DNA from: Mobula hypostoma
Taxonomy: Eukaryota
Reading direction: 5' to 3'
Length of the DNA: 64,000 bases
NCBI RefSeq assembly: GCF_963921235.1
Contig: NC_086097.1
Span: 25,918,001 to 25,982,000 of the forward strand
Shown: piece after piece, positions 1-64,000 of the stretch
How positions within the stretch are numbered: the stretch's first letter is position 1
How the letters are laid out: the number at the start of each line of letters is the position of its first letter
Translations under genes and position numbers: made by a program
Notes under the pieces: model-generated
What the model saw: only the letters and a program-made list of their open reading frames with translations
Told to the model about the DNA's origin: nothing
The model's database searches: none

Positions 1-629
1 GAGTCTTCCTAAATCAGGAGGCAAATGCAAGGCTTTAATGTGAAAAAGGCTGGAACCACAAAACTGCAAATAAGCTTAATGCTGTCAGTTCTGATTAGAG
101 ACCAGCTCCAGAAAAACCTGGCCCACAGTATTTGCCTTAGAAAGCAAACCACTTACAAGTCAACAGAATAACTTTGCTCATGCCCAGAAATTGGGTAAGA
201 TTTCCAAACTCTAAATTCCATAAGTTCCCATCTCAGATTTTTTTGCAGAGTTAAAATAAACCAACCCTTCTCAGGTTCTGAAACGTATGGTCAATAACAG
301 CCAAGATGTTTCCACTCACTTTGTGAATCTCAGAATAAGCTGCTGCTATTCAGCACATAGCAAGTGAAACTGTGTCCTCTGATGAGTTGGACACTGCCTG
401 CCAGATGGTTCTGTTTGTTTTAATTGTGGAAGTTTCTTTTTATAAACCTTCCTGTGCTAATACAAATTCAATAAATAGTATAAATATATCAAACAAAACA
501 CAGCATCCAAAATCCTCTGAATAAAGTGTCACGAGTTAGGACTACCCGTACACGATTACTCGCTCAAAAGACCTTATGCAGAACTAATCCACTACTTCAT
601 GTGATCATGCACTAACCATAATTCCTTAA

Positions 630-935
630 GTCACAGAAGTAGAATCAAGCCATTCAGCCCATCAAATCTGCTCTACTATTCCATCATGGCTGATTTATTA
701 TCCCTCTCAACACGATTCTTTTGCCTTCTCCCCGAAACCTTTGACGCCCTTACTAATCAAGAACCAAACAACTTCCACTTTAAATATACAAAATGACTCT
801 GCCTCCACAGCCATTTATGGAAATTAATTCCATGGATTCACCACCCTCTGGCTAAAGAAATTCTGCTTCATCTTTGTTCTGAAGGGAGGTCTTTCTATCC
901 TGAGGCAGTGCCCTCTTATCCTAGACTTCCTCACT
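630..935 (-). mobile_element. CR1 3' end fragment
   Basis: ttcaccaccctctggctaaagaaatt motif shared with other CR1 3' ends in the window. Confidence 0.7.
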
Positions 936-1245
936 ATCATGCAACAATTGAATTATTGGCAGAAGTGTTTAGGCAGGGTGACTGCAGGGGGGATTGAGGA
1001 GAACCACAAAACATAGATAAGTTTTTATCACAGAAACCTTACACAAATTGGTGGAGCTATGAACAATTTACGATTGATGCAGAAACACCTTGATACTACA
1101 GAGAAACCTGGAAGTATGATATAGGAACTTTCACCTTGTCATTCTCTGGAATGTTCAAGACTCACAACACTTATAAGGAATAAATCTGAAATTAGAGCCA
1201 AGCATGTTGACCACAGTTAAGCTCTGATATTCTTTAGGTTCTCAC

Positions 1246-1335
1246 CTTATCATACTGGCACACTACGACATTTTCTGTGTCAAACAGTTCTTGGCCTTCT
1301 TCATCACTAACATCATCTTCACTGTTCAGTGGCTC
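1246..1335 (-). CDS. GTF2A1: GTF2A1 coding exon 9 ([30 protein letters not shown])
   Basis: 90 nt, acceptor ctctcctag, donor gtgag; matches the vertebrate TFIIA beta segment. Confidence 0.97.
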
Positions 1336-4300
1336 CTAGGAGAGAATCAGAATAGACGATTAACCCACTTAAAATCAATTTCCACAAATCAATCAAGCCC
1401 AGTTAAATGGTGCAGTACACAAAGACACTCACAATATATGCCCTACAATCCTCAGAATCTTCCATTCCTCCTCTCTGCTCCCTCAAGCATTCCCTTTCCA
1501 ACCACCACTAATAACTGTGGTTTCAATTGCCACCGCCCTAGTCTGGAATTCCTATCTTGACCTCTCCGATGCCCAACGTTAACTGTTATATGGCTGATTA
1601 CACATATACAAAGCATCTTATTGAATTTCTAAACACAAGAGATTCTGCAGATGCTGGAAATCCAGAGTAACACAAAAAGTGCTGGAGAAACTCAGCAGGT
1701 CAGCAGCATCAATGAAAAGGAATAAAAAGCTGTGTTTTGGGCAGAGACCTTTAATCAGGACTGGAAAGGAAGGGTAGGAAGCCAAAATGATGATTTTCTT
1801 TTGTGTTCAAGATACTATTTAAAGCAGTTTGGTAAGTAATAACTGCAGTTTGATAATGGAACATCCGCTTTTCACATATCCATTACAACATTTTGACTCT
1901 GCACTATCTTGAAATAAAACAATAGTACTACTTCTGCAAAGAAAATTCCTGTCACAATACATGCCATCTATTTACTCGCAATATTGTACCAAAGATGTAG
2001 ATTTTACAGGAACTGTGGTTCAGAGCCATACACAGCTTTTTGTTAAAAAAACGCTTTGAATGTAGCTTTCAGAGATTCACAGAAAATACACTCTTTAAGT
2101 TCCCTAACTTCAGACTTAAATAGGGGAGCGGGAGCCACCTAGTGCATATGTGAGACTTAATTACTAGCAGCCATATACTAACTTTGCAATGACACCATTA
2201 AATTGCCTGAGGCAGATGAACCAAAAAATGTTTTAAACGAGAAAGAAAAAGGTGATTTTCCATTTATCGTTAACACGGGCATACCATTTTGCTATATGTG
2301 AAAAGCATTGAGCATTCAATACAAAATGAGTAATCTGAAATGTCACCACTAAACGAATCACAAGCTTTCACCCCTGTGCATCATCCTGGATCACAATCAA
2401 GAAAGAACAAGGTAGTCATGTGAAAAATTATACAGAAACAGCCACATACATTGATTTCTGTATTGTCAGAATAATGACAACAGAAGTTCTTTTAGTTACC
2501 ATGAAAAATGAAAATTAATCACCATATTCTGATGGAGAATTTAGAATATAGTGGATGACTGCACCTTCAGACAAATAACACAGACCTTAATAATGCAAAT
2601 TCCAAATTCCTGAAGACTTATGGACTACAGAGCTCTTCTATACTTAGCAATAATGAGCCATGATACAGCCTAGTTTTTTTTCAATAAATTTTCTACAGTG
2701 TAGTATTCATTTCTAAACATTGTGCACATCTTGCAGATGTCCAATTTATGAACTTTATAACATACACTCAGTGGCCTCTTTATTAGGTACACCAGTACAC
2801 CTACTCATTAATGCAAATACCTAATCATCCAATCATGTGGCAGCAATTGAACGCATAAAAGCATGCAGACATCGTGAAGGGGTTCAGTTTTATTCAAACC
2901 AAACATCAAAATGGGAAAGGATAGTGATGTAAGTGACTTTGACCACGGCCGTTAGTGCCAGATGGCAAGGTTTGAGTATTTCAGAAACTGCTGATCATCT
3001 GGGATTTTTTAATGTACAACATTCTCCAGTATTTAGAGACAAAACACATCCAGTGAGCGTCAGTTCTATAGGCAAAAATGCCTTGCTAATGAGAGGGTCA
3101 GAGGAAAATGGTCAGACTGACTCAAGCTGACGGGACGGCGAGAGTAAGTCAAATAACCATGTGTTGTAATAGCGGTGTGCAGAAGAGCATCTCTGAACAA
3201 AATGTCAAAAATTTAAATGGATAGGCTACAGCAGCAGAAGACCATGAACATATATACTCAGTGGCCACTTTATTAAGTACAGGAGATACCCTAATAAAGT
3301 GGCCACTGAATGTATATCCCTTAGGGCCAATTGATTTGATAACTTGGTAATTTACCATTTATTAACTACTCAGGCTTTGAGACACATAAAAGTAAATTCT
3401 ACATAAATCATAATACATAAATAGTTGCCACATTCCTCTTCAATGAAACCTAGCCACAGTTCCCATAATCTTTCTGGTGAATGCATAAGTGTTGATTTTA
3501 CAATTCTAATACCACAGCTTTGATTTTATCTCTTCACAGAAAACAGATAATCGATTTCCTGTTTTCCTAAATAACTAAATTGTGGCCTTTGATTGGTTTC
3601 GGTTTATCAAGCACAGCCAAACAACCATTTTGGAAATACATGTACTATACTGTATATATTTAGACCATCTGCATTACATTATGCATAATGCCTTTCACCC
3701 CCAACATGAAGGCCTTGTCCAACAATCCAAAAACATCAATTTCACAAACACAAGAGATTTTGCAGATACTGGAAATCTGTCTTGATGAAGGATCTCAGCT
3801 CAAAATGTCAACAATTCATTTCCCTCCATAAACGCTGCTGAACTGCCATTTCCCTCTGCGTTTCATTTTTAGATTATTTTAAGCAGGTTTCAAGTGACAA
3901 ATAAAGACACTTCTGTATTTTGTTTTAAGTATTGATAGTTATGTTCTCACCAGGGCTATTTCAGAAAAGGATCTGCATTTCTATAGTACTTTTGATAGCA
4001 TTCTGCAGTCAATGAAATACCGGTAAAGTGTTCCCAGTCAATTCACAGGAGTAATGGAAGTGTGCCCACAAATTGAATCACAGTAACCTTCCACAACAGA
4101 CAATGACTGCATAATTATTTTTTTTTTAATTTAGCTTTGTCACATGTACCAAAAATACAAACAATGTGTTTTTGCATCAATGCCCAATGAAGTCCGTGGA
4201 TGTGCTGGGGACAGCCTGCAAGTGTCGCCATGTTTCTGGCGTCAACATAACGTGCCCACGACTTACTAACCAGTACACCTTTGGAAGGTGGGAGGAAACT

Positions 4301-7300
4301 GAAGCACCCAGAGGAAACCTATGCAGTCACAAGGAGAACATATAAACTCCTTAGAGAAAGCGGTGGGAACTGATCACTGTCGATTAAGGATTAAATATTG
4401 GCTAGTACATCAAGTCCCCTATCCTTTATTGAAATAGTGGAATATTTTACATTCTCCAGAGATACATTCTGCACCTCTTTTTGTTTTCTCAACCAAAACA
4501 AGGCATTTTTATTTCTAAACACAAAAGATTCTGCAGATGCTGGAAATCAAGAACAACACACTAAATGCTGGAGGAAGTCAGCATGTCAAGCAAAATGTAC
4601 GAGGGGGTGGAATAAATAATTGATGTTTCAGGAGGAAACCCTTCATCAAGACTGGAAGGGGGGGGGGGAAAGAAGCCAGAATAAGGTGTGGGGCAGGGGA
4701 AGAGGAGGGTGATAAGTGAAGGGGAAGGTAGATGGGTGGGAGGTGGGATGAAGTGAGAAGCTGGGAGATGATAGGTGAAAAGGGTAAAGGGTTGAAGTAG
4801 TAATCTGATATCATAGGAGAAAGGGAAGGAGGAGGTGCACTAGAAAGAGATGATGAGACAGAATAAGAGGGAAGCTGAAATGGGGAATGGAAATGGAGAG
4901 AAAGAAGGGCTAGAGATTGGAGAAATTACCAGAATTTGGAAAAAAATCGACACTATTCCTTCAGTGCTACATTGCAGGGTCACTGCATCTTATGCTCTAA
5001 TGGGACCTAATAATGTAACTTCTAGATTCAGGTTATAAACATGACAAAACATTACCTCTTCAACTTGTCCATCCTCTCCAACCTCTTCCTTGTCTTTCTC
5101 TTCTTCCTCATCATCATACTCATCCTCTTCATCATCCTCATCTTCCTCAGAGGAGGTGTCCCCGGACCCATCTACTTGCATGACTAAAGGTGGCTGTTGC
5201 TGCTGCGGCTGTTGTTGCTGCTGCTGTTGTTGTACTGGGGCAGAGCTGTTGGTCTGAGCAACCTGTGCTGAAGGCGTTGCCGTAACAGTGGTCGCTTGCA
5301 TTACCTATAAAGTTCATTATTAAAACAGTCGTTTACTTTTCAGTCATTATTATTATAAATGGTTTAACGAATTTTTTTTGGTTCAACGAAGAGTAAATAT
5401 ATGAGGAGCTCTGGGTCGCTACTTGCTAGAGATTGGAAGAATGCCGGGGAATCTCATTGACACCTATCAAATATTGAAACGTCTAGATAGAGAAGACAAG
5501 GAGTGAATGTTTCCAATAATGGGAGAGTCTACGACCAGAGGGCACAGCCTCAGAATACAAAGACATTCCTTTTAAATAGAAATGAGGGGTAATTTCTTTA
5601 GCCAGAGATGGTGAATCCGTAGAATTCATTGCCACAGATGACCATGGAGGGCAAGTCACTGGGTATATTTAAAGCAGAGGTTGATAGGTTCTTGATTGAC
5701 AAGGGTGTCAAAGGTTACAGGGAGAAGGGCTGAGAGGGATAATAAATAAACCTTGCTGGAATGGAAGAGCAAATTCAATTGGCCAAACTGTGTAATTCTG
5801 CTCTTATGTCTTATGGCCTAACAAATGGATTAAAAGGTGGCATCCACCATTAAGGAACTTCACCACACAGGCCATGCTCCCATCAGGGAGGAGATCAGCA
5901 AGGATAATATATATTTTTAAATTATAATTTATAGTACGTGTTATACATTGCACTGCTGCCTCACAGCAAATTTCAAGACACATGTCAGTGATAATAAGCC
6001 TGAGCTCCGGTTCTGTTATAATAAACCCTCATGTGGCACACAGAACACACTGGCTCTCCTGTGTCTACTTTGCAGATAAACTTCAAAAAACTTCAAAGTC
6101 GCACTTAACTTCCATTCATAAACTTTTCTTCCCAGCCAATTAATGTTTTAAGGCTTTTGGTGTCAGAAGGTGAGTAAATCAGCATGGATTTCAAGGCTTT
6201 GGCATGCTTTTGCAGCCGCAGTATTTGGTTAACTGTTCCATTTCAGTTTCTAACCTCTTTGACAGTAATACCAATGAATATTAAAAGTAGGTGGCTAGAC
6301 GCTCTCTTGGAGAATATCATTGCCCGTGGCGTGACGATAACTTTGTTACTTTATCAGCATAAGCCTGAATGTTATCTATGGAATTCATATCTCTAGTCCA
6401 TGGCCATGTTTGAACAGAAACCACGATGAAGTATGAAGCAAAGTTGTTCAACCGTAAACCAAACTGGGCATTGGTGAGCACATTATTGGAGAGCGAGTGC
6501 CACTTGGTAGCATCAGCAAGGTTATTTTTTAGATGACTAAGAGGTAATTAGACAGAATTAATTTGTTCTGCTTCATGTGATCAGGGTATGGCTGGGTGAT
6601 TTTTCATATTGCCAGGTACACGCCAACACTGTAACTGAACTGAAATTAATTGGGCTAGAGGTACAGGTAATTCTGAGGGACAGGGCTTTAGTACTATAGC
6701 AGGGATATTGTTCCAGAGTCTTTACTGTATCCCAGCCATTTCTTGATATTGCATGAAGCAAGTTGAATTTGCTGAAGATTGGCTTCTGTGATAGCAGGAA
6801 ACTCCCAATGAGTATACTGCTCATCTAAGCTTTTAATGAAAGGTATACCTGTGTATTTGAAGGAACTTTATTCCCTGCAACCAGGATCTGCTGGGGCTGG
6901 ATAATCACTCCAGTCTGTTGAGGGATGGTTCCAGGTGGCAGTGGAGCAAGCATCTATATAGAGAGAGATTAGATCAGACTTTCCAATCCCTTGTCTTAAT
7001 AATAATGCAAATTAGAAGCCTTATCTTGCTAAAAAGGTAAAACAGCATTATATTTTTATTAATCTGAAGTATATCTGACTGAAACTATAAATAAGGTAGA
7101 TCAATCCACAATTCCAGAACCTTGTTACTCCCTTATTTTCATGACATACTTTTGGAATTTATAGTAATTTTATTTCATTGCACTGTACTGTTGCAGCAGA
7201 ACAACAAATTTCATGTCATACAAGTCAATGATAATGAATCCGATTCTGATTAACATATAGCATTACATAAATTGAGGCAAAATACATAACTCCCCTTACA

Positions 7301-10300
7301 TATTATACACTTACAAATAGCATTAAAAATTACAAAGATCAAAAAGAATCACAGCATAACTAAAATCAATGACAGGAATTTATGCTTCATTCAAAACCAC
7401 CAAATAAAATTATCCAGTTCTTTGCTAACATGGATTGATAACTTTGTCTGCTAGGGAACTAATCAGCTATACGAACCTGCTGTATGACAGGTGCCTGCAC
7501 ACTGCCAGACTGCATCTGTTGAATGACCTGTTGCTGAGTAACTGACTGGGCCAGTACAACTTGCTGGTGAGGCTGGATAAAGTAATGAGCCCCATTGGGG
7601 GTTCGTACAAACTGCAGCAGTTGCCCTGGGGAGAAACAAATATCAATATACAGGTTATACCAAGGAATTTAGTTATGACTCTCCACTTTCAATCCCTATC
7701 ATAGGACCATAGAGCCAAATGTAGACCTTACTGTCTCTATCTCGACTTCCAAAAAAACTATCCAAATTAGTCCTACTTCCTTTCCCCTCATCTTTACAAA
7801 CTTCTACACCTTTTCAAAGTGCTTCTCCTCGTCTTTCTCCAGCAGTTTATTCCAGGTGTGTTGCAAGTGCTTCAGCACAAAGGCTAACTGCAAAGTAATA
7901 ATATTCAGGCCCTGGTCCAGACCTATTCCATCACATCTCACCTTCCACACAAAGTACTGCTGAGGGTTAGATGGATTAAAATCTTATTTAAGTTGCAAGG
8001 CACATTTACAAAATGTAGGATGACAGTTCAAAATAAAAGCACAAGTTTAGTTCTCAAGCAGTCATCAAACAAGGTAGTGATGGCATAAACTAGCCATCTG
8101 TGGTGCTGCTTATGATAATGGCAACACATCGCAACTCAAGAGGATGGTGAGCGTGTGGAATGAGCTGCCAGTGAAAGTAGTGAATGTGGGTTCAATTTAA
8201 GCATTTAAGGGAATATGATTAAAAACATGGATGGGTGGGTTATGGAGGTTATGTTCAGATCCAGGTTATTAGGACTAGGCAGAATAATAGCACAGCATAG
8301 ACTAGATGGGCTAGAGGCCCTGTTTCTGTGCTGTAGCGCCATGGGAATCTGTATGCCAATGCTACTGGTAGAACCAAACTTTAGACTAGAGTTAAATGTG
8401 CTTGCACTACTGAGGATACTCTCCATCATTTTTCTAATGACCAAAAGGTAATTAGTGCCACAATTAGTTCTATTTCCAGATCACTGATACATTCTGGTCG
8501 CGTCACTCTCCTGAAAACATGGCGTCCTTTTCTGTATTGGAAAAAGTAAACTTCAACATAAACAAAAGCCTCGTGCTTGGACCTGCTGTTACCTGTATTT
8601 GTAAGTATTGGTCCATTAGAAAGCTGGTATGGAGCTGGAACACCAGCAGGTAATGCCAGCGTTGCTGCAGCAGCAGCTGCGCTCTGCAAAAGAAATTACA
8701 AGAATTTTATTTGACTGACAAAAGTAATCAAAAGAAGAGGTCCCTTTAGACACGGTGCAGAAACAAATCAGGCTGGATTGTGGTGACATACACATTTGCA
8801 CTATGGTGAAACAGGCATTTTGTAAAGTTGTAGACTTTTGCAGAATTATGCAACAAATGTCAGCAAGACCAAAGAGCTGATTATTGACTATTAGAGGAGG
8901 AAACCAGAGGTCCATGAGCCAGTCATCATCAGGGAATCAGAGGTGGAGATGTCAGTAACTTTAAATTCTTCGGTATTATCATTTCAGAGGATCTATCCTG
9001 GGTCCAGCAAGTAACTGCCTTTACGAGGGGTGATTGATAAGTTTGTGGCCTAAGGTAGAAGGAGTCAATTTTAGAAAACCTAGCACGTTTATTTTTCAAC
9101 ATTGTCCCCTCCAACATGTACACACTTAGTCCAGCGGTCATGGAGCATATGGATCTCTTCTTTGTAGAAGAGGTCCACAGCAGGGGTGATTGATAAGTTC
9201 GTGGCCTAAGGTAGAAGGAGATGGGTTATACAGCTCTCATTACATGCACGTGCAGTTCAACTCTGAGTGATTATGCAGAAAGTTTGGTGTTAATAACTCA
9301 ACTCCTTCTACCTTAGGGCACAAATTTATCAATCACCCCCGCTGTGGACCACTTCTGGAGGTCCAAGAAGCTGACTTCTACAAAGAAGGGATATGATGAC
9401 TTGTGCCATGCGCCTGCGAGGGTAGAAATAGGATGATTTGGCAGACAAATATGCAGCTGAGGAACTGGTGCAGGGACAGGGTTTCAGGTACTTGGATCAT
9501 TGGGATCTCTTCTGGGTGAGGTATGACCTGTATAAAAGGGATGGGTTGCACTTGAACCTGAGGGGGACTAATATTCTCGCAGACAGGTTTGCTAGAGGTG
9601 TTAGGGAGGGCTTAAACTAATTTGGCAGGGGGGTGGGAACTGGAATGAAGGGACTCAGATTAGGATGAATGGTAAAAAGGCAAAGCTAGCGTGCAGTCAG
9701 ATGATAGGACATAACTGCAGCCAACAGGGTGATTATCAGTGCATTAGGGATACAGAATCAAAAAGGGTTCCCCTAAAACAAAACAAAAAATTTGAATTCC
9801 TTACAAATTTAACAGCAATACTGAAAAGCCAATGGATTTCATTCAGCAAAAGGGAGAAAACTTCAAATCTGTAGTTCTTCTATAAAAAGATGTTTCCCAA
9901 AATGCAGAAGTTTTTAAATCAAGAGTAATGGTGATTTTTGAGCAGTACTGGGACTCATTTGAAAGAAGTCACCAGGATACACTCTGCAGATATTAAACAA
10001 AGTTGAAATCAACTCTCTTAGCCTTTATTCTCCCAAGAGCCAATTAGAAAAATTGGCTGATTATAATTTTATAGTAAAAAGCTAATGCAACTTTAAAAGG
10101 TAGACAACTAGGGCCATGTGCCCTCATGTGGCCATAACCAAACGAGCATGCCAAACTAAATAATGCCCGAGTTGTGAAGACGACAGCATTCTGGCACGAG
10201 AATGCAAAAATCAGTGAAACAGAGGCACTGATGGGCAGCTTTACACTTTCACAGAATTACTCAAAGGCCGCAGTAAAAACGAGTCAATTCCCATAAAGAA

Positions 10301-13300
10301 AGAAGCTCTGAGAAACTTAAGTAATCAACAAGCACATGAATGACTATAAAATATCCTGTCAGTAATCCTCCCCCATCAGGTCTTGTGGGAATTGTCTCAC
10401 TAAAACCCAAACCCCTTCAGGATTAGAGATGATCAATAAAGCTGCCAAGGAACAAACAAAAGAATATTCTTACCATGCCAGTTGGATTCATGTGCTGTAT
10501 TAGTTTCCCATCTTGCATAATAACCTGCGGTCCTGATTGATGAGAAGATGAGAAAACTATGGGATAAATTGTGCAAAGTGAAATACTGCAATTAGTGCAG
10601 TGGATTCCAGTTAATTGGGACACATCAGGGCCAGTACAATTTGGCCAAATTAAACAGCTGTCCCATTAAGCCGAAGTTGCATGGAAATAGTTAGAAAGGT
10701 ATAAAACAGATATACTACAATTTAACTAAGTAACAAATTAAGTATTTAAATGAAATACTGAATAAATTAGAATACCACCAAAGCTACTACCACACTATAA
10801 AACTGTATTAGTTCCCAATAGTTATCGGAGGTATTTACAATGATTGACTAAATGAAAATCAGAGCAAACACGTAACACAGAAAATATACTGCCTTCATAC
10901 AATGCGATTGATTTTTGCATCCTCCAAATCTTGTCTTATTGTAACATACAAGATAATTATCAATACCTTCAAAGTCTTCACAGTTCCTACTTGAAGTAGT
11001 GTAATTGTTTTATTTTCACTCCCAGCCATTTCTGGCATCTCCAAGCCTGAATGCTTGAAACCGTAGTGAGCAAAACAATTCTGAATTGTCTTACTGTTTA
11101 TTTGTCACCAATCATCAGTGACAAAAATCACTGCTTTTTGAACACAAACACATGCAAATGACGATATTTTACAAATGTTCACTCCATGTACGATGTAGTG
11201 TCTAACGGCCATACAAGAGCATGTGAATGATGCTAGTTAAAAACTGATCGGCCAGTATCCTGTCCAAATTAAGCAGCATAGTGTCCCAAATAAACAAAGG
11301 GAATCTTGGCAATTTTCTCAATTAGTTTTTGTTCTTTAAACGCTACCCCAAATCCGTAGTTGCCCAAATTGACTGATGCCAGCATCCACCGTACTTGATT
11401 TTTTTTTAAAAGCATCCATTAGTCTCATGAGACCATAGATTTGTGCCTTGGAAGGTTTCCAGGGCGCAGGCCTGGGCAAGGTTGTATGGAAGAACAGCAG
11501 TTGCCCATGCTGCAAGTCTCCCCTCTCCACGCCACCGATGTTGTCCAAGGGAAGGGCACTAGGGCCGATACAGCTTGGCACTGGTGTCGTCACAGAGCAT
11601 CATGTGGTTAAGTGCCTTGCTCAAGGACACAACACGCTGCCTCAGCTGAGGCTCGAACTAGCGACCTTCAGATCACTAGATCAACGCCTTAACCACTTGG
11701 CCACGCACCAACACTATACTTGTAAGTATGAATAATCTCCACAGCTGAGTTGTACTGGTGATCCCATTTTTTTTTTCCAAAGTCCCACATACTACACTGG
11801 CAGCAGCAACAGCTGGAACTTAGTCAAAATATTGTGTCACTGAAGTAACCGCCTTGTCCATGAACAGTTTATTAATGATTATGGAAGGTAATTGAGGCTA
11901 TCCCAGAAAATGGTAACAGAACATTTTACAATTACTTTTCTCCTCTCCTTCTCAAGCAGCACAGCAGTCTACAGATTACAAGGAGCAGTTTGTTCACTGG
12001 ATCTTTGGCTACCCTGAGATATTACTCTCAAAAAGAGGATCAACAGAAAGGATTATGCCTTCTAATTGGCAAAAAAAAATTACTTCTACCCACTACATCC
12101 AAAATTACCAGGTGGGTTAAAGTTACCTTCATGCCTAAGCTAAAGGATGGCAATGATATTGAGCTAGGACTGTGGTATTTTTTTTTAATAATAAGGATAA
12201 CCATTACCAGTAGTTTAGTCTGGGAAGAGGCTAGTTCCCGTAAGGAACAAGAGAAAATATTTTCATTTAAAATTACTATATTTCATTAAAATAATTTATC
12301 ATTTATGTCATAAACCTATGAGAACCTGCAGAGACACATACAGTAAACACAAGAGTTTCTGCAGATGATGAAAATCTTGAGAGGCAAACACAAAATGCTG
12401 GAGAAGCTCAGCAAGTCAGGCAGCATCTATGGAGAGGAACAGACAGTCAACATTTCGGTTGAGACCTTTCCTCGGGGCTATCCTGATGAGGGGTCTGGGC
12501 CCAAGACATGCATAATCTTTTAAAATTATTCAGATGCAGTACGAGATGACAGGGACAAGTTGCAGTGGTTGCGTCTCTGGCACCGAGATGGGACCTTCAA
12601 CTCAGAAGGGAAGGAGGGAAAAGAGGAGATCAGTAGTGATAGGGGATTCGATAGTTAGGGGGGCAGATAAGAGGTTCTGTGGAAGAGATCGAGAATCCCA
12701 GATGGTCCGCTGCCTCCCTGGTGCCAAGGTCCACGATATCTCGGATCGAGTTCTCGGTATTCTCAAGAGGGAGGGTGAGCAGCCGGATGTCGTGGTCCAT
12801 GTAGGGACCAATGACGTGGGTAGGAAGAGTGAGGAGGTCCTGAAGGGTGAGTTTAGGGAGTTAGGCACCAAGTTAAAGAACAGGACCTCCAGGACAGCAA
12901 TCTCAGGATTGCTACCAGTGCCACGTGCAGGCGGGTTTAGAAATAGTAAGATAGCGCAAATAAACATGTGGCTGAAGACATGGTGCACGAGGGAGGGCCT
13001 CAGATTTATAGTTTTTCCAGGGAAGGTGGAACCTGTTCCAGCGGGACGGTCTACATCTAAACTGGAGGGGAACAAATATTCTTGCAGGTAGGTTTGCTAG
13101 AGGTGCTTCGGTGGATTTAACTAGATAGGAGGGGGGGAGGGAACCAGAGTGTAGGAACAGATGTAGGGAAGAAGGAAGAAAAAGAAAATTGTAAAGTTGT
13201 TTGCACTGTTAGTGATAAACAGAGAATAAGAGATGAAAAATTTCTTAAATGCATTTATTTTAATGCTAGGAGCATTATAAGAAAGGTGGATGAGCTTAAA

Positions 13301-16300
13301 GCATGGATTGATACCTGGAAGTATGATGTGGTAGCTATTAGTGAAACATGGTTCCAGGAGGGGTGTGATTGGCAACTAAATATTCCTGGAATTAATTGCA
13401 TCAGGTGTGATAGAATCAGAGGGACAAGGGGGGGGGAGGTGTTGCATTGCTTGTCAGAGAAAATATTACAGCGGTGCTCTGGCAGGATAGATTAGCAGAT
13501 ACTTGTAGTAAGCACAAGGTTGTGATTGTGGGAGATTTTAATTTTCCACACATAGACTGAGAAGCCCATACTGTAAAAGGGCTGGATGGTTTGGAGTTTG
13601 TAAAATTTGTGCAGGATAGTTATTTGCTGCAATACATAGAGGTACCAACTAGAGAAGGGGTAGTGTTGGATCTCCTGTTAGGGAATGAGATAGGTCAGGT
13701 GACGGAGGTTTGTGTTGGGGAGCACTTTGGGTCCAGTGATCACAATGCTATTAGTTTCAATATAATTATGGAGAAGGATAAGTCTGGACCCAGGGTTGAG
13801 ATTTTTGATTGAAGAAAGGCTAACTTTGAGGAGATGCGAAAGGATTTAGAAGGAGTGGATTGGAACCATTTGTTTTATGGGAAGAATGTAATAGAGAAAT
13901 GGAGGTCATTTAAAGGTGAAATTTTGAGAGTACAAAATCTTTATGTTCCTGTTAGTTTGAAAGGAAAGGTTAAAAGTTTGAGAGAGCCATGGTTTTCAAG
14001 GGATATTGGAAACTTGGTTCGGAAAAAGAGAGATATCTACAATAAATATAGGCAGCATGGAGTAAATGAGGTGCTCGAGGAATATAAAGAATGTAAAAAG
14101 AATCTTAAGAAAGAAATTAGAAAAGCTAAAAGTAGATGTGAGGCAAATAATGTGAAAATAAATCCCAAGGGTTTCTACCATTATATTAATAGCAAAAGGA
14201 TAGTGAGGGATAAAATTGGTCCCTCAGAGAATCAGAGTGGACAGCTATGTGTGGAGCCAAAAGAGATGAGGGAGATTCTGAACAATTTCTTTTCTTCGGT
14301 ATTCACTAAGGAGAAGGATATTGAATTGTGTAAGATGAGGGAAACAGGTAGGGAAGTTATGGAAACTATGATGATTAAAGAAGAGGAGGTACTGGAGCTT
14401 TTAAGGAATATAAAGGTGGATAAGTCTCCGGGTCCTGACAGGATATTCCCTAGGACCTTGAGGGAAGTTAGTGTGGAAATAGCAGGGGCTCTGACAGAAA
14501 TATTTCAAATGTCATTAGAAACGGGGATGGTGCCGGAGGATTGGCGTATTGCTCATGTGGCTCCATTGTTTAAAAAGGGTTCTAAGACTAAACCTAGCAA
14601 TTATCGGCCTGTGAGTTTGACGTCAGTGGTGGGTAAATTGATGGAAAGTATTCTTAGAGATGGTATATATAATTATCTGGATAGACAGGGTCTGATTGGG
14701 AACAGTCAACATGGATTTATGCATGGAATGTCATGTTTGACAAATCTTATTGAATTTTTTGAAGAGGTTACTAGGAAAGTTGACGAGGGTAAAGCAGGGG
14801 ATGTTGTTTATATGGACTTCAGTAAGGCCTTTGACAAGGTCCCACATGGAAGGTTGGTTAGGAAGGTTCAATCGTTAGGTATTAATATTGAAGTAGTAAA
14901 ATGGATTCAGCAGTGGCTGGATGGGAGACGTCAGAGAGTGGTGGTGGATAACTGTTTGTCAGATTGGAGGCCGGTGACTAGTGGTGTGCCTCAGAGATCT
15001 GTACTGAGTCCACTGTTATTTCTCATATACATTAATGATCTGGATGATGGGGTGGTAAATTGGATGAGTAAGTATGCAGATGATACTAAGATAAGTGGAG
15101 TTGTGGATAATGAAGTAGGTTTTCAAAGCTTGCAGAGAGATTTACGCCAGTTAGAAGAGTGGGCTGAAAGATGGCAGATGGAGTTTAATGCTGGTAAATG
15201 TGAGGTGCTACATTTTGGTAGGACTAATCAAAATAGGACATACATGGTAAATGGTAGGGCACTGAAGAATGCAGTAGAACAGAGGGATCTAGGAATAATG
15301 TTGCATAGTTCCCTGAAGGTGGAATCTTATGTGGATAGTGTGGTGAAGAAAGCTTTTGGTATGCTGGCCTTTATAAATCAGAGCATTGATATAGGAGCTG
15401 GGATGTAATGTTGAAATTGTACAAGGCATTGGTGAGGCCAAATTTGGAGTATTGTGTACAGTTTTGGTCACCGAATTATAGGAAATATGTCAACAAAATA
15501 GAGAGAGTACAAAGAAGATCTACTAGAATGTTACCTGGGTTTCATCACCTAAGTTACAGAGAAAGGTTGAACAAGTTGGGTCTTTATTCTTTGGAATGTA
15601 GAAGGCTGAGGGGGGACTTGATAGAGGTATTTAAAATTATGAGGGGGATAGATAGAGTTGACATGGATAGGCTTTTTCCATTGAGAGTGGGGGAGATTCA
15701 AACAAGAGGACATGAGTTGAGAGTTAAAGGGCAAAAGTTTAGGGGTAACTTCTTTACTCAGAGAGTGGTAGTTGTGTGGAACGAGCTTCCAGCAGAAGTG
15801 GTTGAGGCAGGTTTGATGTTGTCCTTTAAAGTTAAATTGAACAGCTATATGGACAGGAAAGGAATGGAGGGTTATGGGCTGAGTGCAGGTCGGTGGGACT
15901 AGGTGAGAGTAAGGGTTCGGCACAGACTAGACAGGCCGAGATGGCCTGTTTCTGTGCTGTAGTTGTTATATGGTTATATGGAGATAATCTTGTATGTAAG
16001 CAAACACCTTTTATGACCTCATTATCTTCCAAACCACCTTAGCATTCACTGAAGTTCTTCTGGTTGTGACAAAGAGTCAAGATATCTGCAACAATGTCGC
16101 AGAATGGCTGAGCAATAATGAGCAATTTGTTTATGAGATATTGGTCGATATTTATCCTTTAGCAGACTACCAAGAACTTTTCCCCTTTTCTAAATAGTGT
16201 CATGGGAATTTCAAAACCAAATAAGGTGGCAGGCAGGGCCTTCATTTAATATTTCAAGCAGTAATACAGAACTCAGGATATACAAGTATTTGGATAGACA

Positions 16301-19300
16301 TGGACTGATTAAGGATAGTCAGCATGGCTTTGTGCATGGTAGGTCACGTTTAACCAATCTTAAAGAGTTTTTCGAGGAGTTACCAGGAAAGTGGATGAAA
16401 GCAAGGCAGTAGATGTTGTCTACATGGTCTTTAGCTAGGCATTTGACAAGGTCCCGTATGGGAGGTTGGTCAGGAAGGTTCAGTCGCTTGGCATTCAAAA
16501 TGAGGTAGTAAACTGGATTAGACATTGGCTTTGTGGGAGAAGCCCATAGTACCAAGTGATAGTAGCTGGTTACCTCTCTGACTGGAGGCCTGTGACCAGT
16601 GGAGTACCAGAGATTGTAATGGGTCTTTTGTTGTTTGGCATCTACGTCAATGATCTGGATGATAATGTGTTTATCTAGATTAGCAAATTTGCAGATGACA
16701 TCAAAATTGGGGGTGCAGTTGACAGCAAGGAAAACTATTATAGACCAGCTGGAAAAATGGGCTGGAATTTAGTGCAGACAAGTGCCAGGTGTTGCATTTC
16801 AGTAGGACCAACCAGGGTAGGTCTTACATAGTGGACAGTAGGGCACTGAGGAGTGTGGTAGAACAAAGAGACCTGGGAATACAGGTCCATAATTTGTTGA
16901 AAGTGGTGTCACAGGTTGATAGGGTCATAAAGAAAGCTGTTGGCACATTGGCCTTCATAAATCAAAGTACTGAGTACAGAAGATTAGCTTTTTCCACTGA
17001 CATAGGGTGGAACTACAACCAGATGTTACAGATTAAGGGTAAAAGGTGAAAAGTTTAAGGGGAACACAAGGGAAAACTTCTCCACTTAAGAGAGCGGTGA
17101 GAATGCGGAACGAGCTGCCAGCACAAGTGGTACATGCGAGTTTGATTTCAACACTTAAGTGAAGTTTGGATAGGTACATGAATGATGGAGTATGGAGGCC
17201 TGTGGCCCTGGTGCAGGTCGATGGGAGCAGGCAGTTTAAATGGTTTCGGCATGAACTAGATGGACCAAAGAGCCTGTTTCTGTGCTGTACTTTTCTACGA
17301 CTCCAAAACTATGCATAGGAAGTGAGTCCGGATTAGCCGTTCAGGTCCATGAAATGAAATGTGAACCAATAATCTTCTGAACTAGAGCTGGTAAAAATAC
17401 CAGCAAAGTCACAGATGGCCTGATGGAGAAAATGAGACCTTGCCTTCTAACTTTAATAAAAGTCCATCTCGTGCACCCTCTATATTTATACACTGTAGCA
17501 TATCCCAAAATATCAAACAAGAAAAACTGCAGGTATTGGAAATCCAGAATAACACATACACAAACTGCCTAAGGAATTCAGCAGGTCAGACTGCATTTAT
17601 AGCGGAATGAACAGTTGATATTTCAGTCCAAGACCTGTTATCAGAACGATGAAGATCTGGGCCCAAAATGTCAACTGTTTATTGCTCTCCATGGGAGCTG
17701 CCTGACCTGCTGAGTTCCTCCAGCATTTTGTGTATGTATTACTCCTAAACTCTTAATTTGCAAAGTCCTCTATTAAATAAATTTTTAAATCGTGTAAGTC
17801 CAGATGAAAGTTCTTGACCCAAAACAGTAACTATCTACTTCCTTCTGTAAATACTGCCTGACCCACTGAGTTCCTCCGGCATCTTGTGCGTTGAGCCAGT
17901 GTAACTTACCTGAATTAGCAGGGATGGTGAGCACTTGCGGTGTCTGTTGTTGCTGTTGGGCCTGATGCTGCTGTTGCTGCTGCTGTTGTTGCTGCTGCTG
18001 CTGCTGGTGGTGATGCTGCTGCTGCTGTTGCTGCTGTGCCTGAATTAAAATCTGTTGTTCCTCTGAGTGGAATCCATCCACAGCCTTCGACTGCATCAGC
18101 TTGCTCTCCCATAGCTGAAATGATTGAAATAAAAAGGAAAAGATAACATGGAAGTCTTAGAGGGGAAAAAAAGTCAATAGGGAAAGATACATTTTACAAT
18201 AAATAACTAAATCGGTTGAAAGTCACTTTTAAACTTTGTCCAAATTTTCTACTAGATTTTAAAATATCACTGCCATGTTTGACCCAAGCAGAATTCTGTG
18301 GCAGTTTCTGGAAACAAATAGTATAATTTTACAAAGCAGGTCCTTCAGATACCGTCAGTGTTCATATTTTATTATAGCAGTTTCAAGTTACAATGTGAAG
18401 CTTTGTTAAATTCAGTTTAGCTGATATAATTGTAAGAAACTTAAGGCCACAGTAAAACACTTGAAAAGAAATGTGATAAGGGCAGAGATGGCAAAGAGAA
18501 GGATCCAGACAGGGGTGAATGAATAGTTTAAAATACTCTTAATCAGTGCCATTGGGAAGATGAGATAATAATGAACATTATATACTTTGCAATAGATCTG
18601 AAGATGGATGGGCTATAAATACAGGGAGAAGAATGTGATAGATATTCACTATCCTGGGCCAGAGTGTGGCCTTGCTTTTTGCCGAACTTAGCTTTGTAAA
18701 CATAGCAGATGACACTTCTAAAGATCAGTGTTTTTGAATAAGCTGAACTTCCAACTAATGTTCTTTGTTTAGCATCCAATCATAAACTGGAGCCAATCTT
18801 CAATTCTTAATGTAAATGGCAAGCAGTAATCAGTTTGAAGTTTAAAAAAAACACAGCTTTGCAAACAAGCACTTTTTATAGGGCAAGGTGTTGGTTCACA
18901 GCACCTGGACTGACTTTTGAAGAGGTACAGTATAAGACAAGATGATATATTTAATTGGGCTTGTTTCAAGCAGACACACTGACTAAGTTGTTTAGTATAA
19001 GGAAGCCTGCAAACTAGAAGGATATTATCATCTAGCATATCAATAGCTGATCTATTAAAAAGTTGGAAGGTTTATATACTCAGAGTCAACATCACAACAT
19101 TAATTGTGGGTGCTTGGGAACGCTGCCTCCAAAAGTTTTTACACCACTTGTGTTAATAGGTATCTGCAAAAAAGATCACGTATGTAAAATCACACAAGTG
19201 GCAAAGAAACTGTATAAATCAAGAACACAGTTCAGGCTTATTAGGAATGGGGTACAGAACATCAAGTAGCATGACAGAAACATGGAGAGAATTAGAATTT

Positions 19301-22300
19301 ATTTCTCTGCCTTCAATTTCTACGACAGACGACTGATTCGACTACGGCTTGATGGTGTGTCTACTTACCGTATAATCAGAATCAGGTTTATTTACACCGG
19401 CATGTGTTGTGAAATTTGTTAACTTAGCAGCAGCAGTACAATGCAATACATAATAATATCGAAGGAAAATAAATAATCAAGTAAATCAATTAAGGTATAT
19501 ATATATATGCACATTGAATAGATTAAAAATAGTGCAAAAACAAATATTTTTAAAAATGTACTTCTGATTTACAAATCTTTTGTTTTAGATGTGATTTGTA
19601 ATTTGGAAATCTTATACAAAATAAAAATTCTCTGAATGTTTTAAGAATGTGGTTTGAATTTAAACCTGTATCACTGAAAATAAATGAACTGTGTTTTAAA
19701 CTTCTTTGTTAGTTGGAAGTATCTTCTTGGTAGGGAGGGGGAATCCAGCTCAAATGGTGAGTATTGGCAGCTAAACTCGTTATGGAAGTTAAACAGGGAA
19801 GTGAACCAGACTTTGAAGATTGGGTAGTTACAGTATAAACTCCCTTTAGTGAGGATACCTGGAGCTACCTATACTGGATAGGGCTTAATGTCTTTGTTTG
19901 AGTTTTGAACTTCATGGTCAGCAATCTCAATACCATCACAGGAAATGGTGTCTTAAATAATACCAGTACCATAATCATTTCCTGACAACAGAGAATTCTA
20001 AGGAAGAAAGACCCTATTCAAAGATTATGACTTCCTGTTTGGAGATTCAAAGGGATATGTTAAACACTTCATACGGAATCCATTTTTAAAGGTTAACATT
20101 TAATTGACTATTTTTCAGAACTATGAGCTTAGAAAACATATTCTCCCTGTTAGTCTGGGTTCATGCGTTTTGAGGTGGATAACTAGGATAGATCACAGGG
20201 CTTCATACTCAATCTTTACATTACAACAGAAAAGGAAATCAGAAATTATGTAGTCTGGCAGTCCCATTGGCTGACCATTGTGCATTTCTCCAATGCAGCA
20301 TAGGGTAAATTACAAGCAGCCAAATCAATATATACTAAATTAAAATCAATACAATGGAAATCTGAGTATATGGATACCAATTACAGTGCACTTCAGAACA
20401 CAAATGAAGGCTAGCTCATCAACAACCTCAACATCAATAAGAATCAGAATCAGGTTTAATATCACTGGGCACGTCATGAAATTTGTTGTTCTGTGGCAGC
20501 AGTACATTGCAATACATAAAAAAATCTATAAATTACAATATTTATAGGAAGAAATCAAATAAATAGTGCAAAAAGAGAGCAAAAAAAAAAGTGTTTTCAT
20601 GGGGTCATTGCCAACTTAGAAATGTGATGGTGGAGGGCAAGAAGCTGTTCCTGAAACGCTGAGTGTGTCTTTAGGCTCTTGCACTGCCACCTGGATGGTA
20701 GCAATGAGAAGAGGGCATGTTCTGGCTGATGAGGGTCCTTAATGATTGGGTGCTGCCTTTTTGAGTCCTTCTCTGGTGTGAACAGCAAATCATAAGACAT
20801 AGAGCAGAATTAGGTCATTCGGCCCATCAAATCTGATCCTCCATTCCATCCTGGCTGATTCATTATCCCACTCAAACCTATTATCCTGCCTTTGCTTTGT
20901 AACCTTTGACACCTTGTATTATATCTTACGTCTGTCCCGTGTTACATCTATCCACAGTCAGCCATATGTCATCTATCAGATGTACACCAATGTAATATAT
21001 TACAGAGCATGATTTATATCAAAATTCCTACTTCGATCCATTTTCTTTTTTCTCTATCAAATTGTGAAGGTGTAAACCAGACTAGGAGAACAGTATCACA
21101 AGTAATTTGTGGCCCTCTGCATGAAAAACAGTCAATGGATTGGCTTTCATCCAGAGAATCTGGTTCCAAGCACTGTACAAGTCTGGGTAGGTATAAAAGC
21201 AGGCATGCCCTCTGCCAATATGGCAATCTCATTTGTAAAGGTTGTGGTATAACTTCTGTGGGAAATGGAAATAGTGTTGTGTAGTGCACTTCAAGTTATA
21301 ACAGTGGCATATTCTATTCAGAAAATGGAAAAACATTTCATTTGCATCATCTATGCCACAACTGTATTCCCATAATTGCAAGCAGGTTGTCCCTAATAAC
21401 ATATCTAGCCTTGACAAAAATAAATTACTGACATTTAAATACTACTGTTGAGATTGACCACAGCAAGATTAGAAATACCAGTGGCCATAATTTGAGTTAG
21501 ACTACACTGCAAAGCCAGCTGGTGGCGCAGTGACATCAGCGCCGGACTCCGGAGCAAAGGTTCCCGAGTTCAAATCCATTCCGGCGGCTCCTGGGCGCGC
21601 TTTCCATCCGTGCCAGGTTGAACATCAAGTTCGCAACTCAGCCTCGTAAAAAAAACTGCGCTGTGAGAAGGATGTGGGGGACCACTCACAGAATCTTTCT
21701 TCCAAGACAACCACTTGAAAAAGTGGTCGCCGAGGCTCTGGCAAAGTACGGCACACAAAAAAAAACACTGCAATGCTATTTTTCAAGAGCCACATCAAAA
21801 ATCCTAAACATGTTGACTCGTGAAAGGTTAATGGAAATGACACAGGTCTAATAAAGCTACCAAATCTTCTGGGGGAAGAACATCAACTAGTAAGACGAAA
21901 GCATCAACAGATCAGGCAACATCTGTGGAGAAACACAGTTAACAGTTTAGGTCAACGTTCTCATCAGAACTGCAAGTTAGAATAAAGAAGTTTTAAGCAA
22001 AAGAAGGGGGAGAGAAAGAAAGAATAGATGCTCAGATAGGTGTAATGCTGAGGGGTCATGCAGACAAGAAATAAAAAGTCAGCATAATAAAAAGTGCTAG
22101 TGGAAGTAGCAGGATCAGAGTAATCACCTAAAGTTTTGAATTAGAAGCTATATTCAGGAGACTGTAATGTGCCTGGTCAAAAGGCTGCTCTTTGGCATTA
22201 TGTTGAACTGGTACAGCAAAGGAATCAAGGCCAGAGAGACATAATGAAGCCAAGAACTAAAGTGAAAAGTGTTTTGAAGCTTGGGGTTACTCAATCTGCA

Positions 22301-25300
22301 TTTGGTCCCTCCAATGGAGCATAGCCTAAACTATAAGCAACCAATCCAATATATACTAAATTGAAAGCAATACAAGTAAACTGCTGTTTCCCCCACAGGG
22401 AATGAGGAGTGAGGAAGTTAAAATTGCAACTCCTGTCATGCATGGGACTACAATGAAGGAGAAACATGTGTTGCCTGTGATGAAAGAGCAAACCAGAGGA
22501 GAGAACAGTCCTTACGTGTCCCTTTTATTCACCATTTGCCATGGCTGAGAAATGCCTGTGGGCAAGCACCCAAAAGCTCCTTCCATTACTCTACATAGAT
22601 GAGCAAAGACCTGAACATGAAATCATTTTCTTAATCATGTTACAATTCGGCTGAGATTAAAAAGTCATTGCAAGGTATTAAGTGAAGAAGAAGAAGAAGA
22701 AAGCCTTTAACTCCGAATGGAGTCATCGGGATGCCGTCGTGACAGCGTTTTTTTAAGCAGGCTTTATTTTTATGAGGCCGAGTTGCTAGCTCGACGCTCA
22801 ACCCAGCACGGATGGGAAGCGTGTAAGGGAGTCGGCTGGATTTGAACTCGGGAGCCTGCGCTCCGAAGTCTGGCACTGATGCCACTACGCCACCAGCCGG
22901 CAAAGGTATTAAGTAATGCCAGAAAAAAAAGTGAGCACCCATGGGACTAGGAGTGAAACCTAATTTTATGACTTCTTAAATTTCAAGTTATTTTTATTAC
23001 CACTTGCCTACTTATTAATGGAAAGATCCCCACCGATGTTTATACTAGGAAGAACAAACCTCAGCTGAGTTTGTTGCTAAACCAATAGATGTTCTTACAA
23101 TCCTCAATGGAGCCACAATACTGTTGCAACCAAATAAACCCGAATAATTGCACAGGCTTTGTAATTATTGCAGTGGAAGTGAAATAATATTGCTGACACT
23201 TTTTTCTTGTTTGTATCCTGATATATAATTGTGAACCTAAATTACATTATAGCAGAAAAGAATATCACTTAAAATCTTGTAGAATCCAAAAAGAAAAAAA
23301 ACAAACATAATTGCAAGAAAATTGCATTATTGATGGCTAAATCAATCACTCATTTAGAATTATGGAAGGTAAACTTGAATTGCTTTGCAAAGAATTTCCT
23401 ACCTGACCAATAAAAAATTCAAATCAGAGCATCAATTTCATGTAATTCTTGCGTTTAATTAGCCAAAGCTGCAATGTCAAAATAACGCTGCCAAGATGAG
23501 AGAACTGATTATCACCAAAATGCAAATCAGGTTAAACTTTCATAGCATGTTCACTTTTCTATCTAGTTTTACTCTGAAACACGCATTGTTTTTTTAAATA
23601 AAAAACCTACCGTCTTTAATTCTATTAGAACTTGCTCATCCACTCCTTCATCGAGGAACTGTTCCCGCACATCATTAATTACGTCTTCAATCACTGATCT
23701 GTAGAGTTTAGGCTAAAGAAACAAAGCAAAATAAACAAGAGATTAAAGAGTTCATTTTTTGGTTATGGATATTACAGTGCTACTGAAATTAATTGCATGT
23801 TTTTCTAAAATATGTACCGTATGTTTTTCAAGATAACAGGATTTGCCACAGAGCAGTGGAGTGAATTATTAACAGATGAACCAGCCATACAAAGATAAAC
23901 AAACACTTAGTAATAAAAGGAAAACTTTGCATAGCCTCCATCTCCAAGGACCTTTGAAAATTCATCTTTCTCAGCAAATTTCAAAATTGAAAGAAAATAT
24001 CCTTCACTAGTTGGTTTCTTAAGCATTCAAAAGCCACCAGGACAGTGTAGTATTTATATTATCAATGAGCTTTTTGGTGTTCCTAGATGCAGTATAAGTT
24101 AGCATTCTGTACTGAAGTCTTCATCACCAACAGATAGCCATTGACAACACCTTTTGTCAGTTTTTCCCTGAAGATGTTAGGTATATGATTCCCTGTAAAG
24201 CACCCATCTCTATGGTATCTATAAAATGACAGTGCTTTGAGAGTATGGCTGGATTCATGATTATTAACAGACCATTTAAACAACTAGAGGTGAAGCAGTT
24301 TCATTCAAAGCTAATCTCTACATATACTAAGACATTTCCAATAGGACTTACAGAATAGTACTGTATCTACAAATAGAGCAGAGCGCCGATTTATCTATCC
24401 AACCACATCTCAGAGTTACTACATCTAAATGTAACAGCACCATCGTCTTTAAGCCAACTATAATTGATCTATTTGACTTACAGCAAGTACTAATGTTTGC
24501 CCACGTCCCACAACTGCACATCTACCACTCAAACTCTTCACATAAAATGAAAATTAATGTGGCTGTCATGCTGTATATGGATACATTGTGAATAAATTAT
24601 TTAGAATCCTAGGTTATTAGGTAGTTTATTTGTTTTATTAGCTTGATACATCAGAAAGCTATTGAGAGTAACATTTTAAATTATCCTGAACTCTCTTGAG
24701 ATTTGCTTCCCTCAATGCCATTCTCTGCTGTCAATTAAAAATGCTGGAGCAACTCAGAGGGTCAGGCAACATCAATGCGAACATTGAACAGTACATCACA
24801 GTGCCTTCAGCCCACAATGTTGTGCTGTACTGTTCAATGTTCGCCTTTGATGTTGCCTGACCCACGGATTACTCTAAAGTCAATCTAATGCTTCCATTCC
24901 AAACTGTCCTCCATTTTCTTGTAAGTCTCTCAAGTCCCTTATATGTCTCTAATACACCTGTCTTCATCACCACCCTTGGCAGTACGTTCCACGCACCCAC
25001 CACTCTCTCCATTAAAAAAACCCTCTGACATCCTTCAATCACCTTAAAATCATGCCTTCCCAGGCAGTCGTCCTTCAAAATGCTACTCAAGTTCTTCCAA
25101 CATTTTATGTGTTACTAAAGATTTCCATCAGTCCTTCTTGAGATTCTATGTCTGTTTACATTCATGATGGGGTCACTATCCTGCACTGAGTTTTGCACTG
25201 ATCCTTGATTCATGCTCAGCTGCTGCAATTGTCCAGGGATGGAGATGATTTCTACCGACTTACTACAAAACCAGAAAGCTTTTCTAGGAACTCCATATTG

Positions 25301-28300
25301 TCCACCCTGATGGGTGAAGTCTTTCATTGATTCTATCATGGTTTATGGATTTACTGAGTGTGCCTGCAAGAAAATGCACCTCTGGATTTTATATGCTGAC
25401 ATATGTACCTTGATGAAACATTGAACATAGGCATTTTATAGGCCCTTCGGCCCACAATGTTGTACCAACCATGTAACCTATTCAAGATGTATTGATAACA
25501 AATTTACTTTGAACTTCTGAATTTATGGATACATCGTGATCCTCCAGGCAGCCAACAGCTGAAAGGGTGTTGAAGTGTTAACCATAAACAAAGAATGCCA
25601 TTGATATGGGGAAGAAAATCAGATGAATGGGGTTCATTGTTAATTTCAATTAAATAGATTGAAAAAAAATAGCAGTAATTGTACAATGTACTTTTATGCC
25701 CACGCTGAGCCAGAAAGAGTCCTGAAGAGGTGACGACAAGACAAAAAGACATAGGAGAAAATTCAGGACATTCAGCCCATTGAGTATGCTACAACATTCC
25801 ATCATCGCTGAATTATTACCTCTCTCAATCCCATTCTCCCACCTTTTCCCCGTAACTTTTGACATCCTTACCTCTGCTTTAAATATACCCACAGCCATCT
25901 GTGGCAATGAATTCTATAGATTCACCACCCCCTGGCTAAAGAAATTCCTCATCTGTTCTAAAGAGACATCCCTCTATTATGAGGTTGTGTCCTTTGCTCC
26001 TAGACTCACCCACTATATGGAACATTCACTATCTGGGCTTTTTGATATTCGATAGGTTTCAATGAAATTACCCTCATTCTTCTAAAACTCCAGGAAGTAG
26101 AGGCCCAGAGCCATCAAACACTGCTCATATGATAACCCTTTCATTCCCAGAATCATTCTCATGAACCTCTACTGGACCCGTTCCAATACTATCACATTTT
26201 TAATGAGGTAAGGAGCCCAAAACTGCTCACAATACTCTACCCACAAGGATTCTACATCTTCTGATCCTACGTCACATCTTCTTAAGAATTTAGTTTCATT
26301 TTTTTTTTAAACCAACAGAGAAACAGCACTCCCTCTACCTACCTGCCTATCCTTTCGATAAAATATGCATCTTTGTACATTAACCTCCTATGATCTTCTT
26401 TCAGCCACGATTCAGTGATGCCCACATTGTACCTACCAATCTCTAACTGTGCTACAAGATCATCCACCTTATTCCGTATATTGTGTGTATTCAAGTATAA
26501 TACCTTCAGTGTTGTATTCATCACTTTTTGATTTTGCCCCCACATTATACTTCAACTCATCCCAATAACTGCAATTTTGCTCTTTCATCTGCTTATCTTC
26601 CTCACAGTCATATAACACACTGCACCTACTTGAATACCAACTGCCCCACTCTTGGCCCGATCAACTCCAGTTCCCATCCCCCTGCCAGGTTCACGAGAAT
26701 CATCCCAGGAATGGAAGGTTTAATGTATGAGGAACATTTGATGTTCTCTATTCACTGGAGTTTAGAAGAATGAGGGGAATCTCACTGAAAACTATCGAAT
26801 ATTGAAACGCCTAGATAGAGGAGACAGATGCTTCCTATCCTGGAGGAGTCTAGGACCAGAGGGTACAGCCTCAGAATAGAAGGACATTCCTTTAGAACAG
26901 AGATGAGGAGGAATTTCTTTTGCCAGTGGATTGTGAATCTGTGGAATTCGTTGCCAAGGACAGCTATGGAGGCCAAGTAATTGAAAGCGAACGTTATCAG
27001 ATTCATGATTAATAAAGGCGTCATAGAGGTTGTGGGTTGGGGAGCGGGGGGGGGTAAGATAAAAAATGAGACATAATGAATGGTGCAGACTCAATGGGTC
27101 ATATGGCCCACTGCTGATACTATGTCTTATTGTCAAACTGCTGGAGAAATTCAATGGGTCAAGAAGCATCACTATTTTGGAATCCCAATGCAGGGTCTTG
27201 ACCTGAAACGTTGACAATTCTTTTCCTCACACAGATGCTACTCAATGCTTTAAGATCCTCCGCAGTGTAGTATTTTTTAAACTGTCATGCCTCGATTAGT
27301 TTTGGTTCAAGTAATCAGCTGCCAATTAACATTTTAAATACCTGAACTTTCACAAAAGATGAAGACACAAGGAGAATTTGATGATGTGATTCCATCTATT
27401 GATAGGAAGTCAGTACTGCAACAAGTTAATGAGAAAGCTAACAGGCCAAGGTAAGGATACATAAGCATCAATACTACAGCATAGTAATTTCCCCAACCTA
27501 TTCCTGTGTCATTAAAAATTTACTTCCCTTAAACGTCTACCCAAATTTCCCTTGAAATCAGGGATCACTTCACCACCCTCAAAGGCAACAAGTTCCAGAT
27601 CATTACCATTTGCAGCATTTAAAAGGTTCTTCCTCAAATTCCTCTTCCACCCCTTGCCCAAAACCTTAAATCTGTGGCCCTAGATCCTGTATCGTCAGCT
27701 AATAGGAACAGCTTTTCTTTGCATACCTCATCTAAATGTGATTACGCTGGAGAGGCTGCAGAAACAAATTCACAGAAACAGAATGTTGCCAACAATGGAG
27801 GGTTTCAAAGTACATTATCAAAATATGTATACTGTACACAACCTTGAAATCCGTCTCCTTGTAGGCAGTCACAAAACAAAGAAACCCAATAGAGCCCATT
27901 AAAAAAGACCATCAAACACCCAATGTGCAAAAAAAACAAATTGTGCAAATAATAAAAGTAAGCAAATAACATTCAAAACTGAAGTTCACAGAAGTGAGTC
28001 GACAGCCAGGAAACCAGTCACAGCTATTGCAGAAGCCCATCAGTTGCAGCCCACAGCCTCAGTTCAGCGCAGAAATGAGTGAACTTCATAGAGCAGTGAG
28101 CTAAACACAGGCCTGTCCCTCTCCTCCACCCTCAACATTCTGGCCCAGCGCCTAGATCAGCCAAACCTCGGGTCATTACTCACTCTCAGATCCAGACCCT
28201 GCCACTTTGATATGTTCTTGGGCCTAGGCCATGCTGCCTCGGTTCGGCCCGTACCCAATCTACCCCGGTGCTTAAATCAGCTATGAGGAGAGATTGAAAA

Positions 28301-31300
28301 GGTCAGAGCTGTTTTCCTGGAGCACAGTAGGCTGAGGGGTGACCTTATGAAGGGTCAGAAAATTATGACAGGCATAGGTAGAGTAGATAGCTACTGTCTT
28401 TTATCCTCAGTCAGGGAAGACTCAAGTGAGTAGTTTTAAGGTGAGACAGGGAAGATTTAAAGGGGATCTGTTGGGCAAATTTTTCACATAGGAGGTGGTG
28501 ATTATATTGAACAAGCTCCAAGAGGACGGTACAATTATAATGTTTGAAACACATTTGGATAATGCTGAGGAAAGGTATGAGCCAAATCCAAGCAAATGGG
28601 ATTAGCATATACAAGCATGGATAAACTAAAATATAGAACGGTATGGTACAGTACAGGGCCTTCAGCCCACAATATTGTGCTAACCTACATAAACCTACTC
28701 CACTATCAATCATCCCACATAGCCCTCTATTTTTTCCTTTCATCCATGTGCCTATCTAAGAGTCTCTTAAATGCCCCCAACGCTGGGCTTCCCAACCTTT
28801 TTTTAATGCCATGAACCGATACCATTAAGCAAGGGGTCCATGGAATGTTAAATTTCCTCTGCACCCTCTCTAAAGCTTCTACATCTTTTCTAAAATGGGA
28901 ACAGAACTGAACATAATTCTCCAAGTGTAGTCTAACCAGGGTTTTAGAGAGTGGCAGCATTACCTCATGGATTTTGAACTCAATCCCCTGATAATGAAAG
29001 CCAACATGCTATGTACCTTCTTAACCACCCTAACAACTTGTGCAGTAACTATGGACCTGGGAGCATATGTTCCTCCACACTGCTAAGAATCCTGCCATTA
29101 ACTTTCCACTCCACCTTCAAGTTTGATTGTCCAAAGTGCATCATTTCACATTTTTTTTGGGATTGAACTCCATCTGCCACTTTCCTTGCCGATCTCTGCA
29201 TTCCGTCTATATCTTATTGTAACCCATGACAATTTTCTATACTATCGACACCTCCAAACTTTGTGTCATCTGCAGACTGACTAACCCACTCCTCTACTTA
29301 CCCATCCAAGGCAGTTACAATAATTACAGGGGTTCCAGAACAGATTAACATGGAACACCACTAGTCAGTGATCTCCAATACTTTGCCCACCACTGGCGTA
29401 AGATGAGTCGGGCAGAAGGACCTGTTTCATTGCTGTATAACTATCAATAACATAATGAGGATATGGTGTTATTTTCATTAGTTACATCAAGCATATAATT
29501 TAATCCACTCACTAATCTTTCACCCTCATAAATCTCACCAGTTAAAATCTGAGAGGTTTATACATAGAACCTAACCCTGTAGCAGGAGGAACATCAGCCA
29601 CTACATATGTTAATCTCACTGTTTGCATTCTTTCCTGAACAAAGGATGTCACCTTTGCCATTTTCCACTGTTCTGTCACCACCCTGAATCTAGGAAAACA
29701 GGAAGATTATAATTATCACCCTCACTTCCCTTGGCAACCTGGAATACAATTCAATTAGACCATGCAACATATCCACTAAACCTTGACAGTCTTTTTTAGT
29801 TAATCTTGCCTATCAAGTACATCTACAAACACAAGAGATTCTGCAGATGCTGTACATCAGGAGCAACAAAAGACAAAATGCTGAAGGAACTCAGCAAGTC
29901 AGGCAGTATCTATAAAGGGAATAAAGAGATGATGATTCTTCCACCATTTACATTACCACTGTGTTCTATTTTCTTCCTTAGTAAACATTGAGACAAAATA
30001 CTTTTTAAGTATACTACTAGCCTTACTCAATACCTCCAAATTTAGATCTCATTTATCCCTATCAAGTAGCGCCATACATCTAACCACCTACGTATTATTT
30101 AAATGCAGAAGTATTTCACTTCCTTTTTGAGAGATTGATATATATGTATACACACACACACACACTCTCTCTCTCTGAAATTCTGGACTGTAGAAAGAGA
30201 ATAAAATAAAAATGCACTAAAAGTGGGAAGCTCTCCAAGCAGCTAGGCCAACATTAATGTCTGAGCCATCATTTTCCAATCCTATTTCTCAACTGCAATC
30301 TCTTCTTGCTTATGAACTATTTCTGGCTGGAAAAAGGCTGTGTACTTAATGCACCAGTGAACCACAGCTAACCAGCAACATTCTCCTTTTAAGTTAATTT
30401 TTTTTAATTCCCCCAAGTCACATTGGTATTTTTCCACAAGGCTAATTTATACGGCAAGTTAGAACAGTACATCACAGCATTATTGGCACTTTGGCTGATG
30501 ATGATGTGCCAGCCTTTCAACCAACTCCATGATCAATCCAACCCCTCCCTCCCACACAGCCCTCTTTTGTTTCATCCATGAGCCTATTTAAGAATCTTAC
30601 AAATGTCCTTAATATATCTGTCTCTACCACCACCCATAGCAGACTGTGCATCTATAGAAGTTTATCGAAGTTTTGGTGACATGCCGAATCTACACAAACT
30701 TTTTTTTTGGCGTGTGAGTCTGTGCATTTGCGTGCGCCCGTGATGATGTCTTTTTCATGGCTTTTACAGGGGGGAGAGAGGGGGGAGAGGGGGGAGAGGG
30801 GGGGGAGAGAGGGGGAGAGAGGGGGGAGAGGGGGGGAGAGAGGGGGAGAGAGGGGGGAGAGAGGGGGGGAGAGGGGGGGAGAGAGGGGGAGAGAGGGGAG
30901 GAGGGGGGGAGAGGGGGAGAGAGGGGGGAGAGGGGGAGAGAGGGGGAGAGGGGGGAGAGAGGGGGAGAGGGGGGAGGGGGGGGAGAGGGGGGAGAGGGGG
31001 GAGAGGGGGGAGAGGGGGGAGAGGGGGGGAGAGGGAGACTGTGTGGTACGCCACTCCTCACACAGACATTTTCACAGTATTTTCCCTTTATTTTTACGAG
31101 GTTGAGTTGCGTTCTCGACACTCAATCCGGCACAGATGGAAAGCGTACTCGGGGGTGGACCCGACTAGTTTTGAACCCGGGAACCTCTGCTCCCAAGTCC
31201 AGCGCCGATGTCGCTGCGCCACCAGCCGGCCCTTCTACACAAACTTCTAAAAAAATAGAGGCACTGTTGTACCTTCTTTATCTACCTGTCCCAGGACAGA

Positions 31301-34300
31301 TCCTTTGATATGTTAATACAAAATAATTTAAAGCTATTAGTCCTCTCCACTTCTGTTCCCTAATGAGGTTCATGGACCTTGGCATTCTTTCTCCCGTTGT
31401 TAGTAATCAGCTTTTTGGTTTTGCTGACATTAAATGAGAGGTTGTTTGCACCATTCAACCAGATTTCCAATCTCCCTCCTATATGCCAATTTATCACCAA
31501 TACACAAATACAAAATCATTGTCAGACCAACTGACAGGTGATTGTAGGCTTGAGAGTGATACACGGTCAAATGCTGGTTCGGAAGCTTGATGGGCATGGG
31601 ATCTAGGGTTTCTGTACATCCTGCACTGGGCATGGACTGAACGGTGGGGGTCTTTGATAATGGATGCTGTTTTCTTGCGGCAGCGCTCCATGTAAATGTA
31701 CTCAGTGGTGGTGAGGGCTTTGCCTTTAATGGACTGGACTGTATTCACCACTTTCTGTAGCCTTTTCCATTCCTGGGCACTGATGGTTTCAGATGAGGCT
31801 ATGATGATCAATCCTGCCATCAGAGGCCCCAAGGTTCAACAACAGCTTCTCCCCCACTGCCATATAACCATATAACAATTACAGCACGGAAACAGGCCAT
31901 CTCAGCCCTTCTAGTCTGTGCTGAACTCTAACCCTAAATTAGTGCCACCGACCTGCACTCAGCCCATAACCCTCCATTCCTTTATATATCTAATAATTTA
32001 ACTTTAAGCGACAACATAGAACCTGCCTCAACCACTTCTGCTGGAAGCTCATTCCACACAGCCACCACTCTCTGAATAAAGAAGTTCCCCCTCAGGTTAC
32101 CCCTAAACTTTTGTCCTCTAACTCTCAACCCATGTCCTCTTGTTTGAATCTTCCCCACTCTCAATGGAAAAAGTCTAACCATGTCAACTCTGTCAATCTC
32201 CCTCATAGTTTTAAACTCCTCTTATCAAGTCCCCCCCCAACCTTCTACACTCCAAAGAATAAAGACCTAACTTGTTCAACCTTTCTCTGTAACTTAGGAG
32301 ATGAAACCCAGCCAACATTTTAGTAAACCTCCTCTGTACTCTCTCAATTTTATTGACATCTTTCCTATAATTCAGTGACCAGAACTGTACACAATACTCC
32401 AGATTTGGCCTTACCAATAAATTCAACATTACATCCCAACTCCTATACTCAATGTTCTGATTAATAAAGGCCTGCAGACCAAAAGCTTTCTTCACCACCC
32501 TATCCACATGAGATACCACCTTCAGAGAACCAAGCACCATTATTCCTAGATCCCTCTGTTCTACAGCATTCTTCAATGCCCTACCATTTACCATGTATGT
32601 CCTATTTTGATTAGCTCTACCAAAACGTAGCACCTCACATTTTTCAGCATTAAACTCCATCTGCCATCTTTCAGCCCACTCTTCTAACTGTCCTAAATCT
32701 CTCTTCAAGTTTTGTAAACCTACTTCATCATCCACAACACCACCTATCTTAGTATCATCTGCATACTTACTAATCCAATGTATCACCCCATCATCCAGAT
32801 CATTAATATATATTACAAACAACATTGGACCCAGTACAGATCCCTGAGGCACACCGCTACACACCGTCCTCCAATCTGACACACAGTTATCCACCACTAC
32901 TCTCTGGCATCTCCCATCTAGCCACTGCTGAATCCATTTTACTACTTCCATATTAATACCTAAACTAACCTTCCGTGTGGAACCTTGTCAAAGGCCTTAC
33001 TGAAGTCCATATAGACAACATCCACCATTTTACCCTCATCAACTTTCTTAGTAACCTCATCAAAAAATTCAATAAGATTTGACAAACATGACCTTCCTTG
33101 CACAAATCCATGTTGACTGTTCCTAATCAGACCCTGTCTATCCAGATAATTATATATACCATCTCTAAGAATACTTTCCATCAATTTATCCACCACTGAC
33201 ATCAAACTCACAGGCCGATAATTGCTAGGTTTACTCTTGGACCCCTTTTTAAACAATGGAACCACATGAGCAATACGCCAATCCTCCAGCACCATCCCTG
33301 TTTCTAATGACATTTGAAATATTTCTGTCAGAGCCCCTGCTATTTCTACACTAACTTACCTCAAGATCCTAGGGAATATCTTGTCCAGACCCGGAGACTT
33401 ATCCACTTTTATATTCCTTAAAAGTGCCAGTACTTCCTCTTCTATAATTGTCATACTTTCCATAACTACCCTACTTGTTTCCTTTACCCTACACAATTCA
33501 ATATCCTTCTCCTTAGTGAATACCGAAAAGAAATTGTTCAAAATCTCCCCCATCTCTTTTGGCTCCGCACATAACCGTCCACTCTGATTCTCCAAGGGAC
33601 CAATTTTATCCCTCACTATCCTTTTGCCAATAACATAACTGTAGAAACCCTTCGGATTATTTTCACCTTACTTGCCAAAGCAGCCTCGTATCTTCTTTTA
33701 GCTTTTCTAATTTCTTTCCTAAGATTCTTTTTAATTCTTTATATTCTTTATATTCCTCGAGTACTTCATTAACTCCAAGCTGCCTATAGTTATTGAAGAT
33801 CCAAGCAACACGAAGTCCTGTTAGTCCTGACGAAGGGTCTCGGCCTGAAACATCGACTGCACCTCTTCCTAGAGATGCTGCCTGGCCTGCTGCGTTCACC
33901 AGCAACTTTTATGTGTGTTGCTTGAATTTCCAGCATCTGCAGAATTCCTGTTGTTTTTGTTATTGAAGATCCCTCTCTTTTTCTGAACCAAGTTTCTAAT
34001 ATCTCTTGAAAACTATGGCTCTCTCTCAAACGTTTAACCTTTCCTTTCAACCTAACAGGAACATAAAGATTTTGTACTCTCAAAATTTCACCTTTAAATA
34101 ACCTCTATTTCTCTGTTACATCCTTCCCATAGAACAAATTTTCCCAATCCACTCCTTCTAAATCCTTTTGCATCTCCTCAAAGTTAGCCTTTCTCCAACC
34201 CAAAAAAAAGATCGCAATCCTAGGTCCAGTCCTGTCCTCCTCCATAATTACACTGAAACTAATTGTATTGTGATCACTAGACCCAAAGTGCTCCCCAACA

Positions 34301-37300
34301 AATACCTCCTTCAACTGCCCTGTCTCATTCCCTAACAGGAGATCCAACATTGCCCCTTCTCCAGTTGGTACTTCTATGTGTTGCTGCAAAAAACTATCCG
34401 GCACACATTTTACAAACTCCAAACCATCCAGCCCTTTTACAGAATGGGCTTCCCAGTCTATGTGTGGAAAATTAAAATCTCCCATAATCACTACCTTGTG
34501 CTTACTACAAATATCTGCTATCTTCTTACAAATTTGCTGCTCCAGTTCTCGGTCCCCATTAGGTGGTCTATAATACACCCCTATAAGCGTCACACCACCT
34601 TTCCTATTCCTCAATTCCACCCAAAAAGCCTCCCTAGATGAGTCCACTAATCTATCCTGCCAGAGCACCGCTGTTATATAATCTCTGACAAGCAATGTAA
34701 CACCTCCTCCTCTTGCCCCTCCTATTCCATCACACCTGAAGCAACAAAATCCTAGAATATTTAGTTGCCAATCACAACTCTCCAGCAACCACGTTTCACT
34801 AATAGCTACAAACATCAGATTTCTAGGTATCAACCCATGCTCTAAGCTCATCCACCTTTCTTACAATGCTCCTAGCATTAAAATAGATGCACTTAAGAAA
34901 CTCTCCACCTCCCACTCTGTTTATCCTTAGTTGAGCAAACAACTGTTACCTTTTTCTTCCTTTTCTCCTACATCAACCTCCCCTCTCCTAGTCTCCTTAA
35001 TTTGATCCCCTCCCCCCAACCATTCTAGTTTAAAGTCACCTCAGTAGCCCTCGCAAATCTCCCCGCCAGGATATTGGTCCTCCTAGGATTCAAGTGCAAC
35101 CCGTCTCCTTTGTACAGGTCACGCCTGCGCCAATAGTGGTCCCAATGATCCAAAAACCCGAATCCCTGCCCCCTGCTCCAATCTCTCAGCCACGTATTTA
35201 TCCTACATCTCACTGCATTCCTACTTTCACTGTCACTTAGCACAGGCAGTGATCCCAAGATTACTACCTTTGTCGTCCTTTTTCTCAACTCCCTATATTC
35301 TTCTTTCAGGACCTCTCCCCTTTTCCAACCTATGTCATTGGTATGTACCACGACCTCTGGCTTCTCTCCCTCCCACTTCAAGACCTCTTGGACGCGATCA
35401 GAAACATCACGGACCCTGGCACCAGGGAGGCAAACTACCATCCGAGTCTCCTGACTTCGTCCACAGAATCATCTATCTGAGCCCCTAACTATTGAGTCCC
35501 CTATTACTATTGCCCTCCTCTTCCGTTCCCTATCCTTCTTAGCTGCAGGGCTGGACTCTGTGCCAGAGGCATGGCCAGTGTTGCTTCCCCCAGGTATGCT
35601 GTCACCCGCCCCCCCCCCCCCCCGGCAACAGTACTCAAACAGGAGTACTTATTGTCAAGGGGCACAGCCACAGCCACAGGGGTACTCTCTATTACCTAAT
35701 TCTTCCGATTCCCCCTCCTAACCTTGACCCACTTGTCTGTCTCTCATGGCCCCGGTGTGACCACCTGCCTGTAACTCCTCTCTATCAACTCCTCACTCTT
35801 CCTGATAAGACGAAGGTCATCGAGCTGCAGCTCCAGTTTCCTAACGCGGTCTCTTAGGAGCTGCATCTCGATGCACCTGGCGCAGATGTGGATGTCCGGG
35901 AGGCTGGGAGACTCCACTACCTCTCATATCCGGCACTGAGAACAACAAGCTGCCCTCACACTCATACTTCCCCCTCTCTTCAAATAACAGTGGGAAAAAA
36001 AATGAATAACCAAACCCTCTTCGCCTCACCCGTTTCCACCTAAGCCCGTTTAGCCAAAGCCCTTAAGCCTTTACTCTGCTCCCAGTTCACTCTGCAGCCC
36101 GCAACCTACGCTGCCCGCTGTATAAGGCAGTGTTCCTTTTAAATCTTCTTCGTTTCACTCCCCGACGTCACACACCTGCACAGTCCTGCCTCCCTTGACG
36201 CCGATGAAAAAAAACCAAAAAATTCAAAAAAAGCTTCCTCCACACTCCTGCTTTGAATCTCAGTCTTCTTTCTCCGAATTAAACCCGAATCAGGATTTGT
36301 GTCCTTTTAAATCTTCCTCGTTTCACTCAACGTCACACGCCTGCGCAGTCCTGCCCCTCTCGACGCCAATGAAAAAAACACGAAAAATTCAAAAAAGGCT
36401 TCCTCCACACTCTCGCTCTGAATCTCAATCTTCTTTCTCCGAATTAAACCCAAATCAGGATTTGTGTCCTTTTCTGCCAACAAGTTCTTGAACCAACCTG
36501 AAAAACCTTAACACTTTTTCAACTTATTTACTTTTTCCTCTCTTTCCCAACCTCACACTAGTGTCATTTGGTTTATTTTATTGTTTATTATTGCACACAA
36601 GTTATATACATGGACATTAAAATTTTAAGTTTATGCTAACGGATATTTCCCTCATCTTGTAATGTAATAAGTTGCTGGTGCAAATAGCTAATTTTCACGG
36701 CATTTACACCCATGTCTTGCCTATGACAATAAACTTGAACTAGAAGTGGACAAAAAAAATTCTTATTGTTTTGTATGCAGAATGTAAGTGCTCTAACCAT
36801 GTCTTTACCAGGCAAGCAAAATCAATCAGAATCAATCTTTCCAAAGACAACCCCATTTTCTAATGTCAATATACCAATAACATTTTAAAAAGTGCTTCAC
36901 TGGATGCAAAAGTTGTTTTTGAAGTGTACTTCGAAGTATTTTTTGTAACACTTTCATTTCTCTGGAACTTGGACAGACATGGAAATAATCAAATGCAAGG
37001 AAGATGAGAGCATAAAAATTCCTATCTATGAGGACAAACAATAAATATTCAAGGTATTACAATACAGAGCTACTTAATTTGTTCACAGAAAAATCAGGTT
37101 CGCAGGAACCCAAATGAACTGGTGCATAAAGAAACCACAATAATATATATCCAGAATATCATAAAATGTCTAACACTGTAATTTGGACTGCAGCAGAGTA
37201 TCACCATACATTTCCAATATTTAAAAAAATCACAACAATTAGTTTGAATGATTAATTGCTTCTAAATTAAAGTGTAAACAAATATAGTACTTCATTTAAT

Positions 37301-40300
37301 TTCAATATCTGTTACAAAACAAAAACATAGTTCCTATTAGCTTTTCCCTTGAACATTACCAGAGTAAATTTGGGGGGGGGGGGGGGGGAAGATTGCAACC
37401 CAGGCCTGCACCAGCAAACCAGGTATGATTTAAAGAGGGATATTTCAAGGGCGAAGAGACAATCTTGAACAAGGTTGGAGGCAACATCGGATGTACGACA
37501 ACTCTGGCAGGATTTGCAAGACATTACTTCCTACAAAGCGAACCCAATAGCATGAATGGTAGCAATGCTTCACTACCAGATGAACTCAACACCTTCTATG
37601 TCCACTTTGAAAGGGAGAATATAACTACAGCTGTGAAGATCCCTGCTGCACCTGATGACCCTGTGATCTCTGTCTCAGAGGCCGATGTGTCTTTAAATAG
37701 GGTGAAGGTCCCCATGGAGTACCTGGTAAGGCTCTGAAAACCCGTGCCAACCAACTGACGGGCAAAGTTCCCACTTGTTTCAAAAAGGCAACAATTATAC
37801 CAATGCCTAAGAAGAATAAAGTGAGCTATCTTAATGACTATGGCCCAGAAGCACTCACATCTACAGTGATGAAATGCTTTAAGAGGCTGGTCATGACTAG
37901 ACTGAACTCTTGCCTCAGCAAGGACCTGGACCCATTGCAATTTGCCTATCGCCACAATAGGTCAACAGCAGATGCAATTTCAGTGGCTCTTCACATGGCC
38001 TTAGACCACCTGGACAACACAAACACCTGTGTCAGGATGCTCTTCATCAACTATAGCTGAGCATTTAACACCACAATCCTGATTGAGAAGTTGCAGAACC
38101 TGGGCCTCTGTACCTCCCTCTGTAATTGGATCCTCAACTTCCTAACCAGAAGACCACAATATCTGCAGATTGGTGATAACATCTCCTCACTGACGATCAA
38201 CACGATGCTCAGGGGTGTGTGTTAGCCCATGTTCTACTCTCCCTATACCCATGACAGTATGGCTAGGCATAGCTCAAATACCATCTATAAATTTGCTAAT
38301 GATAAAATCATTGTTGGTAGAATCTCGGATGGTGACGAGAGGGTGTACAGGAGCGATAGTGGAGTGGTGTCACAACAACCTAGCACTCAACGTCAGTAAG
38401 ACGAAAGAGCTGATTGGGGACTTCAGGAAGGGTAAGACGAAGGAACACATACCAATCCTCAGAGGGATCAGAAGTGGAGAGAGTGAGCAGTTTCAAGTTC
38501 CTGGGTGTCAAGATCCCTGAGGACCTAACCTGGTCCCAACATGTCGATGCAGTTATAAATGCAAGACAGCGGCTATATTTCCTTAGGAGTTTGAAGAGAT
38601 TTGGTACGTCAACAAATACACTCAAGAACTTGTATAGATGTACTGTGGAGAGCATTCTGACTGGCTGCATGACTGGTATGAGCGGGAGGGGGACTACTGC
38701 ACAGGACCAAAAAAAGCTGCAGAGGGTTGTAAATTTAGTCGGCTCCATCTTGGGTACTAGCCTACAAAGTACCCAGGACACCTTCAAGGAGCAGTGTCTC
38801 AGAAAGGCAGCGTCTATAATTAAGGACCTCCAGCACCCAGGGCATGCCCTTTCCTCACTGTTGCCATCAGGTAGGAGGTACAGAAGCCTGAAAGCACACA
38901 CTCAGCAATTCAGGAACAGTTTCTTCCGCTCTGCCATCCAATTCCGAAATGGACATTGAACCCTTGAATACCTCATTTTTTAAAAATGTATATTATTTCT
39001 GGTTTCTTACACGATTTTAATCTATTCAATATATGTATACTGTAATTGATTTATTTATTCCCTCTTCTTATGAATTGCATTGAACTGCTGCTACTAAGTT
39101 AACAAATTTCGCAACATGTGCCTGTGATAATAAACCAGATTCTGATCTTATGCAAATGCATCATGGCTTGGTATGACAACCACACTACCTAACACGACAA
39201 GAAACTGCAGAGATTTGTGGATATGTACTATCACAGAAACCAGCCTCACCTCCATGGATTCTGCCTACATTTCTCACTGCCTCAGTAGCACCCAACATAC
39301 TCAAATACCCCACCTATCCCTGACACTCTCCCTTCTCCCATCCAGAAGATACAAAAACCTTAAAGCACGACTCAAGGACAGTTTCTATGCTACTGAAACA
39401 CTACTGAACAACCCCCCCAGTACAAGACATCACTATCTATCTCATGGTGGCTTTGCACCTTATTGTCTGCCTGCAGTGCACTCTCTTTTTAACTATTAAC
39501 AATTTATTCTGCCTTCTGTTACTACTTTCCCCTGTACTACCTCAATACACTGTTGTAAGGAAATGATCTGTATGGCATGCAAAACAAAGTTTAGTTTTTC
39601 ACTGTAACCTCAGTACATGACAGTAATAATAAATGAAACCAATTTATCCTGACTTAGATACTTCCACACAACAAATTGGTCAAAATATGATGTAATAATA
39701 CATGCTGAACATCCACAGGACAAAGAATGCTACAGGAGTCCCAAATTTGAACAACATTGCTGCTGCTCTGCTCTCTCTTCCTCCCCAGCAGTAAAAGCTT
39801 TCGAAGTAATGTAATACGAAAACACCAGCTGCAATTTAACTGATGTACATGATCTTTCCATCTGTCACTGGATGAGATGAAGTTTCAGCAAGGAGACTGG
39901 GAAATAATTCAGTCTAGGTTTCATAACACACAAGCAAGAACTTGACACAAGTTGGAAAGGTAACAACAAGGCAGAGAAAATTACAACTTATAAACATTTT
40001 TTCAATTCCAAAGATAATCAGAGCCTGAGGAAAGTTTAAGGTTGGAGACACCTGCTTTCCAGCCTCTGGCTTGTGGGGCAGATAGAGTATATTACAAACC
40101 TATACTCAGTGGCCAATCTATTGGATACCTCCTTACCTAATGAAGTGTCGACTGAGTATATGTTCATGTTCTGCTGTTCCTGTAGCCCAACCACTTCAAG
40201 GTTTGACTTGATATGCATTCAGAGATGCTCTTCTGCATGCCACATGGTTATTTGAGTTAGTCACCTTGAATCAGTCGAGCCATTCTCCTCTGACCTCTCA

Positions 40301-43300
40301 CTAACAAGGCATTTTTGCCCATAGAACTGACGCTCACAGGATGTTTTTGTTTTCCCTCACCATTCTCTGTAAACTCTAGAGACTGCAGTGCATGAAAATC
40401 CCAGGAGATCGGCAGTTTCTGAGATACTCAAACCACTCCATCTGCCACCAATCATTCCACAGTCAAAGTCATTTAGCTGACGTTTCTTCCCATTCTGATG
40501 TTTGGTCTAAACAACAACTAAACATCTTGACCATGTCTCCAACCTGATGGCATGAACATTGACTTCTCTAACTTCCGCTAAGGCCCCACCTCCCCCTCAT
40601 TTTTATGCACATTCTTTCTCTCACTCTCCTTTTTCTCCCTCTGTCCCTCTGAATATACCTCTTGCCCATCCTCTGGGTCCCCCCCCCCTTGTCTTTCTTC
40701 CCGGACATCCTGTCCCATGATCCTCTCGTATCCCCTTTTGCCTATCACCGGTCCAGCTCTTGGCTCTATCCCTCCCCCTCCTGTCTTCTCCTATCACTTT
40801 GGATCTCCCTCTCCCCCTCCAACTTTCAAATCCCTTACTCACTCTTCCTTCAGTTAGTCCTGACGAAGGGTCTCGGCCTGAAACGTCGACTGCAATTCTT
40901 CCTACAGATGCTGCTTGGTCTGCTGCGTTCACCAGCAACTTTGATGTGTGTTGCTTGAATTTCCAGCATCTGCAGAATTCCTGTTGTTTGACCATGTCTG
41001 TATGCTTTTATGCACTGAATTGCTGTCATGTGATTGGCTGATTAGATGTTTGCATCAACTAGTTGTACCTAACAAAGTAGCCACTGAATGTAGATACACC
41101 ACTAATCCCAAACAGAAATGAAAATCTGTAGTTGTTAGAGCAAACATAAATACTTGAATTCAATTTGTTTCCCCGACTCTCTCAGCACCATACCTCCCCT
41201 ACCTTTCCAAACTACCTCCTCTCTAAGATACCTCTATCCTCCTCTTGCTTCTCTCTCCTTTACCAACTCAATTTCATTTTTCTTCAGACCAATCATATTG
41301 CTCTCTATCCATTATTTATCACTTATGCACCCGATTTCCCACAATAGAAAAGCTTTTAAGACACAAAATAATCTGCAGATGCTGGGGTCAAAGCAACACT
41401 CACAACACGCTGGAGGAACTCAGCAGGTCAGGCAGCATCAGTGAAAACGTCGACCGATCTTTTCCACTGATGCTGCCCGACCTGCTGAGTTCCTCCAGTG
41501 TGTTGTGAGAAAAGCTTTTAAGAACTATCCTCTTTTTGTCCACATTTTGAATTGAGACCCTTCATCAGGACTAAAAAGGAAGGGGAAGTGGTCAGAATAA
41601 GAAAATCAACAAGGGGCCGACTGGACAGAACAACTGATCAAGCACGGCCACATCTACTGGCAGATCACAAGCATCACACCAAACGAAATCTGGAATTGCA
41701 TACATGGTGTGGAGGAGGAGAATGGACAGCAAAAGTAAGGGCTGCCTGATGATTCATGTTACAATGTGGACCATGAAGACTAGCAGATAGCCATAAGCAG
41801 CAGCAGCAACATCACATTGTCACATCTGCTCCTTGACCCATGAATGCAAGTTTTTAAAAGGTTAAAGATTAGAAACATAGAAACATAGAAAATAGGTGCA
41901 GGAGTAGGCCATTCGGCCCTTCGAGCCTGCACCGCCATTTATTATGATCATGGCTGATCATCCAACTCAGAACCCAGCCTTCCCTCCATACCCCCTGACC
42001 CCTGTAGCCACAAGGGCCATATCTAACTTCCTTTTAAACATAGCTAATGAACTGGCCTCAACAGTTTGCTGTGGCAGAGAATTCCACAGATTCACCACTC
42101 TGTGTGAAGAAGTTTTTCCTAACCTCGGTCCTAAAAGGCTTCCCCTCTATCCTCAAACTGTGACCCCTCGTTCTAGACCTCCCCAACATCGGGAACAATC
42201 TTCCCACATCTAGCCTGTCCAATCCCTTTAGGATCTTATACGTTTCAATCAGATCCCCCCTCAATCTTCTAAATTCCAATGAGTACAAGCCCAGTTCATC
42301 CAGTCTTTCTTCATATGAAAGACCTGCCATCCCAGGAATCAATCTGGTGAACCTTCTTTGTACTCCCTCTATGGCAAAGATGTCTTTCCTCAGATTAGGG
42401 GACCAAAACTGCACACAATACTCCAGGTGTGGTCTCACCAAGGCCTTGTACAACTGCAGTAGTACCTCCCTGCTCCTGTACTCGAATCCTCTCGCTATAA
42501 ATGCCAGCATACCGTTCGCCTTTTTCACCGCCTGCTGTACCTGCATGCCCACTTTCAATGACTGGTGTATAATGACACCCAGGTCTTGTTGCACCTCCCC
42601 TTTTCCTAATCGGCCACCATTCAGATAATAATCTGTTTTCCTATTTTTGCCACCAAAGTGGATAACTTCACATTTATCCACATTAAATTGCATCTGCCAT
42701 GAGTTTGCCCACTCACCCAACCTATCCAAGTCACCCTGCATCCTCTTAGCATCCTCCTCACTGCTAACACTGCCACCCAGCTTTGTGTCATCCGCAAACT
42801 TGGAGATGCTGCATTTAATTCCCTCATCCAAGTCATTAATATATATTGTAAACAACTGGGGTCCCAGCACTGAGCCTTGCGGTACCCCACTAGTCACCGC
42901 CTGCCATTCTGAAAAGGTCCCGTTTATTCCCACTCTTTGCTTCCTGTCTGCTAACCAATTCTCCACCCACACCAATACCTTACCCCCAATACCGTGTGCT
43001 TTAAGTTTGCACACTAATCTCCTGTGTGGGACCTTGTCAAAAGCCTTTTGAAAATCCAAATATACCACATCCACTGGTTCTCCCCTATCCACTCTACTAG
43101 TTACATCCTCAAAAAATTCTATGAGATTCGTCAGACATGATTTTCCTTTCACAAATCCATGCTGACTTTGTCCGATCATTTCACCGCTTTCCAAATGTGC
43201 TGTTATCACATCCTTGATAACTGACTCCAGCAGTTTCCCCACCACCGACGTTAGGCTAACCGGCCTATAATTCCCCGGTTTCTCGCTCCCTCCTTTTTTA

Positions 43301-46300
43301 AAAAGTGGGGTTACATTAGCCACCCTCCAATCCTCAGGAACTAGTCCAGAATCTAACGAGTTTTGAAAAATTATCACTAATGCATCCACTATTTCTTGGG
43401 CCACTTCCTTAAGCACTCTGGGATGCAGACCATCTGGCCCTGGGGATTTATCTGCCTTCAATCCCTTCAATTTACCTAACACCACTTCCCTACTAACATG
43501 TATTTCGCTCAGTTCCTCCATCTCACTGGACCCTCTGTCCCTTACTATTTCTGGAAGATTATTTATGTCCTCCTTAGTGAAGACAGAACCAAAGTAATTA
43601 TTCAATTGGTCTGCCATGTCCTTGCTCCCCATAATCAATTCACCTGTTTCTGTTTGCAGGGGACCTACATTTGTCTTTATCAGTCTTTTCCTTTTTACAT
43701 ATCTATAAAAGCTTTTACAGTCCGTTTTTATGTTCTCTGCCAGTTTTCTCTCATAATCTTTTTTCCCCTTCCTAATTAAGCCCTTTGTCCTCCTCTGCTG
43801 AACTCTGAATTTCTCCCAGTCCTCAGGTGAGCCACTTTCTCTGGCTAATTTGTATGCTACTTCTTTGGAATTGATACTATCCCTAATTTCTCTTGTCAGC
43901 CACGGGTGCACTACCTTCCTTGATTTATTCTTTTGCCAAACTGGGATGAACAATTGTTGTAGTTCATCCATGCAACCTTTAAATGCCTGCCATTGCATAT
44001 CCACCGTCAATCCTTTAAGTGTCATTTGCCAGTCTATCTTAGCTAATTCACGACTCATACCTTCAAAGTTACCCCTCTTTAAGTTCAGAACCTTTGTTTC
44101 TGAATTAACTACGTCACTCTCCATGTTAATGAAGAATTCCACCATATTATGGTCACTCTTACCCAAGGGGCCTCTCACGACAAGATCGCTAATTAACCCT
44201 TCCTCATTGCTCAAAACCCAGTCCAGAATAGCCTGCTCTCTAGTCGGTTCCTCGACATGTTGGTTCAAAAAACCATCCCGCATACATTCCAAGAAATCCT
44301 CTTCCTCAGCACCTTTACCAATTTGGTTCACCCAGTCTACATGTAGATTGAAGTCACCCATTATAACTGCTGTTCCTTTATTGCACACATTTCTAATTTC
44401 CTGTTTAATACCATCTCCGACCTCACTACTACTGTTAGGTGGCCTGTACACAACTCCCACCAGCGTCTTCTGCCCCTTAGTGTTACGCAGCTCTACCCAT
44501 ATCGATTCCACATCTTACTTTTATTTGCCACATATGCAACATACGATGAAATGCACTGCCTTTTTATTTTATTGCACTCACATGATGAAGGCATCACTGA
44601 AAACGTCCCTCTTTATTGCCCATCCCAAACTGCAGGTAAACTGAAGAGTTAAGATTCTGGGATTTTGGCAGATTTCCTTCCATGAATGTGTTTTTGGAAG
44701 GTTATGGTTCTTTTAGATGAGAAGCTATACTGAATCACAGTCTTCTGCATAATGATCGTCAGAAATCAATACAAATGTTCCTTTTTCTTCCAAGGAAGCT
44801 TGACTATATTCTTGAATCTTTTCCTGTCCACCTGGTAATCTCTTCCCATGACAAATCTTGGAATAATTCACATCATATTAAATCCATTTATGGAGTTTAA
44901 GGTCAGACATGTGAATGACATGGCCTGTCCAACAGAACCATCTAAGTATAACTAGGAACTCAACATTAAGAATGTTGGCCAAGGAGGAAACACTGTGGTA
45001 TCCTTCTATAGGTTTGAATAGCCTATCCTAAGAAATCCTAGTGTCAGGAGAACATAGGAGTGCAGGAATGACAAAGAAGATTCTGAAGGTGATTGACAAG
45101 GTGGGCTCTTTCTTAAAATGGGATTATCTGGAACCAGGGGATGTTGTGACAAAATAAGGAGTCACTCCTTTCCAACGGGCAAGAGAAGGAATCTGGAATT
45201 CTCTGCCCCAGAAAGCTATACGGAGGCAGAATTCTTGTACATATACTATTCAGGGAATAACAGACATTTTATTCCACGGAATAAAAGGACGTTGGAAAGT
45301 GAAGTTGAAGCCAATAACAGCATGAACAGCTTTTTCAAGGAGCAACTTAGTTTCTCTTGCTTCTTGTATTCTTTTATAAACTTCAGGTAAATAAACTTCT
45401 CTTTTCCCCTCCTCCACTCTCAAACTTCCCATTACCCACACCTACCTTACTTTGGTTTCATCACCCCATTCCCTATATTCCATGGATATCAGATTCCAGC
45501 TTGTTTAGCCTTTTTCCCCTTCCAACTATCACCACCCAGCTTCTCCCATCATTCCTATTTACCCCCCCACCTCCTCCGCTAGGATTTGCCTATCATCTGT
45601 CAGCTGATGCTTCCTCCACCACCCCCCCAGTTCCTTTTATTCTGGCTTCTGCCCCCTTTCTTTCCAGTCCTGATGAAGAGTCTTGAAGTATTTCCCACCA
45701 CATGCAGTCTGACCCAGAGTTCCTCTGGCATTCTGTATGTGTTGCAGCAGAATCAGAGCAGATATCTTCAAGAAAGGGGACACCTCCAGTTGCAGTTTCT
45801 GCTATCTGCCACAGGGAAAGTCTGCATAGCAGTCCTCCTCTAACCCCACCAGTGGCTAAAAGGTTGCTCCCTGAATCACAATACAAGTTCCAAAAAAAAG
45901 TCATGATCTTCACTATGTGAAAATTGCATTAACACCATAAAACATAGGAGCAGAATTAGACTATTCAGCCATCAAGTCTACTCTGCCATTTGATCACAGC
46001 CAATTTATTTTCCCTCTCAACATCATTCTCCTGCCTTCTCCCCATAACCTTTGACATCTTTACTAATCAAGAACCTATCAACCTCTGAGTTAAAGATACC
46101 CAATGACTTGGCCTCCACAGTCATCTGTGGCAATGAATTCTACAGATTTGCCACCCTCTGGCTAAAGAAATTCCTTCTCATTTCTGTGGACATCCTTCTA
46201 TTTTCAGGCCGTGCCCTCTGGTCTTATACTCTCCCACTATTTGAAGCATCTTTTCCATCTAGAACATTCAATATTCAGTAGGTTTCAATGAAATTCCCCT

Positions 46301-49300
46301 CATTCTACTAAACTCTGAATATTGGCCCAGAACCATTAAATGCTCCTCATATGTTAACCTGCTCATTCCCAGGATCATTCTTGTAAATGTCTTCCAGACC
46401 CTTCCTATTTCACCACATCCTTTCTTAGATATGGGGCCCAAAACTGCTCACAAAACTTCAAATGTGATCTTACCAATGCCATATAAAGTCACAGCATTAC
46501 ACTCTTTCAAGCGGCAAGGCTGATAAACTCCACCCACAAACTCCACCACTACATTATTATTTCCTGTCAGTCTCCTTACATACAGCCTAGCATCATTTTA
46601 TGGACATATAATCAATGTATACAAGCTATATTTATTGTGGGTTTTCTTATTATTGTGTTCTTTATTTTATTCTCCTTTATATTCGAGTACAGGAAATGAC
46701 ATTAAACAATCTCGAATCTTATATTCTAGTCCTAAATAAAACATAATGGCATATATATTCTAGTCCAAGAGAAACGCAGGTCATCAACAGCATATTTAGC
46801 CTCTTTGACCCAATAAAAAGTCTTTGACTTGACTAGTTGATCATCTTTAATCTTTATGCTGCACACGTTACACAATGGTATGCAATCTGATTTTAACCAA
46901 AGCATCATCTACAGACAAAACCTCAGTGCAGCCAGTGCTAGACACAGCACACCATTTCCACAAGGCTTCCCACTAGACCTGAGCTAATCAACCGGGTAAA
47001 TGAAAAACTGTTCAATTTAAGTTACCACCACCCAAGAACTGAGGGCAATTCAACCTCCCTCATTGAAATTCAGGTGAAAACAATGCTTGTACATCTTAAG
47101 TCCAAGTTAGAATTTGGTCTGTTCAGTGAATCATAGGACCAAATTAATCACAAGATTTTCTGCAGAGGTTGGAAACTGAATCCCTGGTTCAATGTAAAGA
47201 AACAACATTCAGAGTGGAATTAACAATGTCACATCTATTCAGAACACAGAGAGGCTCAATATAAATGGTAGAAGTGCACCCCTCCTAAATTACCCACCAG
47301 CTCACACCAGCAAACACCTTCTGCCCCATATGTGGTTAAATCTGTCCAAGTCTTCCAAAATGGGCATCAGGCACCTCAGAACCCACTGAAGCAAGTCATC
47401 TTCCATCTCAAGAGATTTCAGTAGTCATAATCTTGCTCCCCTGATGTACCCTCTGCCTCAACTGATAAAGGAAAGCATTAATAGTTGATCTGCTACCTGC
47501 GGATATACTGTACTCACCATCATCTTTTTACTTCCACATGACAAAATACCCTGTAAATTTGCAGCACATTCCTGTGCATTGCCACAACTCTGCACATGCA
47601 TTGCCTCACATTTTTCTGTCCAATTAACCAGACCATTTATATCTTTCTGAAGCTTTTCTCTTCATTATGAACCTCACAACTTTTATTCTATCCTCAATTT
47701 TTTTAATCATACGCCTACATTTGAGGTCCAATAATTAATATATTATTAAAAGCACAGAACCAAGTACTCAGGAACTGCTATGTATGCATATCCTGCACTT
47801 GTCCTTTGTGTTTTCAGTCCCCCACCAACCAACCTTACCCAATACTCAATGGTCTACTTTGATCAAAAACTTAATGCGCAAGGAACATCATATATATATT
47901 ATATACTACACACACACACACACACAATTATTTCAATTCATTTTGAGGTCACTATTTTGTTTAATATAGGAAATAAAAATATAAATGCTGTGCAGGATAG
48001 ATTTACTAAACTTATCTCCTAGTTAAAAGAGTTGTTTTGAGAAATCAAGATGTTCAGGCCACATTAACTGGAGTTCAGAAGAAAACTGAGACATCCTCTT
48101 TCAAACTTACAAGAAGTTTGAGGAGGATTGATCAAATAATCATCTCTGGTTATAGGTTCTGCAGAGTTGATACATTGCTTATTTTGAATTCAATCATTTA
48201 AGACTGAGAAGATTCTCATTTTCAAGCGGGGGTGGGAATATTTAGAATTACCCACCATGGAGTAAGGTGGATGACCAATCACCAAAAATATCTTCAGCTA
48301 AAATTAATTTTTGGAACAGCTGGAGGCACATGAACTTAAGACTGTGATTCAAGCATGGCAGGGTTTGAACTATGAGGCTTATTCCTGCTTTATTCATTAT
48401 ATTATTAGCAAAAATGACACAAAATAGAGATGGAAAGAAATGTAATTATAAATCAGGACTCTAACCTGGTATTATTCAGGAGCAGAAAAACACAAGACAG
48501 TGAAATGTTCAATGAGTGAAAGTGCAAGGTTCTCAACTAATTTGGACTCAAGAATTGAAATATCTTATGATGACAGGCTCCTTAATTGTGGAAGCACCAA
48601 GTGATTTGGCTGTCCATGTAAAGAAACATGGAGCCATTTCACAATTTATCTCAGTGGTATTGGAATTGAGTGCAGGAATTGTACATATATGGTTGGATCC
48701 CACCTGGAGGACTGGACTCATTTCCCTTGACCAAACTACAAAACAGAGTACATTTCTGGAACAACACACTAAACTGCCAGGTTAAATTTCAAGAACAGTC
48801 ACATAAATTTGCCTGGAATTTAGACTGTCAAGTAGTGGGCTAATTAAAGTATTTACAATAATCGAGAAATTCACTGGAGACATAGGAAAGGTATTTCACA
48901 TCCCAACCCCAATCAGCACAATTGCTTAATTTCCATCTTTTAACATCCCAACTGATTTTCTACCTGCATCAGGTTTCCCTATTGAAATTTTGTTATAAAC
49001 CCCAAATAAAATGGAAATAAACTAAGGGCATTATGCTTTGACATTCAATAGTATCATTTATTTATTTAGCTATACAGTAAAGATAATTTTATGGGGAGGA
49101 TATACAGAGACTCCTTACAGAAAGGGATTGGAATTGAGCTCCAGAATGGCACACTAACCACAATGCTACTGTGGTGCCCATGGATCCTGACTGATCCATG
49201 ATTTGCGATGAAATAAGGAATCACTTCAATGTTACAGAGTAGAAATCTGGAAACATATCAAAGACCATGAATATTGAACCAATTTAAAACTGAATTTTAT

Positions 49301-51895
49301 ATATTTTTTTACTAAGGGCATCCATCACTGCAGGACTTATGCGTACACAGGACAAAGCAGCTGGCAGGAAAAATCATTGGACACTACCTGCTCAGCAAAC
49401 TGCCTTTTCCAAAAGCTGCCTTCTGGAAACCAGTGTAGGGCTATCAAAACAAAAACTTCATTTCATCTTAAATTTCTTCCCCCAGTTAATCTGATCAACC
49501 ACTGTAGTTGCTCCCCATACCCCTCCATCTATTACCTCAGCCACTGCACTAAAAACACTTCAAAACCACTTTTTATAATGCATGTATTTATCCACATTTT
49601 ATTGCACATCCATACTTTAATTTCTAATTTTATTTTTATAATTGTTGAATGAAGTTTTTGTTGCATGCAGCCAACACACCACAGCAAATTCCTAACACTG
49701 GCAAATACAGTTGATTCTTGATCCAAGAATATGAAGTAGGAGAGAGATAAAAGAAAAAGCATAATAACCTAATTCAATGGTGGAACAAACTAAGGAACTT
49801 AGTGATGTACTTATTTCTTCAGTGTTTGGAGCACACACACCGTTTCCTCGATGCAAGCTGCCTGATCTGTTCAGGAGTACCAGAATTTTCTGTTTTAATT
49901 GCAAAACAAATTTATGTTCCCAATGTGCCAAGATGTTAGAGCACCATGAAAATGATGGTTCATAATATGAGCAAGTGACACCACAAGTTTAACCAGTGGG
50001 GCCAAGTGACATCAATAACCAGCTGGAGAGGTGTTAAAATGACAAAACATGCAACAACTATATTTCAGTGTTACACAGCCATTTGGGCAAACAAGATCCT
50101 GATTCTCACCAGCAAGTGGAGTTCAGCAACAGAATTCTGCAACTTCACCATTGCAAATCAAAGTGTGAACATTCAGCCCATTGAGATTCTGCTAGCATTT
50201 TGGAAAAAATAACTAATCGTGATTCTACTCTCCTGCCCTTCACTGTGGTGGCAAAGTCGTTTTCCCGTGAAGTAGTAATCTGTGCTAATACAGTTGCAAT
50301 GATTAATTTGAAACATACTCTCCTGCCCTTTAAGTGGCTGGCAAAATCCCCCTTTACCCCCTTGAAGTAGCAACTTTACTAGCAGAGTGCAAGAATTAAT
50401 TTGAAACCATCTCCAATTAGACAACAAAATGTTATGCTTGGGTATACTTATTTTTAAAAAAATAATTACTCGAGGGAAGAAATGTTTCGAGTTTGCAGTG
50501 TATTTTCACACATTGAAAGCCAGAGCATGGTGACCCCGTGGGAATACACTGACAGCCATTAAGAAAGGGAGAAAAAAAAGGGAATGAAGAAGTGCGCAAA
50601 TGAAAAATAAAGGGCTCCCAATTAGAAGGCGCGCTGGTTAAGCGGGAGACAAGTTAATGAGGATGGTTCGGTGGCCTGCGTGTGCCTGCCTTTATAAGCA
50701 AGCGACCGCTCTCCCCGTGACGTAGGGCCGGAGGTACAGCCCAGTCAGGCGGCGGCGGCTATAATTGAGGCGGCGGGCGGAGCAGGAGCCAGGCCTCCAC
50801 CGCCCTTGTCCCCGAGCGCAGAGGCTGTGGGCAGTACCGTGAATGGAAAGACACCGGCCTCGCAACGTTGCAGGACCCTCCCTCCCCCTCGATATTTTCC
50901 TCCGTTGCTCTCATTTACCCTCCTGCATCGGTCCCTTTCCCCTCTACGCCGTGCAGCCAGCCACAAACAAAATGGCTCGCCCTCAGCCTCATCTCCTCTG
51001 CCTGTATACCGCCAGTGAGCCCTCCAGGAACAGTGTCTGTTGGTGTTTGGGCTTCATTCCGTTTTTATATCGCATATCTATCTCTCTTCCCCCCCCCCCA
51101 ATAATAACGTGCAAATCTAAAAAAAAACACCAAATCCAAGATTTTCTTGGCTTATTCCCATTAAGATTTCAGCTCCCTCCCTCAGAGAGAAAAGAAATCC
51201 CTGGTTCAACCACCTTTCATCTAAAGGCCCGAGTAAGAATGTATTTAAGCAAGACTCCCAACTTTTGTTTTGCTGAATCACCCAATAAGAGAAACACATT
51301 TTAAATATAAAACGGGAAATGATTAAGTAAGTGGGTGAAGTGCTTTTCTTATCCTTGCTCCAGTTAATTAAAAAAAATCAGAAGTTGAAGTGAAAATTTT
51401 CCCTCCAACCCAGGAGAAAACAAAACATATACCCAGAGTGGAAATTTGCTTTTACTCTTGTTGCTCTGAAGCTTTTACTCCAGCCACACGAAACCCACGC
51501 ACTTTTGCTGCGGGCCATCTTAATTCTGGTGCTTGCTCTAGTTAACTTATTTTGGAGAGGTGATAAAGGAGTACAAAAAAAGTTATTAAAATCATAAAAT
51601 ATTTTCCAGTCGTATTTTAAACCACAAAGTTGCAGGGATTTCCTTGGGTGGCGATTATCTTCAGCAACAGACAAACGACACCATTTTTTAAAAATGTTTT
51701 TTTTTAAAAACTGTCTTATAAACACCCAGGTTGCGAGGGAGACGAAAGGAGAAATTTGATTATATGCACTCTTCAAAAAAGATATAAAATGGTTCCCATC
51801 TTAAAGTCTCTTTTATTTCGGAGGATAAAAAAACAACCACACTCACACACAAAAAAAAATCTTACCACCGGGTTTGAGTTGGCCGAACTCGCCAT
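1246..51895 (-). CDS. GTF2A1: General transcription factor IIA subunit 1 (TFIIA alpha/beta precursor), 3'-partial; join of complement(51866..51895, 23611..23712, 17910..18114, 10474..10532, 8593..8683, 7477..7625, 6849..6953, 5056..5304, 1246..1335)
   Basis: Manual splicing gives an open 360-aa frame [65 protein letters not shown]...[13 protein letters not shown]...[30 protein letters not shown], matching vertebrate TFIIA alpha/beta. All introns are GT-AG with compatible phases. The terminal exon (IHRSKNKWKF...) was not found in 1-1245, so it should lie outside the window. Confidence 0.97.
2765..3312 (+). mobile_element. Tc1-derived non-autonomous DNA transposon
   Basis: TIRs cactcagtggccactttattag flanked by TA; internal Tc1 HTH remnant ([13 protein letters not shown]). 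Confidence 0.8.
4250..4372 (-). mobile_element. V-SINE (HE1-like) fragment
   Basis: Reverse complement of the V-domain aggagtttgtatgttctcc..gtgactgc..ggtttcctc..ggtgct..agtttcctccca. Confidence 0.6.
4515..4935 (-). mobile_element. Older Penelope-derived repeat copy
   Basis: Same ctgcagatgctggaaat...cccttcatcaagactgg...purine-rich body as the 40539-40987 family; degenerate hammerhead core. Confidence 0.6.
5056..5304 (-). CDS. GTF2A1: GTF2A1 coding exon 8 (polyQ, Taspase-1 site QVDG, acidic tract)
   Basis: 249 nt, acceptor tttatag, donor gtaatg; encodes [27 protein letters not shown]...GEDGQVEE. Confidence 0.96.
5400..5820 (+). mobile_element. CR1 3' end fragment
   Basis: accagagggcacagcctcagaata...aatttctttagccagag...3' UTR. 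Confidence 0.75.
6849..6953 (-). CDS. GTF2A1: GTF2A1 coding exon 7 ([35 protein letters not shown])
   Basis: 105 nt, acceptor ctctatatag, donor gtatac; resembles human [28 protein letters not shown]. Confidence 0.92.
7477..7625 (-). CDS. GTF2A1: GTF2A1 coding exon 6 ([19 protein letters not shown]...QAPVIQQ)
   Basis: 149 nt, acceptor ctccccag, donor gttcgt; resembles human GQLLQVVRAANGAQYIFQP...QAPVIQQ. Confidence 0.93.
8593..8683 (-). CDS. GTF2A1: GTF2A1 coding exon 5 ([30 protein letters not shown])
   Basis: 91 nt, acceptor ttttgcag, donor gtaaca; resembles human [15 protein letters not shown]. Confidence 0.93.
9024..9393. mobile_element. Mariner-like MITE remnant with an internal inverted repeat
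   Basis: TA followed by cgaggggtgattgataagtttgtggcctaaggtagaagg; motif repeated at about 9183 and inverted at about 9302-9340. Confidence 0.55.
9400..9765 (+). mobile_element. CR1 ORF1 C-terminal fragment
   Basis: [37 protein letters not shown], homologous to ORF 35025..35441. Confidence 0.8.
10474..10532 (-). CDS. GTF2A1: GTF2A1 coding exon 4 ([20 protein letters not shown])
   Basis: 59 nt, acceptor cag, donor gtaag; resembles human APQVIVPDSKLIQHMNASNM. Confidence 0.92.
10598..11390. mobile_element. pogo/Tigger-like non-autonomous DNA transposon
   Basis: Left end cagtggattccagttaattggg; degenerate inverted right end cccaaattgac...atccaccg followed by ta. Confidence 0.45.
11400..11714 (-). 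mobile_element. tRNA-derived CORE-type SINE
   Basis: A box TGGCCAAGTGG, B box AGTTCGAGCC, CORE-like gtgtccttgagcaaggcacttaacc, A-rich tail. Confidence 0.75.
12545..15980 (+). mobile_element. CR1-clade LINE, 5'-truncated and disrupted (ORF1 SGNH esterase; ORF2 APE endonuclease + reverse transcriptase)
   Basis: [16 protein letters not shown] esterase motifs; DVVAISETW and GSSDHN endonuclease motifs; [25 protein letters not shown] and YADD RT motifs; (ttatatgg)-type tail; frameshifts and stops. Confidence 0.93.
16275..17300 (+). mobile_element. Degenerate CR1 3' fragment
   Basis: [15 protein letters not shown] and [10 protein letters not shown]...[10 protein letters not shown] remnants, CR1-type 3' UTR. 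Confidence 0.85.
17910..18114 (-). CDS. GTF2A1: GTF2A1 coding exon 3 ([21 protein letters not shown], polyQ/H tract, VLTIPANS)
   Basis: 205 nt, acceptor tttcag, donor gtaagt; in frame with ORF 17785..18096. Confidence 0.96.
21513..21764 (+). mobile_element. tRNA-derived SINE (copy A)
   Basis: A box TGGCGCAGTG, B box GAGTTCAAATCC, polyA tail, TSD acactgcaa at 21504-21512 and 21765-21773. Confidence 0.8.
21890..22510 (-). mobile_element. Degenerate Penelope-like element fragment
   Basis: Remnant GIY-YIG-like peptide [14 protein letters not shown] in ORF 22291..22491, plus the family terminal sequence near 21900-21970. Confidence 0.4.
22684..22902 (-). mobile_element. tRNA-derived SINE (copy B) with (TTC)n tail
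   Basis: Same head as copy A; TSD aaggtattaagt at 22672-22683 and 22903-22914. Confidence 0.8.
23611..23712 (-). CDS. GTF2A1: GTF2A1 coding exon 2 ([34 protein letters not shown])
   Basis: 102 nt, acceptor ttctttag, donor gtaggt; conserved N-terminal helical region of TFIIA alpha. Confidence 0.97.
25745..27130. mobile_element. Cluster of degenerate CR1 fragments in both orientations
   Basis: Minus strand [18 protein letters not shown]...GITESWL (APE start) joined to a 3' end; plus-strand 3' end from about 26690. Confidence 0.7.
28280..29380. mobile_element. Degenerate CR1 fragments
   Basis: [32 protein letters not shown] remnant (minus) and a plus-strand 3' end. Confidence 0.65.
30702..31233 (-). 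mobile_element. tRNA-derived SINE (copy C) containing an expanded CT-rich tract
   Basis: Same head as copies A and B; polyA tail; TSD tctacacaaactt at 30689-30701 and 31234-31246. Confidence 0.75.
30768..31038 (+). repeat. Pure-purine (G4-7 AGA)n simple repeat
   Basis: About 270 bp containing only G and A on the plus strand. Confidence 0.95.
33803..33958 (+). mobile_element. 156-bp Penelope-derived insertion nested in CR1 ORF2
   Basis: 14-bp TSD gttattgaagatcc at 33789-33802 and 33959-33972; nearly identical to 40855-40987. Confidence 0.8.
33823..33858 (+). ncRNA. Minimal hammerhead ribozyme motif (stem III CG>CA)
   Basis: AGTC-CTGACGA-AGGGTCTCGGCCT-GAAA-CA-TC-GACT. Confidence 0.65.
36135..36473. 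repeat. Two tandem monomers of about 168 bp at the CR1 5' end
   Basis: ccttttaaatcttc...aatcaggatttgtgt repeated from 36135 and from 36303. Confidence 0.9.
37420..39150 (+). mobile_element. Rex1/Babar-clade LINE, 5'-truncated and frameshifted
   Basis: [53 protein letters not shown] and C-terminal [28 protein letters not shown] motifs. Confidence 0.85.
40539..40987 (+). mobile_element. Penelope-like element 3' fragment (ORF end, 3' region, hammerhead) nested in a Tc1 derivative
   Basis: Begins with ORF tail [13 protein letters not shown] (40540-40581; PxGxN end motif of PLE GIY-YIG proteins); 12-bp TSD ttgaccatgtct at 40527-40538 and 40988-40999. Confidence 0.75.
40856..40891 (+). ncRNA. Minimal type I hammerhead ribozyme motif in a Penelope-like element end
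   Basis: AGTC-CTGACGA-AGGGTCTCGGCCT-GAAA-CG-TC-GACT: stem I AGTC/GACT, intact CUGANGA and GAAA core, stem II AGG/CCT, palindromic ACGT stem III, UC cleavage site. Confidence 0.75.
41362..41507. mobile_element. Fold-back (inverted) Penelope-derived mini-element
   Basis: Arms of about 49 bp at 41399-41447 and 41460-41509 are near-perfect inverted repeats; 16-bp TSD agaaaagcttttaaga at 41346-41361 and 41508-41523. Confidence 0.75.
41871..44514 (-). mobile_element. Young 5'-truncated CR1 LINE with an 817-aa uninterrupted ORF2 segment
   Basis: ORF 42058..44511: C-terminal half of APE (GDFNL, SDHN), RT (FADD), CR1 C-terminus; (ctatgttt)n tail; one frameshift near the C-terminus. Confidence 0.95.
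45940..46500 (-). mobile_element. CR1 3' fragment
   Basis: Same 3' end sequence as 630-935 and 25745-26240. Confidence 0.7.
50590..51020. promoter_or_regulatory. Second CpG-rich promoter/enhancer-like island in intron 1
   Basis: CpG-dense; minus-strand TATAAAGG at 50689-50696, CRE-like TGACGTA at 50718-50724, GC boxes at about 50748-50780, YY1-like AAAATGGC near 50970. Confidence 0.6.
51866..51895 (-). CDS. GTF2A1: GTF2A1 coding exon 1 ([10 protein letters not shown])
   Basis: ATG GCG AGT TCG GCC AAC TCA AAC CCG GTG followed by donor gtaag; lies in a CpG island; resembles human MANSANTNTV. Confidence 0.93.
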
Positions 51896-52260
51896 GTGGA
51901 TACGGATGAGAATTTAAATGAATTATCCAGGTGAGGTGCGGCTTTTGTTTTTGGAAAAAAGGGCGATTGCTAAGAAAAAAATAAACAGAAATAGGCAGCT
52001 GCCTGGAGCGGGCTTCGGAAAGCCGTCCGTCCTCTTCCAGCGAGCGCTTATATACTGCCGAATGGAGCTTCAATTGCCGCTATAGGGAGGGTCGCGCAAA
52101 TGAGGCGTTGCGTCAGCGACTCCCTCCTCCCCGACACCCACACCGCTCTCGCGAGAGGGAGACATCCGGGTGCCGCACTTGGCCGCCGAGCTTGTTGAGA
52201 ATTGTAGTCCGCCACGTCGCGCTCACTGCGCATGTGCCCCCGGGAGGCGGGGTGCATTAA
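51896..52260 (-). promoter_or_regulatory. GTF2A1 CpG-island promoter and 5' UTR
   Basis: CpG-rich stretch directly upstream of the ATG. Minus-strand TATATAAG at 52047-52054; palindrome TCTCGCGAGA (BANP/CGCG element) at 52147-52156; ZNF143/THAP11-type GGACTACAATTCTCAACAAGC at about 52190-52210 (minus); NRF1-like TGCGCATGTGC at 52227-52237. No upstream ATG between 51896 and 52020. Confidence 0.85.
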
Positions 52261-52769
52261 TTGCTTGAGGGGTTCAGATTTACGTTCATTTATTTTTGTT
52301 TGCACGATTAAATGAGGGTGAAGTTGCATTTGCTACAGTGTTTTTTTCCCCTCATACTTTCAAGACGTCCTGAAGCACCTTACAATGAATGTGCTGATTG
52401 TGATTTTTTTTTAAAAACTGCAAACGACGGGTAATCTTAAATAAAAAGTTAAAATAATAATCCACATTGTTAATAATAAATCTGAATAATAAATCTTAAT
52501 AATAAATCTGCCTGGTTGTTTGCACTATTATTCCTGCAAACAATAGTGTGGTCACAACACAAGGTGCTGTAGCAACTCTGCAGGTCAGGCAGCTTCTATG
52601 AAGAAATGCCGGCTGTCCTTTTCCCTCCATAGATGCTGCCTGACCTGCTGAGTTCTTCCAGTATCTTGGGTCTGGCTTCAGATTCCAGCAGTCCTTTCTA
52701 TTTTGGTAATGTGGTCACGACCAAATAACCCAAGTAATCACAAGCTGTGCCTGAGAACTAACAAAGTGC

Positions 52770-55700
52770 ATCATGTTGTGTGAGCTGCCTTTGAGTTTTT
52801 TCGTGCACCCAGCTCCCTGGGCGATGCGAGTCTACACTGGACTCCGCCCAAAATATCACAAGCCCACCCTCCCCGCCATTTGTAGTATCTACAGGAGATG
52901 CTTCCTCAAGGAGGTGACATTCACCAAAGATCCGCACTATCCAGGCCATGCCATCTTCTTGCAGCCATCAGCAAGCAGGAGGTACAGAAACCCCAGTTTC
53001 CACACCAATAACAGCTACTTCAAATCCTGAACCAACTGGCACAACCCTAATCACCACCTCAGTATAGCAACACTATGACCACATTGCACTGAAAGAACTT
53101 CTTTTACTCTAATTGTCTTTACTTGTAAAAATTGTGATTCATTTAAGTTTTTCTTGTGAGTGCTGTTTATTTGATGCTGCATGCCTGTGACGATACCGCA
53201 AGTAAGTTTTCCCATGGCAACTGTGCATACATGTACTTGTATACATGACAATAAACTTGACTTTGACATTAACTTCACATGACAGCAATACAGTAAAATA
53301 CATAGTTATTAAAGCTGCGATAAATATATTAAAAAATAAATAAATAGTGCAGAAAGAAAGCAAAATAGTCAGATAGTGTCCACGGACCGTTCAAAAATCT
53401 GATGGCAGAGGGGAAGAAGTTGTTCCTATAACACTGAGTGTGCATCTTCAGGCTCCTATACCTCCTGCTGGATGGTAGTAATAAGAAGAGGGACTGTCCT
53501 CGATGGCAAGAGTCTTTAGGGATTGATGCCACCCTTTTGAGGCAGATCCTTTTGAAGACGTCTTCGATGGTAGGAAGGGTTGCGCCCATCGTGAGTTGGT
53601 TCAGTCTACACCCCTCTGTGGTATCTGGCAATCCTACCAGTGATGCCTCCAGTCAGAAAGCTCTCTACTGTACATCTACATAAAGATATTTGCCAGTCTT
53701 TGGTAACAAACCAAATCTCCTCATGCAATATAGCCCCTGGTGTGCCTTCTTCAATGATTGCATCAATATGTTGGGCCCAGAATAGATCGCCTGAGATGCT
53801 GGCACCCAGGAAGCTGAAGCTGCTCACCCTTTCCACTGCTGCTCTGGTTTGTGTTCTTCTGACTTTCTCTTCTTGAAGTCCGCATTCAATTCCTTGATCT
53901 TGCCGATGCTGAATGCAAGGTTGTTGTTGTGAAACCACTCAAACAGTTCAAGTTCAAATTCAAATTCAAGTTCCGTTTACTGTCATTCAACTGTATACAT
54001 GAATACCACCAAACAAAACAAGGTTCCTCTGGACCAAGTGCACAATACAATACATACAACTCCCACACACAACTCATGAGTAATACCACCACAAATGAAT
54101 TAACAAGTAATAAAGGGCATTTATGAGTCAAGTTAAAAAGTAAACAGTATAACGCTTCATACATGAGATACCAGGGTGGTGGCAGGGAGTTCAATAGTCT
54201 CACGGCCTGGGGGAAGGGGGGGGAGGGCAGGGGGTGGCTGGGAAGAAGCTGTTCTTGTCCTAATGTTATGATACCTCCTGCCTGATGGTAGGGGTCTAAG
54301 AGATTGTTGGATGGATGGGAGGGATCATTGACAAAGCTAAGGGTCCTGCATACACTGTACGCTGTACTCCAGATAAATATCTCTGATGGGTGGAAGAGAC
54401 ACCCCATTCTGCCCCCCCCCAACAAATAATCCTCTCAGCAGTCCTCACAACCCTTTGTGTGGTTTTGTGGTCAGATGCCTTGCAGTCCCATACCAGACAG
54501 TGATGCAGCTGGTCAGGACACCCTCAATGCTCCTCCTGCAAAAATTGCTTAGAGTGGAGGCGGGGGGCGGGTGCGGTGCTCACTATCTTCAAGAAGATGA
54601 AAGGTTACTGTGTTTTCTTGACCAAAGATGTGGTGTCAAGAGACCAGGTGAGATTATCCATTACGTGCACTTGCAGAAACTTGGTGCTCCTAATTCTCTA
54701 CAAGGAGGAGTGTGTTTGTGCAATGGGGGGGGGGTGGTCAGCCTGCATCTTCAAGTCCACAGTCACCCCTTCAGTCTTGTTCACATTGAGACTCAAGTTG
54801 TTGTGCTTGCACCGTTCTACCATCTGCTTTACTTCCTCTCTGTACGCCGTCTCATCAGTGTTGTTGGTAAGGCCAACCACTGTCATCGGCAAACTTGATG
54901 ATTTGGTTTGAGCCAAATCTGGCCGTCCAGTTGTGCATCAGCACCGTGAACAGCAGTGGGCTGCGTGCACAGCCCCTGGGGCACCAGTGCTCAGTGTGAT
55001 GGAGCTAGAGATGTCCCTCAGCCAATCTGCCTCACTCCTGTACACCTCAGCATCTCTAATTGCCCTTTGCCAACTGAGTGGCTGTGTTGACCATTTCAGA
55101 TTCAACCACCTCCTTCTCCGCCTTGCAGAATGGTAATGACTACATGGGTTTATACAACTGTAAGCATGCACCAGTCTTTCCCTTTCTCCCATGGTCCACT
55201 CTCTTCTCCTGCCAGATTCCTTCTTCTTCAGCCCTTTACTTTTCCCACCTATCACCATGCAGTGTCTCATTTTATTCCCCCACCTCCCCGGGTCACCCAC
55301 CTTCCCCTCCACCTGGTCTCACCTATCACCTGCCAACTTATACTCCATCCTTCCCATCCCACCTTCCTATTCTGGCTTCTACCCTATTCCTTTCCAGTCT
55401 AGGTGAAAGTCTCAGACTGAAACATCAACTGTTCATTTCCCTCCATAGATGCTGCCTGACCTTGTTGACTTCCTAAAGCATTTTGTGTGTTATATATGAT
55501 AGTCATTGTTAAGACTAGTTACATATATAAATGCCAAACTACTCCCAATTTTAAAAAAACCACTACAGCTGTGGTGGGGTTTGAACTGCAGTTTCTAGAT
55601 TGTTCCTCCTGGCCGCTGGATTACTATTTAAGTAATTTAACCGTTGTGTGCAAGCACTCTTCAATGGGACATCTTCCATTTTGTTCAGCGCTAGCTCAGG

Positions 55701-56210
55701 TGGGCACCTTGGTTAGCAAGTGAAGTGTATTAATATTAATTATTGTAAGGTACGGAACAGATTAACCAGTGACACAGAATACGATGTGGCCGGGAGTTCA
55801 GAAGCCTAATGGCCTGGGGGAAGAAACTGTTTCTCATTCTGACCGTTCTTGGTTTTGTGCATCGTAGTCTCCTGCCTGATGATAGAGAGTCAGAGAGGAT
55901 ACTGGATGGATGGGTGGGATCCTTAATAATACTAAGGGCCCTGCGTACGCAGCGCTCCTGATAAATGTCCCCAGTGGGTAGTAGGGAGACCCCTATGATC
56001 CTCCCAGCTGTTCTCAGTCCTTTGTGGGGCCTTCTGGTCCAATGCTCAACTGCTCCCATACCAGATGGAGATGCAACTTGTCGGGATGCTCTCAGTGGTG
56101 CTGGAAGGAGGTGGGGGGGGGGGGGTCTTGCTTCTTAGGAAGTGGAGGTGCTGCTGTGCCTTCTTGTTCAGGGAGGTGATATTAAGGGACCAGGTGAAGA
56201 CATCCATGAT
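52770..56210. mobile_element. Cluster of degenerate Rex1/Babar 3' fragments (mostly minus) with Penelope remnants
   Basis: Repeated IIKDPx[24 protein letters not shown] and ETAYREEV..NNLSLNVNKT peptides. Confidence 0.7.
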
Positions 56211-56519
56211 GAGATTATCGAAGCATGTATACGTTACCTTACCCTGGAGATTCATTTTCTTGTGGGTATTCAAAGGAGACCTTTCTTTTCTGCCTCCCTG
56301 ATTCACTCTTCCCTCTCCGGCAACATCAACTCCCTCCTCTCACGGTGCTTTCCCAAACAACCACAGGGGATGCGACACCCGCCATTTTGTCTCCTCCCTC
56401 CATCGGGTGACGCAGTGATTCACCTGCACTTCTTGTGCATGGCACCACGTTATGTGCCCGTATCCTGTCAGCACAGTGCCCTACAACATCCACTCAAATT
56501 ATCTACGTCAGAGTGCTCA

Positions 56520-56660
56520 GTGGAGCGGCGGTTGGCGTAACGCTGTTACAGCACCAGCGACCCAGGTTCAATCCCCCCATTGTCCGTAAGGAGTTTGTAC
56601 ATTCTCCCCATGAACCTGTGGGTATCCTCTGAGTGCTCCAGTTTGCCCCCAAATTCCAAC
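56520..56660 (+). mobile_element. V-SINE (HE1-like) 5' part
   Basis: tRNA-like head (B box ggttcaatcc) followed by V-domain gtaaggagtttgtacattctcccc. Confidence 0.6.
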
Positions 56661-58064
56661 CCCGCTTGACGAGGTAGAAAACCAGCATTCACATTGATGC
56701 TGCATATCCTATGTGTTGGAGAAAGCAGTATTCAGTTTAAAAACTGAAGTTGCATTTATGGAATTTCTCATAAATCATCAGGTGACATTTCGAGGAATAA
56801 CATTCTATGGCATGCAGTGTTTATTTAGACGAGGAAGATATTGATCAAATCTGGTAACACCTTCAATACTCACAAACACAAGAGATTCAGCAGATGCTGG
56901 AAGTCTTGACCAACGCATTCAAAAAGCTGGAGGATCTAGGTAAGTCAGGCAGTATATATGGGGAGGGGTCCTGATGAAGGGTCTCAGCCCAAAACATAGA
57001 TTGTTTATCACCGCCATGCTGCCCAACTTACCTAGATTCTTCAGCATTTTCTATGTTGCTCAACTCAATTACTTTTGAGGAGGAATTTCTTTAGCCGGAG
57101 GTTGGTGAATCTGTGAAATTCATTGTCACAGACAACTGTGGGGGCCAAGTCACTGGGTATTTTTAAAAGCAGAAGTTGATAGGCAAGGGTATCAAAGCTT
57201 ACAAGGGAGAAGGCTAGAAAATAGGGTTGAGAAGGATAAGAAATCAGTCATGGTGGAATGGCACAACAGATTCGATGAACCAAATGGCCTGATTCTGTTC
57301 CTATGTCTTGTAGTCTTATTACTGTACTGGTAATCCCGATGAAGGGTTTCAGCCTGAAATGTTGATATTTCCTTACCTACATCTCTCTCCACACCCCCCC
57401 CCACCCCCCACAACATCTCCGCAGATACTGTTCAACTTACTGAGTTCCTCCAGCAGGTTGCTTGTCGTTCCAGATTCTAACGTCTGCAGACTCCAGCACT
57501 GGTATTGTCAGGTCCCCGCTCATCTCTCTCCAGCTTCCGTCTCACCTTAAACACAAGAGACTCTGCAGACGCCGGCGATCCAGAACAACACACACAGAAT
57601 GCTGGGGGAACTCTGCAGGTCAGGCAGCATCTGTGCAGAGGAATGAACAGTCGACATTTTGGGCCAAGGCCTATCATTAGGATGGGATAGGAAGGGGAAA
57701 GAAGCCAGAATATCTCCACCCCCAACCCCCCAAACCGGCTCTGGTTCTTGTCTACTCGACCTATCACCCACCTGGTTCTGTCTCTTTACTCGATTCGTCC
57801 CACTCCCCCAGGTGACACAAGTCAAATCAAGGGTTTATTGGCATGTGTACAAGAGCAGTGAGGCACAGATACATGAAAACCTGCTTATTGCAGCATCACA
57901 GTCACATGGGTTCACACCGAATACAAATTAATCATAAATAATTGAAGTCTGCCTAGCCCCCTTTGCCTCTTCCTGTCCATCTACTGGCCCCTATCGCACC
58001 CCTCCCATTACACCATCTTTATACCAGCTGTCTTCCCAACTCATCACTGACTTTGCTTTAGGCC

Positions 58065-58565
58065 CCATGGCCAAGAAAGGATGTGCTAGCATTGGAGAGG
58101 GTCCAGAGGAGGTTCACAGGGATGAACCCAGGAGTGAGAAGTTTTACATATGAGCAGTGTTTGATGGCTCAGGGCCTGTACTTGCTGGGGTTCAGAAGAA
58201 TGGAAGGGAGAGGGGGCGATCTCATTGAAACCTATTGAATATTGAAAGGCCAAGCTAGAGTGTACATGCAAAGGATGTTTCCTGTAGTCTACGACCAAGG
58301 TAGAAGGATGCCCCTACAGAACAGCGATGAAGAGGAATTTCTTTAGCCAGAGGGTGATGAATCTGTGGAATTCATTGCCACAGCCAGCATTGGGTATATT
58401 TAAAACAGAGGTTGATAGCTTCTTGATTAGCTAGGGTGTCAAAGATTACAGAGAGAAGGTAGGTTACAGGGAGGTTGAGAGAGAAAATAAACCAGTCATG
58501 AATGAAAGGCACAGCAGAGTCAATGGGCCGAATGGCCTAACTCTATTCCTATGTGTTATTGTCCT
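58065..58565 (+). mobile_element. CR1 3' fragment
   Basis: gagagggtccagaggaggttcac...aatttctttagccagagggtg. Confidence 0.7.
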
Positions 58566-58929
58566 CATGTTTTTCCACCTTTTTCCTAGAGCAATGATTC
58601 AGACAGAGGCAAGTTCCTGGACAGTCTGTCACAGACAAACTAAAACATTCTAAGGCGCCCTCGATCAGCATTGTTAATATTAATGCACAGTTACAAGTCA
58701 AAAGTCAAAAATTCAGGGTTATTGCCAGATCCATAATTACAACTACATAACTACTGAATGGTCCTCTAGTATGATAAGACAGAATCTTGGCTTCACAATC
58801 CATCTCATCACCACCTTGCACCTTATTGTCTGCCTGCACTGCACTTTGTGTTTCTCTGTAAATACAACACTGTAATACTTTGTAAGCCCTACACTTTCCA
58901 AGGAGATTGAGACCTGCATGACTCCCCTC

Positions 58930-59390
58930 TCCGTTCAAACTGGAGCACCATCGAGGGTGACCTGTCTGGCTGCATCATTGTGTGGTATGGAAGCCACAAG
59001 ACCCTGCAGAGGATCACCGGCGTCTCCCTCCTCCCTTTTTGTGACACTTACCGGGGGCGCTGTAAACAAAAGGACTTGAAGCATTGTTAAGAATTCCTAC
59101 CACTCATCCCACAATGTCAGGAAGGAGGTACAGAAGTATCAAGACTAGGACTGCCAGACTGAGTAACAGCTTCTTCCCTCAGGCTGTGAGACTAATGAGG
59201 ACCCTGCCACCACTGAGGTCTCAAACTAGGTCAGGGAGCTGTTTACTGTCATCTGTGCTGGGCACTACATGCACTTCGTCATATATTTTATTAACTTTTT
59301 TGGTAATATTTTGTTCTATATGCTGCGTGTGATATACATTTTGTAAATGCAATGTGGTCCAGAGGTACGTTGTTTCATTTGGTTTTCAGT
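58930..59390 (+). mobile_element. Rex1/Babar 3' fragment
   Basis: SGRRYRSIKTRTARLSNSFFPQAVRLM. Confidence 0.65.
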
Positions 59391-60190
59391 TTGGCTGCTT
59401 ATCAAACCAACATTTCATTTTGTTTTGAGAAATCTTTAAGTTTTGTCTCGCTAGACTACAGGCTTAGTGTAGTTTATTTTTGAACTTCAAAACATAGTCT
59501 AACAAGTTAACATGTACATCCCCATCAGTCCACTGTTCCTTTAACAAGGTCAAAGTTCCCCTCACTCTATGACCAAATGCAAGTTCAAATGGACTAAAGC
59601 CCAGTCATTCCTATACCAACTCTCTTACTGCAAACAAAAGCAAATGTATTCCTTCATCCCAGTCTTTTCCATTTTCAATACAGTATGTCTTAATCACTGT
59701 TTTGAGGGTAGAAAAGCCCCTTGTGATTCCAGATGGTACGCAGACGATGTAGTTTAGCTCCCAGTTCATAAACTACCTGCTGGAACAATCCAGTTGTAAA
59801 ATTACTTTGTTGATCAGATTGGATTCCTTTAGGCAAACCAAATAAAATAAAAAACTTGGTAAGAGCCCTCCCCACAGTTTTAGCTTTAATATTTCTGAGA
59901 GGTATTGCCTCTGGGAATCTGGATGCAGTACACATAATAGTTAGCAAATACTGATGGCCAGCTTTAGTCTTTGGCAATGGGCCAACACAATCCACTGTAT
60001 CTTTGGAAAAGGGTTCACCGAATGCAGGTATAGGCCGGAGTGGGGTCACTGGGGTGAACTGATTGGGTTTACCCGCAACTTGACAAGTGTGACAGGTTCT
60101 GCAAAAGGTCACAACATCTTTCCTCAAATTAGGCCAGTAAAATTCTTTCATAATCCTGTTTACAGTTTTATTCACTCCAAAATAAACAAG
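59390..60190 (-). mobile_element. Ty3/Gypsy LTR-retrotransposon integrase remnant
   Basis: FYWPNLRKDVVTFCRTCHTCQ zinc-binding end, VDCVGPLPKTK..YLLTIMCTASRFPEAIPL..IQSDQ catalytic core, frameshifted continuation (GFSPFELAFGH). Confidence 0.88.
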
Positions 60191-60527
60191 ATGTACAAAA
60201 TTAAGAGGAATTAGATAGAGTGGACAGCCAGCGCCTCTTCCCCAGGGCACCACTGCTCAATACAAGAGGACATGGCTTTAAGGATAAGGGATGGGAAGTT
60301 CAAGGGGGATATTAGAGGAAGGTTTTTTACTCAGAGAGTGGTTGGTGCGTGGAATGCACTGCCCGAGTCAGTGGTGGAGGCAGATACACTAGTGAAGTTT
60401 AAGAGACTACTAGACAGGTATATGGAGGAATTTAAGGTGGGGTGTTATATGAGAGGCAGGGTTTGAGGGTCAGCACAACATTGTGAGCCAAAGGGCCTGT
60501 ACTGTGCTGTTCTATGTTCTATATGTT
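60190..60527 (+). mobile_element. CR1 3' fragment inserted at the Gypsy remnant
   Basis: KFKGDIRGRFFTQRVVGAWNALP, ctatgtt-type tail. Confidence 0.75.
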
Positions 60528-61139
60528 CCCCTGAGGTGACCATGTCAGATTTCATAGGGGCAAGTAAAAAAATACAAGATTTTTTGGGCCAGAAGAGTTT
60601 CTGAGTGGGCCATGATAAGTTTACTGTTTTAATGAAATATTACTAAAATATAGAAATAAAAAAGAAATGAATATATGTATGAAATTTAGTTGGAACCCTG
60701 AATGAATGGGAAAATATGCTAGGTGATGCAAATGTGTGTGCGTGTGTGCGTGTGTGCAGCCCACTGAGCACCATTTCACAGTCACCCCCCAAATCACAAA
60801 CTGTAGATTGGGCAGAGCTGTCTGCAGCAAGGACAATCAGCGACTATGCAGCAGGAGGCTGGTTCCATTTGCCTTCCACTGACCCGTGCATGTTATAATA
60901 CTTATAAAACATGACATGAAGGCTGCAGCAGGGTCATCTGCCAGAAATGAGAACGCACGAAGTCTACCATTGCATCACTATCTACCACTACAACTTTCAT
61001 TACATCCCTGATACTTGTATTTAGAAAGGAAGTTCAATTTGCTTTCCTTGATAGCATTGTAGCATTTCTAGGTGAAAAGCAGCTTGGAGAACAAATAGCC
61101 TCCCCCCCCCCCCCTTTAGCTTTTTCTTTAAAGCTCTCT

Positions 61140-62375
61140 TTAGATAGGGTCGCAAAGAAAGTTTTTGGCACATTGGTCATAAATCAAAGTATAGAGTGCA
61201 GGAGTTGGGATGTTACATTAAAGTTGTATAAAACTTGGTGAGGCCTGATTTGGAGTGTTGTATGCAGTTTTGGTCACCTACCTACAGGAAAGATGTAAAT
61301 AAGGTTGAAAGAATACAGAGAAAATTTACAAGCATGTTGCTGGGACTGGAGGACCAGAGTAACAAGAAAAGATTGAATAGGTTAGGACTTTATTCCTTGA
61401 AACATAGAAGATTGAGCGGAGATTATACAAGCGGAGGTATACAAAATTAAGAGGGGTATAAATTGGTTTATTAAGGTTGTCATAGCTGGGAGTGGTAGCG
61501 GGGATAAGCTCCCACTACCTATTAAATGCTCCCAATGGTGTACAGTATATCTTAAATAGCCTGCGACAACCAAGTCCAGCTCCTTCACGTGTGGCTTAGC
61601 TACCAAGTCTAGCAGAACCTTTTCCACAGACAGGAAGAGGGACAACGGTAGGTTACTGGTGCCTTAAAACCAGTTGCTTCGGGCAGATGTGGCTCGTCAG
61701 CCATAGTTAGTAACGCACTTAGGAGAACTGAAACTCTGATCTCAAACCTCCACCGCCTTGTAGCTATACTCTCTCATAGGGAAGGTTTCAGGAGTAAACT
61801 CAGAGGGAAGAATCCAGAGCTGGAGTCCCTAAGGCAGTCCAAAGTCAAGTTCAATGCTGACTGTCAACTCTTACAACAGAGCTGGTGCCAAACTGTATCA
61901 GTCTCTGTCATTTCTTTGAGTATATCAAATGCATGGAGAGGTGGAGCTTGCTACGAGGGTAACGGCTTGCTTTCGATATTACACTGCCCTGACTTGTGTA
62001 TCTAAAAGGCTGGGATGCATCATCCTGTCCAACAGTGGCCTCAGAAGATAGGAGGAATGCAAGCAGGCTTTTTCCACTGAAGCTGAGTGAGACTACAACT
62101 AGAGGTCAACTAGAAGACTACAACTAGGGCAAAAGGTGAAGTGTTTTAGGGGAACATGAGGGGAAACCTCTTCACTCAGAGGGTCACAAGAGTGTGGAAT
62201 GAGCTGCCAGCGTAAGCTCGATTTCGACATTTAAGTTTGGATAGGTAAATGGATGGGAGGGGTATACAGGGCAATGGTCCCAGTGCAGGTCAATGGGAGT
62301 AGGCAGTTTCAATGGTTCAGCATCACTGGATGGGCTGAAGGGCCTATTTCTGTGCTGTACTTTTCTATGACTATG
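61140..62375 (+). mobile_element. CR1 3' fragment interrupted by an unclassified insertion of about 580 bp (about 61465-62045)
   Basis: LVRPDLECCMQFWSPTYRKDVNKVERIQRKF, then the CR1 sequence resumes near 62060. Confidence 0.65.
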
Positions 62376-63038
62376 TTGCTGCCAGGTCTGACATATTTTA
62401 GCTCTCAGATATTTGAGAAACTGAATTTATTAAACTAACAGTTAAAAAATAGTTGCAATCTCAAATCATACAAAGGAGCTACAACCCTTTTCCATGGAAA
62501 ACTCAAACCTGTTTATGCAATTTCCTTCTCTGGCCACTCTTAAAATAGAATTGCAAGATGATCTAATTGTATATCTGATCATTTGAAACAACCGCACATT
62601 GATAGGGAATTTTGGTTTGAGATCTGCTGGAGATGCATTTTCCAGACTGGGTGGCGGATCCATTTAGGGTGAATATGAGTGATGTTGACACCACATTGCA
62701 AGAATGTCTCATGGGGCTGCAGAGTGATACAACAGCTAAATCAAAATTCAAACACAGCAAACAAAATTTCTGGATAACTAGTGATATTCAAAATAAGTTT
62801 CCACAGCTCTGGGAGAAAGCAAAGTTGTTTTTAATTGGATTCCCCACCTCTTATCCAGTTGAATATGGTTTTAGTGAAGCATTTCTCTTGCTATCAAAAG
62901 CTTATAACCATCTTGATGTTGTGAAAAGAGGTGATCTTCGATTATCTTTAACTAAATTGCAACCAGATATTCTAAAACACGCAAGTTTGCATCAGTCACA
63001 AGGATCTCACTAAATACTCAAACTAACAATATTATGCA

Positions 63039-63398
63039 ACGCACATCAAAGTCGCTGGTGAACACAGCAGGCCAGGCAGCATCTCTAGGAAGAGGTACAG
63101 TCGACATTTCGGGCCAAGACCCTTCATCAGGACTAACTGAAAGAAGAGCTAGAAAGAGATTTGAAAGTGGGAGGGGGAGGAGGAGGGGGAGATCCAAAAT
63201 GATAGGAGAAGACAGGAGGGGGAGGGATAGAGCTAAGAGCTGGACAGGTGATTGGCAAAAGGAGATACAAGAAGATCATGGGACAGGAGGTCCGGGGAGA
63301 AAGAAAAGGGGGGGGGGAAGCCCAGAGGATGGGCAAGGGGTATAGTGAGAGGGACAGAGGGAGAAAAAGGAGAGAGAAGAAGAATGTGTGCATATTAT
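63039..63398 (-). mobile_element. Penelope-derived insertion nested in a hAT element
   Basis: Reverse complement closely matches 40610-40950; probable TSD tattatgca at 63030-63038 and 63399-63407. Confidence 0.7.
63099..63134 (-). ncRNA. Minimal hammerhead ribozyme motif (stem III CG>TG)
   Basis: Minus strand AGTC-CTGATGA-AGGGTCTTGGCCC-GAAA-TG-TC-GACT. Confidence 0.65.
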
Positions 63399-64000
63399 TA
63401 TTATGCACTTTTTCATAGCTGGTTGGAAGAATATTATATATTACAAAAAAAGTATCCTGTTCAGAGCTTTGGAGTAGTTTTATTTCTCAAATTCAGCTCT
63501 AACATTATATTTAACTAATAATACCAACATAAATATTGGCTGTATATTAGAATAATTAGTACAGTTGACAAAAAGAACCTTAGTAACTAATGGAAACATT
63601 GGAAGGTGGGGGCCACAGAGGTAAATGAAAGTCACAAGTGGGCCCCGAGCAGTAAATGGTTGAGAACCACTGCTATGCATATACAGTCAGATGACAATAG
63701 TCTTGAACTTGATGTTCTGCATTCTTTTAGAGTTGTCTCTTGTACCTATTCAGTCTACTGATGTGTTGAAATGATCTGTATGGATGGTGTGGCAGCGTTA
63801 GTTTGTTATGGCCACATACACAGAAAAATGTTTATGTGCTATCCAGGTACCAGTGAGCACAGCTACACAGAACACTGTCACAGGAGAGCAGCATCCACCA
63901 TCCAGGACCCCACCACCCCGACTACACTCGCTTCTCTCTGCTACCATCAGGATCATCAGGACTCAGACCACCAGGTTCAGGAACAGCTGTTACTCCTTGT

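Follow-up and report, generated by a model that had tools for sequence, protein, structure and literature searches.

We conclude with considerable confidence that a minimal hammerhead motif at 40856-40891 (+) lies in the pseudo-LTR of an endonuclease-bearing Penelope-like element (PLE), probably of the Neptune type, that the surrounding stretch (40539-40989) is a dead, 5′-truncated retrocopy, and that the locus is most likely inert. Coordinates are those of the window, a stretch of 64,000 nucleotides of Mobula hypostoma contig NC_086097.1. Papers are cited by PMC or bioRxiv number.

Detection and structure of the hammerhead motif

The original prediction had described a complete type I hammerhead core at 40856-40891, and the same 36 nt are present there on the plus strand. 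Using a minimal type I descriptor (core, helix II, a helix I with three or more pairs, and U-H), we found 3 matches in the 64-kb window (33827+, 40860+, 63130−), exactly the three loci named beforehand, vs a mean of 0.01 (max 1) in 200 dinucleotide shuffles. The three loci are related copies and thus count as one independent event, but even a single match was seen in only 2/200 shuffles, and a palindromic match in 0/200. A chance match could be argued from the bare CUGANGA...GAAA core, which is not enriched in the window (9 found vs 6.8 expected), and from a 44-mer containing the motif, which folds no better than its shuffles (z = −0.51); set against the descriptor counts, it is barely credible. 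Judged by its letters, the motif is genuine. It agrees with the PLE consensus published in 2014 in its U-rich 5′ flank, bulge, G...C helix II and palindromic 15.2/16.2. An Rfam scan of the window, a check suggested beforehand, returned no hammerhead model among 6 matches at E≤1. The predicted parts of the motif are as follows.

40856..40891 (+): minimal type I hammerhead, predicted cut after C40887
40855-59/40888-92 (+): helix I, 5 pairs (descriptor)
40860-66 (+): 5′ part of the core, then a bulged A (descriptor, consensus)
40868-71/40876-79 (+): helix II, 4 pairs (descriptor)
40883-86 (+): helix III, palindromic

C17 falls on C40887, the position predicted for the cut, and the ACGT palindrome proposed for stem III is perfect at 40856. 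The 11 invariant core bases (C3-A9, G12-A15.1, U16.1, H17) are intact in 3/19 core-bearing segments, 40856 included. Two further copies, 33823-33858 and 63099-63134, had been called core-intact; this holds for their 11 core bases and fails for the helix III palindrome, which among core-intact copies is perfect at 40856 only, with a C-A mismatch at 33823 and a U-G wobble at 63134.

Helix II had been drawn in an AGG/CCT register, which we replace. Across 19 aligned copies the A-U/G-C/G-C register is paired in 62% of cells, its first pair failing in 10/18, vs 79% (first pair failing in 5/18) for a bulged-A register with G10.1-C/U11.1. The 40856 copy has G-U at 10.1/11.1, C stands at 11.1 in 10/18 copies, and C replaces T at position 40879 in 18-40% of contig depth in four sequencing runs. 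C at 40879 is tolerated by G10.1 and not by A, which favours the bulged-A register; we prefer it also because of its higher pairing and its agreement with the published consensus.

Changes cluster at CpG sites, with C11.1, G12, 15.2, 16.2, C17 and G1.1 each altered in about half of the copies (G12 in 9/18). This is the substitution pattern of neutral CpG decay in copies that are dead, and it speaks neither for nor against the fold. Helix covariation, a check also put forward earlier, was not above shuffles across the 19 copies of this one genome (228/500 reach the paired fraction); because the copies are dead and decaying at CpG sites, its lack is uninformative and no refutation.

A nearest-neighbour model that leaves out magnesium and tertiary contacts gives the active-type dimer −11.5 kcal/mol, which makes it far less stable than the best dimer (−30.3) or a pair of monomers (−22.0). 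In published work, minimal hammerheads show poor cleavage even when dimeric (PMC4209133), and the Anolis PLE hammerhead needs the element's protein and is dispensable for insertion in vitro (PMC11167929).

The repeat family and its link to Penelope-like elements

With boundaries drawn by hand, the family occupies 21 loci and 4,286 bases, 6.7% of the window, and 17/21 loci carry the core, in 19 segments. All 11 decayed copies listed in the original prediction were recovered, together with further segments at 12479, 17642, 17797, 21965 and 57684. Young copies (n = 3) have 87-95% identity to the 40539 copy, and the remaining loci ~70-87% over shorter stretches. Public contigs matching the family number 7,031, 9,814, 33 and 765 records in four sequencing runs, and contig loose ends with mixed flanks lie behind 40989/40990 in 3/4 runs. 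The loci and their parts are listed here, a dot standing in place of a single strand.

40539..40989 (+): 5′-truncated young-subfamily copy, with ORF end, pyrimidine-rich spacer, hammerhead, downstream region and tail
40527..40538 (+): 12-bp target-site duplication, left copy
40988..40999 (+): 12-bp target-site duplication, right copy
40537..40581 (+): ORF end, last 14 codons and stop; probably from a Neptune-like GIY-YIG endonuclease
40828..40857 (+): pyrimidine tract with YAG, a candidate 3′ splice acceptor or initiator by its sequence; helix I 5′ strand
40953..40989 (+): optional tail of ~35-40 nt, missing in the 63036 copy
33803..33958 (+): young short copy starting at the hammerhead, a 9-nt inverted piece before it; 14-bp target duplication; inside a CR1-like LINE; helix III no longer palindromic
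63036..63391 (−): young copy without tail, with an intact core, G10.1-C11.1 retained and U-G in helix III; 7-bp duplication
1625..1790 (−): old tailed copy with a decayed core
3745..3861 (.): inverted tail fused to an arm whose start is the hammerhead
4510..4945 (−): long old copy opening with an ORF-end-like stretch and GT donor-like site, followed by spacer, hammerhead and tail
12344..12524 (.): head-to-head pair, helix I the start of both arms
17517..17742 (.): head-to-head pair, helix I the start of both arms
17793..17920 (+): old copy from helix I, 155 nt after the preceding plus-strand arm
21904..21995 (−): strongly decayed copy
24736..24873 (.): core-less inverted pair that matches weakly and perhaps comes from a related family
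27135..27259 (.): inverted arm joined to a helix-I-starting arm
29825..29939 (−): core-less copy with tail
41354..41518 (.): hairpin copy without the 5′ half of the core; left-arm tail; terminal 16-bp direct repeat (by eye)
41537..41602 (−): old fragment, pyrimidine tract and hammerhead
45386..45760 (+): long old copy, GT donor-like site at the ORF stop; 3′ half of hammerhead deleted
52555..52690 (.): hairpin copy without the 5′ half of the core
55175..55505 (+): long old copy without tail
56873..57061 (.): inverted arm with tail, joined to a helix-I-starting arm
57325..57493 (+): old copy from helix I
57545..57712 (−): old copy with tail

The hairpin copies (41419-41495, 52570-52657) give weak Rfam matches to mir-1791 and Plastid-psbJ-4; such copies could pass for small-RNA precursors or be a source of them.

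An ORF end, taken to be PLE-type, had been noticed at the start of the 40539 copy, and 14 codons and a stop (40537..40581, +), Neptune-like by eye, do open the copy. The hammerhead core lies 279 nt past the stop at 40581, that is, in the pseudo-LTR downstream of the stop. In run X10, 4 contigs share a loose end (agreement 0.72) that, translated by hand, adds 10 further upstream codons in frame and free of stops. The ORF end matches the end of the Neptune-1_Ac endonuclease at 7/17 positions, ungapped and by eye, without E-value (Fig. S2, PMC8557442); the Penelope/Poseidon rows of that figure are shorter than Neptune-1_Ac at the endonuclease end. The link to a PLE ORF thus comprises 14 window codons and one 30-letter contig consensus, compared by eye, and the Neptune clade assignment, drawn from one short stretch, is probable.

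Insertion marks point the same way. Target duplications measure 12 bp in the 40539 copy, 14 bp in the 33803 copy and 7 bp in the 63036 copy, and contigs of 2/4 runs pass through the flanking repeat with no insert, 10-12 of their letters agreeing with either side. Among old loci, a script found no target duplication in 6/7 tried; at one of these six, the 41354 hairpin, a 16-bp repeat is seen by eye just outside the offsets tried. Nine of the 21 loci are inverted, with the tail on one arm in 6, perhaps on both in 1 and on none in 2; in 2 of the 6 one-arm-tail loci the other arm is shortened anyway. Counted from C3, the copies end at about +82 to +95 or +127 to +133, making the last 35-40 nt optional. 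Inverted arms and an optional tail are described PLE marks (PMC8557442, PMC3846280, PMC11167929); the tail of the Anolis element spans the distance separating two internal sites at which reverse transcription starts (PMC11167929). We read the repeat as a PLE end, which agrees with its ORF end, target duplications, inverted arms and optional tail.

We found no PLE reverse transcriptase (RT) in the window, where 10 ORF-piece motif patterns gave 2 matches, only 40543 being relevant. Relatives were sought by pattern scan in viral sequences (0), metagenomes (0 and 1) and prokaryote genomes (0); the sole metagenome match (L001) was rejected as chance, as it falls within a bacterial ORF of 569 aa. 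A search of the supplement of PMC8557442 for the exact ORF-end motifs found none. A 106-aa pseudo-LTR frame has no Pfam match. Among 25 candidates of a protein search with the open pseudo-LTR frame were 2 predicted proteins labelled Mobula (P0001, P0002), neither with RT or endonuclease. Both are Mobula gene models with the pseudo-LTR as a coding exon; both matches end at the tail start, and that of P0002 begins at the candidate acceptor.

The window is rich in CR1-like LINEs, and this, with the missing PLE RT, would suit a repeat derived from the 3′ untranslated part of some other LINE (CR1, L2), its hammerhead-like string being incidental. We consider this very unlikely, as the ORF end resembles Neptune endonucleases, head-to-head arms with a one-sided tail are PLE marks, and the 33803 copy breaks a CR1-like ORF, with its own duplication.

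Several other features lie in the window. An open 818-aa LINE ORF2 piece with endonuclease and RT domains (Pfam) at 42058-44514 (−) belongs to a young copy that we take to be CR1-like; we assigned CR1-like and L2 labels from ORF translations and Pfam matches. Other CR1-like copies are at 12516-15902 (+) and 32000-35470 (−). An integrase fragment (Integrase_H2C2, rve) at 59690-60256 (−) is probably from an LTR retrotransposon, nested long inverted repeats at 9027-9392 (arms of 64, 54 and 18 nt) are probably a DNA transposon derivative, and a 130-aa ORF piece at 62621-63013 (+), without a Pfam match, presumably represents the end of a hAT-type transposase. A 165-bp tandem repeat in two copies (36134-36473) stands in a stretch with raised CpG. 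A short palindromic repeat family (3250-3317, 2762-2787, 40097-40164, 41060-41100) has weak Rfam mir-9256 matches below gathering score and resembles a terminal piece of a miniature inverted-repeat DNA transposon, which suggests that the mir-9256 family may be repeat-derived.

Host gene context and comparison with known elements

GTF2A1 exons on the minus strand match TFIIA subunit 1 (E 9.8e-13 and 2.6e-15); further exons lie near 23700 and 1335, and a candidate first exon at 51895. The window spans GTF2A1 at 1335-51895 (−), with an intron 1 of ~28 kb filled with repeats, and both glutamine-rich exons have Q runs longer than the human chain. The 40856 and 33823 copies are within intron 1, antisense to the gene, so that the host pre-mRNA holds their reverse complement. 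That 40856 is the only copy here with both core and palindrome intact, and lies in this intron, might suggest its retention for a role in cutting or regulating the GTF2A1 transcript or an antisense RNA. The copy is on the strand opposite to GTF2A1, its integrity is accounted for by its young age (95% identity to the 33820 copy), and old copies lose core bases such as G12 (9/18), leaving such a host function highly improbable. The solitary, antisense 40856 copy is probably inert.

Hammerheads in PLE pseudo-LTRs have been known as a class since 2014 (PMC4209133). The metazoan minimal hammerheads of that set (Cervera and de la Pena 2014) are like those here in their type I core, bulge before G10.1, palindromic 15.2/16.2, absence of loop III and U-rich 5′ flank, and in being mostly dispersed single motifs from truncated elements; the 4-bp helix II here is at the short end of the set, and U11.1 is common in the young subfamily. 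The two supplement files of that paper that we searched hold no shark, skate or Callorhinchus rows. Neptune PLEs (Craig et al. 2021, PMC8557442, Fig. S2) share the I-F-R-L then P-x-G-L/M-N spacing before the stop, the inverted arms and the optional tail; they have RT, a cysteine linker and a whole endonuclease, of which the family here shows the ORF end. Naiad endonucleases look similar but are N-terminal and come without canonical hammerheads (PMC8557442).

The Anolis Poseidon element PAc (Frangieh et al. 2024, PMC11167929) shares a pseudo-LTR hammerhead, two 3′ ends one tail apart and an uncut motif in its copies, but belongs to a different clade and has an ORF that starts at helix II; ribozyme terms were not found in the supplements of that paper that were searched. 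In Drosophila virilis Penelope a proven 75-nt intron ends at the helix I 5′ strand (PMC2377424; PMC4209133), the place where the family here has its pyrimidine tract and AG; the GT-AG candidate here is 270-285 nt. A literature search returned no title on a stingray or Mobula family of such a PLE, which may well be catalogued in Repbase or Dfam; the family may also be among those listed in a 2026 retrozyme preprint (bioRxiv 10.64898/2026.07.22.740005).

Start points of the copies at helix I

Upstream of the core, 8/19 segments match other long copies (identity 0.72-0.84) and 11/19 are at background (0.36-0.56; random 95th percentile 0.56). Setting aside from these 11 the 21967 segment, a possible diverged long copy, 10/19 core-bearing segments start 1-8 nt upstream of C3 (placed by eye), and both arms start there in two head-to-head pairs. 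Compared with an exponential of the observed mean, this clustering has P = 2e-6, or 7e-5 with head-to-head pairs counted once, for an interval picked after seeing the data and a search centred on the motif. In run X1 an 18-contig loose end with mixed flanks lies just before 40857. Two tail-only pieces aside, arms without the core start at about +20 to +50 and do not pile up sharply at the cut (+28); the starts of the 24736 pair and of 29939 could be near the cut. Old copies at 1788, 41602 and 57712 (n = 3) make up a small second group of 5′ starts, 30-37 nt ahead of the core and close to a possible branch point.

The common start point is a pyrimidine tract plus AG, resembling a splice acceptor or initiator, and not the cleavage site. 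Two of the 3 copies reaching the ORF end, the 40539 copy being the exception, have a GT donor-like site at the stop and hence a putative GT-AG intron of 270-285 nt, and in three runs a single contig links 40561-40569 with 40856 across unread letters.

Tentatively, the 5′ edge of the hammerhead, rather than its cut site, could be a fixed boundary of PLE retrocopies, a full-length PLE shedding SINE-like ribozyme cassettes of 90-135 nt. The RNA may begin at helix I (a start site or a processed 3′ splice site), with internally primed reverse transcription in the 5′ pseudo-LTR running off its end, or the enzyme may drop off once the new cDNA folds into helix I ahead of the pyrimidine tract; start site, splice-related end and enzyme drop-off may each apply, and the data fit all three alike.

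The shared start place (10/19 core-bearing segments) would also be expected if the short copies were a separate, non-autonomous retrozyme- or SINE-like element with its own ~135-nt transcript, possibly circular, borrowing the PLE enzyme. One decayed head-to-tail pair 155 nt apart (17641/17793) is consistent with this, as is the 2026 preprint, which derives animal retrozymes from PLE pseudo-LTRs and reports them in its single chondrichthyan (bioRxiv 10.64898/2026.07.22.740005). Non-LTR retrozymes (PMC7229834; bioRxiv 10.64898/2026.07.22.740005) and the short copies are alike in being short and non-coding, with a type I hammerhead and kinship with PLE pseudo-LTRs. Described retrozymes, however, are tandem repeats with canonical hammerheads (PMC7229834), whereas the ribozyme here is minimal and the hammerhead unit is absent from the 25 tandem-repeat rows of this window; ribozyme-circularised units would begin at the cut (+28 from C3), and the copies begin ~30 nt upstream, away from it. 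Long and short copies have the same two 3′ ends, forming a nested series that shares PLE-type 3′ ends. A separate retrozyme is therefore unlikely, and the original prediction keeps its ribozyme-bearing PLE end but loses its retrozyme-like spread, no tandem array occurring among the 25 rows.

For the PLE itself, other elements of the group suggest that the protein would nick DNA and start reverse transcription inside the RNA at two sites one tail-length apart; two such internal starts would explain ends with and without the tail. In an active tandem element, two pseudo-LTR hammerheads could join by way of their palindromic helix III and cleave after C17, presumably weakly and, as in other PLEs, as dimers or with the element's protein, and core-carrying copies would be made from uncut RNA. 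The 40856 motif, with no nearby partner and antisense in GTF2A1 intron 1, most likely does nothing.

This locus adds a very abundant ray-type family (~7% of the window), unnamed in the literature searched, to the PLEs with pseudo-LTR hammerheads. A fixed boundary at helix I, if true, would account for solo minimal hammerheads in their thousands with no need of a separate element, and the ribozyme fold would have a role besides cutting. If ends cluster at helix I genome-wide, the inserted RNA would be uncut, and the ribozyme region would set the 5′ end or the enzyme stop. The start pattern bears on the purpose of the PLE hammerhead.
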